A stretch of 64,000 nucleotides of DNA from an uncultured Armatimonadetes bacterium (GTDB lineage Bacteria > Armatimonadota > Hebobacteria > Hebobacterales > Hebobacteraceae), in the NCBI GenBank assembly GCA_963716175.1, contig OY970296.1, positions 1,504,001 through 1,568,000 on the forward strand, written 5' to 3'. The notes beneath the pieces were generated by a model. That model was not told where the DNA came from and made no database searches. It worked only from the letters and a program-made list of their open reading frames with translations. The translations under genes and the position numbers were made by a program. Positions 1 to 64,000 of the stretch are shown in pieces (position 1 is the first letter of the stretch; every line of letters begins with the position of its first letter).

Positions 1-51
1 CACCGACTCGACGGGGGTTGAAGCCTTCTCCTTCCTGGACTTCCCAGGCAT
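1..51 (-). CDS. 5' end of a second Type III R-M methyltransferase (Mod), running off the window edge
   Basis: ATG at 51 just after the DUF262 stop reads MPGKSRKEKASTPVESV, matching the N-terminus of the Mod at 9515 (MRNSKKRRPATSVESV); only 17 codons visible. Confidence 0.6.
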   Translation of the reverse strand, partial: MPGKSRKEKASTPVESV

Positions 52-52
52 C

Positions 53-1684
53 TCAGAGGTCCCCCTTTAGCTCCGCTAGGAACTCGTTGCCCGCAATGGC
101 GAGGTGGTCCGCTCTCTGCGCTAACCACTCGTCGTATCGGCTGACCTCCGTGGCGGCGATATCCTCGTCTATGAACTGCTGGGCTAGCTTCTGCGGCGTG
201 ATGCTGTAGTGGCGGATGTAGTCCATCGGGTCTTTGGCAGATATCCGGATGTTGATGTTCGGGCCGATGACAGCGATGTTGGCCAGCGCGTCGATCTTGT
301 CTTCGCTCACCTTCTTGTGAAGGAACTTGCGGGGGAAGACGTGATGCCATTGTGGTCGGAAATCGGCGAGCACCTGGAGGCCCTCGAAACCGAGTCGATG
401 GCCCTTGTCATCCCAGTCGGTGGCCCCGTTTCGGTAGGCGAGCAGGTAGAGGAGGAATCTGCCGAACCGACTGTCTCCGTAATCACGAAGGAAGTCTTCG
501 GAGTTAAGAGAGTGTTCGTGGTCGAAGCGTTTCAGAAGCCGGCGAACCGTCATCTCTGCCGAGTCTGATTCGGCGATGTCACGGAGGTCTTCCTCAAGGG
601 AGGTAGAGCCTGATCCGCTGTACCTGCCGAAGCGGGATGCCTGTAGGAACCAGTATAGCGTCGGCTCAAACCTGGCGTTGGGGAACTTCTCCAGCAGGGC
701 GACGAGCGTTACCAGTGCGGCCTCGGTTGGCATGGGATCGCTGCTAAGAATGCCGTATTGCCGCAGCCGAGCAATGGCATCAGCCCATGCCTTCTCCGTT
801 CGCTCCCATGCTGGTCGGACGTTCTTCTCGTGCCAAAATGTGTCTGGGATCTCCCGGAACCTGACACGTTTGATACCGACGGCTGTCATCGTGCGGAAGA
901 GGAGGTTCGGCCCTATGTCAAACCCTGCATCGGCTAGGATGCCGAGGTGTGGCAGGAAAGTGCTGCGGACCCAGCCGGGATTCCGGGCGGCGACGATGCC
1001 GAGGTAGATGTCGGCCTCAGTGACTCGGGTGCCCCTGCTGTTGAGGCGAGAGAAGATCTCAACGACGTCCTCAAGCTCGTGGTCAACGGTGACGGCGACG
1101 ACGTCCTTCTCACGAATCTTTCGAACACTGTCCAGCCTGGTGTAGACCTCCATCGCATCCATGCCGTCGCACAGGCCGTCGGTCTTGACGCTTTTGGCCA
1201 GCTGCATGAGTGCTTTCTGGTCGTCCTCTTTCTGGGTGTCAAGGATGAGCAGTGTGGGTAGCAGTACATAGCGATTGGTCTTCACGGAGCGGATGGCGGC
1301 ATTGGCAACCAGAAAGAACGGCGGTTCCTTGGCGTGTACGTCAAACCGGATGTCGTACTTGCGGAGGGTGCGGTTCCATTCCTGGGCGCTATCCCACCAG
1401 AAAGGCTTCCGTCCGAAGAGGATGCACAGAGCCGTGGTCCTCTGCTGACCATCCACGATCCACACGGATGGAGGCTGAGCGTCAACAGCGAGCTGGGGCT
1501 CCACTTCGCCGTTGCTGCTCCAGAGGAGGAAGCTGTTGATCGGGAAGTCGTACCAGAGGGATTCGGCAAGGTCCTTCACCTGGGTTGGTTTCCAGACGAA
1601 GCCCCGCTGGAACTCGGGCACGCTCCAGATGTGGTTCACGGCAGAGTTGACGATGTCTCTGGTCTTGAAGGATGTGTAGGCCAT
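53..1684 (-). CDS. DUF262 + HNH (GmrSD-like, type IV restriction family) protein
   Basis: Motifs VPEFQRGFVW, VDGQQR, FSRLNSRG (DUF262) and WHHVFP...LANI...N (HNH/DUF1524-like). Confidence 0.85.
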   Translation of the reverse strand: MAYTSFKTRDIVNSAVNHIWSVPEFQRGFVWKPTQVKDLAESLWYDFPINSFLLWSSNGEVEPQLAVDAQPPSVWIVDGQQRTTALCILFGRKPFWWDSAQEWNRTLRKYDIRFDVHAKEPPFFLVANAAIRSVKTNRYVLLPTLLILDTQKEDDQKALMQLAKSVKTDGLCDGMDAMEVYTRLDSVRKIREKDVVAVTVDHELEDVVEIFSRLNSRGTRVTEADIYLGIVAARNPGWVRSTFLPHLGILADAGFDIGPNLLFRTMTAVGIKRVRFREIPDTFWHEKNVRPAWERTEKAWADAIARLRQYGILSSDPMPTEAALVTLVALLEKFPNARFEPTLYWFLQASRFGRYSGSGSTSLEEDLRDIAESDSAEMTVRRLLKRFDHEHSLNSEDFLRDYGDSRFGRFLLYLLAYRNGATDWDDKGHRLGFEGLQVLADFRPQWHHVFPRKFLHKKVSEDKIDALANIAVIGPNINIRISAKDPMDYIRHYSITPQKLAQQFIDEDIAATEVSRYDEWLAQRADHLAIAGNEFLAELKGDL

Positions 1685-1699
1685 TGTCTCGCCGATCTC

Positions 1700-1825
1700 C
1701 TATGGTTTCTGCGCGACGAAAGCTCGGATAAGGTTCTTGCAGTTCCACGGATCCTCGATCTCAAGGAATGCCCAGCGACCAAAGCCCCGATGGTTGCTCA
1801 CCGCCGGCACCCAGGGGAGTCGCCC
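1700..1825 (-). pseudogene. Remnant 3' end of a Type III restriction (Res) subunit
   Basis: Manual translation RLPWVPAVSNHRGFGRWAFLEIEDPWNCKNLIRAFVAQKP* closely matches the Res C-terminus at ~8820-8962 (RLLWVPAVNNHGGFGRWAFLEIDDPWDAKNAIRSF); no start or upstream body. Confidence 0.85.
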
Positions 1826-1929
1826 CGCCGATCTCGGGACAGAGCAGTGGTAACCCAGCAAGAAGCGGTAGCTCCCCCTCGGTGGGTCTGTTCGACGGAG
1901 CCCTCAGCGACCCTCTAGCTCCACGTCAC

Positions 1930-2097
1930 TTAGCCATCAATCAGCACCAACCTGCCCTCCCGTTCCGTTACGTCTATTGGTGGTAGCAGATCAACGGCCT
2001 GTCGGTACTGCGCGACGACTCGATCCTGATGCCGCCACCGCGGATATAGGTCCTGAATGACCTGAATCTCTTCGATCCTCACTTCTTCGCTTGCCAT
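1930..2097 (-). pseudogene. Truncated ParB/Srx N-terminal-like gene
   Basis: Manual translation MASEEVRIEEIQVIQDLYPRWRHQDRVVAQYRQAVDLLPPIDVTEREGRLVLIDG*; stops where the IDGxHR motif should continue; GGAG RBS upstream. Confidence 0.6.
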
Positions 2098-2259
2098 AGT
2101 AGCTCCACTATGAAGGAATCCGCCGACGTGGTGATCGAGTCGTTTTGCACCTGTCCCCCGCCGGATGGGCGCCCCCCACCAGCGGCCCGGCCGCGCTCGG
2201 AATCGCGCAGCCAGGCCTCTACCGCCGCCAGCACTTGCTTGTGCATGGCGACGGGCCGG

Positions 2260-2703
2260 CTATCCTGGTCGGGCCGCGCCGGTGAGCTTGTCGAGCGCCG
2301 CCGAGAGCCGCGCAAAGCCCGCTCCCTTCATGTCTAGGCTGTGAGACGCCGCCCCGGTCAACTCCGCGCTGTGCATGTCGCGTTGGCCCAGGTACTGCTT
2401 GCCCAACCAGATCTGCATGGTCGTGTTGCCCGCCTTAGCGTTCTTCCACTGGAGGCGGCGGAGGGAGGTTTTGCCTTCCTCACGCCCCTTTTCATAGGCA
2501 TTCAGAAACTCGAGATCGCTCTGCTTCCGCGCCACGATCAGGGCAGGGGAGACGTGCAGTGCAGCAGCGATCTCCGCGTCCGTGCATTGGATACGGGCCA
2601 GGTCCTCGACCAGTTGGGGATCGAGTTCCTTGCGGGGCCGGCCGCTTTTCCGTCTTGGGGCTGGTGCCTTGGGGGGTTTCTTCTTCGGCTTGCGAGCTGT
2701 CAT
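2260..2703 (-). CDS. Phage terminase small subunit-like HTH protein
   Basis: GRPRKELD..VEDLARIQCTDAEIAAAL..EKGREEGKTSLRRLQWKNAKAGNTTMQIWLGKQYLGQRD is typical of TerS-like proteins; start taken at MTARK. Confidence 0.65.
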   Translation of the reverse strand: MTARKPKKKPPKAPAPRRKSGRPRKELDPQLVEDLARIQCTDAEIAAALHVSPALIVARKQSDLEFLNAYEKGREEGKTSLRRLQWKNAKAGNTTMQIWLGKQYLGQRDMHSAELTGAASHSLDMKGAGFARLSAALDKLTGAARPG

Positions 2704-2816
2704 GGTCCCACCTCTTCGGCCGGCCGGGCACGTTCCCACTCGGCCAGCCACCTCTCCACCTGGGCGTCAGGGCTCGCCTCAGGGTCCTCGGCGGCCGCTG
2801 GGGCCGCCGCCTGCTC

Positions 2817-3224
2817 TTAGTGGTCACGGCAGAAGTCCGAATCCCGCAGGGGCGCGTAGGCGTAGGGCCGGCCGTCCTTCCGCAAGCCGGCGCAGGTCAA
2901 TCCCTGGTAGGGTCGGGGTTCGCGCTCCGGCAGCACGGGCCACTCCCCGCTCGCCACTGGCAGGCAGGTCGGCGGCGGTGCCCCGAAGGGGTCCAGATCC
3001 AGCGCCTCGGCCAGTAGGAAGATCACCCGCCACCAGCCCCGGCGCCGGCCCTCTTGTTCCGGGTCGCGCCGGGCCGCCCGCGCTTCGTCGGTGGCCACCA
3101 ACGCCAGCTCCCGCAACCGGGCCAGCAGCTCCTCCGGCGCCTCCTCGGGGTCGCGCAGCCAGGCCTCCACCTGCGCCACCGCTTCCCGCAGCACCAACAG
3201 GTCCGTTCTCTGTGCGCTGCTCAT
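2817..3224 (-). CDS. Hypothetical protein with C-terminal degenerate Cys/His finger
   Basis: C-terminal CAGLRKDGRP...DFCRDH resembles small phage Zn-finger motifs; GAGGAG RBS before MSSAQ. Confidence 0.5.
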   Translation of the reverse strand: MSSAQRTDLLVLREAVAQVEAWLRDPEEAPEELLARLRELALVATDEARAARRDPEQEGRRRGWWRVIFLLAEALDLDPFGAPPPTCLPVASGEWPVLPEREPRPYQGLTCAGLRKDGRPYAYAPLRDSDFCRDH

Positions 3225-3338
3225 GCCAACAGCTCCTCGGCCTCCGGCGCCAGCCCCAGGAGGCGTACACACCGGGGCGTGGGGCTGCGCTCCCCGAAGG
3301 GAGCAGCCTTCACGCCTACGGGGTGGCCTCCCGCCGCC

Positions 3339-3564
3339 TGCCGACGTTCCCAAGTCTGCCAACGTGTCTGCCAACGTTTGTTCCCAAGACCATGGCAAGC
3401 AGACTCTCTCTTTAGGGGGGTCTTGCCATCGTGCCAACGTTCGGGCGGTTTTCGCCCAGGTTCCCCGCTGGCATACCTAGAAGGCATTTCGCCCCTACGA
3501 AGGGCCTTGCCAACGTTCTCCGCCGTCATTCCTGCCATCGTTCCTGCCAACGTCCTGCCATCGT
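3339..3564. repeat. Iteron-like array TGCC(A/G)(A/T)CGT, putative replication origin
   Basis: Nine copies at 3339, 3357, 3369, 3424, 3432, 3508, 3533, 3545 and 3556, directly downstream of the helicase gene. Confidence 0.7.
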
Positions 3565-3566
3565 TC

Positions 3567-4994
3567 CTATGCTGGGAGGCCAAAGACGGCCTCCTTCCCC
3601 TGCTTGCTGCGCCGAAGCCGGTCAGTCTTCTGCAACTCAGCTAGCGCGTCCCCGAAGGTGCGTTTTGAGATACGCTGCTTGCCGCAGGCACCCTCCAGGA
3701 ACTCGCGGGTCCGGGGTTCGCTCTCCGCTGCGGCCAGTATGATCTCCTGGGCGAGCAACTTCTTGGTGACTTTCTCGGGTTCGGCCTCGCCAGCGTAGAC
3801 CAGCTCGGCCCCGCCGTTCTCACCCCCCTGCCACTCTACCAGGAAGGGTCTGGCCGGGTCGCCCCAGTAAGACTTGACGACCTCGCAACGTACCAGCCCA
3901 TCCTTCTCCTGCCAGGCGGCAAGGGCGACATCGGCCACGTTCACAATTGCAGTTGCTCCCCTGATCCTGGCCTTAGGGCTGTTGTCGCCGAACTCGGTGC
4001 GCTTCTTGAAGTGGTGGATCACGAGAATACAGCACTCAAACCGCTCGGCGATATCGCGGAGCGCGCCCAGCACCTCTGCCATTGCATCATTGTCGGTGTC
4101 CTTCGTGCCGGGAGGCAGTAGGCGACTCAGTGAGTCTAGGATCAGCAAAGCGGGACGCTGATCCTCCACCAAGGAAGCCACCCAGGTCGGGTTCAGCTTC
4201 GCCGGCCTGAACTGGAAATCAACCCTCGGGGCCCTGCCAGTGGCTTTCCTGAAGTCCTTCACCCTCTTCCCTGTGTACCGGCGCCCGCGCTCCGCGTCGA
4301 TGTAGACACAGGGGCCGGTCCGGCTCGGCGCGAACTGCGCCTGTCCCAGCCACGGCAGGCCCCGCCCGACCGCATCGCCCAACGAGGTGCCCAACCAACC
4401 CTTTCCGGCCCCGCCCTCGCCGGCCAGGACGACCAGCCCCGCATCCGGGAGTACCCCTTCGACCAGCCAGGAAGGCTTGTCCGGGTCTTCGAGCAAAGCC
4501 TCGGCAGGAACGAGATCGGCAATCGGCAGGGCCCGCCTGGTCGCGGCCTCCACCAGTGACTTGACCTGGGTGACAACCGCCCCGATTCCGTCATCACCGG
4601 GGGACTGGGCCAGCTCGCGGATTTCGCCTGCGGCCTGAATCAACTTCCGCAGCGCCGCCTTCTGAGTCACGGTGCGCGCCCAGTGGGTGACACCTTCCGC
4701 GGTAGGCGCGTCCTCTTGCAGGGCGAGGAGGTAGGATGTGCCGCCGACAGCCTCCAGCTGGCCCAGGTCCCGGAGCCGGACCTCAATCGCGATGAAGTCG
4801 GCCGGTGTTCCCTCCTCGCGCAGGTCGGCGATAGCGGCAAAGATCATCTGGTGCTGCGGACTGTAGAAGTCGTCGCGCTCGAGCACCGCCAGCGCCTTGG
4901 TCACCGCCCGGTGATCTATAAACATCGCACCCAGCACGGCCTGCTCGGCCTCCAGGCTTTGCGGGGGGATGCGCTCCAGCAACGGCGCGCTCAT
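3567..4994 (-). CDS. DnaB N-terminal domain fused to AAA_25/RepA-type helicase (element replication protein)
   Basis: PPQSLEAEQAVLGA (DnaB_N); Walker A GEGGAGKG; Walker B LLILDSL; IHHFKK; IRGATAI. Confidence 0.85.
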   Translation of the reverse strand: MSAPLLERIPPQSLEAEQAVLGAMFIDHRAVTKALAVLERDDFYSPQHQMIFAAIADLREEGTPADFIAIEVRLRDLGQLEAVGGTSYLLALQEDAPTAEGVTHWARTVTQKAALRKLIQAAGEIRELAQSPGDDGIGAVVTQVKSLVEAATRRALPIADLVPAEALLEDPDKPSWLVEGVLPDAGLVVLAGEGGAGKGWLGTSLGDAVGRGLPWLGQAQFAPSRTGPCVYIDAERGRRYTGKRVKDFRKATGRAPRVDFQFRPAKLNPTWVASLVEDQRPALLILDSLSRLLPPGTKDTDNDAMAEVLGALRDIAERFECCILVIHHFKKRTEFGDNSPKARIRGATAIVNVADVALAAWQEKDGLVRCEVVKSYWGDPARPFLVEWQGGENGGAELVYAGEAEPEKVTKKLLAQEIILAAAESEPRTREFLEGACGKQRISKRTFGDALAELQKTDRLRRSKQGKEAVFGLPA

Positions 4995-5183
4995 GGCGCC
5001 ACCCGCCCGGCCGCTCGAGCCGTCCAGCCCGTGTCGGCCGCCGCACCCGGGAATCTCCCTCCCCCACTTGCAGGAGGCGCCGCCGGCGTGGTAGACTGGA
5101 CTTGAGAGTGTCTCGTCACGTCGTCCTGCCTTTTGCCCGCCTACCCTGGACCGGGGTGGCGGGCTTGTCTTTCGGATTTCACA

Positions 5184-5408
5184 TCACGCCGCCTCCACGG
5201 GCACGTCCACCGTGGGCCGGCTCCATAGGCTGGGATTCTCAAGCAGGCGCCCAAGCGCTAGGACCGGCACCCGCATCTTCCCTCGCAGGCGGATGACCGG
5301 TAGGTGCCCAGCCTTGGCGGCTCTGTAGCCCCAATTCCGCGCGAACCCGAGGACCGCCGCAGCCTCCGGGATACTGATTGTCTCGCAATCGTTCGCTGCC
5401 ATGGCCAC
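5184..5408 (-). CDS. Excisionase/HTH_17 DNA-binding protein
   Basis: TISIPEAAAVLG..RNWGYRAAKAGHLPVIRLRGKMRVP pattern. Confidence 0.8.
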   Translation of the reverse strand: MAMAANDCETISIPEAAAVLGFARNWGYRAAKAGHLPVIRLRGKMRVPVLALGRLLENPSLWSRPTVDVPVEAA

Positions 5409-5703
5409 TCCGTTCTACGCTTGTAACGCTGATGCGTTCTGAGCCCGATACTGCCCAATTGTACCTTGCTCGGTGAGGTTATCCCCCCGATCGGCAAGGG
5501 CCGGAGTGCGCAATCCGCACTCGGCGGCCGAGAGAGCCCGTGACCGTGCTGCACTAAAAAAAGGGCGACTGCAGCACTTGGGGGAGGGATTCGGGCTGGA
5601 GACAGGGGCAGGAGGCCGTCAGGCTCCCCGCAGGCGGGGCAGGTGGCAGGGGCAGGCAGATGGTGCGCGTGCGCCAGGGCAGCGGCTGCACGGGGAACAT
5701 CTG

Positions 5704-5712
5704 TGCTATAAT
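5704..5712 (+). promoter_or_regulatory. Extended -10 promoter element upstream of res
   Basis: TGcTATAAT, ~180 nt upstream of the res start. Confidence 0.5.
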
Positions 5713-5890
5713 GCCGCGGGCCGGGCGAGGACGGGGCATCTGGCCTCCGCGCTGAGTCACCGCGTCCTGTCTGCTCGCCAGCCCTGCAGGTCTCAGCCGT
5801 CTGGATGCACCAGGCCCGGGGCCGCCGGAAGGCGCCGGAGAGCAGTCAGGGGAGGCATATGGCGCAACGCCAGAGGAAGGGGGCGATTCT

Positions 5891-8800
5891 GTGCGCCAGG
5901 TCGTGATAGAGAACCCGGTCCTCAACTCGCCGTTCGAGGAACCTGAACGGCACTTCCGCTTCGACGACGAGGGGATCACTGACGAGACCGTGGAGGTGCG
6001 GCGCGTCAGCTCCTACTTCGTTCCCATCGCCCAACCGCGCAAGCGCGGGCGGCAGCTCATCCTCGACACTGAGTGGACCGAGGAGCGCCTCCAGGAGAAC
6101 AGATTCATCAACCAGGTGCGCGAGCGCGTGGCGCTGTGGCGTAGGGGCGGCTACCAGGGAGTCACCAACACCACGCGGCGCCTGCTCGAGCACTGGCAGC
6201 GGGCCGACCGCGACCCGAACAAGCGACTCTTCTTCTGCCAGATCGAGGCGCTGGAGACGGCGATCTACATCGCCGAGGTGGCGCGGAAGTACGGGGACGC
6301 GTGGATCGAGAATGCCCTGCGGGAGGCCAACGAGGGCGCCAACCCTGGCCTCCTTCGCATCGCCATGAAGATGGCGACCGGCAGCGGGAAGACAGTCGTC
6401 ATGGCGATGCTCATTGCCTGGCACGTCCTCAACAAGCTCGCCAACCCGCAGGACGATCGCTTCTCCGACAGCTTCCTCATCGTGACACCGGGCATCACGA
6501 TTCGCGACCGGCTGCGCGTGCTCCTCCCGAACGACCCGGCTGGCGACTACTACCGGCAGTGGGACCTGGTCCCTTCGGAGGACCTGGAGAAGCTCAACCG
6601 GGCCAGGATTCTGATCACCAACTTCCACGCCTTCAAGCCGCGCGAGCGTGGCGACGCGAGCAGGACCACGAAGGCCATGCTCGCCCCGGACGAGAGTGCC
6701 AGCGCCTTCAGAGAGACGCCTCACGAGATGGTGCGCAGGGCCTGTAAGACGTTCGGCACCAAGAAGAACGTCGTAGTCATCAACGATGAAGCTCACCACT
6801 GCTACCGGCACAAGCCGGACGGCGAGGAGGTGAAGCTGAAGGGCGACGATCTCACGGAAGCCAAGAAGCGAGAGGAGGCGGCCAGGGTCTGGATATCAGG
6901 CCTCGAGGCTGTGAAGCGGAAGATCGGTATCAAGGTCATCTACGATCTGTCTGCGACGCCCTTCTTCCTACGGGGCTCGGGCTATGCCGAGGGGACGCTG
7001 TTCCCCTGGGTCGTGTCAGACTTCTCCCTGATAGACGCCATCGAGAGCGGGATCGTGAAGGTGCCACGGGTCCCTGTTGCCGATGACAGCATGACTGGCG
7101 ACCAGCCCACCTACCGGGACTTGTGGTTCCGCATCCGAGACGAACTGCCAAAGAAGGGCCGTGGCACAGAGGCCGTACGCGGGGAGCCAAAGCCTCCGGC
7201 CCAACTCCAGAGCGCGCTGCACAGCCTCTACGGCAACTACGAGAAGTATTACCGGCAGTGGGAGCAATACTGCCGTACGCACGGCAACGACCAGCCCCCG
7301 CCTGTCTTCATCGTCGTCTGCAACAACACGAACGTCTCGAAGCTCGTCTATGACTACATCGCGGGATGGGAGAAGCCACTGCCCGATGGCTCGACAGTTC
7401 CAGTCCCCGGGGCGCTGCCAATCCTGAGCAATGTGGAGGACGACCGTTGGCTGCCTCGCCCCAGGACCGTTCTGATAGACAGCGAGCAGTTGGAGTCCGG
7501 CGACGCGATGAGCGACGAGTTCAAGAAGATCGCCTCCCGCGAGATCGAGAAGTTCAAGGCCGAGTATCAAGTTCGCTACCCCGGGCGAGATGCCGAGCAG
7601 CTTACCGACGAAGACCTGCTCAGAGAGGTGATGAACACCGTCGGGAAGCCCGGCCGGCTCGGCGAGCACGTGCGCTGCGTGGTGAGCGTCTCCATGCTCA
7701 CTGAGGGCTGGGACGCCAACACGGTCACCCATATCCTTGGGGTACGCGCGTTCGGCACTCAGCTTCTCTGCGAGCAGGTGGTTGGGCGAGGGCTGCGGCG
7801 CCGCACCTACGCCGCCTCTCCGCAGACCATCACCCTCAACGGCCGGCAGATCACCTTCGACGGCCTCGCGCCGGACTATGCCGAAGTGTACGGCGTTCCG
7901 TTCTCCTTCATCCCATGCTCTGGGTCATCTCCAGAGCCGAAGCCAGGTCCGCAGCCCACTCGAGTACGGGCGTTGGAGGACAGGGTCGCCTGCGAGATCA
8001 CCTTCCCGCGGCTCATGGGCTACCGATATGACCTGCCAGGCGAGAAGCTCGAGGCCCGCTTCACCGACGACTCGCGCATGGTGCTCTCCACCGAGCAGAT
8101 CCCGACGTGGACCGAGAACGCGCCGATTGTAGGCGAGTCCACGATCCACACCCTCGACGACCTCAAGAAGCGCCGCCCCCAGGAAGTCGCCTTCCTCCTC
8201 GCCAAGCTCGTGCTGGAGAAGTACTTCCGCGCAGACGGCGCCCAGAGAACGGAGCGCGACGCCGAGCACCACTTCGACCCGGAGGTGAAGGCCTGGCTCT
8301 TCCCGCAGGTCCTAGCGATCACCAGGCGCTGGCTGTCGGAGTGTCTGGTCTGCAAGGACAACACCTTCCCGCAGATGCTCCTGCTGGTGGAGCTTGCGCA
8401 CGAAGCGGCCGACCGCATTTACCGCGCCGTCGTTCACGCCAGCGAAGGCGAGAAGGCGCTCAAGCCCATCCTCTTCCCATATGACACCGTCGGCTCCACT
8501 CAGCACGTGGACTTCGACACCACGCGGCCTACCTACCGCACCCGAGCTGACAGATGCCACATCTCTCACGTGGTCGCCGACACCGGATCGTGGGAACAGA
8601 AGCTCGCGCAGTCACTGGAGGAGATGGACGAGGTCGTCTGCTACGTGAAGAACCAGAACCTCGGGTTCAAGATCCCCTACACCTTCAACGGCGATCAGGG
8701 AAACTACGAGCCCGACTTCATCGTTCGCATAGATGACGGGCATGGGCGGGACGATCCCCTCAGCCTGATCATCGAGGTCACTGGTGAGCGGAAGAAGGAC

Positions 8801-8962
8801 AAAGAGGCCAAGGTCGCCACCGCTCGCCTCCTCTGGGTGCCAGCTGTCAACAACCACGGCGGCTTCGGGCGCTGGGCCTTCCTCGAGATAGACGATCCCT
8901 GGGACGCGAAGAACGCCATCCGTTCCTTCCTTGCCGCAAGAGTGACCGAGGTGACTGCCTGA
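5891..8962 (+). CDS. res: Type III restriction enzyme Res subunit (BPTD_3080-like family)
   Basis: SF2 helicase motifs MATGSGKT, INDEAHHCY, LSATP, MLTEGWD; C-terminal nuclease YEPDFIV...IIEVTG. Confidence 0.9.
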   Translation: MRQVVIENPVLNSPFEEPERHFRFDDEGITDETVEVRRVSSYFVPIAQPRKRGRQLILDTEWTEERLQENRFINQVRERVALWRRGGYQGVTNTTRRLLEHWQRADRDPNKRLFFCQIEALETAIYIAEVARKYGDAWIENALREANEGANPGLLRIAMKMATGSGKTVVMAMLIAWHVLNKLANPQDDRFSDSFLIVTPGITIRDRLRVLLPNDPAGDYYRQWDLVPSEDLEKLNRARILITNFHAFKPRERGDASRTTKAMLAPDESASAFRETPHEMVRRACKTFGTKKNVVVINDEAHHCYRHKPDGEEVKLKGDDLTEAKKREEAARVWISGLEAVKRKIGIKVIYDLSATPFFLRGSGYAEGTLFPWVVSDFSLIDAIESGIVKVPRVPVADDSMTGDQPTYRDLWFRIRDELPKKGRGTEAVRGEPKPPAQLQSALHSLYGNYEKYYRQWEQYCRTHGNDQPPPVFIVVCNNTNVSKLVYDYIAGWEKPLPDGSTVPVPGALPILSNVEDDRWLPRPRTVLIDSEQLESGDAMSDEFKKIASREIEKFKAEYQVRYPGRDAEQLTDEDLLREVMNTVGKPGRLGEHVRCVVSVSMLTEGWDANTVTHILGVRAFGTQLLCEQVVGRGLRRRTYAASPQTITLNGRQITFDGLAPDYAEVYGVPFSFIPCSGSSPEPKPGPQPTRVRALEDRVACEITFPRLMGYRYDLPGEKLEARFTDDSRMVLSTEQIPTWTENAPIVGESTIHTLDDLKKRRPQEVAFLLAKLVLEKYFRADGAQRTERDAEHHFDPEVKAWLFPQVLAITRRWLSECLVCKDNTFPQMLLLVELAHEAADRIYRAVVHASEGEKALKPILFPYDTVGSTQHVDFDTTRPTYRTRADRCHISHVVADTGSWEQKLAQSLEEMDEVVCYVKNQNLGFKIPYTFNGDQGNYEPDFIVRIDDGHGRDDPLSLIIEVTGERKKDKEAKVATARLLWVPAVNNHGGFGRWAFLEIDDPWDAKNAIRSFLAARVTEVTA

Positions 8963-9522
8963 TGGAGACCACCGAGCGGATTGTCGAGGCGTATGTGCGC
9001 TACGTCAAGGGATGGGCGACCATACCTAACATCAAGTGCAAGGGCCAGTTTGAGATCGACCTTCTGGCCGTAGACCCGGTCACGGGACGGAAGTACCACA
9101 TCGAGAGCGGCGTCCACACGAGTTCCGGCTTCAGCAAGCTGACATGCAATCCGTTCAGCGAGGAAGCTCTGAAGGTCAGGGTAGAGCAGCCCAAACAGCG
9201 GCGCACGCTCGGGTTCTTCCTGGAGCGGAAGTTCGGCGCTCCAGAGATCACTGAGAAGCTGAAGGAGTACGGCTTCGAGGACGGCAGGTACGGCAAGATC
9301 ATCGTATCGTGGGGGTGGACGGACGAAGCAGCCGAACAAGCGCGTGCGGCCGGCATAGACCTCTGGGACTTCCGTGGTCTCCTCTCTCAGATCGGAGAAG
9401 CGTTCATTGGCAGGAGCACCTACTTCACCGACGACACGCTGCGAACTCTACAGCTCTTCGCGCGCGCGTTCATAGAAGGTGGGTTCCACCGCGCTGCCGG
9501 AAGGGTGACCGAAGATGCGTAA
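8962..9522 (+). CDS. Small PD-(D/E)XK-like putative nuclease, passenger between res and mod
   Basis: E...EIDLLAVD...HIESG pattern; overlaps both neighbouring genes. Confidence 0.55.
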   Translation: METTERIVEAYVRYVKGWATIPNIKCKGQFEIDLLAVDPVTGRKYHIESGVHTSSGFSKLTCNPFSEEALKVRVEQPKQRRTLGFFLERKFGAPEITEKLKEYGFEDGRYGKIIVSWGWTDEAAEQARAAGIDLWDFRGLLSQIGEAFIGRSTYFTDDTLRTLQLFARAFIEGGFHRAAGRVTEDA

Positions 9523-12414
9523 CTCAAAGAAGCGGAGGCCCGCCACCTCCGTCGAGTCCGTTCGCCACCAGGATAAGCGGGTCAACATCCCCACCACCGA
9601 GCTGAGTGCATTCGTGGCCGATGACGAAAGGGCGCCGCGGACCGTGCTCTATCCCCGCGATCCCTCCCTCGATCCCCAGCTCGTGTGGCGAGGCAAAGAC
9701 GAGCAGGATGGCGAGCCGCTGGAAGTGCCGGCCGTTCCCGTCTACATCCAGGAGAAGATTCACCCGCAGGCGCTGATCGAGAACCTGCGCGAGACCGCCC
9801 GGGCGGGAGAACAGGAGCCTGAGCTTCGCCTCTTCGACGACTTCAACGGCATCTACGACTTCGAGCGCAAGGTCGAGTTCTACCAGCACCCCATGAACTG
9901 GTCGAACCGGATGATCCTGGGCGACTCCCTCCTGGTGATGACCTCGCTCGCCGAGAAGGAAGGCCTCAAGGGCAAGGTCCAGATGATCTACCTGGACCCT
10001 CCCTATGGCATCCAGTTCGGCTCCAACTGGCAGGTCAGCACACGCAGGCGGACTATGGTCGACGGGAGGATCGAGGACGCCACTCGCGAACCGGAGCAGA
10101 TCAGGGCCTTCCGCGACACCTGGAAGCTGGGCATCCACTCCTACCTCGCCTACTGGCGCGACAGGCTCATGGTGGCACGCGACCTCCTGACCGAAACCGG
10201 TTCCATCTTCGTCCAGATCGGGGACGAGAACTTGCATCTCGTCAGATCGCTGATGGACGAGGTTTTCGGAAGTGAGAACTTCATCGCCTTTATCCCATTT
10301 CGCAAGAAGACGATGCCGTTGGGTGCTAGGTACCTGGAAGGGATCTCCGATTACCTGCTCTGGTATGCAAAGGCCAGAGATCTGGCGAAGTACAGGCAGC
10401 TGTACATTCAGAAGACTGCTGAGGGGGATACCCACTGGGACCGGGTCGAACTCCCTGACGGCACGCGCCGCAAGATGACTCGGGAGGAGATCGCAGATCA
10501 CGGGCTGCTACCCGTAGGAGCCCAGCCTTACCAACTGATCGCGCTGTATCCGGTCGGCATCAATGCCAGTGGTCTCTTCGAGGTGAAGTTTGACGGTGTC
10601 CCTTATGCTCCGCCCAGAGGGAAGAGTTGGCTGACCAGCCCGGAGGGGATGCGCCGTCTCATTCGCGCCAACCGCATCGAGCCGTATGCTGGTGGCGCCA
10701 CGATAAGGTACGTGCTGAAACTCGGCGACTACCCGCACAGCCCACTGACAAACCTATGGGCGGACACATCTGCACCCACGGATATGACATACGTGGTAGA
10801 GACAAACCGCAGAGTCATTGAACGATGCCTCCTGATGACGACCGACCCTGGCGACCTTGTGCTTGACCCAACCTGTGGTAGCGGTACCACCGCCTACGTC
10901 GCTGAGGAGTGGGGGCGACGATGGATAACGGTCGACACGAGCCGCGTGGCGCTCACGCTCGCCCGTACGCGGCTGATGTCGGGCCGATACCGCTACTACC
11001 TACTGGCCGATTCCCCAGAAGGCGCCGGTAAGGAATCCGAGATCACGGGGCAGCCACCCCCAAGTCAGTCTGCCAGCACGAAGGGCGACATCCGTCGCGG
11101 GTTCGTCTTGCGACGCGCGCCCGGATCGCACGCGAATACATCGCGAACAACGAGGAGATCGACACAGTTGATGCCCGTTGGCAGGAACGGCTGGAGCCGG
11201 TGCGCACGAAGCTCAACAGGGCGCTGAAGCAGAACTGGGAGGAATGGGAGGTCCCGCGCGATGCCGATGACAGGTGGTCGGCCGAAGCCATTCGCCTGCA
11301 CGCGGAGTGGTGGAAGTTGCGCAGAGAGCGGCATAGGCAGATGGAGGGCTCCATCATGCGCCACGCCGACACCGGGTTTCTCTGCGACCGACCCTACGAA
11401 GACAGCAAGCGCATCCGGGTGAGCGGGCCGTTCACTGTCGAGAGCCTGTCGCCCCACCGAGTGCTCTCGACCGATGAAGAGCGCCCGACCTCCGAGGCCG
11501 AAGCGGAGGCGGCCGGCGGCCCGCGCCAGTTCGAGACCATCGTCATCGAGAACCTGCGGAAAGCCGGCGTCCAGAACACCGTGAGGCAGGAGCGGCTGAA
11601 GTTCGAGCGGCTCGAGGCCTTCCCTGGCGTCTACGTGCAGGCTGCTGGCGAGTACCTGGAGGGAGAGCAGCCGCGGCGGGTGGCCGTGTGCATCGGACCC
11701 GAGTACGGCACGGTCGGCCCCGATCTCGTCCGCGAGGCGGCGAAGGAAGCCGTCCAGGGAGTCGGGTTCGACCTACTCCTGGTCTGCGGCCTGGCCTTCG
11801 ATCCCCACGCCGGTGAAGCGGCCCGCGAGTTCAACCCCGAGCGCGGTGGGCGCCACGATGACTTCGCGGTCGCAGAGGCGGCCAAGCAGTACGGCAAGCT
11901 GCCAGTCCTCCTGGTGCGCATCAACGCCGACCTGGCCTATGGAGACGAGTTCCTCAAGCGGACCGGCGCCGGCAACCTGTTCATGATCTTCGGCGAGCCG
12001 GATGTGGAGATGCGGCGCGCGGACGACGGCAAGCTCATCGTGGAGATCAAGGGCGTGGACGTCTATGACCCGACCACCGGCCAGATTCGAAGCCACACCA
12101 CCGACGACATCGCTTGCTGGTTCATTGACACCAACTACGACGGCGAGAGCTTCTTCGTTCGCCACGCCTACTTCTGCGGCGACGACGAGCCGTATGAGAA
12201 GCTCAAGCGCGCCCTGAAGGCCGAGATAGACGAAGCCGCCTGGGCCACCCTCTACTCCACCACCTCCCGCCCCTTCGACCGCCCCGCCACCGGCAAGATC
12301 GCCGTCAAAGTCATCAACCACTACGGTGACGAGGTGCTGAAGGTGTATGAGGTGGATGCCGGCGCCAGCGGCTCAGACGCTGGAAGGCCTCGTGCAGCTC
12401 GCGGGCGAGGCTAG
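9515..12414 (+). pseudogene. mod: Type III adenine methyltransferase Mod, split by a frameshift near 11120
   Basis: DPPY and DPTCGSGTT in ORF 9515-11227; homology continues in the -1 frame (RIAREYIANNEEID...IAVKVINHYGDEVLKV) to 12414. Confidence 0.85.
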
Positions 12415-12419
12415 TAGAC

Positions 12420-14246
12420 ATGCTCGTTCGCCCTTCCGGGAACATCAGTCTCGGCTGGAAGCTCGATGATCCACTGAACATGGTCCTTGTCCAGCCATTC
12501 TACGCGATTGAGCCAGGTGGGAGCAACGCTTTCGCGCTCGATCCACAGTCGGCAGCACGTCAGCGGCTAACAATCGGAACCGTCCTGTCGTTCCTGAGCG
12601 ATTCAGATGGGCGGGTACCCCACTTGTTCAGACAAGTCCGCTTAGTAGTGCTACCTGAGTTCTCGGTTCCATATGACATGGTGCAGCAAGTCGTCGACCG
12701 GATGAGCGCGACGCGTCCAGGGATGCTCCTTGTGGCTGGGATAGAGCGTCAAAGCCTTCAGCAATATGGGTATCTCGTCGAGACGTACGTTACCGACGGC
12801 GCCTTCCGAGAGCAGGAGATCGATAAGCTCACACAGCACAACAATCCGGCGCGGAATTGGGTCAATGCCGCCCTAGTCGCGTGGAGAGACGGCGTTGGGA
12901 CCCCCGGTGTGCTCTTCCAGAGGAAGATCTGCCCCAGCAACCTCGAGTCCCAGACTCTGTGCACTGGCGATGTCATTCATACGCTACGAGTTGATGGTGC
13001 ACTGTTCGGCTTCGCAATATGCTCGGATCTTCTAGATGCAGATCCCCCGCCTCCAGAGCCCCCGATATCAGTTGCCCAGCAGATATGCGAAGGGTGCGTC
13101 GACTCTCCGCTGGACGTTCTCGTCCACGTGCAGTACAACCCGAAGCCACGACATACGACAGTCGGTGCGGGCACACACACACTTCTAACCAATCTGGCTA
13201 CCAGGGATGCTCTGGTAGTACGAGTCAACAGGGCGGCATCCTGCGAGGAGCACTCCGAGTACGGCGTGAGTGGCGCAGTTGTGGGCCGGCATCGAAGTTT
13301 CGGTGATCCTCCTGAGTGTTGCTGTGTCCGTGACGAAAACGATATGCGATGGTACGATATGAGGCCACAGCGGGCATGCGCGTTCCTTCTGCAGACGTAC
13401 CTGCCAAGTGCGGTTGAGGGGCCGCAGGTTCCGGCCGGACAGCAGCCGGTTCGATACGCGCTCTGGCTACCCACGCCTAATCCTGACGACGACATCAACT
13501 TCACACTCCCTAGGGCGGCAAGTCCCGAGCCGCGCCGCTTCGGGGGATGGCGCGCCTTTGAATGGAAGCCGTGGTCGAAACCAGGCAGGGACCTGCTCAA
13601 GCCGACCGGGGACAATGAAGATCTCCATAGCTACCTCAAAGAGAAATACCAGGAACTCCGCCGGGCAGTGTGGGGAGACAATGGACGCTGCCTTTCGCTG
13701 TGGGCAGAGAAGGCAGTCCAATTCCACGCTGACACCATTCAAGACTGCCCCGATCATTGGCACATCAGAGGGGTGACCGAAGCACTTCGCAAGCTCGTTG
13801 CCGGCATGACACTCATCCATGCCGGCCCCGGGCTAGCTCCCATCGAGTGGACCGACGGAGTGCCACCGAGGGCCGCCATGAGGTTCGCCGGTGCCTTGGC
13901 TGCCAGCGTGCACTGCCGTGATGCTGCTTCGTTGCGGTGGCCTGCCATCAAGGCACGACTGGTACCGGACGCCCAATCAGGCGCTTCCCACAAAGACTGG
14001 TATGTCGTGTCGAATGCTGGAGGGCATCCTTGTGCTGAGGCCCTTCCATACGCCGGCTTGGTGCATCCCGCCGCAGCAACTTACGGTGTAGCCGCTGAGG
14101 GCGCTGATCCAAGGAGCGTGGCGGTTCCATGTGTCCTGGCAGTGCCAGTTGGAGAGCTCGAGGACAGAGTGTTGGATGCCGCGGGCGTCACACGCGGGAC
14201 GGTCGCCGAAGCGGTGCTGGCTATCGAGGGTTGTGCTGGATGGTGA
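12420..14246 (+). CDS. Nitrilase/carbon-nitrogen hydrolase-fold protein with unknown C-terminal domain (putative defence effector)
   Basis: Catalytic triad motifs LVVLPEF (E), QRKICPS (K), AICSD (C). Confidence 0.7.
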   Translation: MLVRPSGNISLGWKLDDPLNMVLVQPFYAIEPGGSNAFALDPQSAARQRLTIGTVLSFLSDSDGRVPHLFRQVRLVVLPEFSVPYDMVQQVVDRMSATRPGMLLVAGIERQSLQQYGYLVETYVTDGAFREQEIDKLTQHNNPARNWVNAALVAWRDGVGTPGVLFQRKICPSNLESQTLCTGDVIHTLRVDGALFGFAICSDLLDADPPPPEPPISVAQQICEGCVDSPLDVLVHVQYNPKPRHTTVGAGTHTLLTNLATRDALVVRVNRAASCEEHSEYGVSGAVVGRHRSFGDPPECCCVRDENDMRWYDMRPQRACAFLLQTYLPSAVEGPQVPAGQQPVRYALWLPTPNPDDDINFTLPRAASPEPRRFGGWRAFEWKPWSKPGRDLLKPTGDNEDLHSYLKEKYQELRRAVWGDNGRCLSLWAEKAVQFHADTIQDCPDHWHIRGVTEALRKLVAGMTLIHAGPGLAPIEWTDGVPPRAAMRFAGALAASVHCRDAASLRWPAIKARLVPDAQSGASHKDWYVVSNAGGHPCAEALPYAGLVHPAAATYGVAAEGADPRSVAVPCVLAVPVGELEDRVLDAAGVTRGTVAEAVLAIEGCAGW

Positions 14247-14265
14247 GCTGGAAAGGCGGCTGGAG

Positions 14266-17200
14266 ATGAGGAACGCTTACAGCAGTTCGGTGTTGGAGGC
14301 ACTCGAAGAGACACTCGTACCCCGCGTCCCAGGCATGAAGCGGGAGAGGAACCTAAGGACAGAACTGCTCGACGCCGTGTACTCATTCTGGTCTGGAGTC
14401 ATAGGCGTCCAGGTCTGCGAGACGTGGGACGAGCTGAGGAGCCGGTGGGAGGACTCTCAACATGAGCTGGGCGCACTCATGCGCACTCGTCGGATTGCCC
14501 GCGGCTGGGGCAATGACGCATACCTCCTGTTCCTTGTGAACCAATCGGCTCTTACATCAGCCGGTGAACAGGCTGTCAAGCTGCTTAGGAGCATCGAGAT
14601 CTCCCCGTTCGAGTGCCTCAAAGAGGTCGTGCCTCTCGATGCGACATGGCGAGACGAGCTGGGTGCTCTCACTTTCGTACCTCTACAGGAGGAGCATCCA
14701 GGAGTGCCCGACCGAGCCAGCACGGCAGTGCGGGAGCTTCTGGAAAGCCTCGGAGTTCATCCTAGTCTGGCCCGCGACCTAACTATGTTCAGGCCGGGAG
14801 TGGACGCGGTGGTACAGGCGCTTGTGGAGGACCGTTACGGTGAACCGCCAGGGTCTGTCCGAGTCCCGGAAGTCACATCTGTCGCGAGCGCCCGGGGAGT
14901 GACGGAGCGCGCTGTCACCCCTCTCCCTCGGACCGCGGCGCGGGTGCGTCTCAAGCGACTGGTTCTGGAGCACTTCAGGAGCTTCGGCACCCCATCGGCT
15001 CCAGTCGAGCTCGATTTGTCTGGTGACCTTACCCTAGTCTACGGCGAGAACGGAACTGGGAAGACCTGCCTTGCGCAGGCGATCGAGTGGGCAATCTGTG
15101 GCGACGTTGGATCTCTGTCTGAGGCCGTACGGAGGGAGGGGATTGGGGCCGGCCGAGTGGTTCGGAGCATGTGGGCACAGGGCGAGAAGGCCGCAGTGCG
15201 GCTGGAGCTTTCCAAAGGCGGGCCGTTGGACTGCGTGGAGAGCGTGGGGGGCGCTCGGCGCTTCAGAGGTGTGTCCCGGAAGGAAGAGATGCTTTGGCGC
15301 GACCTCCTGGGCATTGGGCGGAGGTACAAGACAGAGCGGCATGAGCTTGTACGCGACCGAGTGAGAGCCGGCCTGATGTTACTGCAGAGGCAGATGAGCC
15401 ACCTCCTGTTGGTGAACTCTGAGGAGCGTCTGGGGCAGTTCGCCGCGTTGCTTGGAGAATCGACTCTGGCTCGTACGACAAGCAAGCTGACTAGCACGAA
15501 CCGTGAGCTTGGCCGCCAACTCGAGCAGCGGAATGAGAGCGGCGCAGCTTCCCGAGACCGTCAGAGATCCCTCCGCGATGAACGGAGCAACATGGTAGCC
15601 GAACTGTCAACTGGAATCGCAGGAATCGGCTCTGCTCCGACCCTGCAGGAGTACCTCGGCCGCGCTCGCGACTACCATGTCGCGGCAGACATCAGCATCC
15701 CGGCCGGGTTGGCTCGACCTCAGACTGACGAAGCAGCAGAGGTCGCTGTGCGCAGGGTCGTGGAACAGCTCGAGGAGCGCAGAGCGTCTCTCGTGGGTGC
15801 CCTGGAGCGCACGAAGCGCGTGGGTGAGTGCTCCAAGCAGCTGGCATCGGCAAAGGCGCAACTCGCTCAGGCCGAAGAGGCCTTGGTGAAAGCCCGAACG
15901 GACCACAGAGATGCGGCGGCCAGGGCTGCCGAGCTCCAGCACGCACTTGAGCGCCTTGACCAGGAGATCGCCACTCTGCGTTCGACGCACCAGGAACGTG
16001 CTGAGCGTCGGCGCGCTCTGGAGCGATGGTTCGAACTCGAACCGCTGATTCGTAATCGGAGGGAACGCCTCGCCCAAGTGGCACACCGGATAGCAGCCTC
16101 GCGACAGGAAGTCGACCGTCTCGACAACGAGGTGAACGCAAGGAGCACGGCCCTGCACTCGGCACAGAGCAGCCTTGACGGGGCCAGCCGAGGGCGGGAT
16201 CAGGCCCAGGGCACTGTTCACAGACTGGAAGAGATTGCCGGCTTGCTCAGACGTCACGGCCAGCCTGACGCCCAGCGTCAGCGGCTTGAGGCCGGGCAAC
16301 GGCAGGCGACTGCATCTGCAAGGAGATGCCAGGAGGAGTTGGCGCGTGTAGTCCGGCAGCGGGACAACGCGGCGGCGGCCGTTTCGTCAACGGAGCTCAG
16401 ACTGAGTCAGCTTCGGAGCAGACGCGAAGACAGAGACCGCCTACTGCAGAGTCTCCGTGAGCACATTGACGGTGACGAGTGTCCCCTCTGCTCTCACAGA
16501 TACGAGAGTCGGGAGCGCTTGCTTGCAGCTATAGAGCACAAGATTGGGTCCCCGTCTGTTGATGAGCAGTCGCTGATGTCCCAGCTCGACCGAGAGAGAA
16601 CGTTGGTGGCCGAGTGCGAGCAACTAGTAACGGAGTGCGAGAGGGGAATGGTAGACGCAGAGCATAGGAAGGCCGAGGCGGCGGATGCAGCCGACCGGGC
16701 CGCCGAACTCACCAACACCTTCCTGACTATGCTCTCTGCGGCAGGGCTTTCGCCAGGCGCGTCGCTTGAGACTGTGTCGGATGAACTCGAGCGATGGCAG
16801 GAGTTCCTTGGCAGCGCGGAGTCAAAGGTATCGCAGCTTCAGCTAGCGCTCACAGCGGAGGAGCAGATGCTCCGGGAGGTGTCGGATCGCCGACGAGCTG
16901 CTTGGGACGAGATCGGGCGATTGTCTGGTGAGGAGAGAGAGCTGACGCAGCAGTTGGACGCGGCCGTTGCAGAGGTCACGTCGACACTCGGGGCACTGCC
17001 GCAGCACGATGAGGAACTCGCGCGTGAGCTCGAACAGGTGCGCATTGAGCAGCAGTCATCTGCAAAGCAACTGCAGCAAGCCGATTCTCAACGGGCTCGC
17101 ATAGCTCGCGATCTGGAGAATGGTCGCCAGACGCTCCAGGCATATGAGACAAGCACTCGGGTCGCCGAACAGCAGGCAGCTGAGCGTGGCAGCAACGTTG

Positions 17201-17979
17201 CGAGGCTAGAGAGCGATCTCAGAGCTTTGGGGCCGGCCGAACCGGCGCCTGTGGAAGCAACGGAGCACGAACTTGCCCAGGTCGAGCAGCTTGTGCGCGA
17301 CGGTCAGACGGTGCTCCGAGCGGCGAGCTCGCGTGCGGCAAGAGAAAGGCTGGCCGCCACCGATGCCCAGCTCCGCGCCTTAGCGGACGAGATGCACAAG
17401 AACGAGCGGGAGATCGAGAAGCTGAGAAAGTGGCAGGACGTCTTTGAACAGGCCACAAGCATCTTACGGCAGGAGGAAGCAAGGGTAGTAAGCCAAGGGC
17501 TTGAGCCAATCGGCCGCCTCATGCAGACGGTCCACCGAAGGCTCGCAAGGCATCCGATCTTCGATGAACTGAAGTGGGAGGTACGTGAGAAGGCAATCCA
17601 CTTCTGGGTGGAATCACGGACTGGCATCGTCAAAGGCCGGCGACTCGTACAAGCCTACACAAACGAGGCCTACCACAACATCGTGGCGCTCTCCGTGTTC
17701 CTCGCTTCCGCTCTATGTCGAGGCGGCAAACTCAGAGCGGTCGTGTTGGATGACCCCGTCCAAGCAATGGATGAGGTGAACATCTACGGTCTCCTGGACC
17801 TGCTCAGGCAGGTGTCGACGCTGAGTCAGGTCATCGTCACCACCGGCAGAAACGATCTTTTCCATCTCGCACGCGCGAAGTTTGCTTGCCTGAACGATGG
17901 TGGCGAGCAACGCTTCCACGCATATCGGCTGGGATGGGGAGGCCCTGGGGTTGGGACGACGGTGGAGGAGGTAACCTGA
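14266..17979 (+). CDS. SMC/Rad50-like ABC ATPase with N-terminal ABC-3C middle-component-like domain (LmuC-LmuB-like fusion)
   Basis: Walker A GENGTGKT, long coiled coils, CPLC zinc hook, Walker B/D-loop LDDPVQAMD; extra ~200-aa N-terminus with DAYLLFLV...IE...CLKEVV; start uncertain (ORF open from 14131). Confidence 0.75.
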   Translation: MRNAYSSSVLEALEETLVPRVPGMKRERNLRTELLDAVYSFWSGVIGVQVCETWDELRSRWEDSQHELGALMRTRRIARGWGNDAYLLFLVNQSALTSAGEQAVKLLRSIEISPFECLKEVVPLDATWRDELGALTFVPLQEEHPGVPDRASTAVRELLESLGVHPSLARDLTMFRPGVDAVVQALVEDRYGEPPGSVRVPEVTSVASARGVTERAVTPLPRTAARVRLKRLVLEHFRSFGTPSAPVELDLSGDLTLVYGENGTGKTCLAQAIEWAICGDVGSLSEAVRREGIGAGRVVRSMWAQGEKAAVRLELSKGGPLDCVESVGGARRFRGVSRKEEMLWRDLLGIGRRYKTERHELVRDRVRAGLMLLQRQMSHLLLVNSEERLGQFAALLGESTLARTTSKLTSTNRELGRQLEQRNESGAASRDRQRSLRDERSNMVAELSTGIAGIGSAPTLQEYLGRARDYHVAADISIPAGLARPQTDEAAEVAVRRVVEQLEERRASLVGALERTKRVGECSKQLASAKAQLAQAEEALVKARTDHRDAAARAAELQHALERLDQEIATLRSTHQERAERRRALERWFELEPLIRNRRERLAQVAHRIAASRQEVDRLDNEVNARSTALHSAQSSLDGASRGRDQAQGTVHRLEEIAGLLRRHGQPDAQRQRLEAGQRQATASARRCQEELARVVRQRDNAAAAVSSTELRLSQLRSRREDRDRLLQSLREHIDGDECPLCSHRYESRERLLAAIEHKIGSPSVDEQSLMSQLDRERTLVAECEQLVTECERGMVDAEHRKAEAADAADRAAELTNTFLTMLSAAGLSPGASLETVSDELERWQEFLGSAESKVSQLQLALTAEEQMLREVSDRRRAAWDEIGRLSGEERELTQQLDAAVAEVTSTLGALPQHDEELARELEQVRIEQQSSAKQLQQADSQRARIARDLENGRQTLQAYETSTRVAEQQAAERGSNVARLESDLRALGPAEPAPVEATEHELAQVEQLVRDGQTVLRAASSRAARERLAATDAQLRALADEMHKNEREIEKLRKWQDVFEQATSILRQEEARVVSQGLEPIGRLMQTVHRRLARHPIFDELKWEVREKAIHFWVESRTGIVKGRRLVQAYTNEAYHNIVALSVFLASALCRGGKLRAVVLDDPVQAMDEVNIYGLLDLLRQVSTLSQVIVTTGRNDLFHLARAKFACLNDGGEQRFHAYRLGWGGPGVGTTVEEVT

Positions 17980-18075
17980 CTCCTGACGCTGTCCCGGCCC
18001 GAGACTGGCGCTCGCGGGCATGCAAGGAAGGCGTAGACTAAGAGATTGCGTTGCGCCCCGGTGCCTGTGTTCCTG

Positions 18076-18234
18076 CTACCGCGCCAGCGACGCTTTGGGC
18101 TCGCGGCCACTTTGTAGCTGGCCCTCGTAGACCAGCACCATATCCCCCAGCAGCTTCGCCAGGCTCATCCCTGCGGTCTCGGCGACCTGGCGCATTCTGG
18201 CCGCCAACGCCCCCCGGATCGGCACCGTGAGCAT
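18076..18234 (-). CDS. Small ribbon-helix-helix-like protein
   Basis: MLTVPIRGALAARMRQVAETAGMSLAKLLGDM fits a strand-helix-helix pattern. Confidence 0.4.
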   Translation of the reverse strand: MLTVPIRGALAARMRQVAETAGMSLAKLLGDMVLVYEGQLQSGREPKASLAR

Positions 18235-18698
18235 CTCAGGGTGCACCCGAGGCCGCGAACGGCGGCGCACGCTGTCCCACACCAGGTGGCCCCGCGGAAT
18301 GAGCCCGTAGCAGGGGCTAGGACGGGCGATTGCCGCCGGGGGTGTCTCCACCCATCCCCCGCCCGGGGTGCCCCACGCACAGGCACACAGCCCCCCACAG
18401 CCCCTATTTGTGGGCGAGAGCCGCCTGCGCTAAGGCGGCCGGAAGCCGGTTTGTGGCGTTTCGGAACGAGAACGCGCACGGCCTTCTCCAGGGGCTCGCG
18501 TAACTGTAGGGCGGGCATGTCTCCGCATGCCCGCCGACCTTGGGCAGGAGGTAAGCTCCTGCCCAAGGAGAAAGCGCCTCGCCTCCTCCCAGCCTTCCCA
18601 GCGATGGGGAGGTCAGCATGCGGGCCCGCCGCTGGCGGGCCCGCATGCCAGGACCGCGCGCAGTGATGGCGAACTCACGGCGGCAGGGAGGCGATGAC

Positions 18699-19472
18699 AT
18701 GATCCTCGACTGCCATGTGCATCTACCGTCACCGGGCTTGGGCCGGACGCTGGAGTGGGCGCCCTGCACGCCAGACCTGGCAGCGGCGGTGAGCTATCTG
18801 CGGCGCTGCGGCGTAGAGCGGGCGGTGGCCAGCTCCGCCCGGGCGGTGGCGGCGAAGTCGGTAGAAGAGCTGATCGCAGGCAACGACGAGACCGCGCAGG
18901 CGGCAAAGGACTATCCGGGCTTCATCGTGCCCGCCTGTCAGATCAGCACCAACTTCGGCCCGGCATCGCTGGCCGAGACCCGGCGGTGCCATGACGAGTT
19001 CGGCATAGTGTGGGTGGGCGAGCTGTGCGGCTACATTGGCGGCTACCGCTATGACACGGAGGCCTTTCTGGCGGCGATGCAGCTCGCCAGTGATCTGAAT
19101 ATGGTGGTGCAGATACACGAGGAGGATGCGGAGGAGATGAGCCGGCTCTGCGCCGAGTTCCCGGACGTGGACTTCGTGCTCGCCCACTTGGGCGACTCGC
19201 CCGAGGAGTGCAAGCGGCGCTGCGAGCTGGCAGCGAAGCATCAGAACCTGCACCTGGACATCTGCGGACACGGCTACCAGCGCATGGGCGTACTGGAGCT
19301 GGCGGTGCAATGCGCGGGCCCGGACCGCGTGCTCTTCGGCAGCGATCACACCATCAACGACCCGGCCGGGGTGATCGCCCGGGTCCAGCACGCCGGTCTC
19401 GACGACGAGACGAAGGCGAAGATACTGGGCGGGAATACGATGAGGTTGTTGGAGGAGCGCGGAGTGAAGTAA
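18699..19472 (+). CDS. Amidohydrolase_2 family metallohydrolase
   Basis: DCHVH, VQIH, LAHLG, VLFGSD, KILGGN. Confidence 0.85.
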   Translation: MILDCHVHLPSPGLGRTLEWAPCTPDLAAAVSYLRRCGVERAVASSARAVAAKSVEELIAGNDETAQAAKDYPGFIVPACQISTNFGPASLAETRRCHDEFGIVWVGELCGYIGGYRYDTEAFLAAMQLASDLNMVVQIHEEDAEEMSRLCAEFPDVDFVLAHLGDSPEECKRRCELAAKHQNLHLDICGHGYQRMGVLELAVQCAGPDRVLFGSDHTINDPAGVIARVQHAGLDDETKAKILGGNTMRLLEERGVK

Positions 19473-19622
19473 CGGCGGAATCCGCAGATTGCGCAGATCG
19501 GCGCAGATCACGGCGGACACCGGGCGGTGTCCGCCGCTGGCTATTGTAGGGCGCGGTCTCCTGACCGCGCCTGGCGGCATCGGGAGATGCCGCCCTACAG
19601 CCAACGGCCGCAGGAGAAGAGA

Positions 19623-21776
19623 GTGCTCGACATCGTCATCTACACCGAGGGCCTGCCTTTCGATGGGGCGACGCCGTTCGAGCGGTCGCTGGGTGGGTCG
19701 GAGAGCGCGGTGGTGTTCATGAGCCGCGAGCTGGCGCGGCGGGGGCACCAGGTGCGCGTGTTCTGCCGGTGTGAGCGGCCCGGCGAGTACGATGGGGTGA
19801 GTTACCGCGACCTCGCGGACTTCCCCGAGTTCGTCGAGTCTGGCTCATGCGATGTGTTCATCTGCTGCCGGCATCTGCGGGGGCTGACCGCGCCGGTCAG
19901 GTCGAGGATCAATATCGTCTGGAACCACGACCTGATGGTGAAGCCGGCCGCGCAGTACCTGATGTCGCTGATGTTCAAGGTGGACCGGCTGTTCGTGCTC
20001 TCCGAGTTCCACAAGGCGCAGTTCATGCGGCACCTGGGGGTGCGCGAGGATCGGTATGTAGTGACGCGCAACGGGGTGGACCTGACGGTGGTGGATGAAG
20101 CTATCGCCGGGGTGGAGCGCGAGGCCGACCGGCTGCTCTACACCAGCCGCCCCGAGCGGGGCCTGGACGTGCTGCTGGAGCTGTGGCCCGATCTGAAGCG
20201 CCGGCGGCCGGCGCTCAAGCTGGCAGTCGCGCACTACGACAACCCGGGCGCGGATGCGCAGATGCGCGACTACCTGGAGACGCTGCGGCAGGTGGCGCGG
20301 CAGCTCCCCGATGTCGAGCTGCTGGGGGCGCTGAGCAAGCGCGAGCTCTACCGAGAGATCGCCCGCTCCGCCCTGGTGGTCTACCCGGCCGCCTTCCCCG
20401 AGGTGAGCTGCATCAGCGCGCTGGAGGCGGCGGCCTGCGGGACGCCGATGGTGGCATCGCGATACTGCGCGCTCAAGGAAAGCGTCGCCGATGGAGCGAC
20501 CGGGGTGCTGGTGCCCGGGGATCCGCGGAGCGCGGAATACGCGGAGGCCTTCGCCGCGGCGGTGACGGACTTGCTGGCCGACGAGGCGCGGTATCAAGCC
20601 ATGAACGCGGCGGCGCGGCGAAGGATCGAGGAGCGGTATCAGTGGAGGCAGATCGCGGAGGAGTGGGAGGGCATCTTCGAGGAGCTCCTGGGCGAGGAGG
20701 CGGCGGGCATGCCGAGACATGCCCGCCCTACAGAACGGATCGCAAACCCCGTTGGGCAGGAGCTTGCTCCTGCCACTCCGCGTCAGACTGTTTCCGTCTG
20801 CATGATCGTGAAGAACGCGCAGGGCACGCTCTACCGCTGCCTGGAGAGCGTGAAGCCAATCGCGGATGAGATCATCATCTGCGACACGGGTTCCACCGAT
20901 CACACCGGCGAGATCTCCCGTGAGTACACGGACCAGGTACATCAGATCCCCTGGGAAGACGACTTCGCCGCCGCGCGGAACCGGAGCATCGAGCAGGCGA
21001 GCGGGGATTGGATCCTGTGGTTGGATGCCGACGAGTACCTGCTCGGGGCCGAGCACCTGGGCAAGTACCTGCGGCCCAATATGTACAACGGCTATGTGAT
21101 CCGCCAGCATCACCACGCGGTGGATGCGCAGTTCAAGCCGGATGTGCCGGTGCGGCTGTTCCGGAATGGGCTGGGGGTGCGGTTCTTCGGCTGCGTGCAC
21201 GAGCACCCGGAGACCGAGCTGAACCTGGGCGTGGCGCCGGCGGTGATCCTGAGCGATGTGCAGATCGTGCACGACGGCTATGTGACGGAGGCGATCCGCA
21301 GACAGCGTTTCCTGCGCAACCTGCCGCTGCTGCTCAAGGATCGCGAGCGCCATCCCAATCGCCGGTTGGGATTGGTGTTCCTGGCGCGAGACTACATCCA
21401 CCTGGCGCGGTACGAGCTGGAGCGGACGCGCGGTCAGATGACGGAGAAGGCGCGAGGCTACCTGCAGCATGCCGTCGCCATTCACCGTCAGCGCTTCTCC
21501 TCTCCCGATGACCTGCTGTACTCGTACAGCTTCCCGCTCTACCAGTCGGCGCTGGAGCTGCTGGGGGAGGGGTTTGAGCTGCGGTACTTCCTCGACCTGG
21601 CCGCAGGCAACGAACGGCGGGTGGCAGGGGCAAGCCCCTGCCCAACGGAGCAGACGCGCCGGCGGTTCCTGGATGAGGCGGAGGCGCGGGAGTTCCTGGA
21701 GCGGCACCTCGGGGAGCTGCTCAAGGAGGCGGGGGGTGAGGAGGAGTTTCCGTTTGAGGAGGCGCGGTCGAGCTAG
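19623..21776 (+). CDS. Two-domain glycosyltransferase (GT4 + GT2)
   Basis: GGSESA, YTSRPERGL, EVSCISALEA (GT4); SVCMIVKN, DTGSTD, WEDDFAAARN, LDADE (GT2); GTG start with AGGAG RBS. Confidence 0.85.
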   Translation: MLDIVIYTEGLPFDGATPFERSLGGSESAVVFMSRELARRGHQVRVFCRCERPGEYDGVSYRDLADFPEFVESGSCDVFICCRHLRGLTAPVRSRINIVWNHDLMVKPAAQYLMSLMFKVDRLFVLSEFHKAQFMRHLGVREDRYVVTRNGVDLTVVDEAIAGVEREADRLLYTSRPERGLDVLLELWPDLKRRRPALKLAVAHYDNPGADAQMRDYLETLRQVARQLPDVELLGALSKRELYREIARSALVVYPAAFPEVSCISALEAAACGTPMVASRYCALKESVADGATGVLVPGDPRSAEYAEAFAAAVTDLLADEARYQAMNAAARRRIEERYQWRQIAEEWEGIFEELLGEEAAGMPRHARPTERIANPVGQELAPATPRQTVSVCMIVKNAQGTLYRCLESVKPIADEIIICDTGSTDHTGEISREYTDQVHQIPWEDDFAAARNRSIEQASGDWILWLDADEYLLGAEHLGKYLRPNMYNGYVIRQHHHAVDAQFKPDVPVRLFRNGLGVRFFGCVHEHPETELNLGVAPAVILSDVQIVHDGYVTEAIRRQRFLRNLPLLLKDRERHPNRRLGLVFLARDYIHLARYELERTRGQMTEKARGYLQHAVAIHRQRFSSPDDLLYSYSFPLYQSALELLGEGFELRYFLDLAAGNERRVAGASPCPTEQTRRRFLDEAEAREFLERHLGELLKEAGGEEEFPFEEARSS

Positions 21777-21806
21777 GCGGCGGGCATAGATATGCCCGCC
21801 CTACAG
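21777..21806. repeat. REP family A (GGCGGGCAT-n-ATGCCCGCCCTACA; GTAG-ended)
   Basis: Copies at about 18505, 20701, 21777, 22611, 25151, 47103, 49581 and 52185. Confidence 0.85.
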
Positions 21807-21823
21807 CGGCTTGGGAGATAGCA

Positions 21824-22516
21824 ATGCCATATTGCACACCGGATGACGTCCGCCTGCGGGCGGTGGGGATGACCGAGGAGGTGATCCCCGATGTTTCTTC
21901 CAGCAGCTTGAACCTGACCACCTGCATCGCCGAGGCGGAGGCGGAGGTGGAGGAGGCGGGCCGGGCGGGCGACTACGAGGTGCCCTTCGATCCGGCGCCG
22001 GATCGCATCCGGGATCTGACCGCGGCCGGAGCGCTGGCGCGGGCGCGCCGCGGCCTTCAGCTCGGGAACCAAGCGGCGGAAGAGCCCGACCCCTATTGGC
22101 AGGAGTTCGAGGCGGGATTGGGGCTGCTGCGGGAGGGGCAGCTCGACCTGGGGACAGTGGTGGTGAGCGGTGAGGCGGTGGTGATGCCAGCTGAGGAAGG
22201 TGAGTGGGCGCAGCTCAGCCACCGAGGCCTGCTCACCGCAAGTGTCACGGTCACCAATGAGTCGGGCGACTTCACCTATGTCGAGGACCGGAGCGAGTAC
22301 GAGCCGGGCTACCGGCCCGATGCGGTGAAGGACTATCAGGTGGATCATCGCGAGGGGCGGCTGCTGCGGTTGCTGGGAGGACGGATCGGCGCTAGCCAGG
22401 CGGTCAAGGCGAGCTACGAGTACTATCGCCGGCAGCCGAAGCGGGCCGAGGATGCCGAGTATGAAGGCCGGACGGCGAGCGCGGACCGGGTGGTGAGGCG
22501 GGATCAACAGGAGTAA
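21824..22516 (+). CDS. Phage head-tail adaptor (Mu gp36/DUF1320-like) with extra C-terminal domain
   Basis: MPYCTPDDV...IAEAEAEV...YEVPFDPAP...LLREGQLDL; C-terminal DYQVDHREGRLLRL..GRI. Confidence 0.6.
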   Translation: MPYCTPDDVRLRAVGMTEEVIPDVSSSSLNLTTCIAEAEAEVEEAGRAGDYEVPFDPAPDRIRDLTAAGALARARRGLQLGNQAAEEPDPYWQEFEAGLGLLREGQLDLGTVVVSGEAVVMPAEEGEWAQLSHRGLLTASVTVTNESGDFTYVEDRSEYEPGYRPDAVKDYQVDHREGRLLRLLGGRIGASQAVKASYEYYRRQPKRAEDAEYEGRTASADRVVRRDQQE

Positions 22517-22650
22517 TGTGGCAAGGGCTTGCCCAACGAGTTTATCGGGAGCCCGAAGAGGGGGTCGCCCCGTGGACTGGTTGCGAACCTGCCCTAACCA
22601 AGTGACGGCCGGCGGGCATAGGCATGCCCGCCCTACAAGCGAGGTGGCTC

Positions 22651-23103
22651 ATGGCGCATCCGGAGTCAACGCGATTTGTTCCAATCCGGGAGGCGGTGTG
22701 TGAGGTGCTGGCCGCGGCGCCGGCGCTGGAGGAGGTGAAGGCGGTGGTGCGCGACCGGGAGGCCTGGGCGCGGCTGCCGGCGACGCAGTACCCGGCGATC
22801 GGGGTGTTCTTCGCCGATCCGGTCGGGGTGGAGCGAGCGCGGTGGGTGAGCAATCGGCGGGATCACAGCTACCAGCTCGAGGTGCAAGTGGCCGTGCGGT
22901 CGCTGGAGAGCGCGCAGGCGAGCGAGGATCTGCTGTTCGGCTACCTGGAGGCGGTTGAGGATGCCTTGCGCGTGGCGCCGACGCTGGGGGGATTGGTGCG
23001 GTTCATGGGAGTCGGCCTGGTGCGGCGCGCCCGCGCCAGAGTGGAGTCGTACTGGCATTCGCAGGCGGCGCTGCTGGTGACGTGCGAGCAGCGAACGGGA
23101 TAG
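22651..23103 (+). CDS. Putative tail terminator protein
   Basis: ~150 aa, YPAIGV...EAVEDALR..PTLGG, directly before the tube gene. Confidence 0.55.
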   Translation: MAHPESTRFVPIREAVCEVLAAAPALEEVKAVVRDREAWARLPATQYPAIGVFFADPVGVERARWVSNRRDHSYQLEVQVAVRSLESAQASEDLLFGYLEAVEDALRVAPTLGGLVRFMGVGLVRRARARVESYWHSQAALLVTCEQRTG

Positions 23104-23141
23104 GGGCGGGATGAATCCCGCCCCTACGCGAGGAGGTCATC

Positions 23142-24107
23142 ATGTCTGGCCGCATGGGGCAACTGGGGGCAGTGGGGATGGCGCTGGAGTCTACCTGGGG
23201 TTTGCCCGCGAGCGCGACGACTTATCTGGAGGTGACGCACGCTGATATCAGGCCTGTGATCGGATACGAGATCCCCAACGCGGTGCGCGGCACCCGCGCC
23301 CGTCGGCGCATTCAGGGAGGGCCGATGCTGTGCTCCGGGCCGCTCACCTTCGATGTCTGCGCGGGCGCCATGGGGGAGGTGCTGAAGGCTGCGTTCGGGA
23401 CGGTCACGACTACCCTGGTGGCCTCCAGCGGCGCGGGCGCGGTCTATCAGCATACCTTCACCCGCTGCGACACCACCTTCCTGCCCTCGCTCACTGTGGA
23501 GCAGAATCTGGGCGGCTTGACCAGCCGGAGGGTGGCCGGAACGCGGGTGAACCAGCTCACGCTCTCGCTCGCCCCGGGGCGCACTCTGATGGCGGATGTT
23601 GACTGCCGGGGCCGGGAAGAGGCCCTGGTGACTCCCACCAGCGCGAGTTACACCGCAGATCAGCCGCTGCACTACAACGGCTTCACCGCCAGCATTGACG
23701 GCCAGCCGAGCCTGGAGATCGAGGAGTTCCTGGTGCGGGTCAACAACGGGCTGGTGGACGGGATCTGGAGCGCGGGAGCGGCCGGGAAGCTGAGCAAGCT
23801 GCCCGCGGGCGCTTTCGCGGTCGGTGGCAGGTTCTCCCTCGCGTTCGAGTCCACGGCCGCGCACCAGGCCTTCACCGCGGGCACGCCCACCGGGCTGCGC
23901 TTCAAGCTTGCCGGGGCCACGGTGGTTGGCACCTGGGGCTACGGCCTGGAGATCGAGCTGCCGCAGGTGCGCTACTTCTCGGCGGACGCGCCGCTGGCGC
24001 CGGGGCGATTGGTGTACGACATCGCGTTCGAGGCCTTGCTGGATAGCAGCCAGCAGCCGCCGCTGGACGCGCGGTGCTGGCTCTGGAATACGAAGTCGGG
24101 GTATTGA
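23142..24107 (+). CDS. Phage tail tube (major tail) protein
   Basis: GMALESTWG, YQHTFT, PSLTVEQ, LEIELP; beta-rich tube pattern, strong GAGGAGG RBS. Confidence 0.75.
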   Translation: MSGRMGQLGAVGMALESTWGLPASATTYLEVTHADIRPVIGYEIPNAVRGTRARRRIQGGPMLCSGPLTFDVCAGAMGEVLKAAFGTVTTTLVASSGAGAVYQHTFTRCDTTFLPSLTVEQNLGGLTSRRVAGTRVNQLTLSLAPGRTLMADVDCRGREEALVTPTSASYTADQPLHYNGFTASIDGQPSLEIEEFLVRVNNGLVDGIWSAGAAGKLSKLPAGAFAVGGRFSLAFESTAAHQAFTAGTPTGLRFKLAGATVVGTWGYGLEIELPQVRYFSADAPLAPGRLVYDIAFEALLDSSQQPPLDARCWLWNTKSGY

Positions 24108-24215
24108 GTGGAGCGGCGGGCATGCGTTCTCTGCCTGAGGTGGATAACGGGGCAGGAGCAAGCTCCTGCCGAACAGGTCTTGCGATATGCTCTAGCGGCC
24201 GATGAGGGGTAAGCG

Positions 24216-24917
24216 ATGGATAGCGAACGAGTTGACTTGAGCCAACTGGGGATCTGGGGCACGGCGTTGCGGGTAGAGCTGGGCCGTCGCCATGAAGAGG
24301 TGTGGGTGCAGACGCTGGGGGACCGGACGGAGGCGCTGGAGCGGGGGCACGAGGCGATGCAGCAGAAGCTGCTGGAGTTCCGGCCCGGGGGCGAGCGGCT
24401 GGAGGCCTTGACCCAAGCGCTGATGATCGCCCCGGCGGCGGACCTGGTGGAGCTGGTGCTGGAAGGGGAGCGCTCCCAGATGGCGGCGCGGCTGGCCCGC
24501 GAGCTGCCGGACCCGGTGAGGCCGCGGCAAGATCGCGCGGCTGTCGAGAGCAATGAGGATTTCGTGCGGCGGGTGCAGGAGCATCAGCAGCGGTGCCGAG
24601 AGCTGGCCGAGCAGAGGGCGCAGCGACTGGCCGAGGTGATCGAGGCGCGGCGGGCCGAGCTGGCAGCGATGGAGCGGAAGGAGCTGGTGGAGCTGGCGCG
24701 GCCCCGCCGGGTGGATGTGGAGTGCTGGAATGCCTTCGCCCGCGCCTGCGATGATTGGGTGCTGCTGCGGGCAGTGCGGCGCAGCGAGGACCACGATCAG
24801 AGCTACTTCGACAGTGTGGCCCAGGTGCAGGCCCTTCATCCCGCGGTGAAGGAGCAACTGCGGCAGGCCTACCGGGAGCTGGAGCCGCCGCAGGGGGAGG
24901 CGCTCCCAAAAGTCTGA
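24216..24917 (+). CDS. Tail assembly chaperone (gpG-like)
   Basis: Lies between tube and tape measure; ends at a slippery heptamer. Confidence 0.6.
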   Translation: MDSERVDLSQLGIWGTALRVELGRRHEEVWVQTLGDRTEALERGHEAMQQKLLEFRPGGERLEALTQALMIAPAADLVELVLEGERSQMAARLARELPDPVRPRQDRAAVESNEDFVRRVQEHQQRCRELAEQRAQRLAEVIEARRAELAAMERKELVELARPRRVDVECWNAFARACDDWVLLRAVRRSEDHDQSYFDSVAQVQALHPAVKEQLRQAYRELEPPQGEALPKV

Positions 24918-25057
24918 GCGGCCATCCCGGGTTCCGACTGAACGAGTTGATCTGCCGGCGCTATCCTGGCGCCTATCGGCATCCGCTTGACCCCGCGCTG
25001 CTGGAGCTGCCGTGGTGGCTGAAGGAAGCGATCGCCTTGCTGGCAGCGGAGGGGTGA
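24905..25057 (+). CDS. -1 frameshift extension (gpGT-like) of the tail chaperone
   Basis: C CCA AAA heptamer at 24905-24911, just before the stop; the -1 frame stays open 50 codons (PKSLSGHPGFRL...LELPWWLKEAIALLAAEG). Confidence 0.65.
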   Translation, partial: PKSLSGHPGFRLNELICRRYPGAYRHPLDPALLELPWWLKEAIALLAAEG

Positions 25058-25190
25058 AGCGGGGCTATCCGCAGATGGCTAGGCAGGCCTCGCCTGCCGC
25101 CATGGCGGCCGCCTCCTGGCGGCTTAGCCATTACGCAGATTAGCCGGATTCGGCGGGCATGGGCATGCCCGCCCTACAGGAGCGGCACGA

Positions 25191-25970
25191 ATGGCCGGGT
25201 CGGACGATGAGATGACGGCGATGCAGCCGCTGATCGGATACGGTTCCCTGGGGGAGGCGGCGGATACCATGCTGGCCGCCTCCCGCACGATGCTGGCGGC
25301 GGCCTCTGCCATCTCCTCCGGCGTCGGGGGCGGTGACGCGCGGGCGAGGGAGCTGACTGCGGAGGCGATCGAGTCAGGCTTCCTGCGCGCGCTGCGGCGG
25401 GAGAGCCTGCTGGCCGGCACGGGGACAACGGCCGCGCCCACCGCGGGGGTTGGGCTGCCGGCCGGGGGGGGCGTGGCCGGCACCGGCTATGGCCGCATGG
25501 GGGCCAGCATCACGGGCCAGGGCGCGCGCTCTCAGCTCTACGGGAGCATCGGCGGGGCGATCGGGTACGCGGTGGGAGGGCCGGTGGGCGCCTTGCTGGG
25601 CGGGATGCTGGGAGGTCTGATCGGGGACCAGGGTGAGGGTGAGGCGGCGCAGGCGCGGCAGGAGGCAGAGCTGCGCCGGCAGTGGCTCAACACTCCCGAG
25701 GGCTTCGAGATCCAGGCCTACCTCTACAGTCTGAGCCAGGGGCTTTATGGGGGCAGCGCGCTGGCCTGGCTGATGGCGCAGAGACAGGAAGCGCCGGCGG
25801 GGAGCGCTGGGCGCTTCGCACCGGTGATCGTGAACTTCCCGCCGGGCGCGGTGCAGATCGTGGGCCAGGATGCGGAGGCGGGGGCGCGGGCCGCGCGCGC
25901 TTTCGCAGGTGAGCTGGGGCGAGTGCTGCGGCTGAACAGCGTGGTAGTGCCTGCGGCCGGCGAAATCTGA
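25191..25970 (+). CDS. Very short tape-measure-like protein
   Basis: Ala/Gly-rich, with glycine zipper GGAIGYAVGGPVGALLGGMLGGLIG and C-terminal VIVNF..GAVQI; synteny. Confidence 0.55.
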   Translation: MAGSDDEMTAMQPLIGYGSLGEAADTMLAASRTMLAAASAISSGVGGGDARARELTAEAIESGFLRALRRESLLAGTGTTAAPTAGVGLPAGGGVAGTGYGRMGASITGQGARSQLYGSIGGAIGYAVGGPVGALLGGMLGGLIGDQGEGEAAQARQEAELRRQWLNTPEGFEIQAYLYSLSQGLYGGSALAWLMAQRQEAPAGSAGRFAPVIVNFPPGAVQIVGQDAEAGARAARAFAGELGRVLRLNSVVVPAAGEI

Positions 25971-26029
25971 GCCGAGAGGCAGCGTGTTTTCGAGAGCCCT
26001 GGGTTGGCCGAATGCCGCGCTGCTGCCCT

Positions 26030-26140
26030 GCTGAGCCCTTCGGCTCTGCTCAGGGTAAACTCCGCGAAGCATCACGCCGTGAGCAGGACCGGAACGGCGG
26101 GATTCTTCCCCTTCGGTGCGCTCAGGGTCAGAATGACATC
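26030..26140. repeat. Repeat family E (CCCTTCGGCTnnGCTCAGG..GACA)
   Basis: Copies at about 26030-26140, 55322 and 61335. Confidence 0.65.
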
Positions 26141-26209
26141 AGTGGCCGCCGCAGTCCTGGCGGTCACACCCTCCTCTTTCGCCGCGCGCTAATGGAGAGA
26201 CGATAACCG

Positions 26210-28960
26210 ATGGCCACTTCTCCCATGCGAGGGACGCATTTCCAATGGTTCCAGGATGATGCGCCGCCGGCGAGCAACTCGCCGCTGCGCGGGGAAGACA
26301 GCAATCTCCCGGCGGTGGACCCGGGTGCTCATTGCCTGCTCCGCGTGCAGTCCCAGCACACCGGCGACCACTGCTTCTCCGTGTCCCGGCAGCTCCAGTA
26401 CCGGCGGGTCGGCAGCAACCAATGGTGGCCGGTGGGCGCCTTCACGGTGCCGCCATACGATGCGCCTATCTTCCATCCCAGCACCTGGTTCACCGATGGG
26501 GCGAGCATCGCCACCCAGCGCCTCTCGCTACCCACGGGCGCGAACAGCGGCAACTTCGCCGGTGGGCAGGCGAAGCAGAGCGATGTGGAGACCGATCCCC
26601 AGGTCTACGACGCGCAGGATTTCACGGAGGAGCTCTGGTCGCTGGCAGTCCACCAGCAGGCGCCGCCGGGGCTGGACCTGGAGTTCCGGGTCACCAGGTC
26701 CGGCCAGCCCTATGAGCGCTACCAGCGCTATCCGCGACTCACGGTGGAGGGCTATCAGCCCAGCGAGATGGATGTGAAGGCGAATCAGCTCTTCGCCGAC
26801 AGCGTGCCGCTGGCGGAACTCGAATATCGCCGCGACAACACCTGGTGGGACCTGTCCGACCGGCTGCTCTTTCCCTTCACCATCACTCGCCGCCTGCGGG
26901 CGGTGACCACGGCAGATCTCACCCTGGACAATGCGGACGGGATGCTGGCCCGCGATAACCTGGTGAGCAGTTGGAACTACGATGTGAGCAGCCATTGTGA
27001 TCCCCTGCTGGACGAAGGCCGGGTGATCCGGCTGCGGCAAGGGGTGGAGCTGCATCCTAACCTCGCCTATGGGCTGAGCTATGCCTGCAGCCCCGCGCCC
27101 ACCAGACCCAGCTCCCTGCGGGGGACCGAGCTGACAGATGGCGGCTTCGGCCAGCCTGGCAATGAGCACGATGACGCCTGGGTGGGTTGGCAAGGCGCGG
27201 CGGCGACGGTGACCTTCAGCCTGGCCCCGGCGCGGGACGTCCATTCGGTGGCGGTGAGCCTGCTGAGCCGGGCGGCGGCCGGGGTGCTGCTGCCGAGTTC
27301 GGCCTCGGTGACGCTGATCGGGAGCGCAGGCAGCTACACCGCGCCGCTGGAACTGGGGCATCTGCGAGACGATCCCGCGGGCCGGCGTCACTATCTGCAC
27401 GGCCTCGATCTACACCAGCGGGCGGTGTGCCGGGTGGTGTTGAGCTTCTGCCCGCAGTCGCCGCAGGCCTGGGTGTGCCTGGATGAGGTTGCCCTCTACG
27501 ACGCCTCCACCACCGTGGATTGGCTGAAGACCACTTTCACCGGCATCCTGGGCGACGAGATCACGCAGCAGGCGACGGATGGCTCATCGGTGGAGCTGGC
27601 CCAGGTCCGTGATATGAGCAAGCTGCTGGCCGATCTGTTCATCGAGGTGTTCGACCACTACGAGGAGCAGTCGGTCGAGGCGATCGTGGCGGACCTGCTG
27701 GCCAACCCCGAGTACGAGGCGGCGTTGGCGAGCGAAGACCTGGCGCTGGACACTACCGGTTTCGTGCTGCCGAAGTGGACGGAGCAGAACGTCAACTTGC
27801 TGGACGCCTGCGCGGAACTGGCGAAGATGATCGGCTGGACCTTCGAGGCGGATGAGGATGGTGTCTACACCTTCCACGACCTGGAGTGGACGGTCCAGAC
27901 CGGAGAAGAGACCTACCTGGCGGGCCGCGATCTGCTGGGCTGGGCGCCGTCGGTCTCCGGCCTCAACCTGCGCAACCGCATCAGCGTGAAGAGTCGGGAC
28001 GCGCGCAACCACGACATCTCCGTCACCGTGGCGGACGAGGAGAGCATTGCCCGCTATGGGCCGCGGTTGTTCACGGTGTTCGAGCCTACGATGCGGACGG
28101 CGCGGCTGGCGCGGCAGTTGGCGAACGCCATCCGGCGCGACTATAGCTGGGTGCAGCCCATGGGCTCCGGGGTGGTGATCGGCGATGTGTTCATGCGGCC
28201 GGGGCGGGTGGTGAGCGTGGTGCACAGCGGCTCCACCCATTCCGGGCCGGAGCGGCTCTACCGGGTGGAGGCGGTGACGCACCGCCAGACCGGACACCGG
28301 CACGGGGCTCACACTATGACCCTGGAGCTGCGCGGCTATCGTCACCGCCTCCCTACCGCACCGGACAGCCTGGTGGCCCACCCCATGGACAGCGCAGTCT
28401 CGCTGGACTGGGCCCCGCAACCGGAGGAACCGGCCATTGCCGGCTATCGCGTGTTCCAGGCCGCGACGGTGACCGGGACTTACACCCAGGCGGCGAGTGT
28501 GGCCGCGCCGCCGGCCTGGGTGGGCAGCCTGACCAACGCGCAGACTTACTGGTTCAAGGCCGCTGGCTACACCACCGGGGAGGTGCTGGGTGAGTTCGCG
28601 GGCCCGGTCCCGTGCGCGCCCCAGAGCGGGGGGCTGCCCACACAGGCGGAGGCGGCCTGGCAGCCGCAGAGCTTAACCGCGGAACTGGCGCCGATCTGGG
28701 GGATCGCCCGGCCTCTGCTCACCTGGTATCCGCGGATCCCGGCGCCCGAGGACACCTGCTACCACATCTACCGCTCACAAGTGAGCACCGGCCCCTTCGC
28801 CCTCGTCGCCACACGAACGCAGCCCGGATCGCAGCCGGTGACGTGGGTTGACTACGTGGGGCCATACCTGTCGGGCCATGTCTACTATGAGGTCACGTTC
28901 TATGCGCCCGGCAGCGATTTCGAGAGCTGGCCCAGCTCGATGGCGAGCGTGAGCCTGTAG
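26210..28960 (+). CDS. Large tail tip/baseplate hub protein with carbohydrate-binding-like insert and FN3 domains
   Basis: ADLTLDNADG; DEESIARYGPR hub motif; ELTDG..WVGW insert; two C-terminal FN3-like repeats (VSLDW..GYRVF; LTW..YHIYRS). Confidence 0.65.
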   Translation: MATSPMRGTHFQWFQDDAPPASNSPLRGEDSNLPAVDPGAHCLLRVQSQHTGDHCFSVSRQLQYRRVGSNQWWPVGAFTVPPYDAPIFHPSTWFTDGASIATQRLSLPTGANSGNFAGGQAKQSDVETDPQVYDAQDFTEELWSLAVHQQAPPGLDLEFRVTRSGQPYERYQRYPRLTVEGYQPSEMDVKANQLFADSVPLAELEYRRDNTWWDLSDRLLFPFTITRRLRAVTTADLTLDNADGMLARDNLVSSWNYDVSSHCDPLLDEGRVIRLRQGVELHPNLAYGLSYACSPAPTRPSSLRGTELTDGGFGQPGNEHDDAWVGWQGAAATVTFSLAPARDVHSVAVSLLSRAAAGVLLPSSASVTLIGSAGSYTAPLELGHLRDDPAGRRHYLHGLDLHQRAVCRVVLSFCPQSPQAWVCLDEVALYDASTTVDWLKTTFTGILGDEITQQATDGSSVELAQVRDMSKLLADLFIEVFDHYEEQSVEAIVADLLANPEYEAALASEDLALDTTGFVLPKWTEQNVNLLDACAELAKMIGWTFEADEDGVYTFHDLEWTVQTGEETYLAGRDLLGWAPSVSGLNLRNRISVKSRDARNHDISVTVADEESIARYGPRLFTVFEPTMRTARLARQLANAIRRDYSWVQPMGSGVVIGDVFMRPGRVVSVVHSGSTHSGPERLYRVEAVTHRQTGHRHGAHTMTLELRGYRHRLPTAPDSLVAHPMDSAVSLDWAPQPEEPAIAGYRVFQAATVTGTYTQAASVAAPPAWVGSLTNAQTYWFKAAGYTTGEVLGEFAGPVPCAPQSGGLPTQAEAAWQPQSLTAELAPIWGIARPLLTWYPRIPAPEDTCYHIYRSQVSTGPFALVATRTQPGSQPVTWVDYVGPYLSGHVYYEVTFYAPGSDFESWPSSMASVSL

Positions 28961-29052
28961 GGGAACGGCCTGTCCGCAGATTGCGCAGATGGATGCAGAA
29001 CGGCAGGGCGCCTGCGGCGCCCTGCCCTATCGCGCTTGGGAACGGGACAATC

Positions 29053-30681
29053 ATGACTCCAGACTTGCGTCCGGCGCTGCGGCCGGATCTCTTCGGGCAA
29101 TTGGCGGCGACCGATCCCTATCAGCGCCGGGCGCGGCGGCTGTTCGAGCGCGGGCAGGTGATCGCGGTCTACGGCAACGAGGCCGACCTGCGGGTGGGCC
29201 TGGATGCGCGGGGCAATGCGCTCGCCCTGAAGCGAGTGCCGATCGTGTCCGGCTACGTGCCCCAGGTCGGGGATTGGGTGGCGATCCAGTATGAAGCCGG
29301 CCACTCCGGGGCGCCCTGGGTCACCGGGCCCAGCATGGCCGATGATGCCTGCGCCGACCCGGCCGGGATCGGGGTGTTCTCGGTCTCGGCCTCCGCGCCC
29401 AGCACCCCGGCGAAGAGCACGATCTACTTCGACGATAGCCTCGCCGCCTGGCGGGGTTGGGACGGCTCGGCCTGGGTGGACTTCTTCGCCAAGCTGCACA
29501 ACACGCTGCCCGATCTGCAAGGCGGGGCCGGCGGCCAGTACTATCACTTCAGCGCGGCCGAGCACGACGGTCTGCAGGATTTCTGCGATGGCAGCGCGCT
29601 GGCCTCGGGCTGGCTGAAACAACTGAAGTTCAAGGCGATTGACGCCAGCGCCACCAGCCGGACCCGGCTGTTCGAGAAGGACGGGGATTTCTTCTGGGCG
29701 ATCAATGCCGAGTACGATCCCGCCCTCGACCAATGGAACCGCGTCGACACCGCCAAGTACGCTTACCTGGTCGGCCTCTACTCGAAGAACGGCATCCCCC
29801 ATGAGCCGGGGGGCTTGGGCGGGGTGGCCTGGTGGCGGTGCGTGGACGGGGCCAACCCCATCGGGGATTACACCGCGGTCGGGGGTTGGGAACTCGGGTT
29901 CATGATGACTATGCACCGCAATTTCGTGGGCGGTGGCATGAACTGGGAGCTGGACGGCTCGGGCTCGCCGCCCTATGGGCGCTTCTCCCAGTCCGGCCAC
30001 GAGGACCCGGACTGCTTCACCGGGCTGATGCGCAACATCTGGTACGAGGGCAACCCCACGCTGACGCCGGGGGCAGGCTCGTGGGGCCGGGATACCACCG
30101 ACCACGATGGTTACTTCACGGGGATAGTGGACGGAGTCGGCTTCATCTGGCGGCGCAAAGCGGCCGGAGCGGGGTCGTTTCCTACCAGCGCCTGGTCTGA
30201 GGTGGCGCGGCTGACGGCGGCCGGGGTGCTCAGCATCGCCGGAGCCAGCATGAGCTTCGCTGGCAACGCCCTGGCGGTGGAGGCGGCGAGCGCCATCAAC
30301 CAGGACTTGACCTCGGACGCGGCGCCGACTTTCGCCGGCCTATATACAAGTGGGACTATCCGGCCGACAGTAGGCGCTTCGCCGAACCTTGGGGCAAGCA
30401 GCGTGGAGTTCACCGTTGCCTACTACGGGCGCTGGGCCACTGGGGTCGCTGCCTCCTACTTGGATCACTCTGGCATTCTGTACTTCCGTGATCCGGAGGC
30501 CTCGTTTGTTACCCGCGGTACCTACAACAGTGCCACGGGCAACTTCTACATGAGCGGTCAAGGCCGGTTCGGGTCGCTGCGGATAGACCAGGCGCCGGCC
30601 GCAGGGACCATCACCCCGGACAAGACGATCACGATTAGCTGCAACGGCGTGGACTACAAGATCGCAGTGAAGGCGGCATGA
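29053..30681 (+). CDS. Tail spike/fibre with N-terminal gpV-like OB fold
   Basis: GQVIAV...VPIVSGYVPQVGDWVAI N-terminus; HNTLPDLQGG..YYH and NQDLTSDAAPTFAGL fibre motifs. Confidence 0.6.
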   Translation: MTPDLRPALRPDLFGQLAATDPYQRRARRLFERGQVIAVYGNEADLRVGLDARGNALALKRVPIVSGYVPQVGDWVAIQYEAGHSGAPWVTGPSMADDACADPAGIGVFSVSASAPSTPAKSTIYFDDSLAAWRGWDGSAWVDFFAKLHNTLPDLQGGAGGQYYHFSAAEHDGLQDFCDGSALASGWLKQLKFKAIDASATSRTRLFEKDGDFFWAINAEYDPALDQWNRVDTAKYAYLVGLYSKNGIPHEPGGLGGVAWWRCVDGANPIGDYTAVGGWELGFMMTMHRNFVGGGMNWELDGSGSPPYGRFSQSGHEDPDCFTGLMRNIWYEGNPTLTPGAGSWGRDTTDHDGYFTGIVDGVGFIWRRKAAGAGSFPTSAWSEVARLTAAGVLSIAGASMSFAGNALAVEAASAINQDLTSDAAPTFAGLYTSGTIRPTVGASPNLGASSVEFTVAYYGRWATGVAASYLDHSGILYFRDPEASFVTRGTYNSATGNFYMSGQGRFGSLRIDQAPAAGTITPDKTITISCNGVDYKIAVKAA

Positions 30682-30682
30682 G

Positions 30683-30898
30683 ATGGCAATCACCGAAGCC
30701 CAGCGCGCCTGGGCCAGCAACCGCGTCACCGCGCTGTCCGAGCTGGACGCGAAGCTGCGTGCCGGGATGGCCCACCTGAGTGACCTGCTCGGCATGGGCG
30801 ACCGGCCCTACGTCACCATTGACGCGGCCCAGGTCCAGCAGTTGTGGGCCGCCTACCGGCAGGCGATCGCAGATGCGGCCAACGCTCTGCCCGGCTAG
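30683..30898 (+). CDS. Small hypothetical protein (possible fibre chaperone)
   Basis: Directly follows the fibre gene; host-like codon usage. Confidence 0.5.
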   Translation: MAITEAQRAWASNRVTALSELDAKLRAGMAHLSDLLGMGDRPYVTIDAAQVQQLWAAYRQAIADAANALPG

Positions 30899-30915
30899 GC
30901 CGCAAGGAGCGGAGC

Positions 30916-31167
30916 ATGACGACAGAGGGCCCCAAGTCGGAGACGACGATCACGGATGATGAGCTGCAGGTCATGGCCAGGGAACGATTCCAGGGCCGGG
31001 TGGAACGGGTACTGGCGGTGATGCGGGAGGAGCGCATTGACTGGAGGGGGATTGCGTTCATCGCCCCGGACGGCCGGATTGGGGTGCGAGTGATGCCAGT
31101 GGACCTGTCCGCCGGTTTGCCCGCCGGCCTGGCGGCGGGCCGTGTGGCGGAGATGGGACAGCCATGA
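30916..31167 (+). CDS. Small hypothetical protein
   Basis: AAGGAG RBS; ATGA overlap with the next gene. Confidence 0.55.
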   Translation: MTTEGPKSETTITDDELQVMARERFQGRVERVLAVMREERIDWRGIAFIAPDGRIGVRVMPVDLSAGLPAGLAAGRVAEMGQP

Positions 31168-31532
31168 TGGGCACGGCCTTGGATGCTCTCAATGTGCTGA
31201 AGGAGTACGGCCTCGCCGGGGTGCTGGCCTGGCTTTTCTGGTGGACCTTGCGGCGGATGATGGCCTCCCACGATGCCACCGTGCGGAGTCTGAAGGAGCA
31301 GATCGGGGACCACCTGGAGGCGGCGCGCGTGGTGGGAGAGAGCTTCTCGGAGGTGGTGCAGAACCACCTCAGCCATGCCACCGAGGTGCTGGCGCGCCTG
31401 GACGGCTCGCTGAGCCGGTATGTGGAGGAGCAGCGGCCCTGGCAGGACCGCCTGGTCTCCACTCTGGTCAAGATCGAGTCCCATCTGGCGTCAGGAGGCA
31501 AAGGCGATGGTGCGCGGCCAGGAGTGGGTTGA
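31164..31532 (+). CDS. Putative holin (single N-terminal TM plus coiled coil, BhlA-like)
   Basis: EYGLAGVLAWLFWW TM segment; immediately upstream of the endolysin. Confidence 0.55.
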   Translation: MMGTALDALNVLKEYGLAGVLAWLFWWTLRRMMASHDATVRSLKEQIGDHLEAARVVGESFSEVVQNHLSHATEVLARLDGSLSRYVEEQRPWQDRLVSTLVKIESHLASGGKGDGARPGVG

Positions 31533-32181
31533 GCAGACCTTCGGGCGCTTCGGGTGGCAGGAGGATGCCGGCCAACGGGGCGCGATCAAGATCCTGGGTG
31601 ACTGGGAGCGCCAGAACATCGTGTCTCTGGCGCCGCCGTTCGCGCTGCGCGACGGCCGCGGCCGGCCCATTTCTGCGATCAGATGTCACCGGCTGGCGGC
31701 GCCGGCCTTGCAGCGGGCGCTGGCCGACCTGGCGGAGCGCAGCCTGGGCCACCTGATCAACACCTTCGATGGGTGCTTCGAGGCCCGGCATCAGCAGTGG
31801 AACCCAAAGCATTCCCTGTCGCGACACAGTTGGGGGATCGCGGTGGATGTCAACGCGCGCCTGTTCCCGTATGGCTCGAAAGCGCGCCAGGACGAGCGGC
31901 TGATTGCGGCCTTCGCGCGCCAGGGGTTCACCTGGGGCGGCGATTGGCGCGAGCCGGACCCGATGCACTTCGAGATCGTGGACCTGGCGCAGCCGGCGCG
32001 GTTGCTCGACATCCTGGTGGACGGAGAGAAGGTGAGCGTGGGATTCCTGCATGAGGGCCGGGCGGTGGCGCCGGTGAGAGAGGTTGCCGAGGCGCTGGGT
32101 GCGCGGGTCGAGGCGCGGCTGGAGACCGGGGAGATCGAGATCCACTCGCCTCCGGCGAGTGCATACCCTCTTGGGAGGTGA
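31507..32181 (+). CDS. M15-family peptidase endolysin with C-terminal stalk (copper amine oxidase N-like) domain
   Basis: R...SRHSWGIAVDVN, WGGDW, DPMHFE; AVAPVREVAEALGARV. Confidence 0.85.
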   Translation: MVRGQEWVEQTFGRFGWQEDAGQRGAIKILGDWERQNIVSLAPPFALRDGRGRPISAIRCHRLAAPALQRALADLAERSLGHLINTFDGCFEARHQQWNPKHSLSRHSWGIAVDVNARLFPYGSKARQDERLIAAFARQGFTWGGDWREPDPMHFEIVDLAQPARLLDILVDGEKVSVGFLHEGRAVAPVREVAEALGARVEARLETGEIEIHSPPASAYPLGR

Positions 32182-32187
32182 ACTGCG

Positions 32188-32391
32188 ATGAAGTTGCTGC
32201 GGATGCTGGGATACGCGTGGCGGCTGTTCTGGTTTCTGGAGCTGCTGATCACCCCGAGCGCGGCCGCCGAGGCCTTGCTGAACCAGGCGCGGGTGAAGGC
32301 CTGGCTGGAGAAGCAGCCGCTGGATGATCAGCGCAAGATTCGGGAGGCCGCGCCGCTGGTGGTGGGGGCGATATTGGCGGCGCTGGAGTGA
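32188..32391 (+). CDS. Small hydrophobic protein ending the lysis cassette
   Basis: GGAGG RBS; hydrophobic N- and C-termini. Confidence 0.55.
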   Translation: MKLLRMLGYAWRLFWFLELLITPSAAAEALLNQARVKAWLEKQPLDDQRKIREAAPLVVGAILAALE

Positions 32392-32517
32392 ACGGCAGAG
32401 GCGGTCCGCAGATTACGCAGATGGGCGCAGATCAATAAGGAATGCGGCGGGCGCTCGTGGGCCTCAGGCGCATGCGCCCTCCGCATTCATCTGTGTAATC
32501 TGCGTAATCTGCGGATT

Positions 32518-33285
32518 CTATAGGTAGCCTCCCAGCCGATGCATCTGCGGGATCACGCGGACTTCTGGCAGGTGCCGCTTTGCCACCGCCTGCAAGCACA
32601 ACATCTGCCTGGGCGTGGGGGCCTGCATCTGTGGTCTTGTCGGCGTTACCGGCTGAAGCACCAGGGCCGCCTCTGGATTCACGCTCGCGATTAGCGAGGC
32701 CGCGTGTTCCACTTCCTCCGGTTCGCAGTCGGCGGTCACCACGCATTTGCAGAAGTCGAGTCGGCTGGGGTCTTCATGGGCGGCGAGTGCGAAGAGGAAG
32801 CGCTCGTGCTGCTCCCACTGGGAAGCTTGCCTGGTTGCTGAGGGTAGCTTGATATCGGCGCAGATGAAGTCGAGGTGCGCGATGATCTCCACCAGCTCCT
32901 CGGCCAGGGTGCCATTGGTCTCCAGGTAAGCCTTCAGTCCCAGGTCGCCGAGCAGTGGGAGGAGTTCGGTGAGGAACTCCGCGTGCAGCAACGGCTCGCC
33001 GCCGGTGAGGGCGACGGAGTGATGAAGTCCTGGCTGGGGGCGGACCAGACCGCGAATGGCGTCGGCGATGTCGGTGCAGGAGAGGGGGTTGGGGATTTTG
33101 TCGAAGTCACTACTGCCCGCGGCCCGCTCCACGCGGCAGGTGGCCGGCGCGACCTGCGCGCCCGGCGTGTCGCAATAGGCGCAGCAGAGGTTGCATCCGG
33201 CGAAGCGCAGGAAGACCTGCCGCTCGCCGACCAGCAGCCCCTCGCCCTGGATGGAGGAGAAGATTTCGACGACGGGGGCGGTCAT
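32518..33285 (-). CDS. queE: 7-carboxy-7-deazaguanine synthase (radical SAM)
   Basis: EIFSSIQGEG, FLRFAGCNLCCAYCDT, LTGGEP, LETNG, PQMH. Confidence 0.85.
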   Translation of the reverse strand: MTAPVVEIFSSIQGEGLLVGERQVFLRFAGCNLCCAYCDTPGAQVAPATCRVERAAGSSDFDKIPNPLSCTDIADAIRGLVRPQPGLHHSVALTGGEPLLHAEFLTELLPLLGDLGLKAYLETNGTLAEELVEIIAHLDFICADIKLPSATRQASQWEQHERFLFALAAHEDPSRLDFCKCVVTADCEPEEVEHAASLIASVNPEAALVLQPVTPTRPQMQAPTPRQMLCLQAVAKRHLPEVRVIPQMHRLGGYL

Positions 33286-33511
33286 GGGGCGGTAGTTCCG
33301 TTGGGCCGGGGCCTGCCCCTGCCAGCGGTCTTGACGGAAGCGCGTGATGCTTCAAGGTGTTTCGGGACTTCCAGTCCCGAAACCGCGTGGGCGGCACGGT
33401 TTCGGGATCACAGATCCCGAAACACCGGACGGCGAGACGGCAGGTCGCGTGGCTAGGCCTACGGGGCAGGCCGCCACCCCGGCCGCGGTACGCGACCTAG
33501 CGAGACCTACC

Positions 33512-34819
33512 CTACATTCTTTCATCCACCACCCGCACCGCTTTCCCCTCCCGCCGCGGGATGGTGCCGGGCTCGACGAGTTCGATGCGCGGGGTGACGA
33601 GGAGTTCGGTGCGGAGGGCGTGGGTGATGCGTTCCTGGAGCTTGAGCAGCTCGTCCACCTCGCCGCGGAAGATCTCCGGCGTGACCTCTACCCTGACGGT
33701 TAGGCGGTCGGTGTAGCCCTCGCGGTCGAGCAGGATGAGATAGTTGGTGCCCACCTCGGGCATGGCCATGAGCGCCCGCTCGATCTGCATGGGGAAGATG
33801 TTGACGCCCTTGATGATGAACATGTCATCGGTGCGGCCCTGGATGCGAGCGAGGCGGCGATGGGTGCGGCCGCAGGGGCAGTCGCCCGGGAGGAATGCGG
33901 TCACGTCGCGGGTGCGGTAGCGGATCAGGGGCATGGCCTCCCGGGTGAGGGAGGTGAGAACGAGTTCGCCCTCTTCCGCCTCCGCCACCGGCTCCCCGGT
34001 TTCCGGGTTGATGATCTCGGCGAAGTACGCGTCTTCCCAGAGGTGCAGTCCCTGCTGGGCCGGGCACTCGAAAGCGACGCCGGGCCCGCACATCTCCGAC
34101 AGGCCGTAGCAGTTGTAGAAGGGGATGCCCCAGCTCGCTTGCAGCCGCTGCCGGGTTCCTTCGGTATAGGGCTCGGCCCCCGCCACCGCGAAGCGCAAGG
34201 CCAGATCGTGCTTGGGGTTCACACCCATCTCCTCGCAGGTGGCGAGCAGGGCCAGTGCGTAGCTGGGGATGATGTGGATGGCGGCGGCCCGGAAGATGCG
34301 CATGAACTCGACCTGCCGCTGGCTGCCGCCGGCGCCGATGGGGATGACGAAGGCCCCCAGCTTCTCCGCGCCGTAGTGCAGGCCGAGCCCGCCGGTGAAC
34401 AGCCCGTAGCTCATCATGTTCTGGAACACATCCCCTCGACGCAGCCCCACCATGTGGAGACAGCGCGCCACCAACTCGGCCCAGGCCTCGATGTCGCCCG
34501 CGGTGTGGAAGACCGCGGTGGCCAGGCCGGTGGTGCCGGAAGAGTGATGCAGGCGCACCACCCGATCCTTCGGCACCGCCAGGAAACCGAAGGGGTAGCT
34601 GTCGCGCAGGTCCTGCTTGCCGGTCAGCGGGAAGCGGCCCAGATCATCGAGCGAGTGAAGCGAGCCCGGGCCCAGGCCGAGACCTGCGAACACCTTCGCA
34701 TAGTGCTGGGACTTCGCGGCCTGGCCGACGCTCCAGCGGAGGCGTTCGAGCTGGAGGGCGCGGAGGGCGTCAGGGGAGGTGGTCTCGATTGGGTCGTAGG
34801 GCGCTGCCTGCGGCATCAC
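33512..34819 (-). CDS. paaK: Phenylacetate-CoA ligase family protein
   Basis: HHSSGTTG, YGLFTGGLG, YGLSEMCGPG, RYRTRD, GRTDDM. Confidence 0.85.
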   Translation of the reverse strand: MMPQAAPYDPIETTSPDALRALQLERLRWSVGQAAKSQHYAKVFAGLGLGPGSLHSLDDLGRFPLTGKQDLRDSYPFGFLAVPKDRVVRLHHSSGTTGLATAVFHTAGDIEAWAELVARCLHMVGLRRGDVFQNMMSYGLFTGGLGLHYGAEKLGAFVIPIGAGGSQRQVEFMRIFRAAAIHIIPSYALALLATCEEMGVNPKHDLALRFAVAGAEPYTEGTRQRLQASWGIPFYNCYGLSEMCGPGVAFECPAQQGLHLWEDAYFAEIINPETGEPVAEAEEGELVLTSLTREAMPLIRYRTRDVTAFLPGDCPCGRTHRRLARIQGRTDDMFIIKGVNIFPMQIERALMAMPEVGTNYLILLDREGYTDRLTVRVEVTPEIFRGEVDELLKLQERITHALRTELLVTPRIELVEPGTIPRREGKAVRVVDERM

Positions 34820-34856
34820 TGATACCTCGGTGGCGGACAGGGCAGGAGACCAGCGG

Positions 34857-35444
34857 CTAGGTGACGGGCCTCACCTTCCGCGAGGCCTGATGCGCGGATT
34901 GGATCTCCGCGGCGTAAGCGGATAGCAGTCGCTCGGCAAACCCCCGCGGCTCGATCCCGAGTTCTTCCAGCCCGATCGCCGGGACTGGCGCGCCTTCGCC
35001 CCGGAGGTTGAAGCCGGCATGGATGAGGCCGGAGGTGGGGGAAGTGGTGGCGACGGAGATGGAGAGCTTGCGGCCCCGGAGGTAGAGGTCGTCGCCTTCC
35101 CGGCGCAGGAGCGGCTCGCCCAGATGGGAGTTGATGATCTCAGCGGCGATGGCCATCAGCAGGCGCTGGCGGAGGGTGATGCGCTCCAGGTCGAGACCGG
35201 GGTGCTCGATGATCAGGTGGAGCATGCGGGGGCTGAAGATCCTGGCCCCGGCCTCGAGGTCAACCTGGTCCACCATGTGCTCGGGGGCCACGTCGCAAGG
35301 GCCGATGAAGGCCACCGCGGCGTCGCCTGCGAGTCCGGCGGTCTCGGCGATCCAGCCGGAGCGGAGCTGCGCGCCGGTGTATTCCAGTTCGCGGTCGAGG
35401 GTGCAGGTTCTCATACTATGATTATCATCTGTGGAATCCGCCAA
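34857..35444 (-). CDS. DUF366 family (BPL/LplA-like fold) protein
   Basis: YTGAQLRSGW, GPCDV..MVD, MLHLIIEH, GDDLY..KLSISVAT; true start may be MRTC. Confidence 0.75.
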   Translation of the reverse strand: MADSTDDNHSMRTCTLDRELEYTGAQLRSGWIAETAGLAGDAAVAFIGPCDVAPEHMVDQVDLEAGARIFSPRMLHLIIEHPGLDLERITLRQRLLMAIAAEIINSHLGEPLLRREGDDLYLRGRKLSISVATTSPTSGLIHAGFNLRGEGAPVPAIGLEELGIEPRGFAERLLSAYAAEIQSAHQASRKVRPVT

Positions 35445-35486
35445 AGGCGGATGAATCTGCGTAATCTGCGGACCGCAGTTACCCCC

Positions 35487-36932
35487 CTACCACGTGAAGT
35501 GCGCCGTCGCCAGCAGCCCGAAGTTGATCAGCTCCGGCGGCAGGTTGTACCAGGCGGTGGTGATCACCCCTTCGGCCTTCGCCTCCATGGCGCGCTCGGC
35601 AAACAGCTTGATGTTCGTGCCATAGCGCGGGAAGTCGGGCAGCGAGAGCCAGTCACTGGTGTTGCCGCTGCAGGTGGGCCCGCAGATCACCCGGCGCCCG
35701 TGCTCCTGATAGTACTCCAGATAGGGGAAGGCGCGGACGCACTTCGGGAACTGGTCCCCCAGATAGGGGCGGAATAGCCTGAGGAAATCAGGGCCCAGAT
35801 CCTCCTCCAGGGGAACAGGCGAGCCGAAGAACCTCAGCGTGTCGGCGGTGACGTCGGAGAGTTCGGCCTTCCATTCCTTCTGCCAGCGTTGGTCGTACAC
35901 GGAGTCGCTCTTTCCCTCGCGGTCATAGCGCGCGATCAGCAGGGGGCTGGGCGAGGAGGTGGTCCAGTAATCCCAGTACATCACCCAGGCGCTCGGGTGA
36001 AGCTGACCTATCACCTGGGGATGAGCGCACAGGATGTCGTCCCATAGGATGGGCGTGATCCCGCGCTCGCTCAGCCAGGCGCACACCTTGTTGATGTGGC
36101 TTAGGTAGAGCGCGCCCTTGTCCTGCCCGCGACAGCGCGGGCATACCCCAAGGCGCCGGGTCTCGTCCGCGCCAATGTGCATCAACTGACAGCCGGGAAA
36201 CAGCGCGAGGATCTCCTCCGCCAGCTCGCACCAGACCCGGAAGGACTTCTCGTTGCTCGGGCACATCTGGTCCTGGTGCTGCTCTTCCTCCCGGATGTCT
36301 GCGTACTCATCGTGTTTCAGCAGATAGCGCAGGTGCCCGAGCGATTGCAGCAGCGGGATCGCCTGCATGCCATTGTCGCGGGCCAGCTCCAGGAGCTGTA
36401 CGACCTCGTCCCGCGTGAGGGCGGTGGGCGAGGCCACCACCCGGTGCTTCTGGAACGGGAACCGATCCCCGAATTCCACCAGGATGGTGTTCAGCTTCAG
36501 CTTCGCCGCGGACCGGACCAGGGCCAGCGCCTCCCCCGCGCCCATTTGCAGGAAGCTCTCGAACATGAGCTGGATGCCGCGGACGCGAAGTCGCGGGTAG
36601 TCTCTGATCTTGCCCACCGGCAGCGCGGGCCCGTTCCGGACCTGGGCGAGCGTGGCCAGCGCGTAGAGGAAACCGCGCCAGGAGCTGGCGCTCACCTTCA
36701 CCCCCTGCGCGGCAATCTCCAGCGCGTACTCCTCCTCCCCCAGCCCCTCGCTCCGCAGCAGCTTGATGTTCTTCTCGCCTCTCCCGCGCGCCAGGCCAAA
36801 CGCCTCTGCAAACCGGGCGGCCACGCGTTCATCCGACGACTCATCCACCAGGCCCCAGTCAGCGCCAACGATGACCATCTCGCGGGAAAGCGCAACCTCC
36901 TTGGGCGCCGGGATCAACCTGGGCATCGCCAT
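35487..36932 (-). CDS. Glycoside hydrolase family 20 (hexosaminidase-like)
   Basis: LIPAPK, IRDYP, IPLLQSLGH, HIGADE. Confidence 0.8.
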   Translation of the reverse strand: MAMPRLIPAPKEVALSREMVIVGADWGLVDESSDERVAARFAEAFGLARGRGEKNIKLLRSEGLGEEEYALEIAAQGVKVSASSWRGFLYALATLAQVRNGPALPVGKIRDYPRLRVRGIQLMFESFLQMGAGEALALVRSAAKLKLNTILVEFGDRFPFQKHRVVASPTALTRDEVVQLLELARDNGMQAIPLLQSLGHLRYLLKHDEYADIREEEQHQDQMCPSNEKSFRVWCELAEEILALFPGCQLMHIGADETRRLGVCPRCRGQDKGALYLSHINKVCAWLSERGITPILWDDILCAHPQVIGQLHPSAWVMYWDYWTTSSPSPLLIARYDREGKSDSVYDQRWQKEWKAELSDVTADTLRFFGSPVPLEEDLGPDFLRLFRPYLGDQFPKCVRAFPYLEYYQEHGRRVICGPTCSGNTSDWLSLPDFPRYGTNIKLFAERAMEAKAEGVITTAWYNLPPELINFGLLATAHFTW

Positions 36933-37173
36933 CGCCTTCTCCTCCTCAGAGCCGTACTCTGCATGCAGCGCCCCGCAGCCTAGCACGCTGCAGCCGATCG
37001 CGTCTAGTCTCCACGTTGGGCACGATCGGTTTCCGGATTGAGGTCCCGAAACACCCAGGCGCCGAAACACGCAAACACTCACACCTCAACAGGATTCGCA
37101 CCCCGCAGGTCAAACTGAATAGCGCGGTTAGGGGGGAGTGTCGGCCGGCGCGGAGCAGCGATAGGGATCGAGC

Positions 37174-40155
37174 ATGCCATTGGCCCAGAGATTGCGGATC
37201 GAGAAGCGTAACGGGTATGTGCTGGCGGTGGACCCGGCCGCCCCTTCCTGGATCGCCACCAACGACGACGGCGCCTGGGTGCTGCGCCAGCTTCGCGCTG
37301 GCACCCCCAGGGATGACATCAGCTATCGCTTTGCCAGGCGAGTGGGTGTGAGTCTGGCTCGCGCCCTGCAGCTGGTGGCGCCTTTCGCAGATGAGGTCGC
37401 CGAGTTCGCTTCCCCCGCGAACCGTCCCCCCTACGGCGGGCGGGCGAGCTATCTGCAGCCCGACCGGCTGAAGGAGGTGTGGCTGCACCTCACCGATCGC
37501 TGCAACCTCGCCTGCCGCCACTGCCTGGTGTCATCCGGGCCGAGCCGGGAGGATGGCATCCCGACCGAGCCTGTCCGCGGCTGGCTGCGCCAGGCCTGTG
37601 ACCTGGGGGTGGACACTTTTTACTTCACGGGCGGCGAGCCCTGGCTGCGGCCGGACTTGCCGGACCTGCTGCGCGAGGTGACCGTGGGTTACGGCGCCAC
37701 CGCGGTGGTGCTAACCAATGGTTGCTTGCTGGATGAGGAGCTGACCGCCCGCTTGTCCGCCCTGCCGCGGGAGCGGCTCTTCCTCCAGATCAGCCTGGAC
37801 GGATCCACGCCCGCGCGCAACGACTGGCTGCGCTCCCGGGGCAGCTTCGAGGGCGCGGTGGGAGCCCTGAGGCGAGCGGTGCAGTGCGGCATCAATGTTA
37901 CCGCAGCCACCGTGGTGCTGAGGCGCAATCTCGACGATCTCATCCCTCTCGCGCGGCTGGTGCGCGGGCTGGGGGTGAAGCAGCTCCACCTGATGTGGCA
38001 GCAGGCCCGCGAGCGCGGCGCCCGGCTGCGGCCGCCCTCGCTGCGCAGTCTACAGGCCGCCATGGCCGCCCTGATGGTGGAGGCCGACGAGCTCGGCCTG
38101 GTGATCGATAATGTCGAGAACATCCGCCGCACGGTGAATGGCGATCCCAATATCAAGTACGACCTATCGAATGCTTGCTGGGACAGCCTGGCGATCTACC
38201 GCGACGGCCGGGTGTTTCCTTCCGCCTGTCTGGTGGGCATTGACTCCGAGAGCGGGGGCTCGCTGCTGAGCGCTTCCTTGAAGGAAGTCTGGCTGGGCTC
38301 CGAGCGCTTCCACGACCGCCGCCTGAGAAGCGTGGTCAGTCTCCCCGGAGTGCAGGCCGACCCCTTCCTCTTCCTCCACGGCGGCGGCGATCCGGAGCAG
38401 GCCTTCTTCGCCTCCAATGGCAACGGCGGAGCCGCGCTCGATCCCTATCTGCCGCTGCATCGCATGTTGGTGCGAGCCGTGGTTGATCAGACCGCGGCCG
38501 CGCGGCAGGCGCTCATCGGTTCTCCCCCTGCGGGCCCGGTGGCCTTCCATCTCATGGGCGACGACGGCTACGGCTGCCCGCGGGAATCCGGCGCCCGCAA
38601 CGGAGGCGAGCACGCGGTTGATTTCGTGCACTCCAACTGCGTTCTCATCCAGGATGTGATCGCCAAAGCCAGGGCTCAGATCCGGCGCTACTACGGGGAG
38701 GCGGCGCGGGAGGTGAAGAGCGAGATCTGCTCACCCGTCGCCATCGAGCCCCGCTATCTCTCCCACATTCCGCGAGAAGTGATCGCCCGCTCCTATGGCT
38801 GCGGAAGCCCGGTGTTGCTGGCCGGCCTGCAGCCCGGCGAGACCGTGCTCGACCTGGGTTCTGGGGCCGGCCTGGAATGCTTCATCGCCGCCCGCTTGGT
38901 GGGAGCGGAGGGCGGCGTCATTGGCCTTGACATGACCCCGGAGATGGTGGAGTTCGCCGATGGCATGCGCCCTCGGGTGGCGGAACGGCTGGGCTATGGC
39001 AACGTCCGTTTCCAGCACGGCCTGCTGGAGGCCATCCCGTTGGCCGACGGGGAGGCGGACGCGGTCATCTCCAACTGCGTGATCAACCTCTCGCCTGAGA
39101 AGCTGCGAGTGCTAGCCGAGATCCGCCGGGTGCTGAAGCCCGGCGGGCGCATGGTGATCAGCGACATCGTCAGCGAGCGCGCCTTGCCTGCGCACCTTCG
39201 CTTCAACCCCAGGCTGCGCGGCGAGTGCATCGGCGGCGCGCTCACCGAGGCGAAGCTGCTTCGCCTGCTGGAGAAGCTCGGCTTCGTGGGCATCGAGGTG
39301 ACGGCGCGGGCGCCCTGGCGGACGGTGGGGGGAGTGTCATTTGACAGTGTCACCGTGCGGGCGTGGAAGCCCGATGGCAACGCGCCGCCAGTGGAGCTGC
39401 CCGGCCGGATTTCACTCATCTCCTCCTCCCCTTCTGCGGCGACGAAGCCGGCCGCGCAGCACCCCCAGGACTGCCTGGTATGCGGGGCTCCCCTTGACTA
39501 CTTGCTAGTCGAGCAGGCACTAGCTTGTCATTACTGCGGCCAGGTCACGGCTGCCAACGCCCGCTGCCGGGCGGGGCATTTCGTCTGCGACCAGTGCCAT
39601 ACCGGAGACCACCTCGCCTTCATCAAGTCCTTCTGTGCGCGCTCCAGCGAGACCGATCCGGTGGCGCTGTTCTCGGCGATGAGGCGGTCCACGCTGTTCC
39701 CGCTGCACGGCCCCGAGCACCACGCCCTGGTGCCGGCGGCGTTTCTGACGGCCTATCGCAATCTCTTCGGGGAGCCCTCCCAGGAGCGGATCGAGGCCGC
39801 CTTGGGCCGCGCCGCAAACATGCCGGGTGGAACCTGCGCCTATTGGGGGGCCTGTGCCGCCGGATTGGGCATCGGCATTGCTTACTCCGCCATCCTGGGC
39901 GCCACTCCCCTTTCCAGCGCGCCCCGGGGCACGGTGCAAATGGTAGTGAGTCGCCTGCTCGCCGAGTTCGGCCGCCTGCCTGCCCCCCGCTGCTGCCGGC
40001 GCGAGAGCTACCTCTCCCTTGGCCTCGGCTGCGAGCTGTCCGGCGACTACCTCCCTCACGCCCTGGCCGCCGGCCCCCTGCCGGCCTGCGATCAAACTGA
40101 GCTGAACCGCGAGTGCATCGGCCCGGCCTGCCCTCTCCATCCGGCGGTGTTGTAG
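37174..40155 (+). CDS. Radical SAM/SPASM + ArsM-like methyltransferase + DUF5714-like Cys-rich fusion
   Basis: CNLACRHC; SYGCGSP, LDLGSGAG, ISNCVINL; C-terminal CLVC..CHYC..C..GHFVCDQCH, HGPEHH, RCCRR. Confidence 0.85.
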   Translation: MPLAQRLRIEKRNGYVLAVDPAAPSWIATNDDGAWVLRQLRAGTPRDDISYRFARRVGVSLARALQLVAPFADEVAEFASPANRPPYGGRASYLQPDRLKEVWLHLTDRCNLACRHCLVSSGPSREDGIPTEPVRGWLRQACDLGVDTFYFTGGEPWLRPDLPDLLREVTVGYGATAVVLTNGCLLDEELTARLSALPRERLFLQISLDGSTPARNDWLRSRGSFEGAVGALRRAVQCGINVTAATVVLRRNLDDLIPLARLVRGLGVKQLHLMWQQARERGARLRPPSLRSLQAAMAALMVEADELGLVIDNVENIRRTVNGDPNIKYDLSNACWDSLAIYRDGRVFPSACLVGIDSESGGSLLSASLKEVWLGSERFHDRRLRSVVSLPGVQADPFLFLHGGGDPEQAFFASNGNGGAALDPYLPLHRMLVRAVVDQTAAARQALIGSPPAGPVAFHLMGDDGYGCPRESGARNGGEHAVDFVHSNCVLIQDVIAKARAQIRRYYGEAAREVKSEICSPVAIEPRYLSHIPREVIARSYGCGSPVLLAGLQPGETVLDLGSGAGLECFIAARLVGAEGGVIGLDMTPEMVEFADGMRPRVAERLGYGNVRFQHGLLEAIPLADGEADAVISNCVINLSPEKLRVLAEIRRVLKPGGRMVISDIVSERALPAHLRFNPRLRGECIGGALTEAKLLRLLEKLGFVGIEVTARAPWRTVGGVSFDSVTVRAWKPDGNAPPVELPGRISLISSSPSAATKPAAQHPQDCLVCGAPLDYLLVEQALACHYCGQVTAANARCRAGHFVCDQCHTGDHLAFIKSFCARSSETDPVALFSAMRRSTLFPLHGPEHHALVPAAFLTAYRNLFGEPSQERIEAALGRAANMPGGTCAYWGACAAGLGIGIAYSAILGATPLSSAPRGTVQMVVSRLLAEFGRLPAPRCCRRESYLSLGLGCELSGDYLPHALAAGPLPACDQTELNRECIGPACPLHPAVL

Positions 40156-40280
40156 GGCGGGTATCCTGCGAAGCCGCGGCGAAGTGGCTAGGTCGCCTAG
40201 AGCGACCGCCACGGCGGTGAGTACCTAGCCGCAGGATGCCCGCCGGCCGTCGCTACACTCTCGCGGCTGGAGGTAGAGCT

Positions 40281-40928
40281 ATGCTAGACGCACTGAAACA
40301 GCGGGTCTGCCATCTCAACCAGGAGTTGGAACGCCAGGGCCTGGTCACCATGACCAGCGGCAATGTGAGCGGCCGCGACCCCGAGACCAACCGCGTGGTC
40401 ATCAAGCCCAGCGGCGTCAGCTACCAGCACCTGACGCCCGATGACATGGTGGTGGTCTCACTTCAGGGCGAGGCGCTCGAGGGGAATCTCAAGCCCTCGG
40501 TTGACACCGCGACTCACCTCTACATCTACCGCCAGCGCCCCGATGTCCACGGCGTGGTTCACACCCACTCGAACTACGCCACCGCCTTCGCTGCCGTCGG
40601 CCAGAGCATTCCCTGCGCGCTCACCGCCATCGCCGACGAGTTCGGCGGCCCCATTCCCGTCGGCCCCTATGCCCCGATCGGCGAGGAGGACATCGGCAAG
40701 GCGATCGTGGATCACATCGGCAACTGCAAGGCCATCCTGATGAAGCAGCATGGGGCGTTCACCATCGGTGATTCCCCGGAGGCGGCGGTGAAAAGCGCGG
40801 TGATGCTGGAGGACGTCGCCCGCACTTGCTTCCTCGCCTTGCAGCTAGGCCATCTCACCGAGATCCCACCCGAGGAGGTCGCCCGCGCTCACCGGCGCTA
40901 CCGGGAGCGCTACGGCCAGAAACAGTGA
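40281..40928 (+). CDS. araD: Class II aldolase / L-ribulose-5-phosphate 4-epimerase family
   Basis: SGNVS, IKPSG, PSVDTATH, VHTHS, QHG. Confidence 0.75.
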   Translation: MLDALKQRVCHLNQELERQGLVTMTSGNVSGRDPETNRVVIKPSGVSYQHLTPDDMVVVSLQGEALEGNLKPSVDTATHLYIYRQRPDVHGVVHTHSNYATAFAAVGQSIPCALTAIADEFGGPIPVGPYAPIGEEDIGKAIVDHIGNCKAILMKQHGAFTIGDSPEAAVKSAVMLEDVARTCFLALQLGHLTEIPPEEVARAHRRYRERYGQKQ

Positions 40929-40998
40929 GGGGCAGGGAGAGAATCGAGAGCGGAGGGAGAACCCTCCGCTCTCGCATGCACCCAGCCTATCGCACTCC

Positions 40999-41196
40999 CT
41001 AGGCCCCTTCCTCTTCGGTCTCCTCACCCCGACGAATCAGGCTGCGCGCCTTCTCGGCGGCGACGTCCTTGACCTTCAGCGCCCCCTCCTTGACCCGCTC
41101 CCGCGTCTCCTCCCCGGCCTCGGGAGCGAAGATGATCCCCACGGCCGCGCCCACCAAGGCCCCTACCAGCAGCCCGGCCAGAAAATTGCCCTTCAT
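40999..41196 (-). CDS. YtxH-like protein
   Basis: FLAGLLVGALVGAAVGIIFAPEAGEETR. Confidence 0.8.
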   Translation of the reverse strand: MKGNFLAGLLVGALVGAAVGIIFAPEAGEETRERVKEGALKVKDVAAEKARSLIRRGEETEEEGA

Positions 41197-41558
41197 CGCG
41201 CCTCCTCCCCTTCTTGCTAGTGATAGCCCTTCACCCGTCCGCTGCCAGGGATGTTAGCTAGCTTGCCTGCTGCCGTCAATCCCTGCTGTCTCGGATATTC
41301 CACAATCCGGCCCGCCGCGCCCCGGCCTCACCATTGGCCTGCCAGCTATGATGGATTACGCTATCTACCATAGCTAGCAAGCGATAGGTAGAGGTAATCT
41401 CTTCCGCGTGTGGCGCCATTGCGGGGTTCAGTTGTGACTAGTTATAGCTTGGTTATAGTGCTTACTAGTGATTGATCGTAGCGCCCAGCACGCTCTCGCG
41501 GGGCTCAGCCAGGGCCTGCCCGGGGTTGCCCCAGGTCGTATCCAGCAGGAGCGTCGCC

Positions 41559-41587
41559 TTGACACGGCCGCCCGGCCAGCATAGAAT
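41559..41587 (+). promoter_or_regulatory. Sigma70-type promoter of parAB
   Basis: TTGACA-17 nt-TAGAAT. Confidence 0.75.
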
Positions 41588-41615
41588 GGCGCATCCTCGT
41601 CACCCTGGGGGCCGA

Positions 41616-42929
41616 GTGGGCCGCGTCATCGCAGTCGTCAACCAGAAAGGCGGCGTCGGCAAAACCACCACGGCCATCAACCTGGGGGCTTGCCTCGCAG
41701 CTCTCGGCCGGCGCGTCCTGCTGGTGGACATGGATCCTCAGGGAAATGCCACCAGCGGTCTGGGGATAGACAAGTCCGGAGTCGGGGCCACCGTCTACGA
41801 CTGCCTCCACGACAGTCGGCCCATCAGCGCCATCGCTGTTGACAGTTCTGTGGAGAACCTGTGGGTAGCGCCAGCAACGGTGGATCTGGCGGGCGCTGAA
41901 GTGGAACTGGTGAGCGCCCTGGCGCGGGAGACGCGACTGCGCGGCTGCGTAGCGCCGATCACCGATCAGTATGACTACCTGTTGCTGGACAGCCCTCCGT
42001 CCTTGGGCCTGCTCACAGTCAACTGTCTAGCCGCGGCCCAGTCCGTGCTCATCCCGATCCAATGCGAGTTCTATGCCCTGGAGGGGCTGACCCAACTCCG
42101 GCATACCCTGGGCCTGGTGGCGAGGATGCTGAACCCCCGGCTCGAGGTGCTCGGTGTGGTGCTGACCATGTTCGACAGCAGAACCCGGCTCTCGAGCGAG
42201 GTGGCGGACGAGGTGCGGCAGCACTTCCCGGGGCGGGTGTTCGGGGCGGTCATCCCGAGGAGCGTGAGATTGTCCGAGGCGCCCATCTATGGGAAGCCCA
42301 TTATCAGCTATGCGCCTGGCAGCCGTGGGGCGGAGGCCTATGCGGCCCTGGCGAGAGAGGTGGTGGCAATTGGAGAACCGCAGGGGGATCAGGTCGTTGA
42401 TACCGACCGGGATGCTGTCGGAGTTGGAGGGGGCGATAGAAGAGGTGCCGGTGGATCAGGTGGCGCCGAACCGGTTCCAGCCGCGGAAGCAGGCGCAAGA
42501 GGAGGGCCTGGCGGAACTGGTGGACTCGATCCGCACCCACGGGATTCTGCAGCCGCTGGTGGTGCGGCGGAGGGGGAGTGGGCTGGAGCTGATCGCCGGG
42601 GAGCGGAGGCTGGAGGCGGCCAAGCGGGCTGGACTGCAGCGGGTGCCGGTGGTGGTGCGGCAGGCGAGCGATCGAGAGATGGTGGAGCTGGCGCTGGTGG
42701 AGAATCTCCAGCGGGAGGACATCAACCCGATGGATGCGGCGGAGGCCTACGCGCGCCTGGTGAAGGAGTTCGGGTTGACGCAGGAGCAGGTGGCGGAGCG
42801 GGTGGGCAAGAGCAGGCCGGCGGTGGCGAACACCATCCGGCTGCTGAGCCTGCCGACCGCGATGCAGGAGAGCATCCGCCAGGGCAAGCTGGAGGAGGGG
42901 CACGGGAAGATCCTGGCTGGAGTCGCTGA
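41616..42929 (+). CDS. parA: ParA/Soj ATPase; conserved domain ends ~42375 but the frame has no stop until 42929
   Basis: NQKGGVGKTTT, DMDPQGNA, DSPPSLG, PIQCEFYALEG. Confidence 0.85.
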   Translation: MGRVIAVVNQKGGVGKTTTAINLGACLAALGRRVLLVDMDPQGNATSGLGIDKSGVGATVYDCLHDSRPISAIAVDSSVENLWVAPATVDLAGAEVELVSALARETRLRGCVAPITDQYDYLLLDSPPSLGLLTVNCLAAAQSVLIPIQCEFYALEGLTQLRHTLGLVARMLNPRLEVLGVVLTMFDSRTRLSSEVADEVRQHFPGRVFGAVIPRSVRLSEAPIYGKPIISYAPGSRGAEAYAALAREVVAIGEPQGDQVVDTDRDAVGVGGGDRRGAGGSGGAEPVPAAEAGARGGPGGTGGLDPHPRDSAAAGGAAEGEWAGADRRGAEAGGGQAGWTAAGAGGGAAGERSRDGGAGAGGESPAGGHQPDGCGGGLRAPGEGVRVDAGAGGGAGGQEQAGGGEHHPAAEPADRDAGEHPPGQAGGGAREDPGWSR

Positions 42930-43221
42930 TGACAGGGTGCGGCTGAGGCTATTTCGGCGCATTGTCAGAAGGGGGATTTCGGTCAAGGAGACGGCTAGTC
43001 TCGCCGCCAAGCTCACGGGGGGCAGTGTTCCACGTGGAACAATTTTAGGTGGGCCTAAATTTCCTCAGCTCGACCCGAACCTCCAGGCGCTCCAGGACCA
43101 GATGCAAGATCGCCTCAGCGCCCAGGTCCGCATCCGCCCCAAGGGCAAAGGCGGTACCGTCGAGATCGGCTACGCGGACGAAATCGAGCTGGACCGGATC
43201 TATTGGGAGGTGATGAGGTAG
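42370..43221 (+). CDS. parB: ParB/Spo0J
   Basis: PNRFQPRK, GILQPL, IAGERR, ENLQREDINP, VGKSRPAVAN; TTG start after GAGGTGG. Confidence 0.9.
   Translation: MENRRGIRSLIPTGMLSELEGAIEEVPVDQVAPNRFQPRKQAQEEGLAELVDSIRTHGILQPLVVRRRGSGLELIAGERRLEAAKRAGLQRVPVVVRQASDREMVELALVENLQREDINPMDAAEAYARLVKEFGLTQEQVAERVGKSRPAVANTIRLLSLPTAMQESIRQGKLEEGHGKILAGVADDRVRLRLFRRIVRRGISVKETASLAAKLTGGSVPRGTILGGPKFPQLDPNLQALQDQMQDRLSAQVRIRPKGKGGTVEIGYADEIELDRIYWEVMR
43026..43041. promoter_or_regulatory. parS: parS centromere site inside parB
   Basis: Perfect palindrome TGTTCCACGTGGAACA. Confidence 0.9.
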
Positions 43222-43441
43222 GCAGGGGCAGGAGCAAGTCGCCAGAGGCGACTGAAGCCCCTGCCCAACGGGGGGAATGATACCAAGATGAGGCTTGGTA
43301 GCTGTGCGAGCAGGCGCGACGGGGGTCAGGTGTGAGCACGGATTGGTCGGACGCGGCGATTGAGGAGCGTGCGGCGGGTGTGGCGGCCGAGATCAGAAAG
43401 GCCGCGCGTTCCGCTCGGAATGAGGCCGAACTTGCAGGCGG

Positions 43442-44452
43442 ATGCACCCGATGGTGTTGACCGTCCCGCTAAGCGAAGCTCCGTGGGCCGCTCGCTCACG
43501 GCGGGTAGTCCGAGCCGGCTGCGAAGCCATGGCCCTTGGAGTGCTGCTGGCACTGGTGGGAGGCTGCGGCAGATCGCCGAGTCGCCCGAAGCTCCTGACC
43601 CACGCCCCCACTGAAGAGCCGCAGCTCGTCGCCAAGCTTCAGGGCCAGGACCCGGACTTGCCCTATCCTCGCTCGCGGAGCCGGGAGGGACGTGCCAGGG
43701 CTACCGCGCTGCTGCCCCCAGGTTACAGAGTTCGCGCAACTGCCAAGGGGGATAGCGGCTGGGCCGTGGTGGGGAGCGACCGCGCCGACCGCGAAGACGG
43801 ACTCTGGCTGTTCGCGCTGGACTGGACTCCCCTGCGCAAGGTGACCGGGATACCGTCTGCTCCGTTCGGGCTCAGGCAGACGGTTGAGGTCGCCTGGGAC
43901 CCTCGGGGCCCGAGACTCGCGGTGCTGGTCCTGATAGGGGGAGGGGCCAGCGACATCGGGAACCGGGCCGTGCTGGGCGTGGTGGAACAGGCGCGGGCTA
44001 AGCTGGTGCCTATGTGGCACGACGGAAGGATAGTGCCGTTCATCTACACCCCGATGGAGCCTGCTCTGCTGTGGTCGCAGCGCGATCTGATAGCTGCGAT
44101 CAACGCGTCGCCGGACCTCATACTGATTCGCGTGGAAGGAGACAGCCGGGAAATCAGCATGGTGCGCATCCCATACCCCTGGCCCGGATACCTCCACGCC
44201 ATGCGCCGCGTCCTGGCGTCGCCTGACGGGCGCTACGTGGCCTTCGACCAGTGCGTCTTTGACTGGCGTCCCCCCAAGGCTGGCATCTGGTTGGCGGACT
44301 TCGCTACCGGGGAGGCGGCCGAGCTGACCTACGAGGAGGGAGCGGAGTATTACCACAGCCTGGTACGCTGGGAAGACTCAGAGACGCTGCTCGTCCGGGG
44401 CACGAGCAAGGCCGGGACTGCCGACCTGTACCGGGTCAGAGTAAGGCGATAG
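43442..44452 (+). CDS. Putative lipoprotein, beta-propeller (TolB-like)
   Basis: LLALVGGC lipobox; WDPRG and SPDGRYVAF repeats; start uncertain. Confidence 0.55.
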   Translation: MHPMVLTVPLSEAPWAARSRRVVRAGCEAMALGVLLALVGGCGRSPSRPKLLTHAPTEEPQLVAKLQGQDPDLPYPRSRSREGRARATALLPPGYRVRATAKGDSGWAVVGSDRADREDGLWLFALDWTPLRKVTGIPSAPFGLRQTVEVAWDPRGPRLAVLVLIGGGASDIGNRAVLGVVEQARAKLVPMWHDGRIVPFIYTPMEPALLWSQRDLIAAINASPDLILIRVEGDSREISMVRIPYPWPGYLHAMRRVLASPDGRYVAFDQCVFDWRPPKAGIWLADFATGEAAELTYEEGAEYYHSLVRWEDSETLLVRGTSKAGTADLYRVRVRR

Positions 44453-44931
44453 GGTGCGAACCCATCGTCTGCTCCCTCAGCTGCGATCACGGCCAGGCAG
44501 AGGTGAACTTGCATTCCTGCACAGCCAAATCGTGGGAGGCGGCGGAGGCATGTGGGGTGAAGGTGGCGGAGGAGCTGGAGGTGATTCAGAGGGCGCTGCG
44601 GGGTAGGAGGTAAGGTGCTCTGTGCGCCCGCCCCGCCCGTGCAACGTTGGGAGAGGCGGCGGTGGGTCTGGCGGTTCCCCCTGAGCTACGTGGGAATAGG
44701 TGCGTTAGGTTGGCCGGTCCCCTGGCGGGCGCACAGAGGGGGGATATCCTCGACAAAGTGCACTCCAGGGTGTAGCTCCTGGCAGGTGGCACAGCCAGTC
44801 GCCCCGAGGACGGGGCTGCCACAGGGCTGCGAGCCCCGGAGGCAGCTTCTGGGCAGGAGGCAAGTCGCCAGAAGCCACTGAAGCTCCTGCCCAACGGGCA
44901 CAGCGCGGATGGGGCGGGATGAATCCCGCCC

Positions 44932-47070
44932 TTACTCTCTGATTTGCGCGTCCAGGTTGGCTCGCAGGCTATCCCTCACTCGGCCCATGGCCTCTTCGAC
45001 CTCTTCGTCGGTGAGGGTGCGAGTGGGATGGCGGAAGGTGAGGGAGAAGGCGAGGTTGCGCTGGCCGGGGGCCAGCGGCGCGCCCTGGTAGGCGTCGAAG
45101 AGCACCAGGGACTCCAGCTCGGGGCCCGCGGTCTCCCGGATCAGCATCTCGGCCCGGCGAGCCGCCAGCTCACGAGAGACCAGGAAGGCGACATCCCGGG
45201 TGACCGCGGGGAAGCGGCTGACCGGCTGATAGTGGGGAAGGGCGACGTGCCTTCGCAGCAGCTCGAGATCAAGCTCAGCCACGTACACGGCATCTGGAAG
45301 GTCGTAAGCATCGCTCACCTTGTCGGTGACCTCCCCGAAGTAGCCGATCACGTCTTCCCCTAAGCTGACCTGCGCGGCCCGGCCTGGCCGCAGAGCGGGA
45401 TGGGAGCAAGGGGCGTAATCGCCCGGCGTTAGCGCCACGGCCTGGATGACGGCCTCGACCACTCCCTTGAGGGCATAGAAGTCCCAGCGCGCCGCGCCCT
45501 CCTTCGCCGCCCAGCGGCCCCGCGCCATGACGCCAGTGCCGGCCAGGCCGAGGTGTTGGGGCTGGTCGGGCAGCTCGCTGGGGCCGCGATTGAGGTAGAC
45601 CCGGCCCAGGTCGAAGAGGCTGGCATCGGGCACCCCGTGGCGGCGGTTGTGGCTGAGCACGTCGAGCAGCGAAGTCAACAGGGTGGTCCGAAGCTGGGAG
45701 CGGTCCACGGTCTTGGCGTTGCTGAGCACTACGGAGCTAGCAAGCGGGTGGTTGCTTGGCAGCCCAAGGCGAGCCCGCGCCTCGGGCGATTCCAGGCTGG
45801 AGGTGACGGCCTCGCTGAGGCCGAGGCCGCGCAGGAGGGCGCGCAGCTCCCGTTCCAGGGCGAGGTCGGCCGGCAGCCGGCCGACGCCGGACGGGGCCCT
45901 GGGGAGCGTCTCGGGAAGGTTGACGTAGTCATGGGCGCGCGCGACTTCCTCAATCAGGTCAGTCTCCTGTTTCAGGTCCTGGCGGAAGGTGGGGACGCGG
46001 ATGAGAAGGTGGGCAGGTCGCGGACCTGCCCTACCGGGAGCGGCCGGCGGTTGCGAACCTGTGCTACGAACGCCAAGGCCGAGGCGGCGGAGGTGGGAGG
46101 CGATCTCGTCGGCCGTCAGCTTCAGGCCCAGCAGTGCGTTACTGCGCTCGGGCCGGAGAGCGATTTCGGCCTCGGGGATGGGGTTGGGATAGGCGTCAAC
46201 CACGCCCTGGGCGATCTCGACCGGGCCCTGGTTGAACTCCGCGATCAGCTCGCAGGCGCGATCCAGGGCGAGAATGGTGCCGCCGGGATCAACCACGCGC
46301 TCGAAGCGGTAGGAGGCCTCGGTGCTCATCTGGAGGGACCTGGCGCCGCGGCGGATGGTGCGAGGGTCGAAGTGGGCGGATTCGAGCAGCACCTCGGTGG
46401 TGCCGTCGTGGATCTCGGTGCTGCTGCCGCCCATGATGCCGGCCAGGGCGATGGGGCCGCTGGGGTCTGCGATCAACAGGACCTGGGGAGTCAGCCCGCG
46501 CTCCTCCCCGTCAATGGTGACCAGGCGCTCGCCTGCCTCCGCGAGCCGGACGATGATGGTGGGGGTGGAGGCGCCGGGGGTGGCGCGCAGCAGGCGATAG
46601 TCGAAGGCGTGCAAAGGCTGGCCCAGCTCCAGCATCACCAGGTTGGTGGCATCCACTACGTTGTTGATGGGCCGCAGGCCGCACAGCTCCAGGCGGCGCT
46701 GCGCCCAGGGCGGGGAGGGGGCGATCTTCACCTGGCGGACGATGCGAGCCGAGTAGCGAGGGCAGAGGGCCGGGTCGGCGAGCACGATGCTGGCGAGCGC
46801 GGAGGCCGGAGGGCCGGTCTCAGCGGGGCAGGAGACGGGCTCTGGCGCGGCCAGGGGCCTGCGCAGGGCAGCGGCAAGCTCGCGCGCCACACCGACGAGA
46901 GAGAGGCAGTCGCCGCGGTTCGGTGTGACGGTGATGTTGAGCACCGGGGCGGCGGCCTCGCCCTCGATCGCCTCCACCTCGAGGCCGACGTTGGTGAGGA
47001 CGTCGGCCAGCTCCTTGAGCTGGAGGTTGTTGGGCACGCGTTCATTGAGCCAGTCTACGGGTAGGCGCAT
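44932..47070 (-). CDS. pheT: Phenylalanine-tRNA ligase beta subunit (short form lacking the B2 OB domain)
   Basis: TPNRGDCLS, RPINNVVD, GQPLHAFD, DLIEEVAR, SRFPAVTRD. Confidence 0.95.
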   Translation of the reverse strand: MRLPVDWLNERVPNNLQLKELADVLTNVGLEVEAIEGEAAAPVLNITVTPNRGDCLSLVGVARELAAALRRPLAAPEPVSCPAETGPPASALASIVLADPALCPRYSARIVRQVKIAPSPPWAQRRLELCGLRPINNVVDATNLVMLELGQPLHAFDYRLLRATPGASTPTIIVRLAEAGERLVTIDGEERGLTPQVLLIADPSGPIALAGIMGGSSTEIHDGTTEVLLESAHFDPRTIRRGARSLQMSTEASYRFERVVDPGGTILALDRACELIAEFNQGPVEIAQGVVDAYPNPIPEAEIALRPERSNALLGLKLTADEIASHLRRLGLGVRSTGSQPPAAPGRAGPRPAHLLIRVPTFRQDLKQETDLIEEVARAHDYVNLPETLPRAPSGVGRLPADLALERELRALLRGLGLSEAVTSSLESPEARARLGLPSNHPLASSVVLSNAKTVDRSQLRTTLLTSLLDVLSHNRRHGVPDASLFDLGRVYLNRGPSELPDQPQHLGLAGTGVMARGRWAAKEGAARWDFYALKGVVEAVIQAVALTPGDYAPCSHPALRPGRAAQVSLGEDVIGYFGEVTDKVSDAYDLPDAVYVAELDLELLRRHVALPHYQPVSRFPAVTRDVAFLVSRELAARRAEMLIRETAGPELESLVLFDAYQGAPLAPGQRNLAFSLTFRHPTRTLTDEEVEEAMGRVRDSLRANLDAQIRE

Positions 47071-47145
47071 GGTGTTAGCCTTTCATTGTCAACAACGACG
47101 GCCGGCGGGCATAGGAATGCCCGCCCTACAGGGGACAGAGGGCAA

Positions 47146-47200
47146 GTGGCTAAGCCTGCTTCGCAGGCCGCCACCCCGGCTGCCTCAGGCAGCCTAGGGG
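47146..47200. repeat. REP family D (GTGGCTAGGCCTGC..GCAGGCCGCCACCCCGGC..CCTAG)
   Basis: Copies at about 33449, 47146, 49405 and 56861. Confidence 0.8.
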
Positions 47201-47214
47201 CCCCTGCCCAACCT

Positions 47215-48105
47215 TCATATCGCCTCGGCGATCCAGATCTGCTCATGGGATTCTGGGGCCAGGGGTTCGCGCGCGAAGCTCCCGTAAGCGGCCACCACCT
47301 GGTAGCCGCAGCTCTCCAGCAGTGGGGGCACTTCCGCCGGGAACAGGTAGCGCGCCACTAGGGTGTGCTCGAACTCGCGGGTGGTGCGGCCGGCCGAGTC
47401 CCTCCACTGATAGGTGATGTGAGAGATCACCTGCTGGCGCCGGGGGAGGAATTCGGTGGAGTCGAAGGCCACCACTTCGCCATCGGGCTCCGGTGCATGG
47501 AAGCGAGCCATCTCTTGTCTAGCAAGGCGTCCCTTGTCGAGCAGGTCGGCTGGTGGGACGAAGAAGCTCATGATCAGCTTCCCTCCAGGAGCGAGGTGGC
47601 GGCAGACGGCGCGCAGGGCGCGGCGCCGGTCGGCCGCAGTGAGCAGATAGAGGAAGGCGCGGAACGGGATGATGGCCAGCGGGAAGCGCCGGCGGAGGGC
47701 GAAGGCGCGCATGTCGGCGGCCACCGCCAGCACCCGGCCGGGCAGCTCGGGGTGGCCGGCGCGGTTGCGACCCAACACCCGGAGCATGGCGGGGGAGCTG
47801 TCAATGCCCACCACTTCCAGGCCGATAGCAGCGAGACAGAGCGCGAGCCGGCCGGTGCCGACGCCGATCTCCAGGATGGGGGAGCCGGCAGCCCTGGCCT
47901 CTTCGGCGAAGAAGAGGACGTCCTCCAGGTAGTTCCCCGGGTAACCGTCGTAGAGCTCGGCGATGGGGTCGTATTGGTTCTGGGTCGCGGCAAGAGGTCC
48001 GCCGGTGGCGGACCTCCGCAGGTTGTCGCTCGCTTCCGCTCGCGACGAACCTACGCCACTGGTGGGAGTGCGCTGGCTAGAATTGGCGCAGGAAACGCAT
48101 GTCAT
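47215..48105 (-). CDS. Class I SAM-dependent methyltransferase
   Basis: YDPIAELYD, ILEIGVGTGR, GIDSSPAML, ADMRAF; start uncertain. Confidence 0.8.
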   Translation of the reverse strand: MTCVSCANSSQRTPTSGVGSSRAEASDNLRRSATGGPLAATQNQYDPIAELYDGYPGNYLEDVLFFAEEARAAGSPILEIGVGTGRLALCLAAIGLEVVGIDSSPAMLRVLGRNRAGHPELPGRVLAVAADMRAFALRRRFPLAIIPFRAFLYLLTAADRRRALRAVCRHLAPGGKLIMSFFVPPADLLDKGRLARQEMARFHAPEPDGEVVAFDSTEFLPRRQQVISHITYQWRDSAGRTTREFEHTLVARYLFPAEVPPLLESCGYQVVAAYGSFAREPLAPESHEQIWIAEAI

Positions 48106-49186
48106 TTTCGTACAGGGTACGGATGTGCTCGATGCCGAAGCGGCGCTGGGCCATGCGCTCAATCCCGAAGCCGAAAGCGAATCCGCTCACCTTGTCCGGG
48201 TCGTAGCCGCCGGCGACCAGGACATTGGGATGCACCAGGCCGGAGCCGCCGATCTCCACCCAGCCGCTCTCCTTGCAGAAACGACAGCCCTGGCCGCCGC
48301 AGAACTCGCAGTTCACCGAGAAGTCGGCGCTGGGCTCGGTGAAGGGGAAGAAGTCGGGCCGGAAGCGCATGCGGGTCTGGGGGCCGAGGTACTCGCGCAA
48401 AAAGGTAGCGAGCGTTCCCTTGAGGTCAGAGAAGGTGATGCCCTCATCCACCAGCAGGCCCTCGATCTGGTAGAAGATGTCGTGATGGGTGAGGGTGACG
48501 CTCTCTCTCCGGTAGGTGCGGCCTGGCACCACCACACGGGTCGGGCTGGGCTGGCACCGGCAGTGGGAGAGCGCTTGCATGGGTGGGAAGCGGGGATCGA
48601 GGGTGCGGACCGGGCAGGACTCCTGGTGGTGGGCGCGCATCGCCCTGATCTGCACCGGGGAGGTGTGGGTGCGGAGCATGGTGTCATCGGTGACGTAGAA
48701 GCTGTCCTGCTCGTCCATGGCGGGATGGTCGGGGGGGTAGTTAAGCGCGGTCCAGTTCAGGGTGCACCACTCCACCTCGGGGCCGGTGGTGACCTCGTAG
48801 CCCAGGCCGACGAAGATGTCCAGCAGGCCCTCCAGGGTGGTCATGAGGGGGTGGCGATGGCCGATCTCCATGCCCCGGCCGGGGAGCGTGACGTCGAGCT
48901 GCTCGGCCGCCGCCTGCTGGGCGGCGGTCCGGGTTTCGAGCTGCTGGCGACGGCGCACCAGGGCGGCCTCGACCCGGGCGCGAGCTTCGTTGGCGGCGCG
49001 GCCGGCGGCCGGACGGGAGGCCGCGGGGAGGCGCCCCAGGCTGCGCAGGGCCGAGGTGAGCTTGCCCTCGCGGCCCAGGTAAGCGACTCGCACGCGATCC
49101 AGCTCAGGCAGCTCGTTGGCGGAGGCGAAGGCGGCCTCTGCCTCTTGCGCCAGATTCAGGATGTCTTCGGCGAAGTGGTCGGTCAT
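48077..49186 (-). CDS. pheS: Phenylalanine-tRNA ligase alpha subunit
   Basis: HPAMDEQDSFY, LRTHTSPVQ, FPFTEPS, GFAFGFGIER. Confidence 0.95.
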   Translation of the reverse strand: MTDHFAEDILNLAQEAEAAFASANELPELDRVRVAYLGREGKLTSALRSLGRLPAASRPAAGRAANEARARVEAALVRRRQQLETRTAAQQAAAEQLDVTLPGRGMEIGHRHPLMTTLEGLLDIFVGLGYEVTTGPEVEWCTLNWTALNYPPDHPAMDEQDSFYVTDDTMLRTHTSPVQIRAMRAHHQESCPVRTLDPRFPPMQALSHCRCQPSPTRVVVPGRTYRRESVTLTHHDIFYQIEGLLVDEGITFSDLKGTLATFLREYLGPQTRMRFRPDFFPFTEPSADFSVNCEFCGGQGCRFCKESGWVEIGGSGLVHPNVLVAGGYDPDKVSGFAFGFGIERMAQRRFGIEHIRTLYENDMRFLRQF

Positions 49187-49369
49187 GTGAGTTCCTCGTC
49201 CGTACAGAACTGCCCCACCCCTTCCGCCCCGATGGGCGTGAAGGGGTAGGCTACCACCCTGACGGCGGGCGGCGATGCGTCGTCCGCCTCCGCTGAAGCT
49301 GCGGCGGATCCCGCATGGCCGCCCTACAGCAGGGCAGGGGCAAGCCCCTGCCCAACGGGAAAGGCCCCA

Positions 49370-49730
49370 ACAGAAAAGCCGCGGCCTGTCCTGAAGGGAC
49401 GAAAGTGGCTGAGTCTGCTTTCGGCAGACCGCCACCCCGGCCCGCCTGCGGCGGGCCCAGGGGCCGAGGCTTCCGCGGTACCACCCATATTGCCCTGCTG
49501 CGCCAAGGCTAGGCAGGGCCGCTCTAGGTCCCGATAACGGGGGATAACCGGCGCCGCCTAGTGTCCCCGCAACTGCTCTCGGCGGGCATGCTTCGCATAC
49601 CCGCCCTACAGGGGGTTCAGCGGCGCGGCTCCGGGGCGAACTTCAGCGGATCACCCGCGGGAGCGCCTCTCAGCCGGTGAGCGCTCCTCTCTGGCGGGGT
49701 GCGGGCCGCTTACTCCTCCCCTTCGACGCC
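49370..49730 (-). ncRNA. T-box riboswitch (Phe specifier UUC)
   Basis: Minus strand: GA/AGTA motifs, AGAGAG and GCTGAGA boxes, GAAG-TTC specifier (49638-49640), T-box AATATGGGTGGTACCGCG (49474-49491), partner CGTCCC (49396-49401), U-tract. Confidence 0.9.
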
Positions 49731-49905
49731 GGTATGTGATTGTGGCAGGGAGTGTAGCATAGACGAGGTGAGAGCGGCAAGGGGAGTCGAGAGAAAGGCG
49801 CCGCGCGACGGGCGACGGACAGAGATACCCGCAGCGCAGTCGGCAGGGCAGGGTGGAAATCGCCGGGAGTCGAATCGCGGTCGGGGAGATGAGGAGGAGA
49901 GAGCG

Positions 49906-50550
49906 ATGGCGCGACGGGTGCGAGTCGGGGTGCTGGCCTCCGGGGGCGGGACGAATCTCCAGGCGATCATGGACAACTGCGCCTCCGGCCGGATTGGCGC
50001 CGAGGTGGCGGTGGTGATCAGTGACGTGGAGTGCGGGGCGCTGGACAGGGCCCGCAGGGCGGGCATCCCGGAGCACTGGCTGAACCGGCACGACAGGCAG
50101 CGCTTCCCCGATCGAGAGGCCTTCGACCGGGCGGTGTTGGAGCGGCTGGAGGCGCATCACGTGGATCTGGTCTGCCTGGCGGGTTACCTGCGGATCATGA
50201 CCGCGGAGCTGATTGACGCCTGCGCGGGCCGGATGATGAACACGCATCCGGCCTTGCTGCCCGCCTTCGGGGGGAAGGGCATGTGGGGCCATCACGTGCA
50301 TCAGGCGGTGCTCGACTACGGGTGCAAGGTATCTGGCTGCACCATCCACTTCGTGACTCTGGAGACCGATGGCGGGCCCATCATTCTGCAGCGGGCAGTG
50401 CCGGTGGAGGAGGACGACACCGCGGAGACGCTGGCGGCGCGCATCTTGCCCCACGAGCATGCGCTCTATTCCCGGGCGATCCAGCTGTTTGCCGAGGGCA
50501 GGTTGAAGATCGAGGGGAGGCGGGTGAGGATATTGCCGCAAGGAACGTGA
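49906..50550 (+). CDS. purN: Phosphoribosylglycinamide formyltransferase
   Basis: VLASGGGTNLQA, LAGYLRI, NTHPALLPAF, SGCTIHFV, DGGPII. Confidence 0.95.
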   Translation: MARRVRVGVLASGGGTNLQAIMDNCASGRIGAEVAVVISDVECGALDRARRAGIPEHWLNRHDRQRFPDREAFDRAVLERLEAHHVDLVCLAGYLRIMTAELIDACAGRMMNTHPALLPAFGGKGMWGHHVHQAVLDYGCKVSGCTIHFVTLETDGGPIILQRAVPVEEDDTAETLAARILPHEHALYSRAIQLFAEGRLKIEGRRVRILPQGT

Positions 50551-50603
50551 TCCGCAGATTACGCAGATTGCACAGATGAATGCGATCCGCAGATTACGCA
50601 GAT
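50551..50603. repeat. Repeat family C (TCCGCAGATTACGCAGAT tandem 9-mers)
   Basis: Copies at about 19481, 25068, 28973, 32405, 32481 (inverted), 35433, 50551 and 56075. Confidence 0.8.
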
Positions 50604-52158
50604 GAAGAAGAGGCCGCAGGCAGAGCCCGCGCCGCCGGAGACAGGTAGACAGGGGACCTCCCTGCTGCCGATCATCACCTGGATCCTGGGGGTGATGACC
50701 GCCTGGCAGGTGTTCATCTTCTTCGTGCACGCCTATCAGGCCATCGCCTTCCCCTACCAGTTGGACTACGGCGAGGGGCCCATTCTGGAGATCGCGCTCC
50801 GGGTGGCGCATGGGGAGGCGCTCTACCCACCGATCAACCAGCCCCCTTATGTGATCGCCAGCTATGAGCCGGTGTACTACCTGCTGTCGGCCCTGGGCGT
50901 GTGGATCAGTGGCCCCAGCTTTGTGGTGGGGCGGCTGCTCTCGCTGCTGAGCGCGCTGGCGATTGCGGTGTGCGTGGGGCTGATCGTGTGGAGGAGAAGC
51001 GGGCATCGCTTCGCCTCCTGGCTGGCGGCGGGACTGATTCTGGCGATGCCGCATTTCCTGGTGTGGTCCGCGCTGATGCGGATCGACATGCTGGCGCTGG
51101 CGCTTTCGGTGGGGGCCTTCTACCTGTTCACGCGGGGAAGGTGGAAGGCAGGAGCGCTGATGTTTGCGCTGGGCGTGTTCACGCGGCGCACGCAGGTGGC
51201 GGCGATGGTGCCGGCCTTCTTGGACTACCGGGACCAGAAGGGCTGGAGGCCGGCGGCGCGCGCCCTGGTGGTGCAGGTGGGGCTGGTGGCGGCCTTGATG
51301 GCCGGGGGAGTGCTGGTCACCAGGGGTGGCATGTTTCACCAGCTCTTCCTGCATACCGCCAGCTCGCTGGGCAAGGCCTGGTCGTGGCAGCAGTTGTGGT
51401 CGCTGCTGTGGGTGCCGGGGAATCCTTCGCCGATGAAGCTATGGCCGGTCTACTTCGTGATCACGGCCGTGGGTGCGATCTACTGCCTGGCGGCGCGCGG
51501 GCAGCGTCTCCTGTTTATCTATTTCGCGGCCGCCTGCGTGATCTTCCTCACGGGCGGGCGGATTGGCTCGGCGCACAACTATCTGATGGAGCCCACCGCG
51601 GTGGGGGCGATGATGTTCGGGGTGATGTGGGCCGACTTGTCGCGGCGGCCGGGCTGGACGCGGCCCGCGGTGATGGCGCTGGGGGGCGCGATCGTGCTGC
51701 AGATGCTGTGGACCGACCTGCACCTGCCGTACACCATCAGCCTGGCTCAGCCTCGGGTGGACCCGCGGGCCAGCCAATACGTGATAGACCGCATCGAGGA
51801 GGCGCACGGACCGGCGCTGTGCGAGGACGTAGGGCTGACCTTGCAGGCCGGCAAAGAGCCGCCGCTGATGCCGTTCGAGTTCGCGCAGATGGCGCGCCGG
51901 GGGGCGCTGGACCCGACGCCCGTGTTCCGGAAAGTGCGGGAGGGCGGCTATGCCCTGATCGTGCTGCGCTTCGATCCCTTCGATCCGCGCGAGATCGAGC
52001 TCCATCGGCCCGGGGAGGATTGGAAGGCGGGGCGCTGGCCGGACGGGATCATCGAGGGGGTGGTGGCGAGCTATCGGCTGGACCGGGAGGTGGGGCCGTA
52101 TTTCGTGTTCGTGCCGAAGGGAGGATGGCGCGAGGGAACCGCCGATGCACGCGGATGA
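50602..52158 (+). CDS. Multi-pass membrane GT-C fold glycosyltransferase (ArnT/PMT-like)
   Basis: LDYGEG, YEPVYY, GRLLSLL, RIDMLAL; many TM segments. Confidence 0.7.
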   Translation: MKKRPQAEPAPPETGRQGTSLLPIITWILGVMTAWQVFIFFVHAYQAIAFPYQLDYGEGPILEIALRVAHGEALYPPINQPPYVIASYEPVYYLLSALGVWISGPSFVVGRLLSLLSALAIAVCVGLIVWRRSGHRFASWLAAGLILAMPHFLVWSALMRIDMLALALSVGAFYLFTRGRWKAGALMFALGVFTRRTQVAAMVPAFLDYRDQKGWRPAARALVVQVGLVAALMAGGVLVTRGGMFHQLFLHTASSLGKAWSWQQLWSLLWVPGNPSPMKLWPVYFVITAVGAIYCLAARGQRLLFIYFAAACVIFLTGGRIGSAHNYLMEPTAVGAMMFGVMWADLSRRPGWTRPAVMALGGAIVLQMLWTDLHLPYTISLAQPRVDPRASQYVIDRIEEAHGPALCEDVGLTLQAGKEPPLMPFEFAQMARRGALDPTPVFRKVREGGYALIVLRFDPFDPREIELHRPGEDWKAGRWPDGIIEGVVASYRLDREVGPYFVFVPKGGWREGTADARG

Positions 52159-52211
52159 ACGGTGATGGAAAACAGCAGACGGCCGGCGGGCATGCCTGCG
52201 GCATACACGCC

Positions 52212-52781
52212 CTACAGTTCGCGGCGGGCGCGGTCGCGCTCGGCGAGGCCGGCGAGGTAGTGGTTGAGGGCCTCTTCCCAGCGCCCCTGTGTGCGCAGTA
52301 TGGCTTCCACCGCCTGGCGGGCGGCGCCGCGGCCGCCGGCGGCCGCGGTGACGAGATGCGCTTGCTGGAGGATCTCCGGCACGGCATCGGCGGGGGCGAT
52401 GGCGAGGCCGGCGATGCGCATGGCCTCCCGGTCATTGAGGTCATCGCCCATGTAGGCCACGTGCTCCAGGGCTAGCTGCTTGTCGGCGGCGAAGGCACGG
52501 AGGGCGGCGGCCTTATCGCCCACGCGCTGGAGGATATCGCCGATGTGCAGATCCCGCCCGCGCCGCTGCACCACGGAGGAGGCGCGGCCGGTCATGAGCG
52601 CGATCTGAAGCCCGGCCTCGGCGGCCACCCGGAGGCCGAGGCCGTCCTTGACATCGAAGGTCTTCGCTTCCTCGCCGGAGTCAGTGTAGATGACCTGGCC
52701 CTGGGTGAGGACGCCATCCACGTCCAGGACGAGCGCCTTGATGCCGGCCAGGCGAGCGCGCAGGTCGTCGCTGATTCTCAT
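52212..52781 (-). CDS. kdsC: KDO 8-phosphate phosphatase
   Basis: LDVDGVLT, FDVKDGLG, MGDDLND, GGRGAAR. Confidence 0.9.
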   Translation of the reverse strand: MRISDDLRARLAGIKALVLDVDGVLTQGQVIYTDSGEEAKTFDVKDGLGLRVAAEAGLQIALMTGRASSVVQRRGRDLHIGDILQRVGDKAAALRAFAADKQLALEHVAYMGDDLNDREAMRIAGLAIAPADAVPEILQQAHLVTAAAGGRGAARQAVEAILRTQGRWEEALNHYLAGLAERDRARREL

Positions 52782-53635
52782 CTCGGTGCCCCTTCCATGA
52801 TCGCGCGGCGGGCGGCGTCAACGGCCAGCACCTGGGCCAAGAGGGCCGGCAGCTCGGCGAGGGGCAACTGCGTCTCGCGATCCGATCCGGCCTGCTCGGG
52901 ATGAGGGTGGACCTCCAGGAAGAGGGCGTCAATGCCGGCGCCGGCGGCGGCCCGCGCGAGCGTCGGGATGAAGTGGCGCTGGCCGCCCGAGGCGCCGCCC
53001 GCGGCGCCCGGGAGCTGAACGCTGTGGGTGGCATCGAAGACGACCGGCCACCCTAGCGCGCGCATGGCCGCCAGGCCTCGCATATCCACGACCAGATTGT
53101 GGTAGCCGAAAGTGGTGCCGCGCTCGGCCAGCAGCACGCCGCCATTCCCGGAGGCGGTGGCCTTGGCAGCGATGGGGGCCATATCCTCGGGGGCCATGAA
53201 CTGGCCCTTCTTGATCAGCAAGGGCTTGCCGGTGCGGGCGGCGGCCACCACCAGGTCGGTCTGGCGGCAGAGCAAGGCCGGGATCTGGAGCAGGTCGGCG
53301 ACCTGGGCGACCGTCTCTGCTTGGTCGGGCTGGTGGATGTCGGTGTTTATGGGAAGGCCGGTCTCGGTCTTCACCGCCGCCAGGATCTTCAGTCCCTCCT
53401 CCAGGCCAGGTCCGCGGAAAGAGTCCAGGCTCATCCGGTTGGCCTTGTCGAAGGAGGCCTTGAAGATGATGGGGAGGTGAAACTCATCGGCGACTCTGGC
53501 CAGGGCGCGGGCGATGTGGAGGGCCATATCCCTATCATCCATCACGCAGGGGCCGGCGATGAGGGCGAGCGGATTGTCGCCGCCGATGGTGACGGAGGCG
53601 ACGGAGACGGGCTTGGTTGCGGGGTAGCTGATCAT
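52778..53635 (-). CDS. kdsA: KDO 8-phosphate synthase
   Basis: IAGPC, KASFDKANR, KKGQF, ERGTTFGY, DATHSVQ. Confidence 0.95.
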   Translation of the reverse strand: MISYPATKPVSVASVTIGGDNPLALIAGPCVMDDRDMALHIARALARVADEFHLPIIFKASFDKANRMSLDSFRGPGLEEGLKILAAVKTETGLPINTDIHQPDQAETVAQVADLLQIPALLCRQTDLVVAAARTGKPLLIKKGQFMAPEDMAPIAAKATASGNGGVLLAERGTTFGYHNLVVDMRGLAAMRALGWPVVFDATHSVQLPGAAGGASGGQRHFIPTLARAAAGAGIDALFLEVHPHPEQAGSDRETQLPLAELPALLAQVLAVDAARRAIMEGAPR

Positions 53636-53644
53636 GGCGACAAC

Positions 53645-54535
53645 TCAGCTCTCTTCAGGGCAGGAGGCAAGCTCCTGCCCAACGGAAAGCACGTCGTCCG
53701 GCGAGGCCAGCGGCCTGGCGCCCTGGGCCAGCAGGTCCGCAGTGCCACGGCTGGGATGATCTTGCGGCCACTTCACGGCGAACACCTTCCGGCCCTCCTG
53801 GAGGGCGCACTTCGCCGTGTGCACGGCCCCACCCTCTGGCCTGGCCTCGATCACGATCACCGCCTGGGCGAGGCCGGCGATGATGCGGTCGCGGGCGAAG
53901 AGAGCTTGCGGCAGGAGCGGTGCGGTGGGCGAGAGTTCGGAGCAGAGCGCGCCGGCCTCGGCGACTTGCCCGGCGAGGCCGCCTTGGCCCTGGTTCAGAG
54001 CCGTGAGGAGGCCGCACCCGCAGACGCCTACAGTGAGGCCGTTCGCCTCCAGTGTGGCCTCGTGCGCGGCGGCGTCAATGCCCGCGGCCAGGCCGCTGAT
54101 CACGACCAGGCCGGCCTCAACCAGCTTCGCGGCGGCGGCGCGCGCCCAAGCCAAACCCTCCTCGGAGGCTTGGCGGCTGCCGATGACCGCCATCCCTGGT
54201 GTACGGTTCAGATCTATGCGGCCGAACCACCAGAGCACAGGTGGAGCGGAACTGGTGGAGAGGAGACGGGAGGGGTAGTCAGGATCGGGCCAGATCAGCG
54301 GGCGAAGGCCCTGCTCGTCGAGAGCGAGGAGGTCGGCCTCCATCTCTTCGAGGTGGGACGGTACCTCGGCAAGCTGACTGGCGAGAGATTCCGGCAGGTC
54401 GGCGCGCGCCAGGATCTCGTCCGGCCCCGCCTCGAGAGCGGCGAGGGCGCTGCCGAACTCCTCCAGCAGCCGCCGGAAGCGGACCGGGCCCAATCCGCTG
54501 ACCGCGCTCAGGGCCACCCAGGCGGCGCGCTCCAT
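53645..54535 (-). CDS. dprA: DNA-processing protein DprA/Smf
   Basis: GLGPVRF, IGSR, ISGLAAGIDAAAH, RDRIIAGL. Confidence 0.85.
   Translation of the reverse strand: MERAAWVALSAVSGLGPVRFRRLLEEFGSALAALEAGPDEILARADLPESLASQLAEVPSHLEEMEADLLALDEQGLRPLIWPDPDYPSRLLSTSSAPPVLWWFGRIDLNRTPGMAVIGSRQASEEGLAWARAAAAKLVEAGLVVISGLAAGIDAAAHEATLEANGLTVGVCGCGLLTALNQGQGGLAGQVAEAGALCSELSPTAPLLPQALFARDRIIAGLAQAVIVIEARPEGGAVHTAKCALQEGRKVFAVKWPQDHPSRGTADLLAQGARPLASPDDVLSVGQELASCPEES
53658..53685. repeat. REP family B (GGGCAGGAG-CAAG-CTCCTGCCCAACG)
   Basis: Copies at about 18542, 20750, 21623, 24150, 43225, 44851, 49331, 53658 and 55247. Confidence 0.85.
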
Positions 54536-55200
54536 CAGGCGTCTCGCCGATAGCGCGTTTTGGTGAGGGCCGCGACCACGACTTCCCCGGCGCCGGCCTG
54601 CATCAGCACCCGCCACACCTCCTCCAGGGTGGCGCCGCTGTCGTAGACATCGTCGAGCAGAAGCAGCTTCTTGCCTGTGATGAAGTCAGCGCGACGGACC
54701 TGGAACGCGGCGCGCACGTTCTGGCGTTTGTCATCGAAGCGCGAGAGGTCTTTCTGGTGGGCCAGCTTGCGGGTGCAAGCGAGGAAATGGGGGAGGCAGC
54801 GGACGCGCATCTCCCTCGCCAGGGCGCGCGCCAAGTCGCATGTGGGAGGCACGCGCAGGCGCGCAGTGGTGGCCGGGACGTGGACGATGACCTCCACATG
54901 CTGGAATGTCGAGATGTCCGTGTGGCCTGTAGGGGCGTCATTCATGACACCCGCGCTCGGGCGCGATGACCTGCACCCCTACCTGTCAACGCGGCCGCCA
55001 GCGCCTGCGCCAGGGGCCGCGCCAACGCGCGCTCGCCGCCGTACTTGAACCGATCGAGCAGGTCGCCGACCGCGGTGCGTCCTTCGTCGCCTTCCCGCGA
55101 GTGGGGCAAGAGGGCGAGGCCCGCAGGCCAGGGGCCAGGCAGGGGGACGGGGCCCAAGACTGCCAGCCCGAGCGCGTCGGCCGGCGATACCTGCAGTGGA
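54535..55200 (-). pseudogene. ComF-like phosphoribosyltransferase split into two ORFs by a REP insertion
   Basis: RTAVGDLLDRFKYGG in 54942-55271 and LLLDDVYDSGATL in 54535-54945; GTAGGGG...CCCCTAC palindrome at the break; 5' end approximate. Confidence 0.7.
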
Positions 55201-55335
55201 CCGCGAAATAGAGGCCGCACCAATTCCTCCCGCTTGCCGCTACAACGGGCAGGAGGCAAGCTCCTGCCCAACGCAGAGGAAGAGTCCCCCCGGAGGACCA
55301 GGCCCCACAGAAACGGCGGGGTCCTTCGGCTTCGC

Positions 55336-56121
55336 TCAGGATGACAGCCGGTGCGGGCCCGCTGCCCTCAGCCTCTCCAGATCGGCCGGGGTGTCAACAC
55401 CCGGCGAGGCGTGGGAGACGATCACGACGCGGAGGCGGTGGCCGTGCTCTAACACGCGGAGCTGCTCCAGGCGCTCGGCCTGCTCCAGGGGGGTGGGGGA
55501 GAGCTGGGCCAGAGAGAGGAGGAAATCGCGCCGGTAGACGTAGAGGCCGAGGTGGCGGTAGCGGACGGCGTCGGCATGGGGGTCGCGCACGAACGGGATG
55601 GGCAGGCGGGAGAAGTAGAGAGCGAAGCCCTGGCGGTCGAGCACGACCTTGACGACATTGGGATTGGCGAGGTCGGAGAGGTCCTCGATGGAGCAGCAGA
55701 GGGTGCCCATGGGGATGGAGGGATCCTCGGCCAGGGGGGCGATGGCGGCGTCAATGAAGGCGGGGTCAATCAGGGGCTCGTCGCCCTGCACGTTGACGAT
55801 AAGGTCGGCGGCGAGGCCGGCGGCCACCTCCGCGACGCGGTCGGTGCCGCTGGGGTGATCGGCGCGGGTCATCGCCACTTCAGCGCCGAAGCCCCTCGCC
55901 GCAGTGGCGATGCGCTGGTCATCAGTGGCGATGATGACGCGGCTGGCCCGGGTGGCCCGGGAGGCGCGCTCCCAGACATGCTGGATGATCGGTTTTCCCC
56001 AGAGATCGGCCAGGGGCTTGCCGTGGAAGCGGGCGGAGCCGTAGCGAGCGGGGATGATGATGGCAACGGCCCTATCCGCAGATGACGCAGATTGCACAGA
56101 CGGAGGTGGCACTGAAGTCAC
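55336..56121 (-). CDS. kdsB: CMP-KDO synthetase
   Basis: [43 protein letters not shown]. Confidence 0.95.
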
Positions 56122-56295
56122 CGGGCGGCTGCGGAGTCTTGCGCTGCATTCTAGTGAGCGGGGCGGCCGCCGTCAAACGCGATCGGCCGGGCGAATGCGG
56201 GCTTGCTCCGGGTGGACGGGCCGTGTTATCATCGGGCGGCGGCGCGGCCGGCCGAGCCGCTGGGGACTATTTCCCAGATTCCCGCTCTAGTTCGG

Positions 56296-56324
56296 TTGAC
56301 AAGGGGCGGGGTTTCTGGTACGTT
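56296..56324 (+). promoter_or_regulatory. Sigma70-type promoter of the str operon
   Basis: TTGACA-17 nt-TACGTT with TG extension. Confidence 0.7.
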
Positions 56325-56416
56325 TTACACTTGTCGTCTCTCGTCGCAGAGCCCCAAGGAAGCTGAGCGGCAGGCGCGAGAGGCGCGTTAGCGCGTTGCT
56401 GCGCGAAGGGCGGAAG

Positions 56417-56839
56417 ATGCCGACCATCAGTCAGCTAGTGCGAAGGGGGCGGAAGAGGAAGAAGGCGGTGCCGACGCCGACTGTGCGCTGGGCGCTGGGC
56501 TGGCACTTCAACGCCGCCCAGCGGCGCTTCCGCCGGTCGCCGGGGCCGCTGAAGCGGGGGGTGTGCACCCAGGTCAAGACCACCACCCCGAGGAAGCCGA
56601 ACTCGGCGCTGCGCAAAGTGGCCCGGGTGCGCCTGAGCAACCGGATCGAGGTGTGGGCCTACATCCCGGGGGAGGGGCACAACCTGCAGGAGCACTCGGT
56701 AGTGCTGGTGCGGGGAGGACGAGTGAAGGACTTGCCCGGGGTGCGCTACCACATCGTGCGGGGGGTGCTGGACACCGCGGGCGTGGAGCAGCGCAAGCAA
56801 GGGCGGTCGCGGTACGGGACGAAAGCGGAGAAGAAGTAG
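56417..56839 (+). CDS. rpsL: 30S ribosomal protein S12
   Basis: [28 protein letters not shown]. Confidence 0.97.
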
Positions 56840-56942
56840 CGCGGGGGAGGGGCAGGTCGCGTGGCTAGGCCTGCTCCGCAGGCCGCCACCCCGGCCGCCG
56901 CAGGCGGCCTAGGGGGAGCTGCCCTACTGGAGCGAGAGAGCG

Positions 56943-57413
56943 ATGCCGAGGAAGGGGCCGGTCACAAGACGGATACCGCCGCCGGACCTGGTGTACGGGA
57001 GCCGGCTGGTGACTAGGCTGATCAACCAGGTGATGCGCCGCGGCAAGAAGAGTGCGGCGGAGCGGGTGGTCTACGGCGCGCTGGCGGAGATGTACCGGCG
57101 CAGTAGCAAGGACCCGCTGGAGCTGTTCGAGCAGGCGCTGCGGAACGTGATGCCCACGCTGGAGGTGAGGCCTCGCAGGGTGGGCGGCGCCACCTACCAG
57201 GTGCCGATGGAGGTGCGGCCGACGCGGCGGCTGGCGCTGGGCTTGCGGTGGATGGTGACCAGCGCCCGGGCGCGACACGCCCGGAGCATGGGGGAGAAGC
57301 TGGCGGCAGAGCTGCTGGAGGCGGCCTCGGGACAAGGGGCTGCGGTAAAAAAGCGAGAGGATACCCACAGGATGGCGGAAGCCAACCGGGCCTTCGCTCA
57401 TTATAGGTGGTAG
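56943..57413 (+). CDS. rpsG: 30S ribosomal protein S7
   Basis: [24 protein letters not shown]. Confidence 0.97.
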
Positions 57414-57596
57414 CTCGGGAGCGTCCACCTGCGCTCGTCCCGGATCTTCTGGGGCGAGCTACGGTGGATGGGCAGGGAGCCGCAGGCCATCGACGGCCCG
57501 GGGTCGCCCTGCGCAGGTCGGGAGGGCGCCCGCGGGCGGGCAGCCGCAAAGTCTCTGCCGGCTTCTGAGCCGCTGCCGAGAACAAGTCGATGACCT

Positions 57597-59687
57597 ATGG
57601 CGCGCGAGTTTTCGCTCGACAAGACGCGTAATATTGGCATTGCCGCGCACATCGATGCCGGCAAGACCACCACCACGGAACGCATCCTGTTCTACACCGG
57701 GCGCGTCCACCGCATGGGGGAGGTGGACGAGGGCGCGGCCACCATGGACTGGATGGCCCAGGAACAGGAGCGCGGGATCACCATCACCGCGGCCGCCACC
57801 ACCTGTTTCTGGCGCGAGCATCGCATCAACATCATAGACACCCCGGGGCATGTGGACTTCACGGTGGAGGTGGAGCGGTCGCTGCGAGTGCTGGACGGGG
57901 TGGTTGCCCTCTTCTGCGGGGTAGCGGGGGTGCAACCTCAGTCGGAGACGGTGTGGCGGCAGGCCAATAAGTACGGCGTGCCGCGCATCGCGTATGTGAA
58001 CAAGATGGACCGCACCGGGGCGGATTTCCACCGGGTGGTCCATGCCCTGCGGGAGAGGTTGGGGTGCCGGGCGGTGGCGGTGCAACTGCCCCTGGGGCAG
58101 GAGGCGGACTTCGCCGGGGTGGTGGACCTGATCCGGATGAAGGCGATCGTCTATCTGGACGAGCATGGGCGGGAGTTTCGCGAGGACCCCATCCCGGAGC
58201 CGATGCTGCCGCTGGCGCGCCGGTTCCGGGAGGCGATGGTGGAGGCGGCGGCGGAGACGGACGAAGAGTTGATGCAGAAATACGTGACCGGGGAGGAGCT
58301 GAGCGAGGAGGAGATCCGCGCGGGGCTGCGGCGGGGCACGATTCGCTATCGCATGGTGCCGGTGCTGTGCGGGGCCTCCTACCGGAACAAGGGGGTGCAG
58401 CCGGTGCTGGACGCGGTGGTGGACTACCTGCCCTCTCCTCTGGAAGTGCCCCCGGTGCAGGGGAAGAACCCGGCGACGGGCGAGATGGTGGCGCGGAGGG
58501 CGGACGACCAGGAGCCCCTGGCGGCGCTGGCGTTCAAGGTGCAGGTGGACCGGAACGTGGGGCAGTTGGTCTACCTGCGGGTTTACGCCGGGCGCATCGC
58601 GCGCGGGGCCACTGTCTATAACTCGACCAAGCAGGCGACCCAGCGGGTGGGCCGCCTGCTGCGCATGCACGCCAACCGGAGGGAGCACCTGCAGGAAGCG
58701 CTGGTCGGCGACATCGTGGCCGCGGTGGGCCTGGACAAGACGACCACCGGGGACACGCTGTGCGAGGAGGCGGCGCCGATCCTGCTGGAGACCATCCAGT
58801 TCCCGGACCCGGTGATCTCGGTGGCGATGGAGCCGGAGACGCGGCCGGAGGAGATCAAGCTGATGGAGGCGCTGGCGGCGCTGTCGGGGGAGGACCCCAC
58901 CTTCCGGTTCAAGACTGATCCCGACAGCGGCCAGATCATCGTGTCTGGGATGGGGGAGCTGCACCTGGAGATCGTGACCGACCGGCTGCGGCGGGAGTTC
59001 CAGGTGCGGGCCCACGTGGGCCGGCCCCAGGTGGCCTATCGGGAGACGGTCCGCCGAGCGGCCACTGCGGAGGGCAGCTATATCCGCCAGACCGGCGGCC
59101 GGGGGCAGTTCGGCCGGGTGGTGCTGGAGGTGGGGCCGCGGGAGACGGGAGCGGGGGTGAGCTTCGAGGACGGGACCAAGGGTGGGGTGATCCCGCGTGA
59201 GTTCATGTCGGCGGTGGAGGACGGGGTGCGGGAGGCCTGCCTCAGCGGGGTGCTGGGGGGCTATCCCATGGTGGACATCGCGGTGCGGGTGGTAGGGGGA
59301 GCGGCGCACGAGGTGGATTCCTCGGACATGGCGTTCAAGCTGGCGGCCTCGGAGGCGCTGCGGGAGGCGGTGCGGCGGGCGCAGCCGGTGCTGCTGGAGC
59401 CGGTGATGCGGCTGGAGGTGGTGTGCGCGGAGGACCGGATGGGTGATGTGCTGAGCGACCTGAACGCGCGGCGGGCGCACGTCACCGGCATTGCGGCCTC
59501 CCCTGGCGGCACGGAGACCATTGCTGCGCTGGTGCCGCTGGCCACCACTTTTGGGTATGCCACCGCGCTGCGCAACCTGACCCAGGGCCGCGGCACTTAC
59601 ACCATGGAGCCCTCCCATTACGCGGAGGTGCCGGAGAGCATCGCCCGGAGCGTGATCCCGGGCGAGACTACCGTCAGGGTGGCCTGA
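57597..59687 (+). CDS. fusA: Elongation factor G
   Basis: [28 protein letters not shown]. Confidence 0.97.
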
Positions 59688-59716
59688 CAGGGAAACCCAA
59701 CAGGGAGCAAGAGACG

Positions 59717-60919
59717 ATGGGCAAGGCTAAGTTCCAGCGCACCAAGCCGCATGTGAATGTGGGCACCATCGGGCACGTGGACCACGGCAAGACCACGCTG
59801 ACCTCGGCGATCACCTACACCTTGGCGAAGGTGGGGTTGGCGAAGCCCTTGGATTATGGGCAGATTGACTCGGCGCCGGAGGAGAAGGAGCGGGGGTTGA
59901 CCATCCAGATTTTCCACGCCGAGTACGAGACGGAGAAGCGCCACTATGCGCACGTGGACTGCCCGGGGCATGCGGACTACATCAAGAACATGATCACCGG
60001 GGCGGCGCAGATGGATGGGGCGATATTGGTGGTGTCGGCGGCGGATGGGCCCATGCCCCAGACCCGGGAGCACATTCTTCTGGCGCGGCAGGTGAACGTG
60101 CCATCCATCGTGGTGTTTCTGAACAAGGTGGACATGCTGGACGACCCGGAGCTGTTGGAGCTGGTGGAGATCGAGGTGCGGGACTTGTTGAGCAAGTACG
60201 AGTTCCCGGGGGACGAGATCCCGGTGATCTCGGGGAGTGCCACCAAGGTATTGGAGTGCGGGTGTGGGCAGCGGGAGTGCCAGTGGTGCGGGGCGATTTG
60301 GAAGCTGATGGATGCGGTGGACAATTACATTCCCACCCCGGAGCGGCCCATAGACCAGCCCTTCCTGTTGGCGATCGAGGATGTGTTCACCATCACGGGG
60401 CGGGGGACGGTGGTGACGGGGAGAGTGGAGCGGGGGCTGGTGAAGGTGGGGGACGAGGTGGAGATGGTGGGGTTGCACCCGGAGTCCCGGCGGACGGTGG
60501 CGACGGGGGTGGAGATGTTCCGGAAGCTGTTGGACCAGGGGCAGGCGGGGGACAACATCGGGGTATTGCTGCGGGGGATAGACCGCAAGGAGGTGGAGCG
60601 AGGGATGGTGTTGGCGAAGCCCGGGTCCATCACCCCGCACACCAAGTTCGAGAGCCAGGTGTACGTGCTGAGTCAGGCGGAGGGGGGCCGGCACAAGGCG
60701 TTTTTCCCGGGATATCGGCCCCAGTTCTACTTTCGCACCACGGACGTGACCGGGGTGATCCAGCTGCCGGAGGGGCGGGAGATGGTGATGCCTGGGGACA
60801 ACGTGATCATGACCGTGGAGCTGATCCAGCCCATCGCCATGGAGGAGGGGTTGCGGTTCGCCATCCGGGAGGGGGGCCGCACCGTGGGTGCGGGGGTGGT
60901 GGCGAAGGTGGTGCAGTAG
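59717..60919 (+). CDS. tuf: Elongation factor Tu
   Basis: [30 protein letters not shown]. Confidence 0.98.
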
Positions 60920-60979
60920 GGCAGGCCTGCGGCCTGCCCGCTGCAGGAGGCAGCGAAGTGTCAATGGAGAGAGCCGTAG

Positions 60980-61309
60980 ATGCGGAGAGCTGAGCGACGC
61001 GGTCCCGGGGAGCGGATTCGCATCCGCCTGAAGGCCTTTGACCACCGGGTGCTGGACCAATCGGCGATGCGGATCGTGGACACTGCGCGCCGCACCGGGG
61101 CGCGGATCGCGGGGCCCATCCCGCTGCCCACAGAGATCAACCGCTTCTGCGTCATCCGGTCTCCTTTCATTGACAAGGAGTCCATGGAGCATTTCGAGAT
61201 GCGCACCCACAAGCGCCTGATTGACATACTGGAGCCGAGCCCCGAGACGATCAACGCGCTGATGCGGATCGATCTGCCGGGCGGGGTGGATATCGAGATC
61301 AAGCTGTAG
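60980..61309 (+). CDS. rpsJ: 30S ribosomal protein S10
   Basis: [25 protein letters not shown]. Confidence 0.97.
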
Positions 61310-61433
61310 GTGGGCTGCGGGGCAGGTCGCGGACCCTTCGGCTCCGCTCAGGGCAGGCCTGCCCGACCGGGAACTGCGGGCAGGAGACAGGGTCCTGCCC
61401 CACGAGTGAGATCGGGAGAGCAGAGGAACTGGG

Positions 61434-62111
61434 TTGAGGTCAGTGCAGAAGGCCCTGCTGGGCCGGAAAATGGGGATGACGCAGATCTTCGCCGAGGACG
61501 GCCAGGCGGTGGCCGTGACCGTGATCGCGGCTGGCCCCTGCCACGTGGTGCAGCGGAAGAGCGCGGGCAAGGAAGGCTACGACGCGCTGCAGCTGGGCTA
61601 CGAGGAGGTGCCGGCGAAGCGCTTGAACCAGCCGCGGGCGGGGCATTTCCGCCGGGCCGGGGAGAAGGCGAAGGTGGAGATCCCGACCTGCCGCCACCTG
61701 GTGGAGGTGCGTTTCGCGGACTGCGAGGCCTACCCGGTGGGGGCGAAGATCGGGGCGGAGATCTTCGAGGTGGGGGAGACGGTGGACGTGACCGCCACCT
61801 CCAAGGGCAAGGGCTTCGCGGGGGTGCACAAGCGGCACCACTTCAGCGGCGGGCCCGGCAGCCATGGCTCGATGTCACATCGGCGCCCCGGCTCTGGTGG
61901 GGCCACCGACGCGGCGAGGGTGTTCAAGGGGACCAAGAAGCCAGGGCACATGGGTAACGTGCGCACCACCGTGAAGGGGGTGCGGGTGCAACTGGTGGAT
62001 GCGGAAAAGGGGCTGGTGGCGGTGGCGGGGTCGGTGCCCGGTCCCACGGGAGCGCTGGTGGTGGTGAGCCGGCGGGTGCCGGCCGGGAAGGCCGGCGGAG
62101 GGGCCAAGTGA
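61434..62111 (+). CDS. rplC: 50S ribosomal protein L3
   Basis: LGRKMGMTQ, SKGKGF, HGS, PGHMG. Confidence 0.95.
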   Translation: MRSVQKALLGRKMGMTQIFAEDGQAVAVTVIAAGPCHVVQRKSAGKEGYDALQLGYEEVPAKRLNQPRAGHFRRAGEKAKVEIPTCRHLVEVRFADCEAYPVGAKIGAEIFEVGETVDVTATSKGKGFAGVHKRHHFSGGPGSHGSMSHRRPGSGGATDAARVFKGTKKPGHMGNVRTTVKGVRVQLVDAEKGLVAVAGSVPGPTGALVVVSRRVPAGKAGGGAK

Positions 62112-62731
62112 TGAAGCTTCCGGTCTATGACATCAGCGGGGCTCAGACCGGGGAGGTGGAGGTGGCGGCGGCCCTTTTCGGCGAGAGGCCGAAGCCAGCG
62201 CTGCTGCATCAGGTGGTGGTGGCGGAACTGGCGGCGCGGCGGCACGGCACGGCGCACACCAAACGGCGGGGCGAAGTGGCCGGCAGCGGCCGCAAGCTGT
62301 GGCGGCAGAAGGGCACGGGCCGGGCGCGCGTGGGGGATCGGCGGCCACCCCATCGGGTGGGCGGCGGCCGGGCGACCGGGCCCCGGATGCGGTCCTATCG
62401 CCAGCGCACGGCGAAGGCGCTGAAGGCGGAGGGTCTGCTGTCAGCGCTGGGGGCGCGGGCGGCGGCGGGCGAGATCCTGCTGCTGGCGCCGTTCGAGCTG
62501 GCGGAGGCGAAGACCAGAGAGCTGAATGGGATTCTGTCCGCGCTCGGCGGGGCGGCGGGGGCGCTGTTGCTGCTGGGCCAGCCGAGCGAGGTCATCGTGC
62601 GGTGCGGCCGGAACCTGCCGGGGCTGCAAGTGAGGGATGCGGCGCGGGTGAGCGCGTACGATCTGCTGGTGGCGCGAAGGGTGATCATCACTACCGATGC
62701 GCTGGCGCAACTGGAGGCGCGGGTGGCATGA
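62108..62731 (+). CDS. rplD: 50S ribosomal protein L4
   Basis: [24 protein letters not shown]. Confidence 0.95.
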
Positions 62732-63036
62732 GAGACCCCAGGCAGATCCTGATCCGGCCCATCCTGACGGAGAAGAGCGTGGCTCAGACCGGGCGGCGCA
62801 AGTACACCTTCGAGGTGGCGAAGGTCGCCACCAAGGTGGAGATCCGCCACGCGGTGGAGCGGCTGTTTTCCGGCACCCGGGTGGCGGCGGTCAACACCAT
62901 CACTCTGCACGGCAAGGGAAGGCGGCTGGGGGGATACCGGCGGCGCGCGGCGCGCACCGAGGGCCGCACCTCCGCTTGGAAGAAGGCGATCGTGACCCTG
63001 AGCGAGGGCACCATCCCGGCATTCGAGGGCCTGTAG
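62728..63036 (+). CDS. rplW: 50S ribosomal protein L23
   Basis: [21 protein letters not shown]. Confidence 0.95.
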
Positions 63037-63059
63037 CGGTCGAGGTCCAGGAGTCCAAG

Positions 63060-63920
63060 GTGGCGATCAAAGGATACAAACCATTCACACCCAGCCGCCG
63101 GTTCATGACGCGGGCGGAGCGGGGCCAGCTGTCAGCGGCGGGGCCGGAGAAAGGGCTGCTGAAGCCGCTGCACCGCACCGGGGCGCGGGACAACACCGGC
63201 CAGGTGAGCCTGCGGTTCCGGGGCGGGGGCCACAAGCGGCGCTATCGGGTGATAGACTTCCGGCGAGAGAAGGACATGGTGCCGGCGCGGGTGGCGAGCC
63301 TGGAGTACGACCCGAACCGCTCGGCGCACATTGCGCTGCTGCACTATGCGGATGGGGAGAAGCGCTACATTCTGGCTCCGGCTGGGCTGGAGGTGGGTGA
63401 CGTGGTGATGTCCGGGACCACCATGGGGGCCCAGGCGCGCAGCGGGGAGACGCTGGAGGTGCGGCCGGGGCACGCGCTGCCTCTGCAGGGGATCCCGGTG
63501 GGGACAGTGGTGCACAATATCGAGCTGCGGCCGGGGCGAGGGGGGCAGTTGTGCCGGAGCGCGGGGATCGGTGCGCAGTTGCTGGCGAAGGAGGGGAAGT
63601 TCGCCACCCTGCGCCTGCCCTCGGGCGAGATGAGGATGGTCTACATCGGGTGCCGGGCGACGGTGGGCCAGGTGGGGAATGCGGATCACAGCAACATCAA
63701 GCTGGGGAAGGCGGGGCGCAAGCGGTGGATGGGCAAGAAGCCGCATGTGCGGGGGGTGGTGATGAGCCCGCGGGATCATCCCCATGGGGGCGGAGAGGGC
63801 AAGAGCCCGATAGGCCGCAAGAGCCCGGTGAGCCCGACGGGGAAGCCGACTCTGGGCCGGAAGACGCGGGGTCGGAAAGCGAGCGATAGGATGATCGTGC
63901 GCCGGCGGGGCGCGAAGTGA
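63060..63920 (+). CDS. rplB: 50S ribosomal protein L2
   Basis: [26 protein letters not shown]. Confidence 0.97.
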
Positions 63921-63928
63921 GGTAGCGG

Positions 63929-64000
63929 ATGGCGAGATCGCTGAAGAAGGGTCCCTACGTCCACCCGAAGCTGATGAAGAAGATCGAGCGGATGAACGCG
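63929..64000 (+). CDS. rpsS: 30S ribosomal protein S19 (partial)
   Basis: MARSLKKGPYV. Confidence 0.9.
   Translation, partial: MARSLKKGPYVHPKLMKKIERMNA

Follow-up and report, generated by a model that had tools for sequence, protein, structure and literature searches.

The tail and lysis genes in the 64,000-nucleotide window that we analysed are best explained as the far two thirds of a single phage-derived element, ancient, fixed in the chromosome and about 18–19 kb long, whose head genes lie outside the window. That head and tail genes belong to one element we regard as almost certain, and that selection maintains it as very likely. We consider it fairly probable that the element is a domesticated virion cluster, passed on by vertical inheritance and similar to a gene transfer agent (GTA), while the chances that it packages and transfers host DNA, judged from sequence, appear about even.

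Between positions 19587 and 32391 the genes all run on the plus strand in siphophage tail order: a fused GT4-GT2 glycosyltransferase, an adaptor-like protein, terminator, tube, a G/GT chaperone with a −1 frameshift, a short tape-measure-like protein, a gpJ/Tal-like hub, a fibre, small proteins, holin-like proteins and an M15 endolysin (Table 1). Family and fold matches bore out this order, which the first-pass annotation had described, and as it had also stated, no sheath family was matched in the block by the Pfam and PHROG-type searches. The tail genes are real and have long been kept by the host.

Table 1. Features of the window, with positions counted from its first nucleotide
Feature	Position	Strand	Evidence or remark
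Right-hand 18.5 kb of mobile/defence island	1..18468		Pfam; GC 0.640
Displaced native capsid 3' end	18462..18503	+	Codes for RNENAHGLLQGLA and stop
Amidohydrolase	18618..19472	+	PF04909; variable internal gene between capsid and glycosyltransferase
Fused GT4-GT2 glycosyltransferase	19587..21776	+	PF00534 2.1e-21, PF00535 4.6e-19
230-aa head-tail adaptor-like protein	21824..22516	+	Helical N-domain and beta C-domain
Tail terminator	22624..23103	+	phrog_4204 2.9e-06; 63–78% identity in relatives
Tail tube, non-contractile type	23142..24107	+	PF18906 6.8e-25; phrog_290 1e-33
Tail assembly chaperone, G-like	24216..24917	+	Position; 52–71% identity in relatives
−1 programmed frameshift and conserved extension (GT-like product)	24905..25057	+	Slippery C CCA AAA
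259-aa Gly/Ala-rich protein	25191..25970	+	Tape-measure position only; 45–63% identity in relatives
Spacer with dispersed host repeat	25971..26209		Between tape-measure-like gene and hub
916-aa baseplate hub/tail tip protein, gpJ/Tal-like	26210..28960	+	Two C-terminal FN3-like domains
Fibre/receptor-binding candidate	29053..30681	+	ORF open from 28981; conservation starts at 29053
71-aa protein	30683..30898	+	Role not assigned
83-aa small protein, conserved	30916..31167	+	59–69% identity in four relatives, 70% in a fifth (G001)
122-aa holin-like protein	31164..31532	+	Hydrophobic N-terminal segment by eye
Endolysin, M15_4 peptidase	31507..32181	+	PF13539 9.6e-16
67-aa protein, hydrophobic ends	32188..32391	+	Final gene of the element
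queE-like radical SAM gene	32518..33285	−	Conserved host flank, then paaK-like and DUF366 genes (Pfam; synteny in relatives)

The glycosyltransferase showed 57–75% identity across eight relatives and was truncated in G001. For the adaptor-like protein, which had 66 homologue clusters, no PDB entry was matched at E≤0.001; its N-terminus weakly resembled the Mu gp36 neck protein (9khx_A, E 0.03; 5ydn, TMt 0.73), 'head-to-tail adaptor' and 'Mu Gp36' rows appeared at E 0.01–0.05, and the Ig-like phrog_807 was matched at 4e-06. Neither the chaperone nor the 259-aa protein gave a match in the Pfam and PHROG searches, and the latter is a tape-measure-like candidate by position. The slippery heptamer, located at 24905–24911, two codons upstream of the chaperone stop, was present in 9/9 genomes, and the extension peptide was conserved in eight relatives (48–69 aa, motif ICRRYPG..H..D....LPWWLKEAI). 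An ORF at 26012–26206, within the spacer before the hub, is probably spurious. An AF2 model of the hub (pLDDT 79.2) matched in Foldseek the lambda tail tip (8k35_A, 2.3e-19) and those of T1, T5 and Chi, as well as the monocin tip 9j1k_L and gp27/VgrG hubs. The fibre was conserved over its N-terminal ~390–420 residues (from query residue ~25 onward) and variable at its C-terminus, with Mtd_N (0.83) as a weak lead. Among the small proteins, the 71-aa one matched nothing in the loci searched in relatives and the 83-aa one nothing in the family search; the N-terminal segment of the 122-aa protein fell below the Kyte-Doolittle cut-off, and the C-terminal domain of the endolysin was weakly Cu_amine_oxidN1-like.

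The first-pass annotation had proposed a capsid-less tailocin without capsid, portal or large terminase, a description that holds only inside the window. The genome-wide search that it had suggested located these genes beyond an island, ~42 kb upstream of the tail block, at 1475477–1480947 of the same genome (G000), in the order TerS-like HTH, TerL, SPP1-type portal, DUF1232, scaffold and SU10-type capsid. The assignments rest on matches to Terminase_6N (1476075–1476719), PF03237/PF17289 for TerL, PF05133 for the portal (1.9e-23) and PF17236 for the capsid (2.5e-69), together with phrog_2 (3.3e-37), phrog_64 (5.5e-33), the scaffold family phrog_172 and phrog_1328 (4.6e-65). TerS, the least conserved gene (41–60% identity), was identified only by its HTH domain and position. 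In six relatives (G002, G003, G004, G009, G011 and G015) the capsid and the glycosyltransferase and tail genes occur on a single contig, and in G008 the genes from TerS through the capsid and amidohydrolase run as far as the contig end. Contig C190 of G002 holds, between the same host flanking genes as in G000, an element of 18,219 bp: a MerR-type gene is followed by TerS (7970) through g67 (26188), and then by queE, paaK and DUF366. The element, and the interval between these conserved flanks in G002, yielded no integrase, repressor or replication gene.

Several details of the earlier reading are altered by this arrangement. The amidohydrolase, taken to be a host flank, is present between capsid and glycosyltransferase in G000, G004, G008 and G011 and missing there in G002, G003, G009 and G015, while queE does stand as a host flank, conserved beside the element in G000 and G002. 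The glycosyltransferase, described as leading the operon, holds a conserved internal place between capsid and adaptor, and the retained adaptor, thought atypical, is expected because the same element has head genes. An assembly join that had removed head genes, also considered, does not apply, as G000 is one 4.56-Mb contig.

In G000, what separates head from tail genes is a 41,589-bp island that encodes a large serine recombinase; the head genes have only been moved away from the tail genes. The recombinase gene (1480897–1482366, minus strand) adjoins the left end of the island at 1480880, outside the window. Within the window the island carries GmrSD, a DnaB-like helicase, type III restriction and methylase genes and an SMC-like ATPase, and further left a PLD nuclease, an S24 peptidase, a tyrosine integrase and IS21 istA/istB. 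Both junctions share the 7-bp core CGGAACG (1480873–79 and 1522462–68). The insertion, made by the large serine recombinase, falls within the final 12 codons of the capsid gene. The capsid ends in six relatives with ...ELRNENA[H/R]G, five residues and a stop; in G000 the ORF continues after ...ELRN with 22 island-encoded residues and has lost the conserved last 12, and with its end replaced in this way the G000 copy may not make heads.

The GC content of the tail block was 0.679, as compared with 0.662 for the genome and 0.640 for the island, a host-like composition. The palindrome GGCGGGCA-N-TGCCCGCC, of which the genome has 84 copies, was found in spacers of the window at 18510, 21779, 22611 and 25152, with a variant at 23104; searching the island and the head block with these repeat patterns yielded no copies. 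The earlier claim of host palindromes in most spacers was upheld in part: several spacers have them and the island none found, but one copy lies inside the glycosyltransferase, in the linker joining its two domains (about 20702), and the repeat in the spacer before the hub is a different one, with nine partial copies elsewhere in G000.

Among the 14 other genomes of the family, most of the relatives being incomplete metagenome-assembled genomes, the tube gene was found in 11 and the capsid in 10, one of which (G010) shows just a 46% TerL and a weak 27% capsid-like match. Counting G000, the portal was present in 13/16 genomes and 11/12 genera of the order; genus g11 (three genomes, 92–96% completeness) was without tube, hub or portal. 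The element lies in three pieces in G001, where the capsid was not found with the query used, and some genes in G011 and G015 carry frameshifts or stops, which may be assembly errors or decay. The closest of 50,697 phage records reached at most 27% identity for the portal and 29% for the tube. In both the capsid and RpoB trees, which are short, single-gene and partly resolved (three open forks each), G008 and G012, of the same genus, were sisters (support 100 and 99, respectively); G005 paired with G011 in the capsid tree (92) and with G000 in the RpoB tree (91), G000 falling within the same capsid clade. The best reading of these sequences is that the element was probably inherited vertically through this small uncultured order.

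Median dN/dS (NG86) was 0.12 for the portal, 0.14 for the adaptor, 0.19 for the hub, 0.20 for the tube and the glycosyltransferase, 0.21 for the capsid, 0.27 for TerL, 0.29 for the tape-measure-like gene and 0.46 for TerS, similar to the flanking paaK and MerR (0.13 each), DUF366 (0.16) and queE (0.17), these ratios being rough because dS is near saturation (pS 0.41–0.62). Mean dN was 0.083 for the portal and 0.121 for the capsid, and higher for every flank (0.158–0.207). Within-family identity was 81–88% for both portal and capsid, as compared with 78–84% for an RpoB fragment, the frameshifted rows of G011 being set apart for the latter. The dN/dS comparison that the first-pass annotation had called for shows purifying selection, and its view of long residence and domestication agrees with the same neighbours in several genera, ratios well below 1 and the kept frameshift site.

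From the gene content we infer a particle that would be produced as follows. The operon would be switched on by the host in a few cells, TerS and TerL would fill heads through the portal, and short flexible tails, built independently, would be joined to them via adaptor and terminator. A tape-measure ruler corresponds to about 1.5 Å per residue; should the 259-aa protein be that ruler, the tail might measure about 40 nm. The glycosyltransferase might modify the particle or a cell-surface receptor, and the holin and M15 peptidase would release particles that could carry host DNA to kin, in the manner of a GTA.

The same gene set could instead encode a killer like PBSX, in which complete head-and-tail particles released by lysis are selected for killing or lysing competitors, or for altruistic lysis, and not for DNA delivery. 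The element's own holin-like proteins and endolysin, together with TerS, would fit, as would the fibre C-terminus, variable as in determinants of killing spectrum. PBSX itself is described as GTA-like, packaging 13.4-kb chromosomal pieces (PMC12946183). However, family searches of the tail block turned up neither a sheath nor contractile parts, nothing in the sequence tells killing from transfer, and portal, TerL and capsid are most constrained, as a need for DNA-filled heads would predict; we consider such a killer unlikely. A headless non-contractile F-type tailocin, whose tails alone act as bacteriocins, accounts for the window's holding only tail and lysis genes and for the monocin-like hub fold, and free tails would be possible in principle in G000, where the capsid is altered and 41.6 kb away. 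It is nevertheless very improbable, since head and packaging genes are part of the same element, capsid and tail genes occur on a single contig in six relatives, the strongest constraint falls on head genes, and an adaptor-like gene is retained.

A functionless prophage remnant persisting at one site and slowly decaying would explain the fragmented element of G001, in which no capsid was found, the failure to find the element in genus g11, the disrupted genes of G011 and G015 and the replaced capsid end in G000. Against this, ~18 genes are open across at least nine genera, dN/dS (0.12–0.46) is like that of the flanks, the slippery site is universal in the nine genomes and portal and capsid are conserved as much as the RpoB fragment, making a remnant quite unlikely. 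A live temperate phage, or a satellite, that enters many hosts at one and the same site is hardly credible, even with a full structural and lysis gene set and a TerS-like gene: the 18.2-kb G002 element has no integrase, repressor or replication gene between its flanks, the capsid tree tracks host genera, no phage record exceeds 29% identity, and the recombinases nearby in G000 are part of the inserted island. Taken together, these results favour the domesticated, GTA-like virion cluster, an option that the first-pass annotation had raised, noting that GTAs are sometimes split across loci.

RcGTA-type GTAs are likewise described as compact chromosomal head-tail clusters with a short tail and without integrase, repressor and replication genes; GTAs are passed on vertically, under purifying selection, throughout a host clade, and some lie in several loci, as does the element in G001. 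In contrast, no sequence kinship with the RcGTA type was seen, and packaging and transfer by this element are putative. Its portal is of the SPP1 type (PF05133) and its capsid of the SU10 type, whereas the RcGTA type has PF04860, unmatched in the genome, and PF05065; it also carries its own lysis genes, a glycosyltransferase, and a scaffold instead of a protease. The RcGTA lysis genes lie outside the RcGTA main cluster.

Domesticated particle clusters outside the Alphaproteobacteria include two GTA-like elements from Bacillota: PBSX of Bacillus subtilis, which is contractile and carries its own lysis genes, and FpGTA of Faecalibacterium, which is podovirus-like and 10.5 kb long. The present element differs from both in being siphovirus-like, 18.2 kb and without a sheath match; no Spo0A_C match was found, which bears on the host as a member of the Bacillota. 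F-pyocins and monocins share with it the non-contractile tube, chaperone frameshift, tape measure, hub, fibre, lysis cassette and the hub fold matching the monocin tip, but lack head and packaging genes, which are represented here by TerS, TerL, portal, scaffold and capsid.

The island resembles intervening elements that large serine recombinases have integrated into B. subtilis genes, namely skin in sigK and SPbeta in spsM: it is large, has such a recombinase at one end, lies inside a coding sequence, leaves the displaced gene end intact at the far junction and has a short core common to both junctions. Unlike in those cases, the insertion interrupts a domesticated-phage gene and not a sporulation gene, the interrupted reading frame remains open and has gained a new end of 22 residues, and any excision is hypothetical; no directionality factor was identified in the island. 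Finally, the mycobacteriophages Che8, Corndog and Myrna have glycosyltransferases and glycosylated capsid and tail tube proteins (Freeman et al. 2023, as cited in PMC12363180). There, as here, the phage-derived element itself encodes the enzyme, whereas the one described here is a GT4-GT2 fusion between capsid and adaptor, and its target may be the host envelope and not the virion.

The first-pass annotation had reported no capsid, portal or large terminase gene beside the tail genes of this element. A genome-wide family search of the source genome (G000) gave a Terminase_6N match 28 kb ahead of the window start, and located all of these genes in a head block with every gene on the + strand, as listed in the table. 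Family searches returned no PF04860 portal and no PF03354 TerL from G000, the element using other families. The DUF1232 protein of the head block, an unusual gene for its position, contains a hydrophobic segment, shows 67-81% identity and is kept in every head module seen. Directly after the capsid gene, on the opposite strand, lies a large serine recombinase gene. The only PF05065 capsid of the genome was considered as the missing head gene and rejected, as it belongs to a separate, unrelated small island (L016). Besides this HK97-type capsid (2.9e-33), L016 holds a large serine recombinase, a DNA methylase and unannotated ORFs; the 10 ORFs scanned there gave no match to a portal or terminase, and the island is perhaps a remnant or resembles a satellite.

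Features of the element, of the island that splits it and of related loci (G000, source genome; window, positions in the window; G010, a relative)
Feature	Location	Strand	Remarks
HTH protein	head block, G000 1475477-1480947	+	small-terminase (TerS) position
TerL	head block	+	PF03237/PF17289; phrog_2 3.3e-37
SPP1-type portal	head block	+	PF05133 1.9e-23
DUF1232 (YkvA-like) protein	G000:C1:1478644-1478988	+	between portal and scaffold
Scaffold-like protein	head block	+	phrog_172
SU10-type major capsid protein	head block	+	PF17236 2.5e-69
Fused GT4-GT2 glycosyltransferase (GT)	run starting at window 19587	+	first gene of the run
230-aa protein	after GT	+	adaptor-like
Tail terminator	tail block	+	phrog_4204 match
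Tube protein	tail block	+	PF18906 6.8e-25
Tail chaperone, then 259-aa Gly/Ala-rich protein	tail block	+	latter in tape-measure position
916-aa protein, then fibre-like protein	tail block	+	
Small proteins and M15_4 peptidase	end of tail block	+	
Junction core, head side	G000 1480873-79		CGGAACG
Junction core, tail side	window 18462-68		CGGAACG
Native capsid end	window 18462-18503		just ahead of amidohydrolase
GmrSD gene	window 53-1684		island
Type III restriction enzyme (ResIII + endonuclease), N6/N4 methylase, two unannotated ORFs, 1282-aa SMC/AAA_23/AAA_13 ATPase	window 5891-17979		
In-frame palindrome copy	window 20702-20735		in the GT linker joining the GT4 and GT2 halves
TIR-STAND-TPR protein, 832 aa	G000:C1:1472619-1475117		PF13676 1.3e-34, many TPR hits; just upstream of TerS
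L016 island	G000:C1:3216900-3224183		separate from the element
PF05065 capsid	G000 3219193-3220449		rejected as head gene
L033 cluster	G010:C16:4132-18041		divergent TerL...GT cluster
RpoB domain match	G000:C1:1160063-1161623		in two reading frames, the break lying near 1160410

The capsid of six relatives ends in ELRNENA[H/R]G followed by five residues and a stop. In the capsid ORF of G000, ELRN is followed by 22 unrelated residues, and the native end, RNENAHGLLQGLA and its stop, is located in the window, ahead of the amidohydrolase gene. The two junctions, which lie 41,589 bp from each other, share a 7-bp core. The intervening island (GC 0.640 vs 0.662 for the genome) carries genes for a serine recombinase, a PLD nuclease, an S24 peptidase, a tyrosine integrase, IS21, GmrSD, a DnaB-like helicase, a type III restriction-modification pair and an SMC-like ATPase, with no virion gene among the ORFs scanned, and is a mosaic mobile/defence island. 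The capsid-less appearance therefore came from this insertion and from the window edge, and not from biology; the cause is an insertion, not the assembly join that had been named as a refuting condition. A single 64-kb window can thus make a whole-virion element seem headless. Near-identical pieces of the tail block were present in four metagenome runs, all of DNA, no RNA run being among those listed for this sequence; only short Logan contigs fell on the window stretch, the island part at window 14000-17900 had next to no cover, no contig crossed an island junction, and many joints and loose ends occurred at repeats. As a natural experiment, the island in the capsid gene asks whether such an element puts up with an intervening mobile element or comes under its control. 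We consider it unlikely that the 41.6-kb serine-recombinase island gates, as a regulatory switch, the production in G000 of an order-wide gene transfer agent (GTA) of independent origin and with its own GT; under such a switch, the capsid gene would regain its native end, and the head operon its link with the tail operon, only on excision of the island.

Capsid and GT/tail genes share one contig in G002, G003, G004, G009, G011 and G015. The complete element on contig C190 of G002 spans 18,219 bp, from TerS at 7970 through the small-protein gene g67 at 26188, with a MerR-family gene on one side and queE, paaK and DUF366 on the other, and these flanking genes are the ones that flank the two halves in G000. 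Nothing like an integrase, repressor or replication gene was found between the host flanks in G002, nor among the G000 element genes compared with Pfam and PHROGs. The amidohydrolase gene, previously taken as a host flank, lies inside the element, between capsid and GT, in G000, G004, G008 and G011, and is missing from that place in G002, G003, G009 and G015. The MerR-family gene is divergently oriented and adjoins TerS in G001, G002 and G004, is missing beside TerS in G011 and is separated from it in G000 by the TIR-STAND-TPR gene; its placement offers only a lead to a possible host regulator of production. The TIR-STAND-TPR protein was found only in G000, the relatives' loci giving no match. 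In Caulobacter, release of GTAs is reported to be under the control of a CARD-NLR-like immune system (PMC13236601, 2026). The placement of the TIR-STAND-TPR gene beside the element may deserve attention or may be a coincidence.

Within the window (G000:C1:1504001-1568000), which is part of a single 4.56-Mb contig, the + strand genes run uninterrupted over 19587-32391, and the earlier gene list for this block stands. An in-frame heptamer, C CCA AAA, lies two codons ahead of the chaperone stop, where a -1 slip opens a conserved extension; 9 of 9 genomes, an order-level relative included, retain the heptamer, and the extension peptide is conserved in eight relatives. The AlphaFold model of the 916-aa protein (pLDDT 79.2, alignment of 43 sequences) matched in Foldseek the tail tip proteins of lambda, T1, T5 and Chi, the monocin tip and gp27/VgrG hubs, a predicted fold by which the protein is a gpJ/Tal-type hub. 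For the 230-aa protein (model pLDDT 71.5), the helical N-domain weakly resembled 'head-to-tail adaptor' models and the neck protein Mu gp36, and the C-domain Ig-like tail domains; no PDB Foldseek match was obtained at E<=0.001, and the 'viral' library gave only the weak adaptor and Mu gp36 rows. Because these fold matches are weak, the protein is likely, but not firmly, an adaptor. Profile searches of both proteins against PDB sequences returned FN3 matches only, or none. No sheath was found among the cluster proteins in Pfam or PHROG, and a YQBQ-like match inside the hub was weak (7.9e-05) and fell short of the Pfam cut-off. No Pfam or PHROG match was obtained for the fibre, the tape-measure-like protein (TMP) or the chaperone, every Atlas look-alike of the fibre stayed below 0.9, and the small proteins g71, g83 and g67 and the 122-aa holin-like protein had no match in Pfam. 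Since no segment of the holin-like proteins passed a Kyte-Doolittle scan (18-residue window, cut-off 1.6), the label 'holin' rests on position and on a reading of the sequence.

A palindrome with 84 copies in the genome occupies four tail-block spacers and the GT linker, a variant sits between terminator and tube, and no copies were found in the island or head block by searching with the palindrome patterns. A different dispersed repeat fills the TMP-hub spacer. The claim of host REP palindromes is thus borne out in part.

GT was found inside the element in all eight relatives covering the stretch, with 57-75% identity (truncated in G001) and a dN/dS of 0.20. The divergent L033 cluster of G010 has a TerL of 46% and a GT of 40% identity, and a tube/TerL pair appears in the ORF listing of G017. 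The L033 GT, of 774 aa, again lies between head and tail genes, in a genus (g11) without the element itself. From this arrangement, GT seems to belong to the virion module of this phage lineage. Virion glycosylation has a described precedent in mycobacteriophages (PMC12363180), and by analogy GT may modify the virion; alternatively, it may act on a surface receptor. Its conservation within the element raises the question of whether the particles, or their receptors, are glycosylated.

Counting G000, the portal is present in 13 of the order's 16 genomes and 11 of its 12 genera, the tube in 11 of the 14 other family genomes and the capsid in 10 of these 14, one of them (G010) with just a weak 27% match. 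Within the family, portal and capsid identities were both 81-88%, and those of a 405-aa RpoB fragment 78-84%, the frameshifted rows of G011 apart. Median NG86 dN/dS ranged from 0.12 (portal) to 0.46 (TerS), with 0.13-0.17 for flanking host genes, figures that are rough because synonymous sites are near saturation; the dN of portal and capsid was below that of every flank. These estimates exclude hits with <80% query coverage or <40% identity, the genomes G010, G015 and G017, and the genes for the fibre and g83 (no row passing) and g71 (no match). In quick ML trees, which are short, same-genus pairs were sisters for capsid and RpoB alike, and G000 grouped with genus g6 in both. The closest phage records had at most 27% identity for the portal and 29% for the tube. 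Taken together, distribution, identity, dN/dS, the kept heptamer, the trees and the distance of known phages point to a single ancient acquisition, to vertical descent and to selection acting on the particle as a whole, and the proposed long residence is borne out by the conserved flanks as well.

Several observations speak against maintenance. Genus g11 (three genomes, 92-96% complete) gave no tube, hub or portal match, and the capsid end of G000 is altered. The element of G001 is split over three places, with TerS to scaffold beside the MerR gene, GT (from residue 121) to hub (1-235) at 2.82 Mb, and hub (19-916) to g67 beside queE at 1.95 Mb; the capsid query used returned nothing from this genome. 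Some genes of G011 and G015 contain frameshifts or stops, and those of G011 are likely assembly errors because its RpoB is broken too. The rpoB gene of G000 is also split, into open frames of 348 and 508 aa vs about 1270 aa in relatives, by either an assembly indel error or a real frameshift, which bears on the effect of single-base errors on ORF calls across the genome.

Literature searches yielded no account of a GTA or tailocin from this lineage, which is weak evidence that none has been published. We know of no cultured member, and G000 gave no Spo0A_C match. Few GTAs are described, most of them in Alphaproteobacteria (PMC12946183); if the GTA reading is true, an independently domesticated siphovirus-like particle cluster across nearly a whole uncultured order, sampled from wetlands and sediments, would add a new GTA origin and would allow gene exchange among bacteria without cultured members to be tested.

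By definition, the DNA in GTA particles is host DNA taken essentially at random, each piece being too short to hold the whole cluster, and is delivered to recipient cells. Judged by its genes, an 18-kb head-tail-lysis cluster at one locus, conserved across the host order, fits the description of GTAs in the published accounts (PMC11841831, PMC10883770, PMC9662315, PMC12946183). Like them, the element is a phage-derived structural cluster lacking integration, lysogeny-control and replication genes, and it is vertically inherited with its host clade under purifying selection, with dS near saturation and short trees. The observed tail block is real. The headline of a headless tailocin was wrong, the same element carrying head genes, with capsid and tail genes on one contig in six relatives, while the secondary reading, of a GTA-like and long-resident element, has good support from comparative genomics. 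The particles may carry DNA to recipients or may serve in killing or lysis, and the sequence fits either role. The element resembles F-type tailocins in its non-contractile tail (PF18906 tube, no sheath match), but these have tail and lysis genes only, whereas it carries capsid, portal and terminase. It differs from an intact temperate prophage in having no integrase, repressor or replication module, the recombinases of G000 belonging to the island.

Among GTAs, RcGTA (Rhodogtaviriformidae) has a PF04860 portal and a PF05065 capsid, whereas the element has PF05133 and PF17236, with no gene families in common. PBSX is contractile, unlike the element, which has no sheath match and only the YQBQ-like match in the hub, which sets the two apart. 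FpGTA is described as podovirus-like (PMC12946183), which the element is not. Given these differences from RcGTA, PBSX and FpGTA, the element would be an independent domestication.
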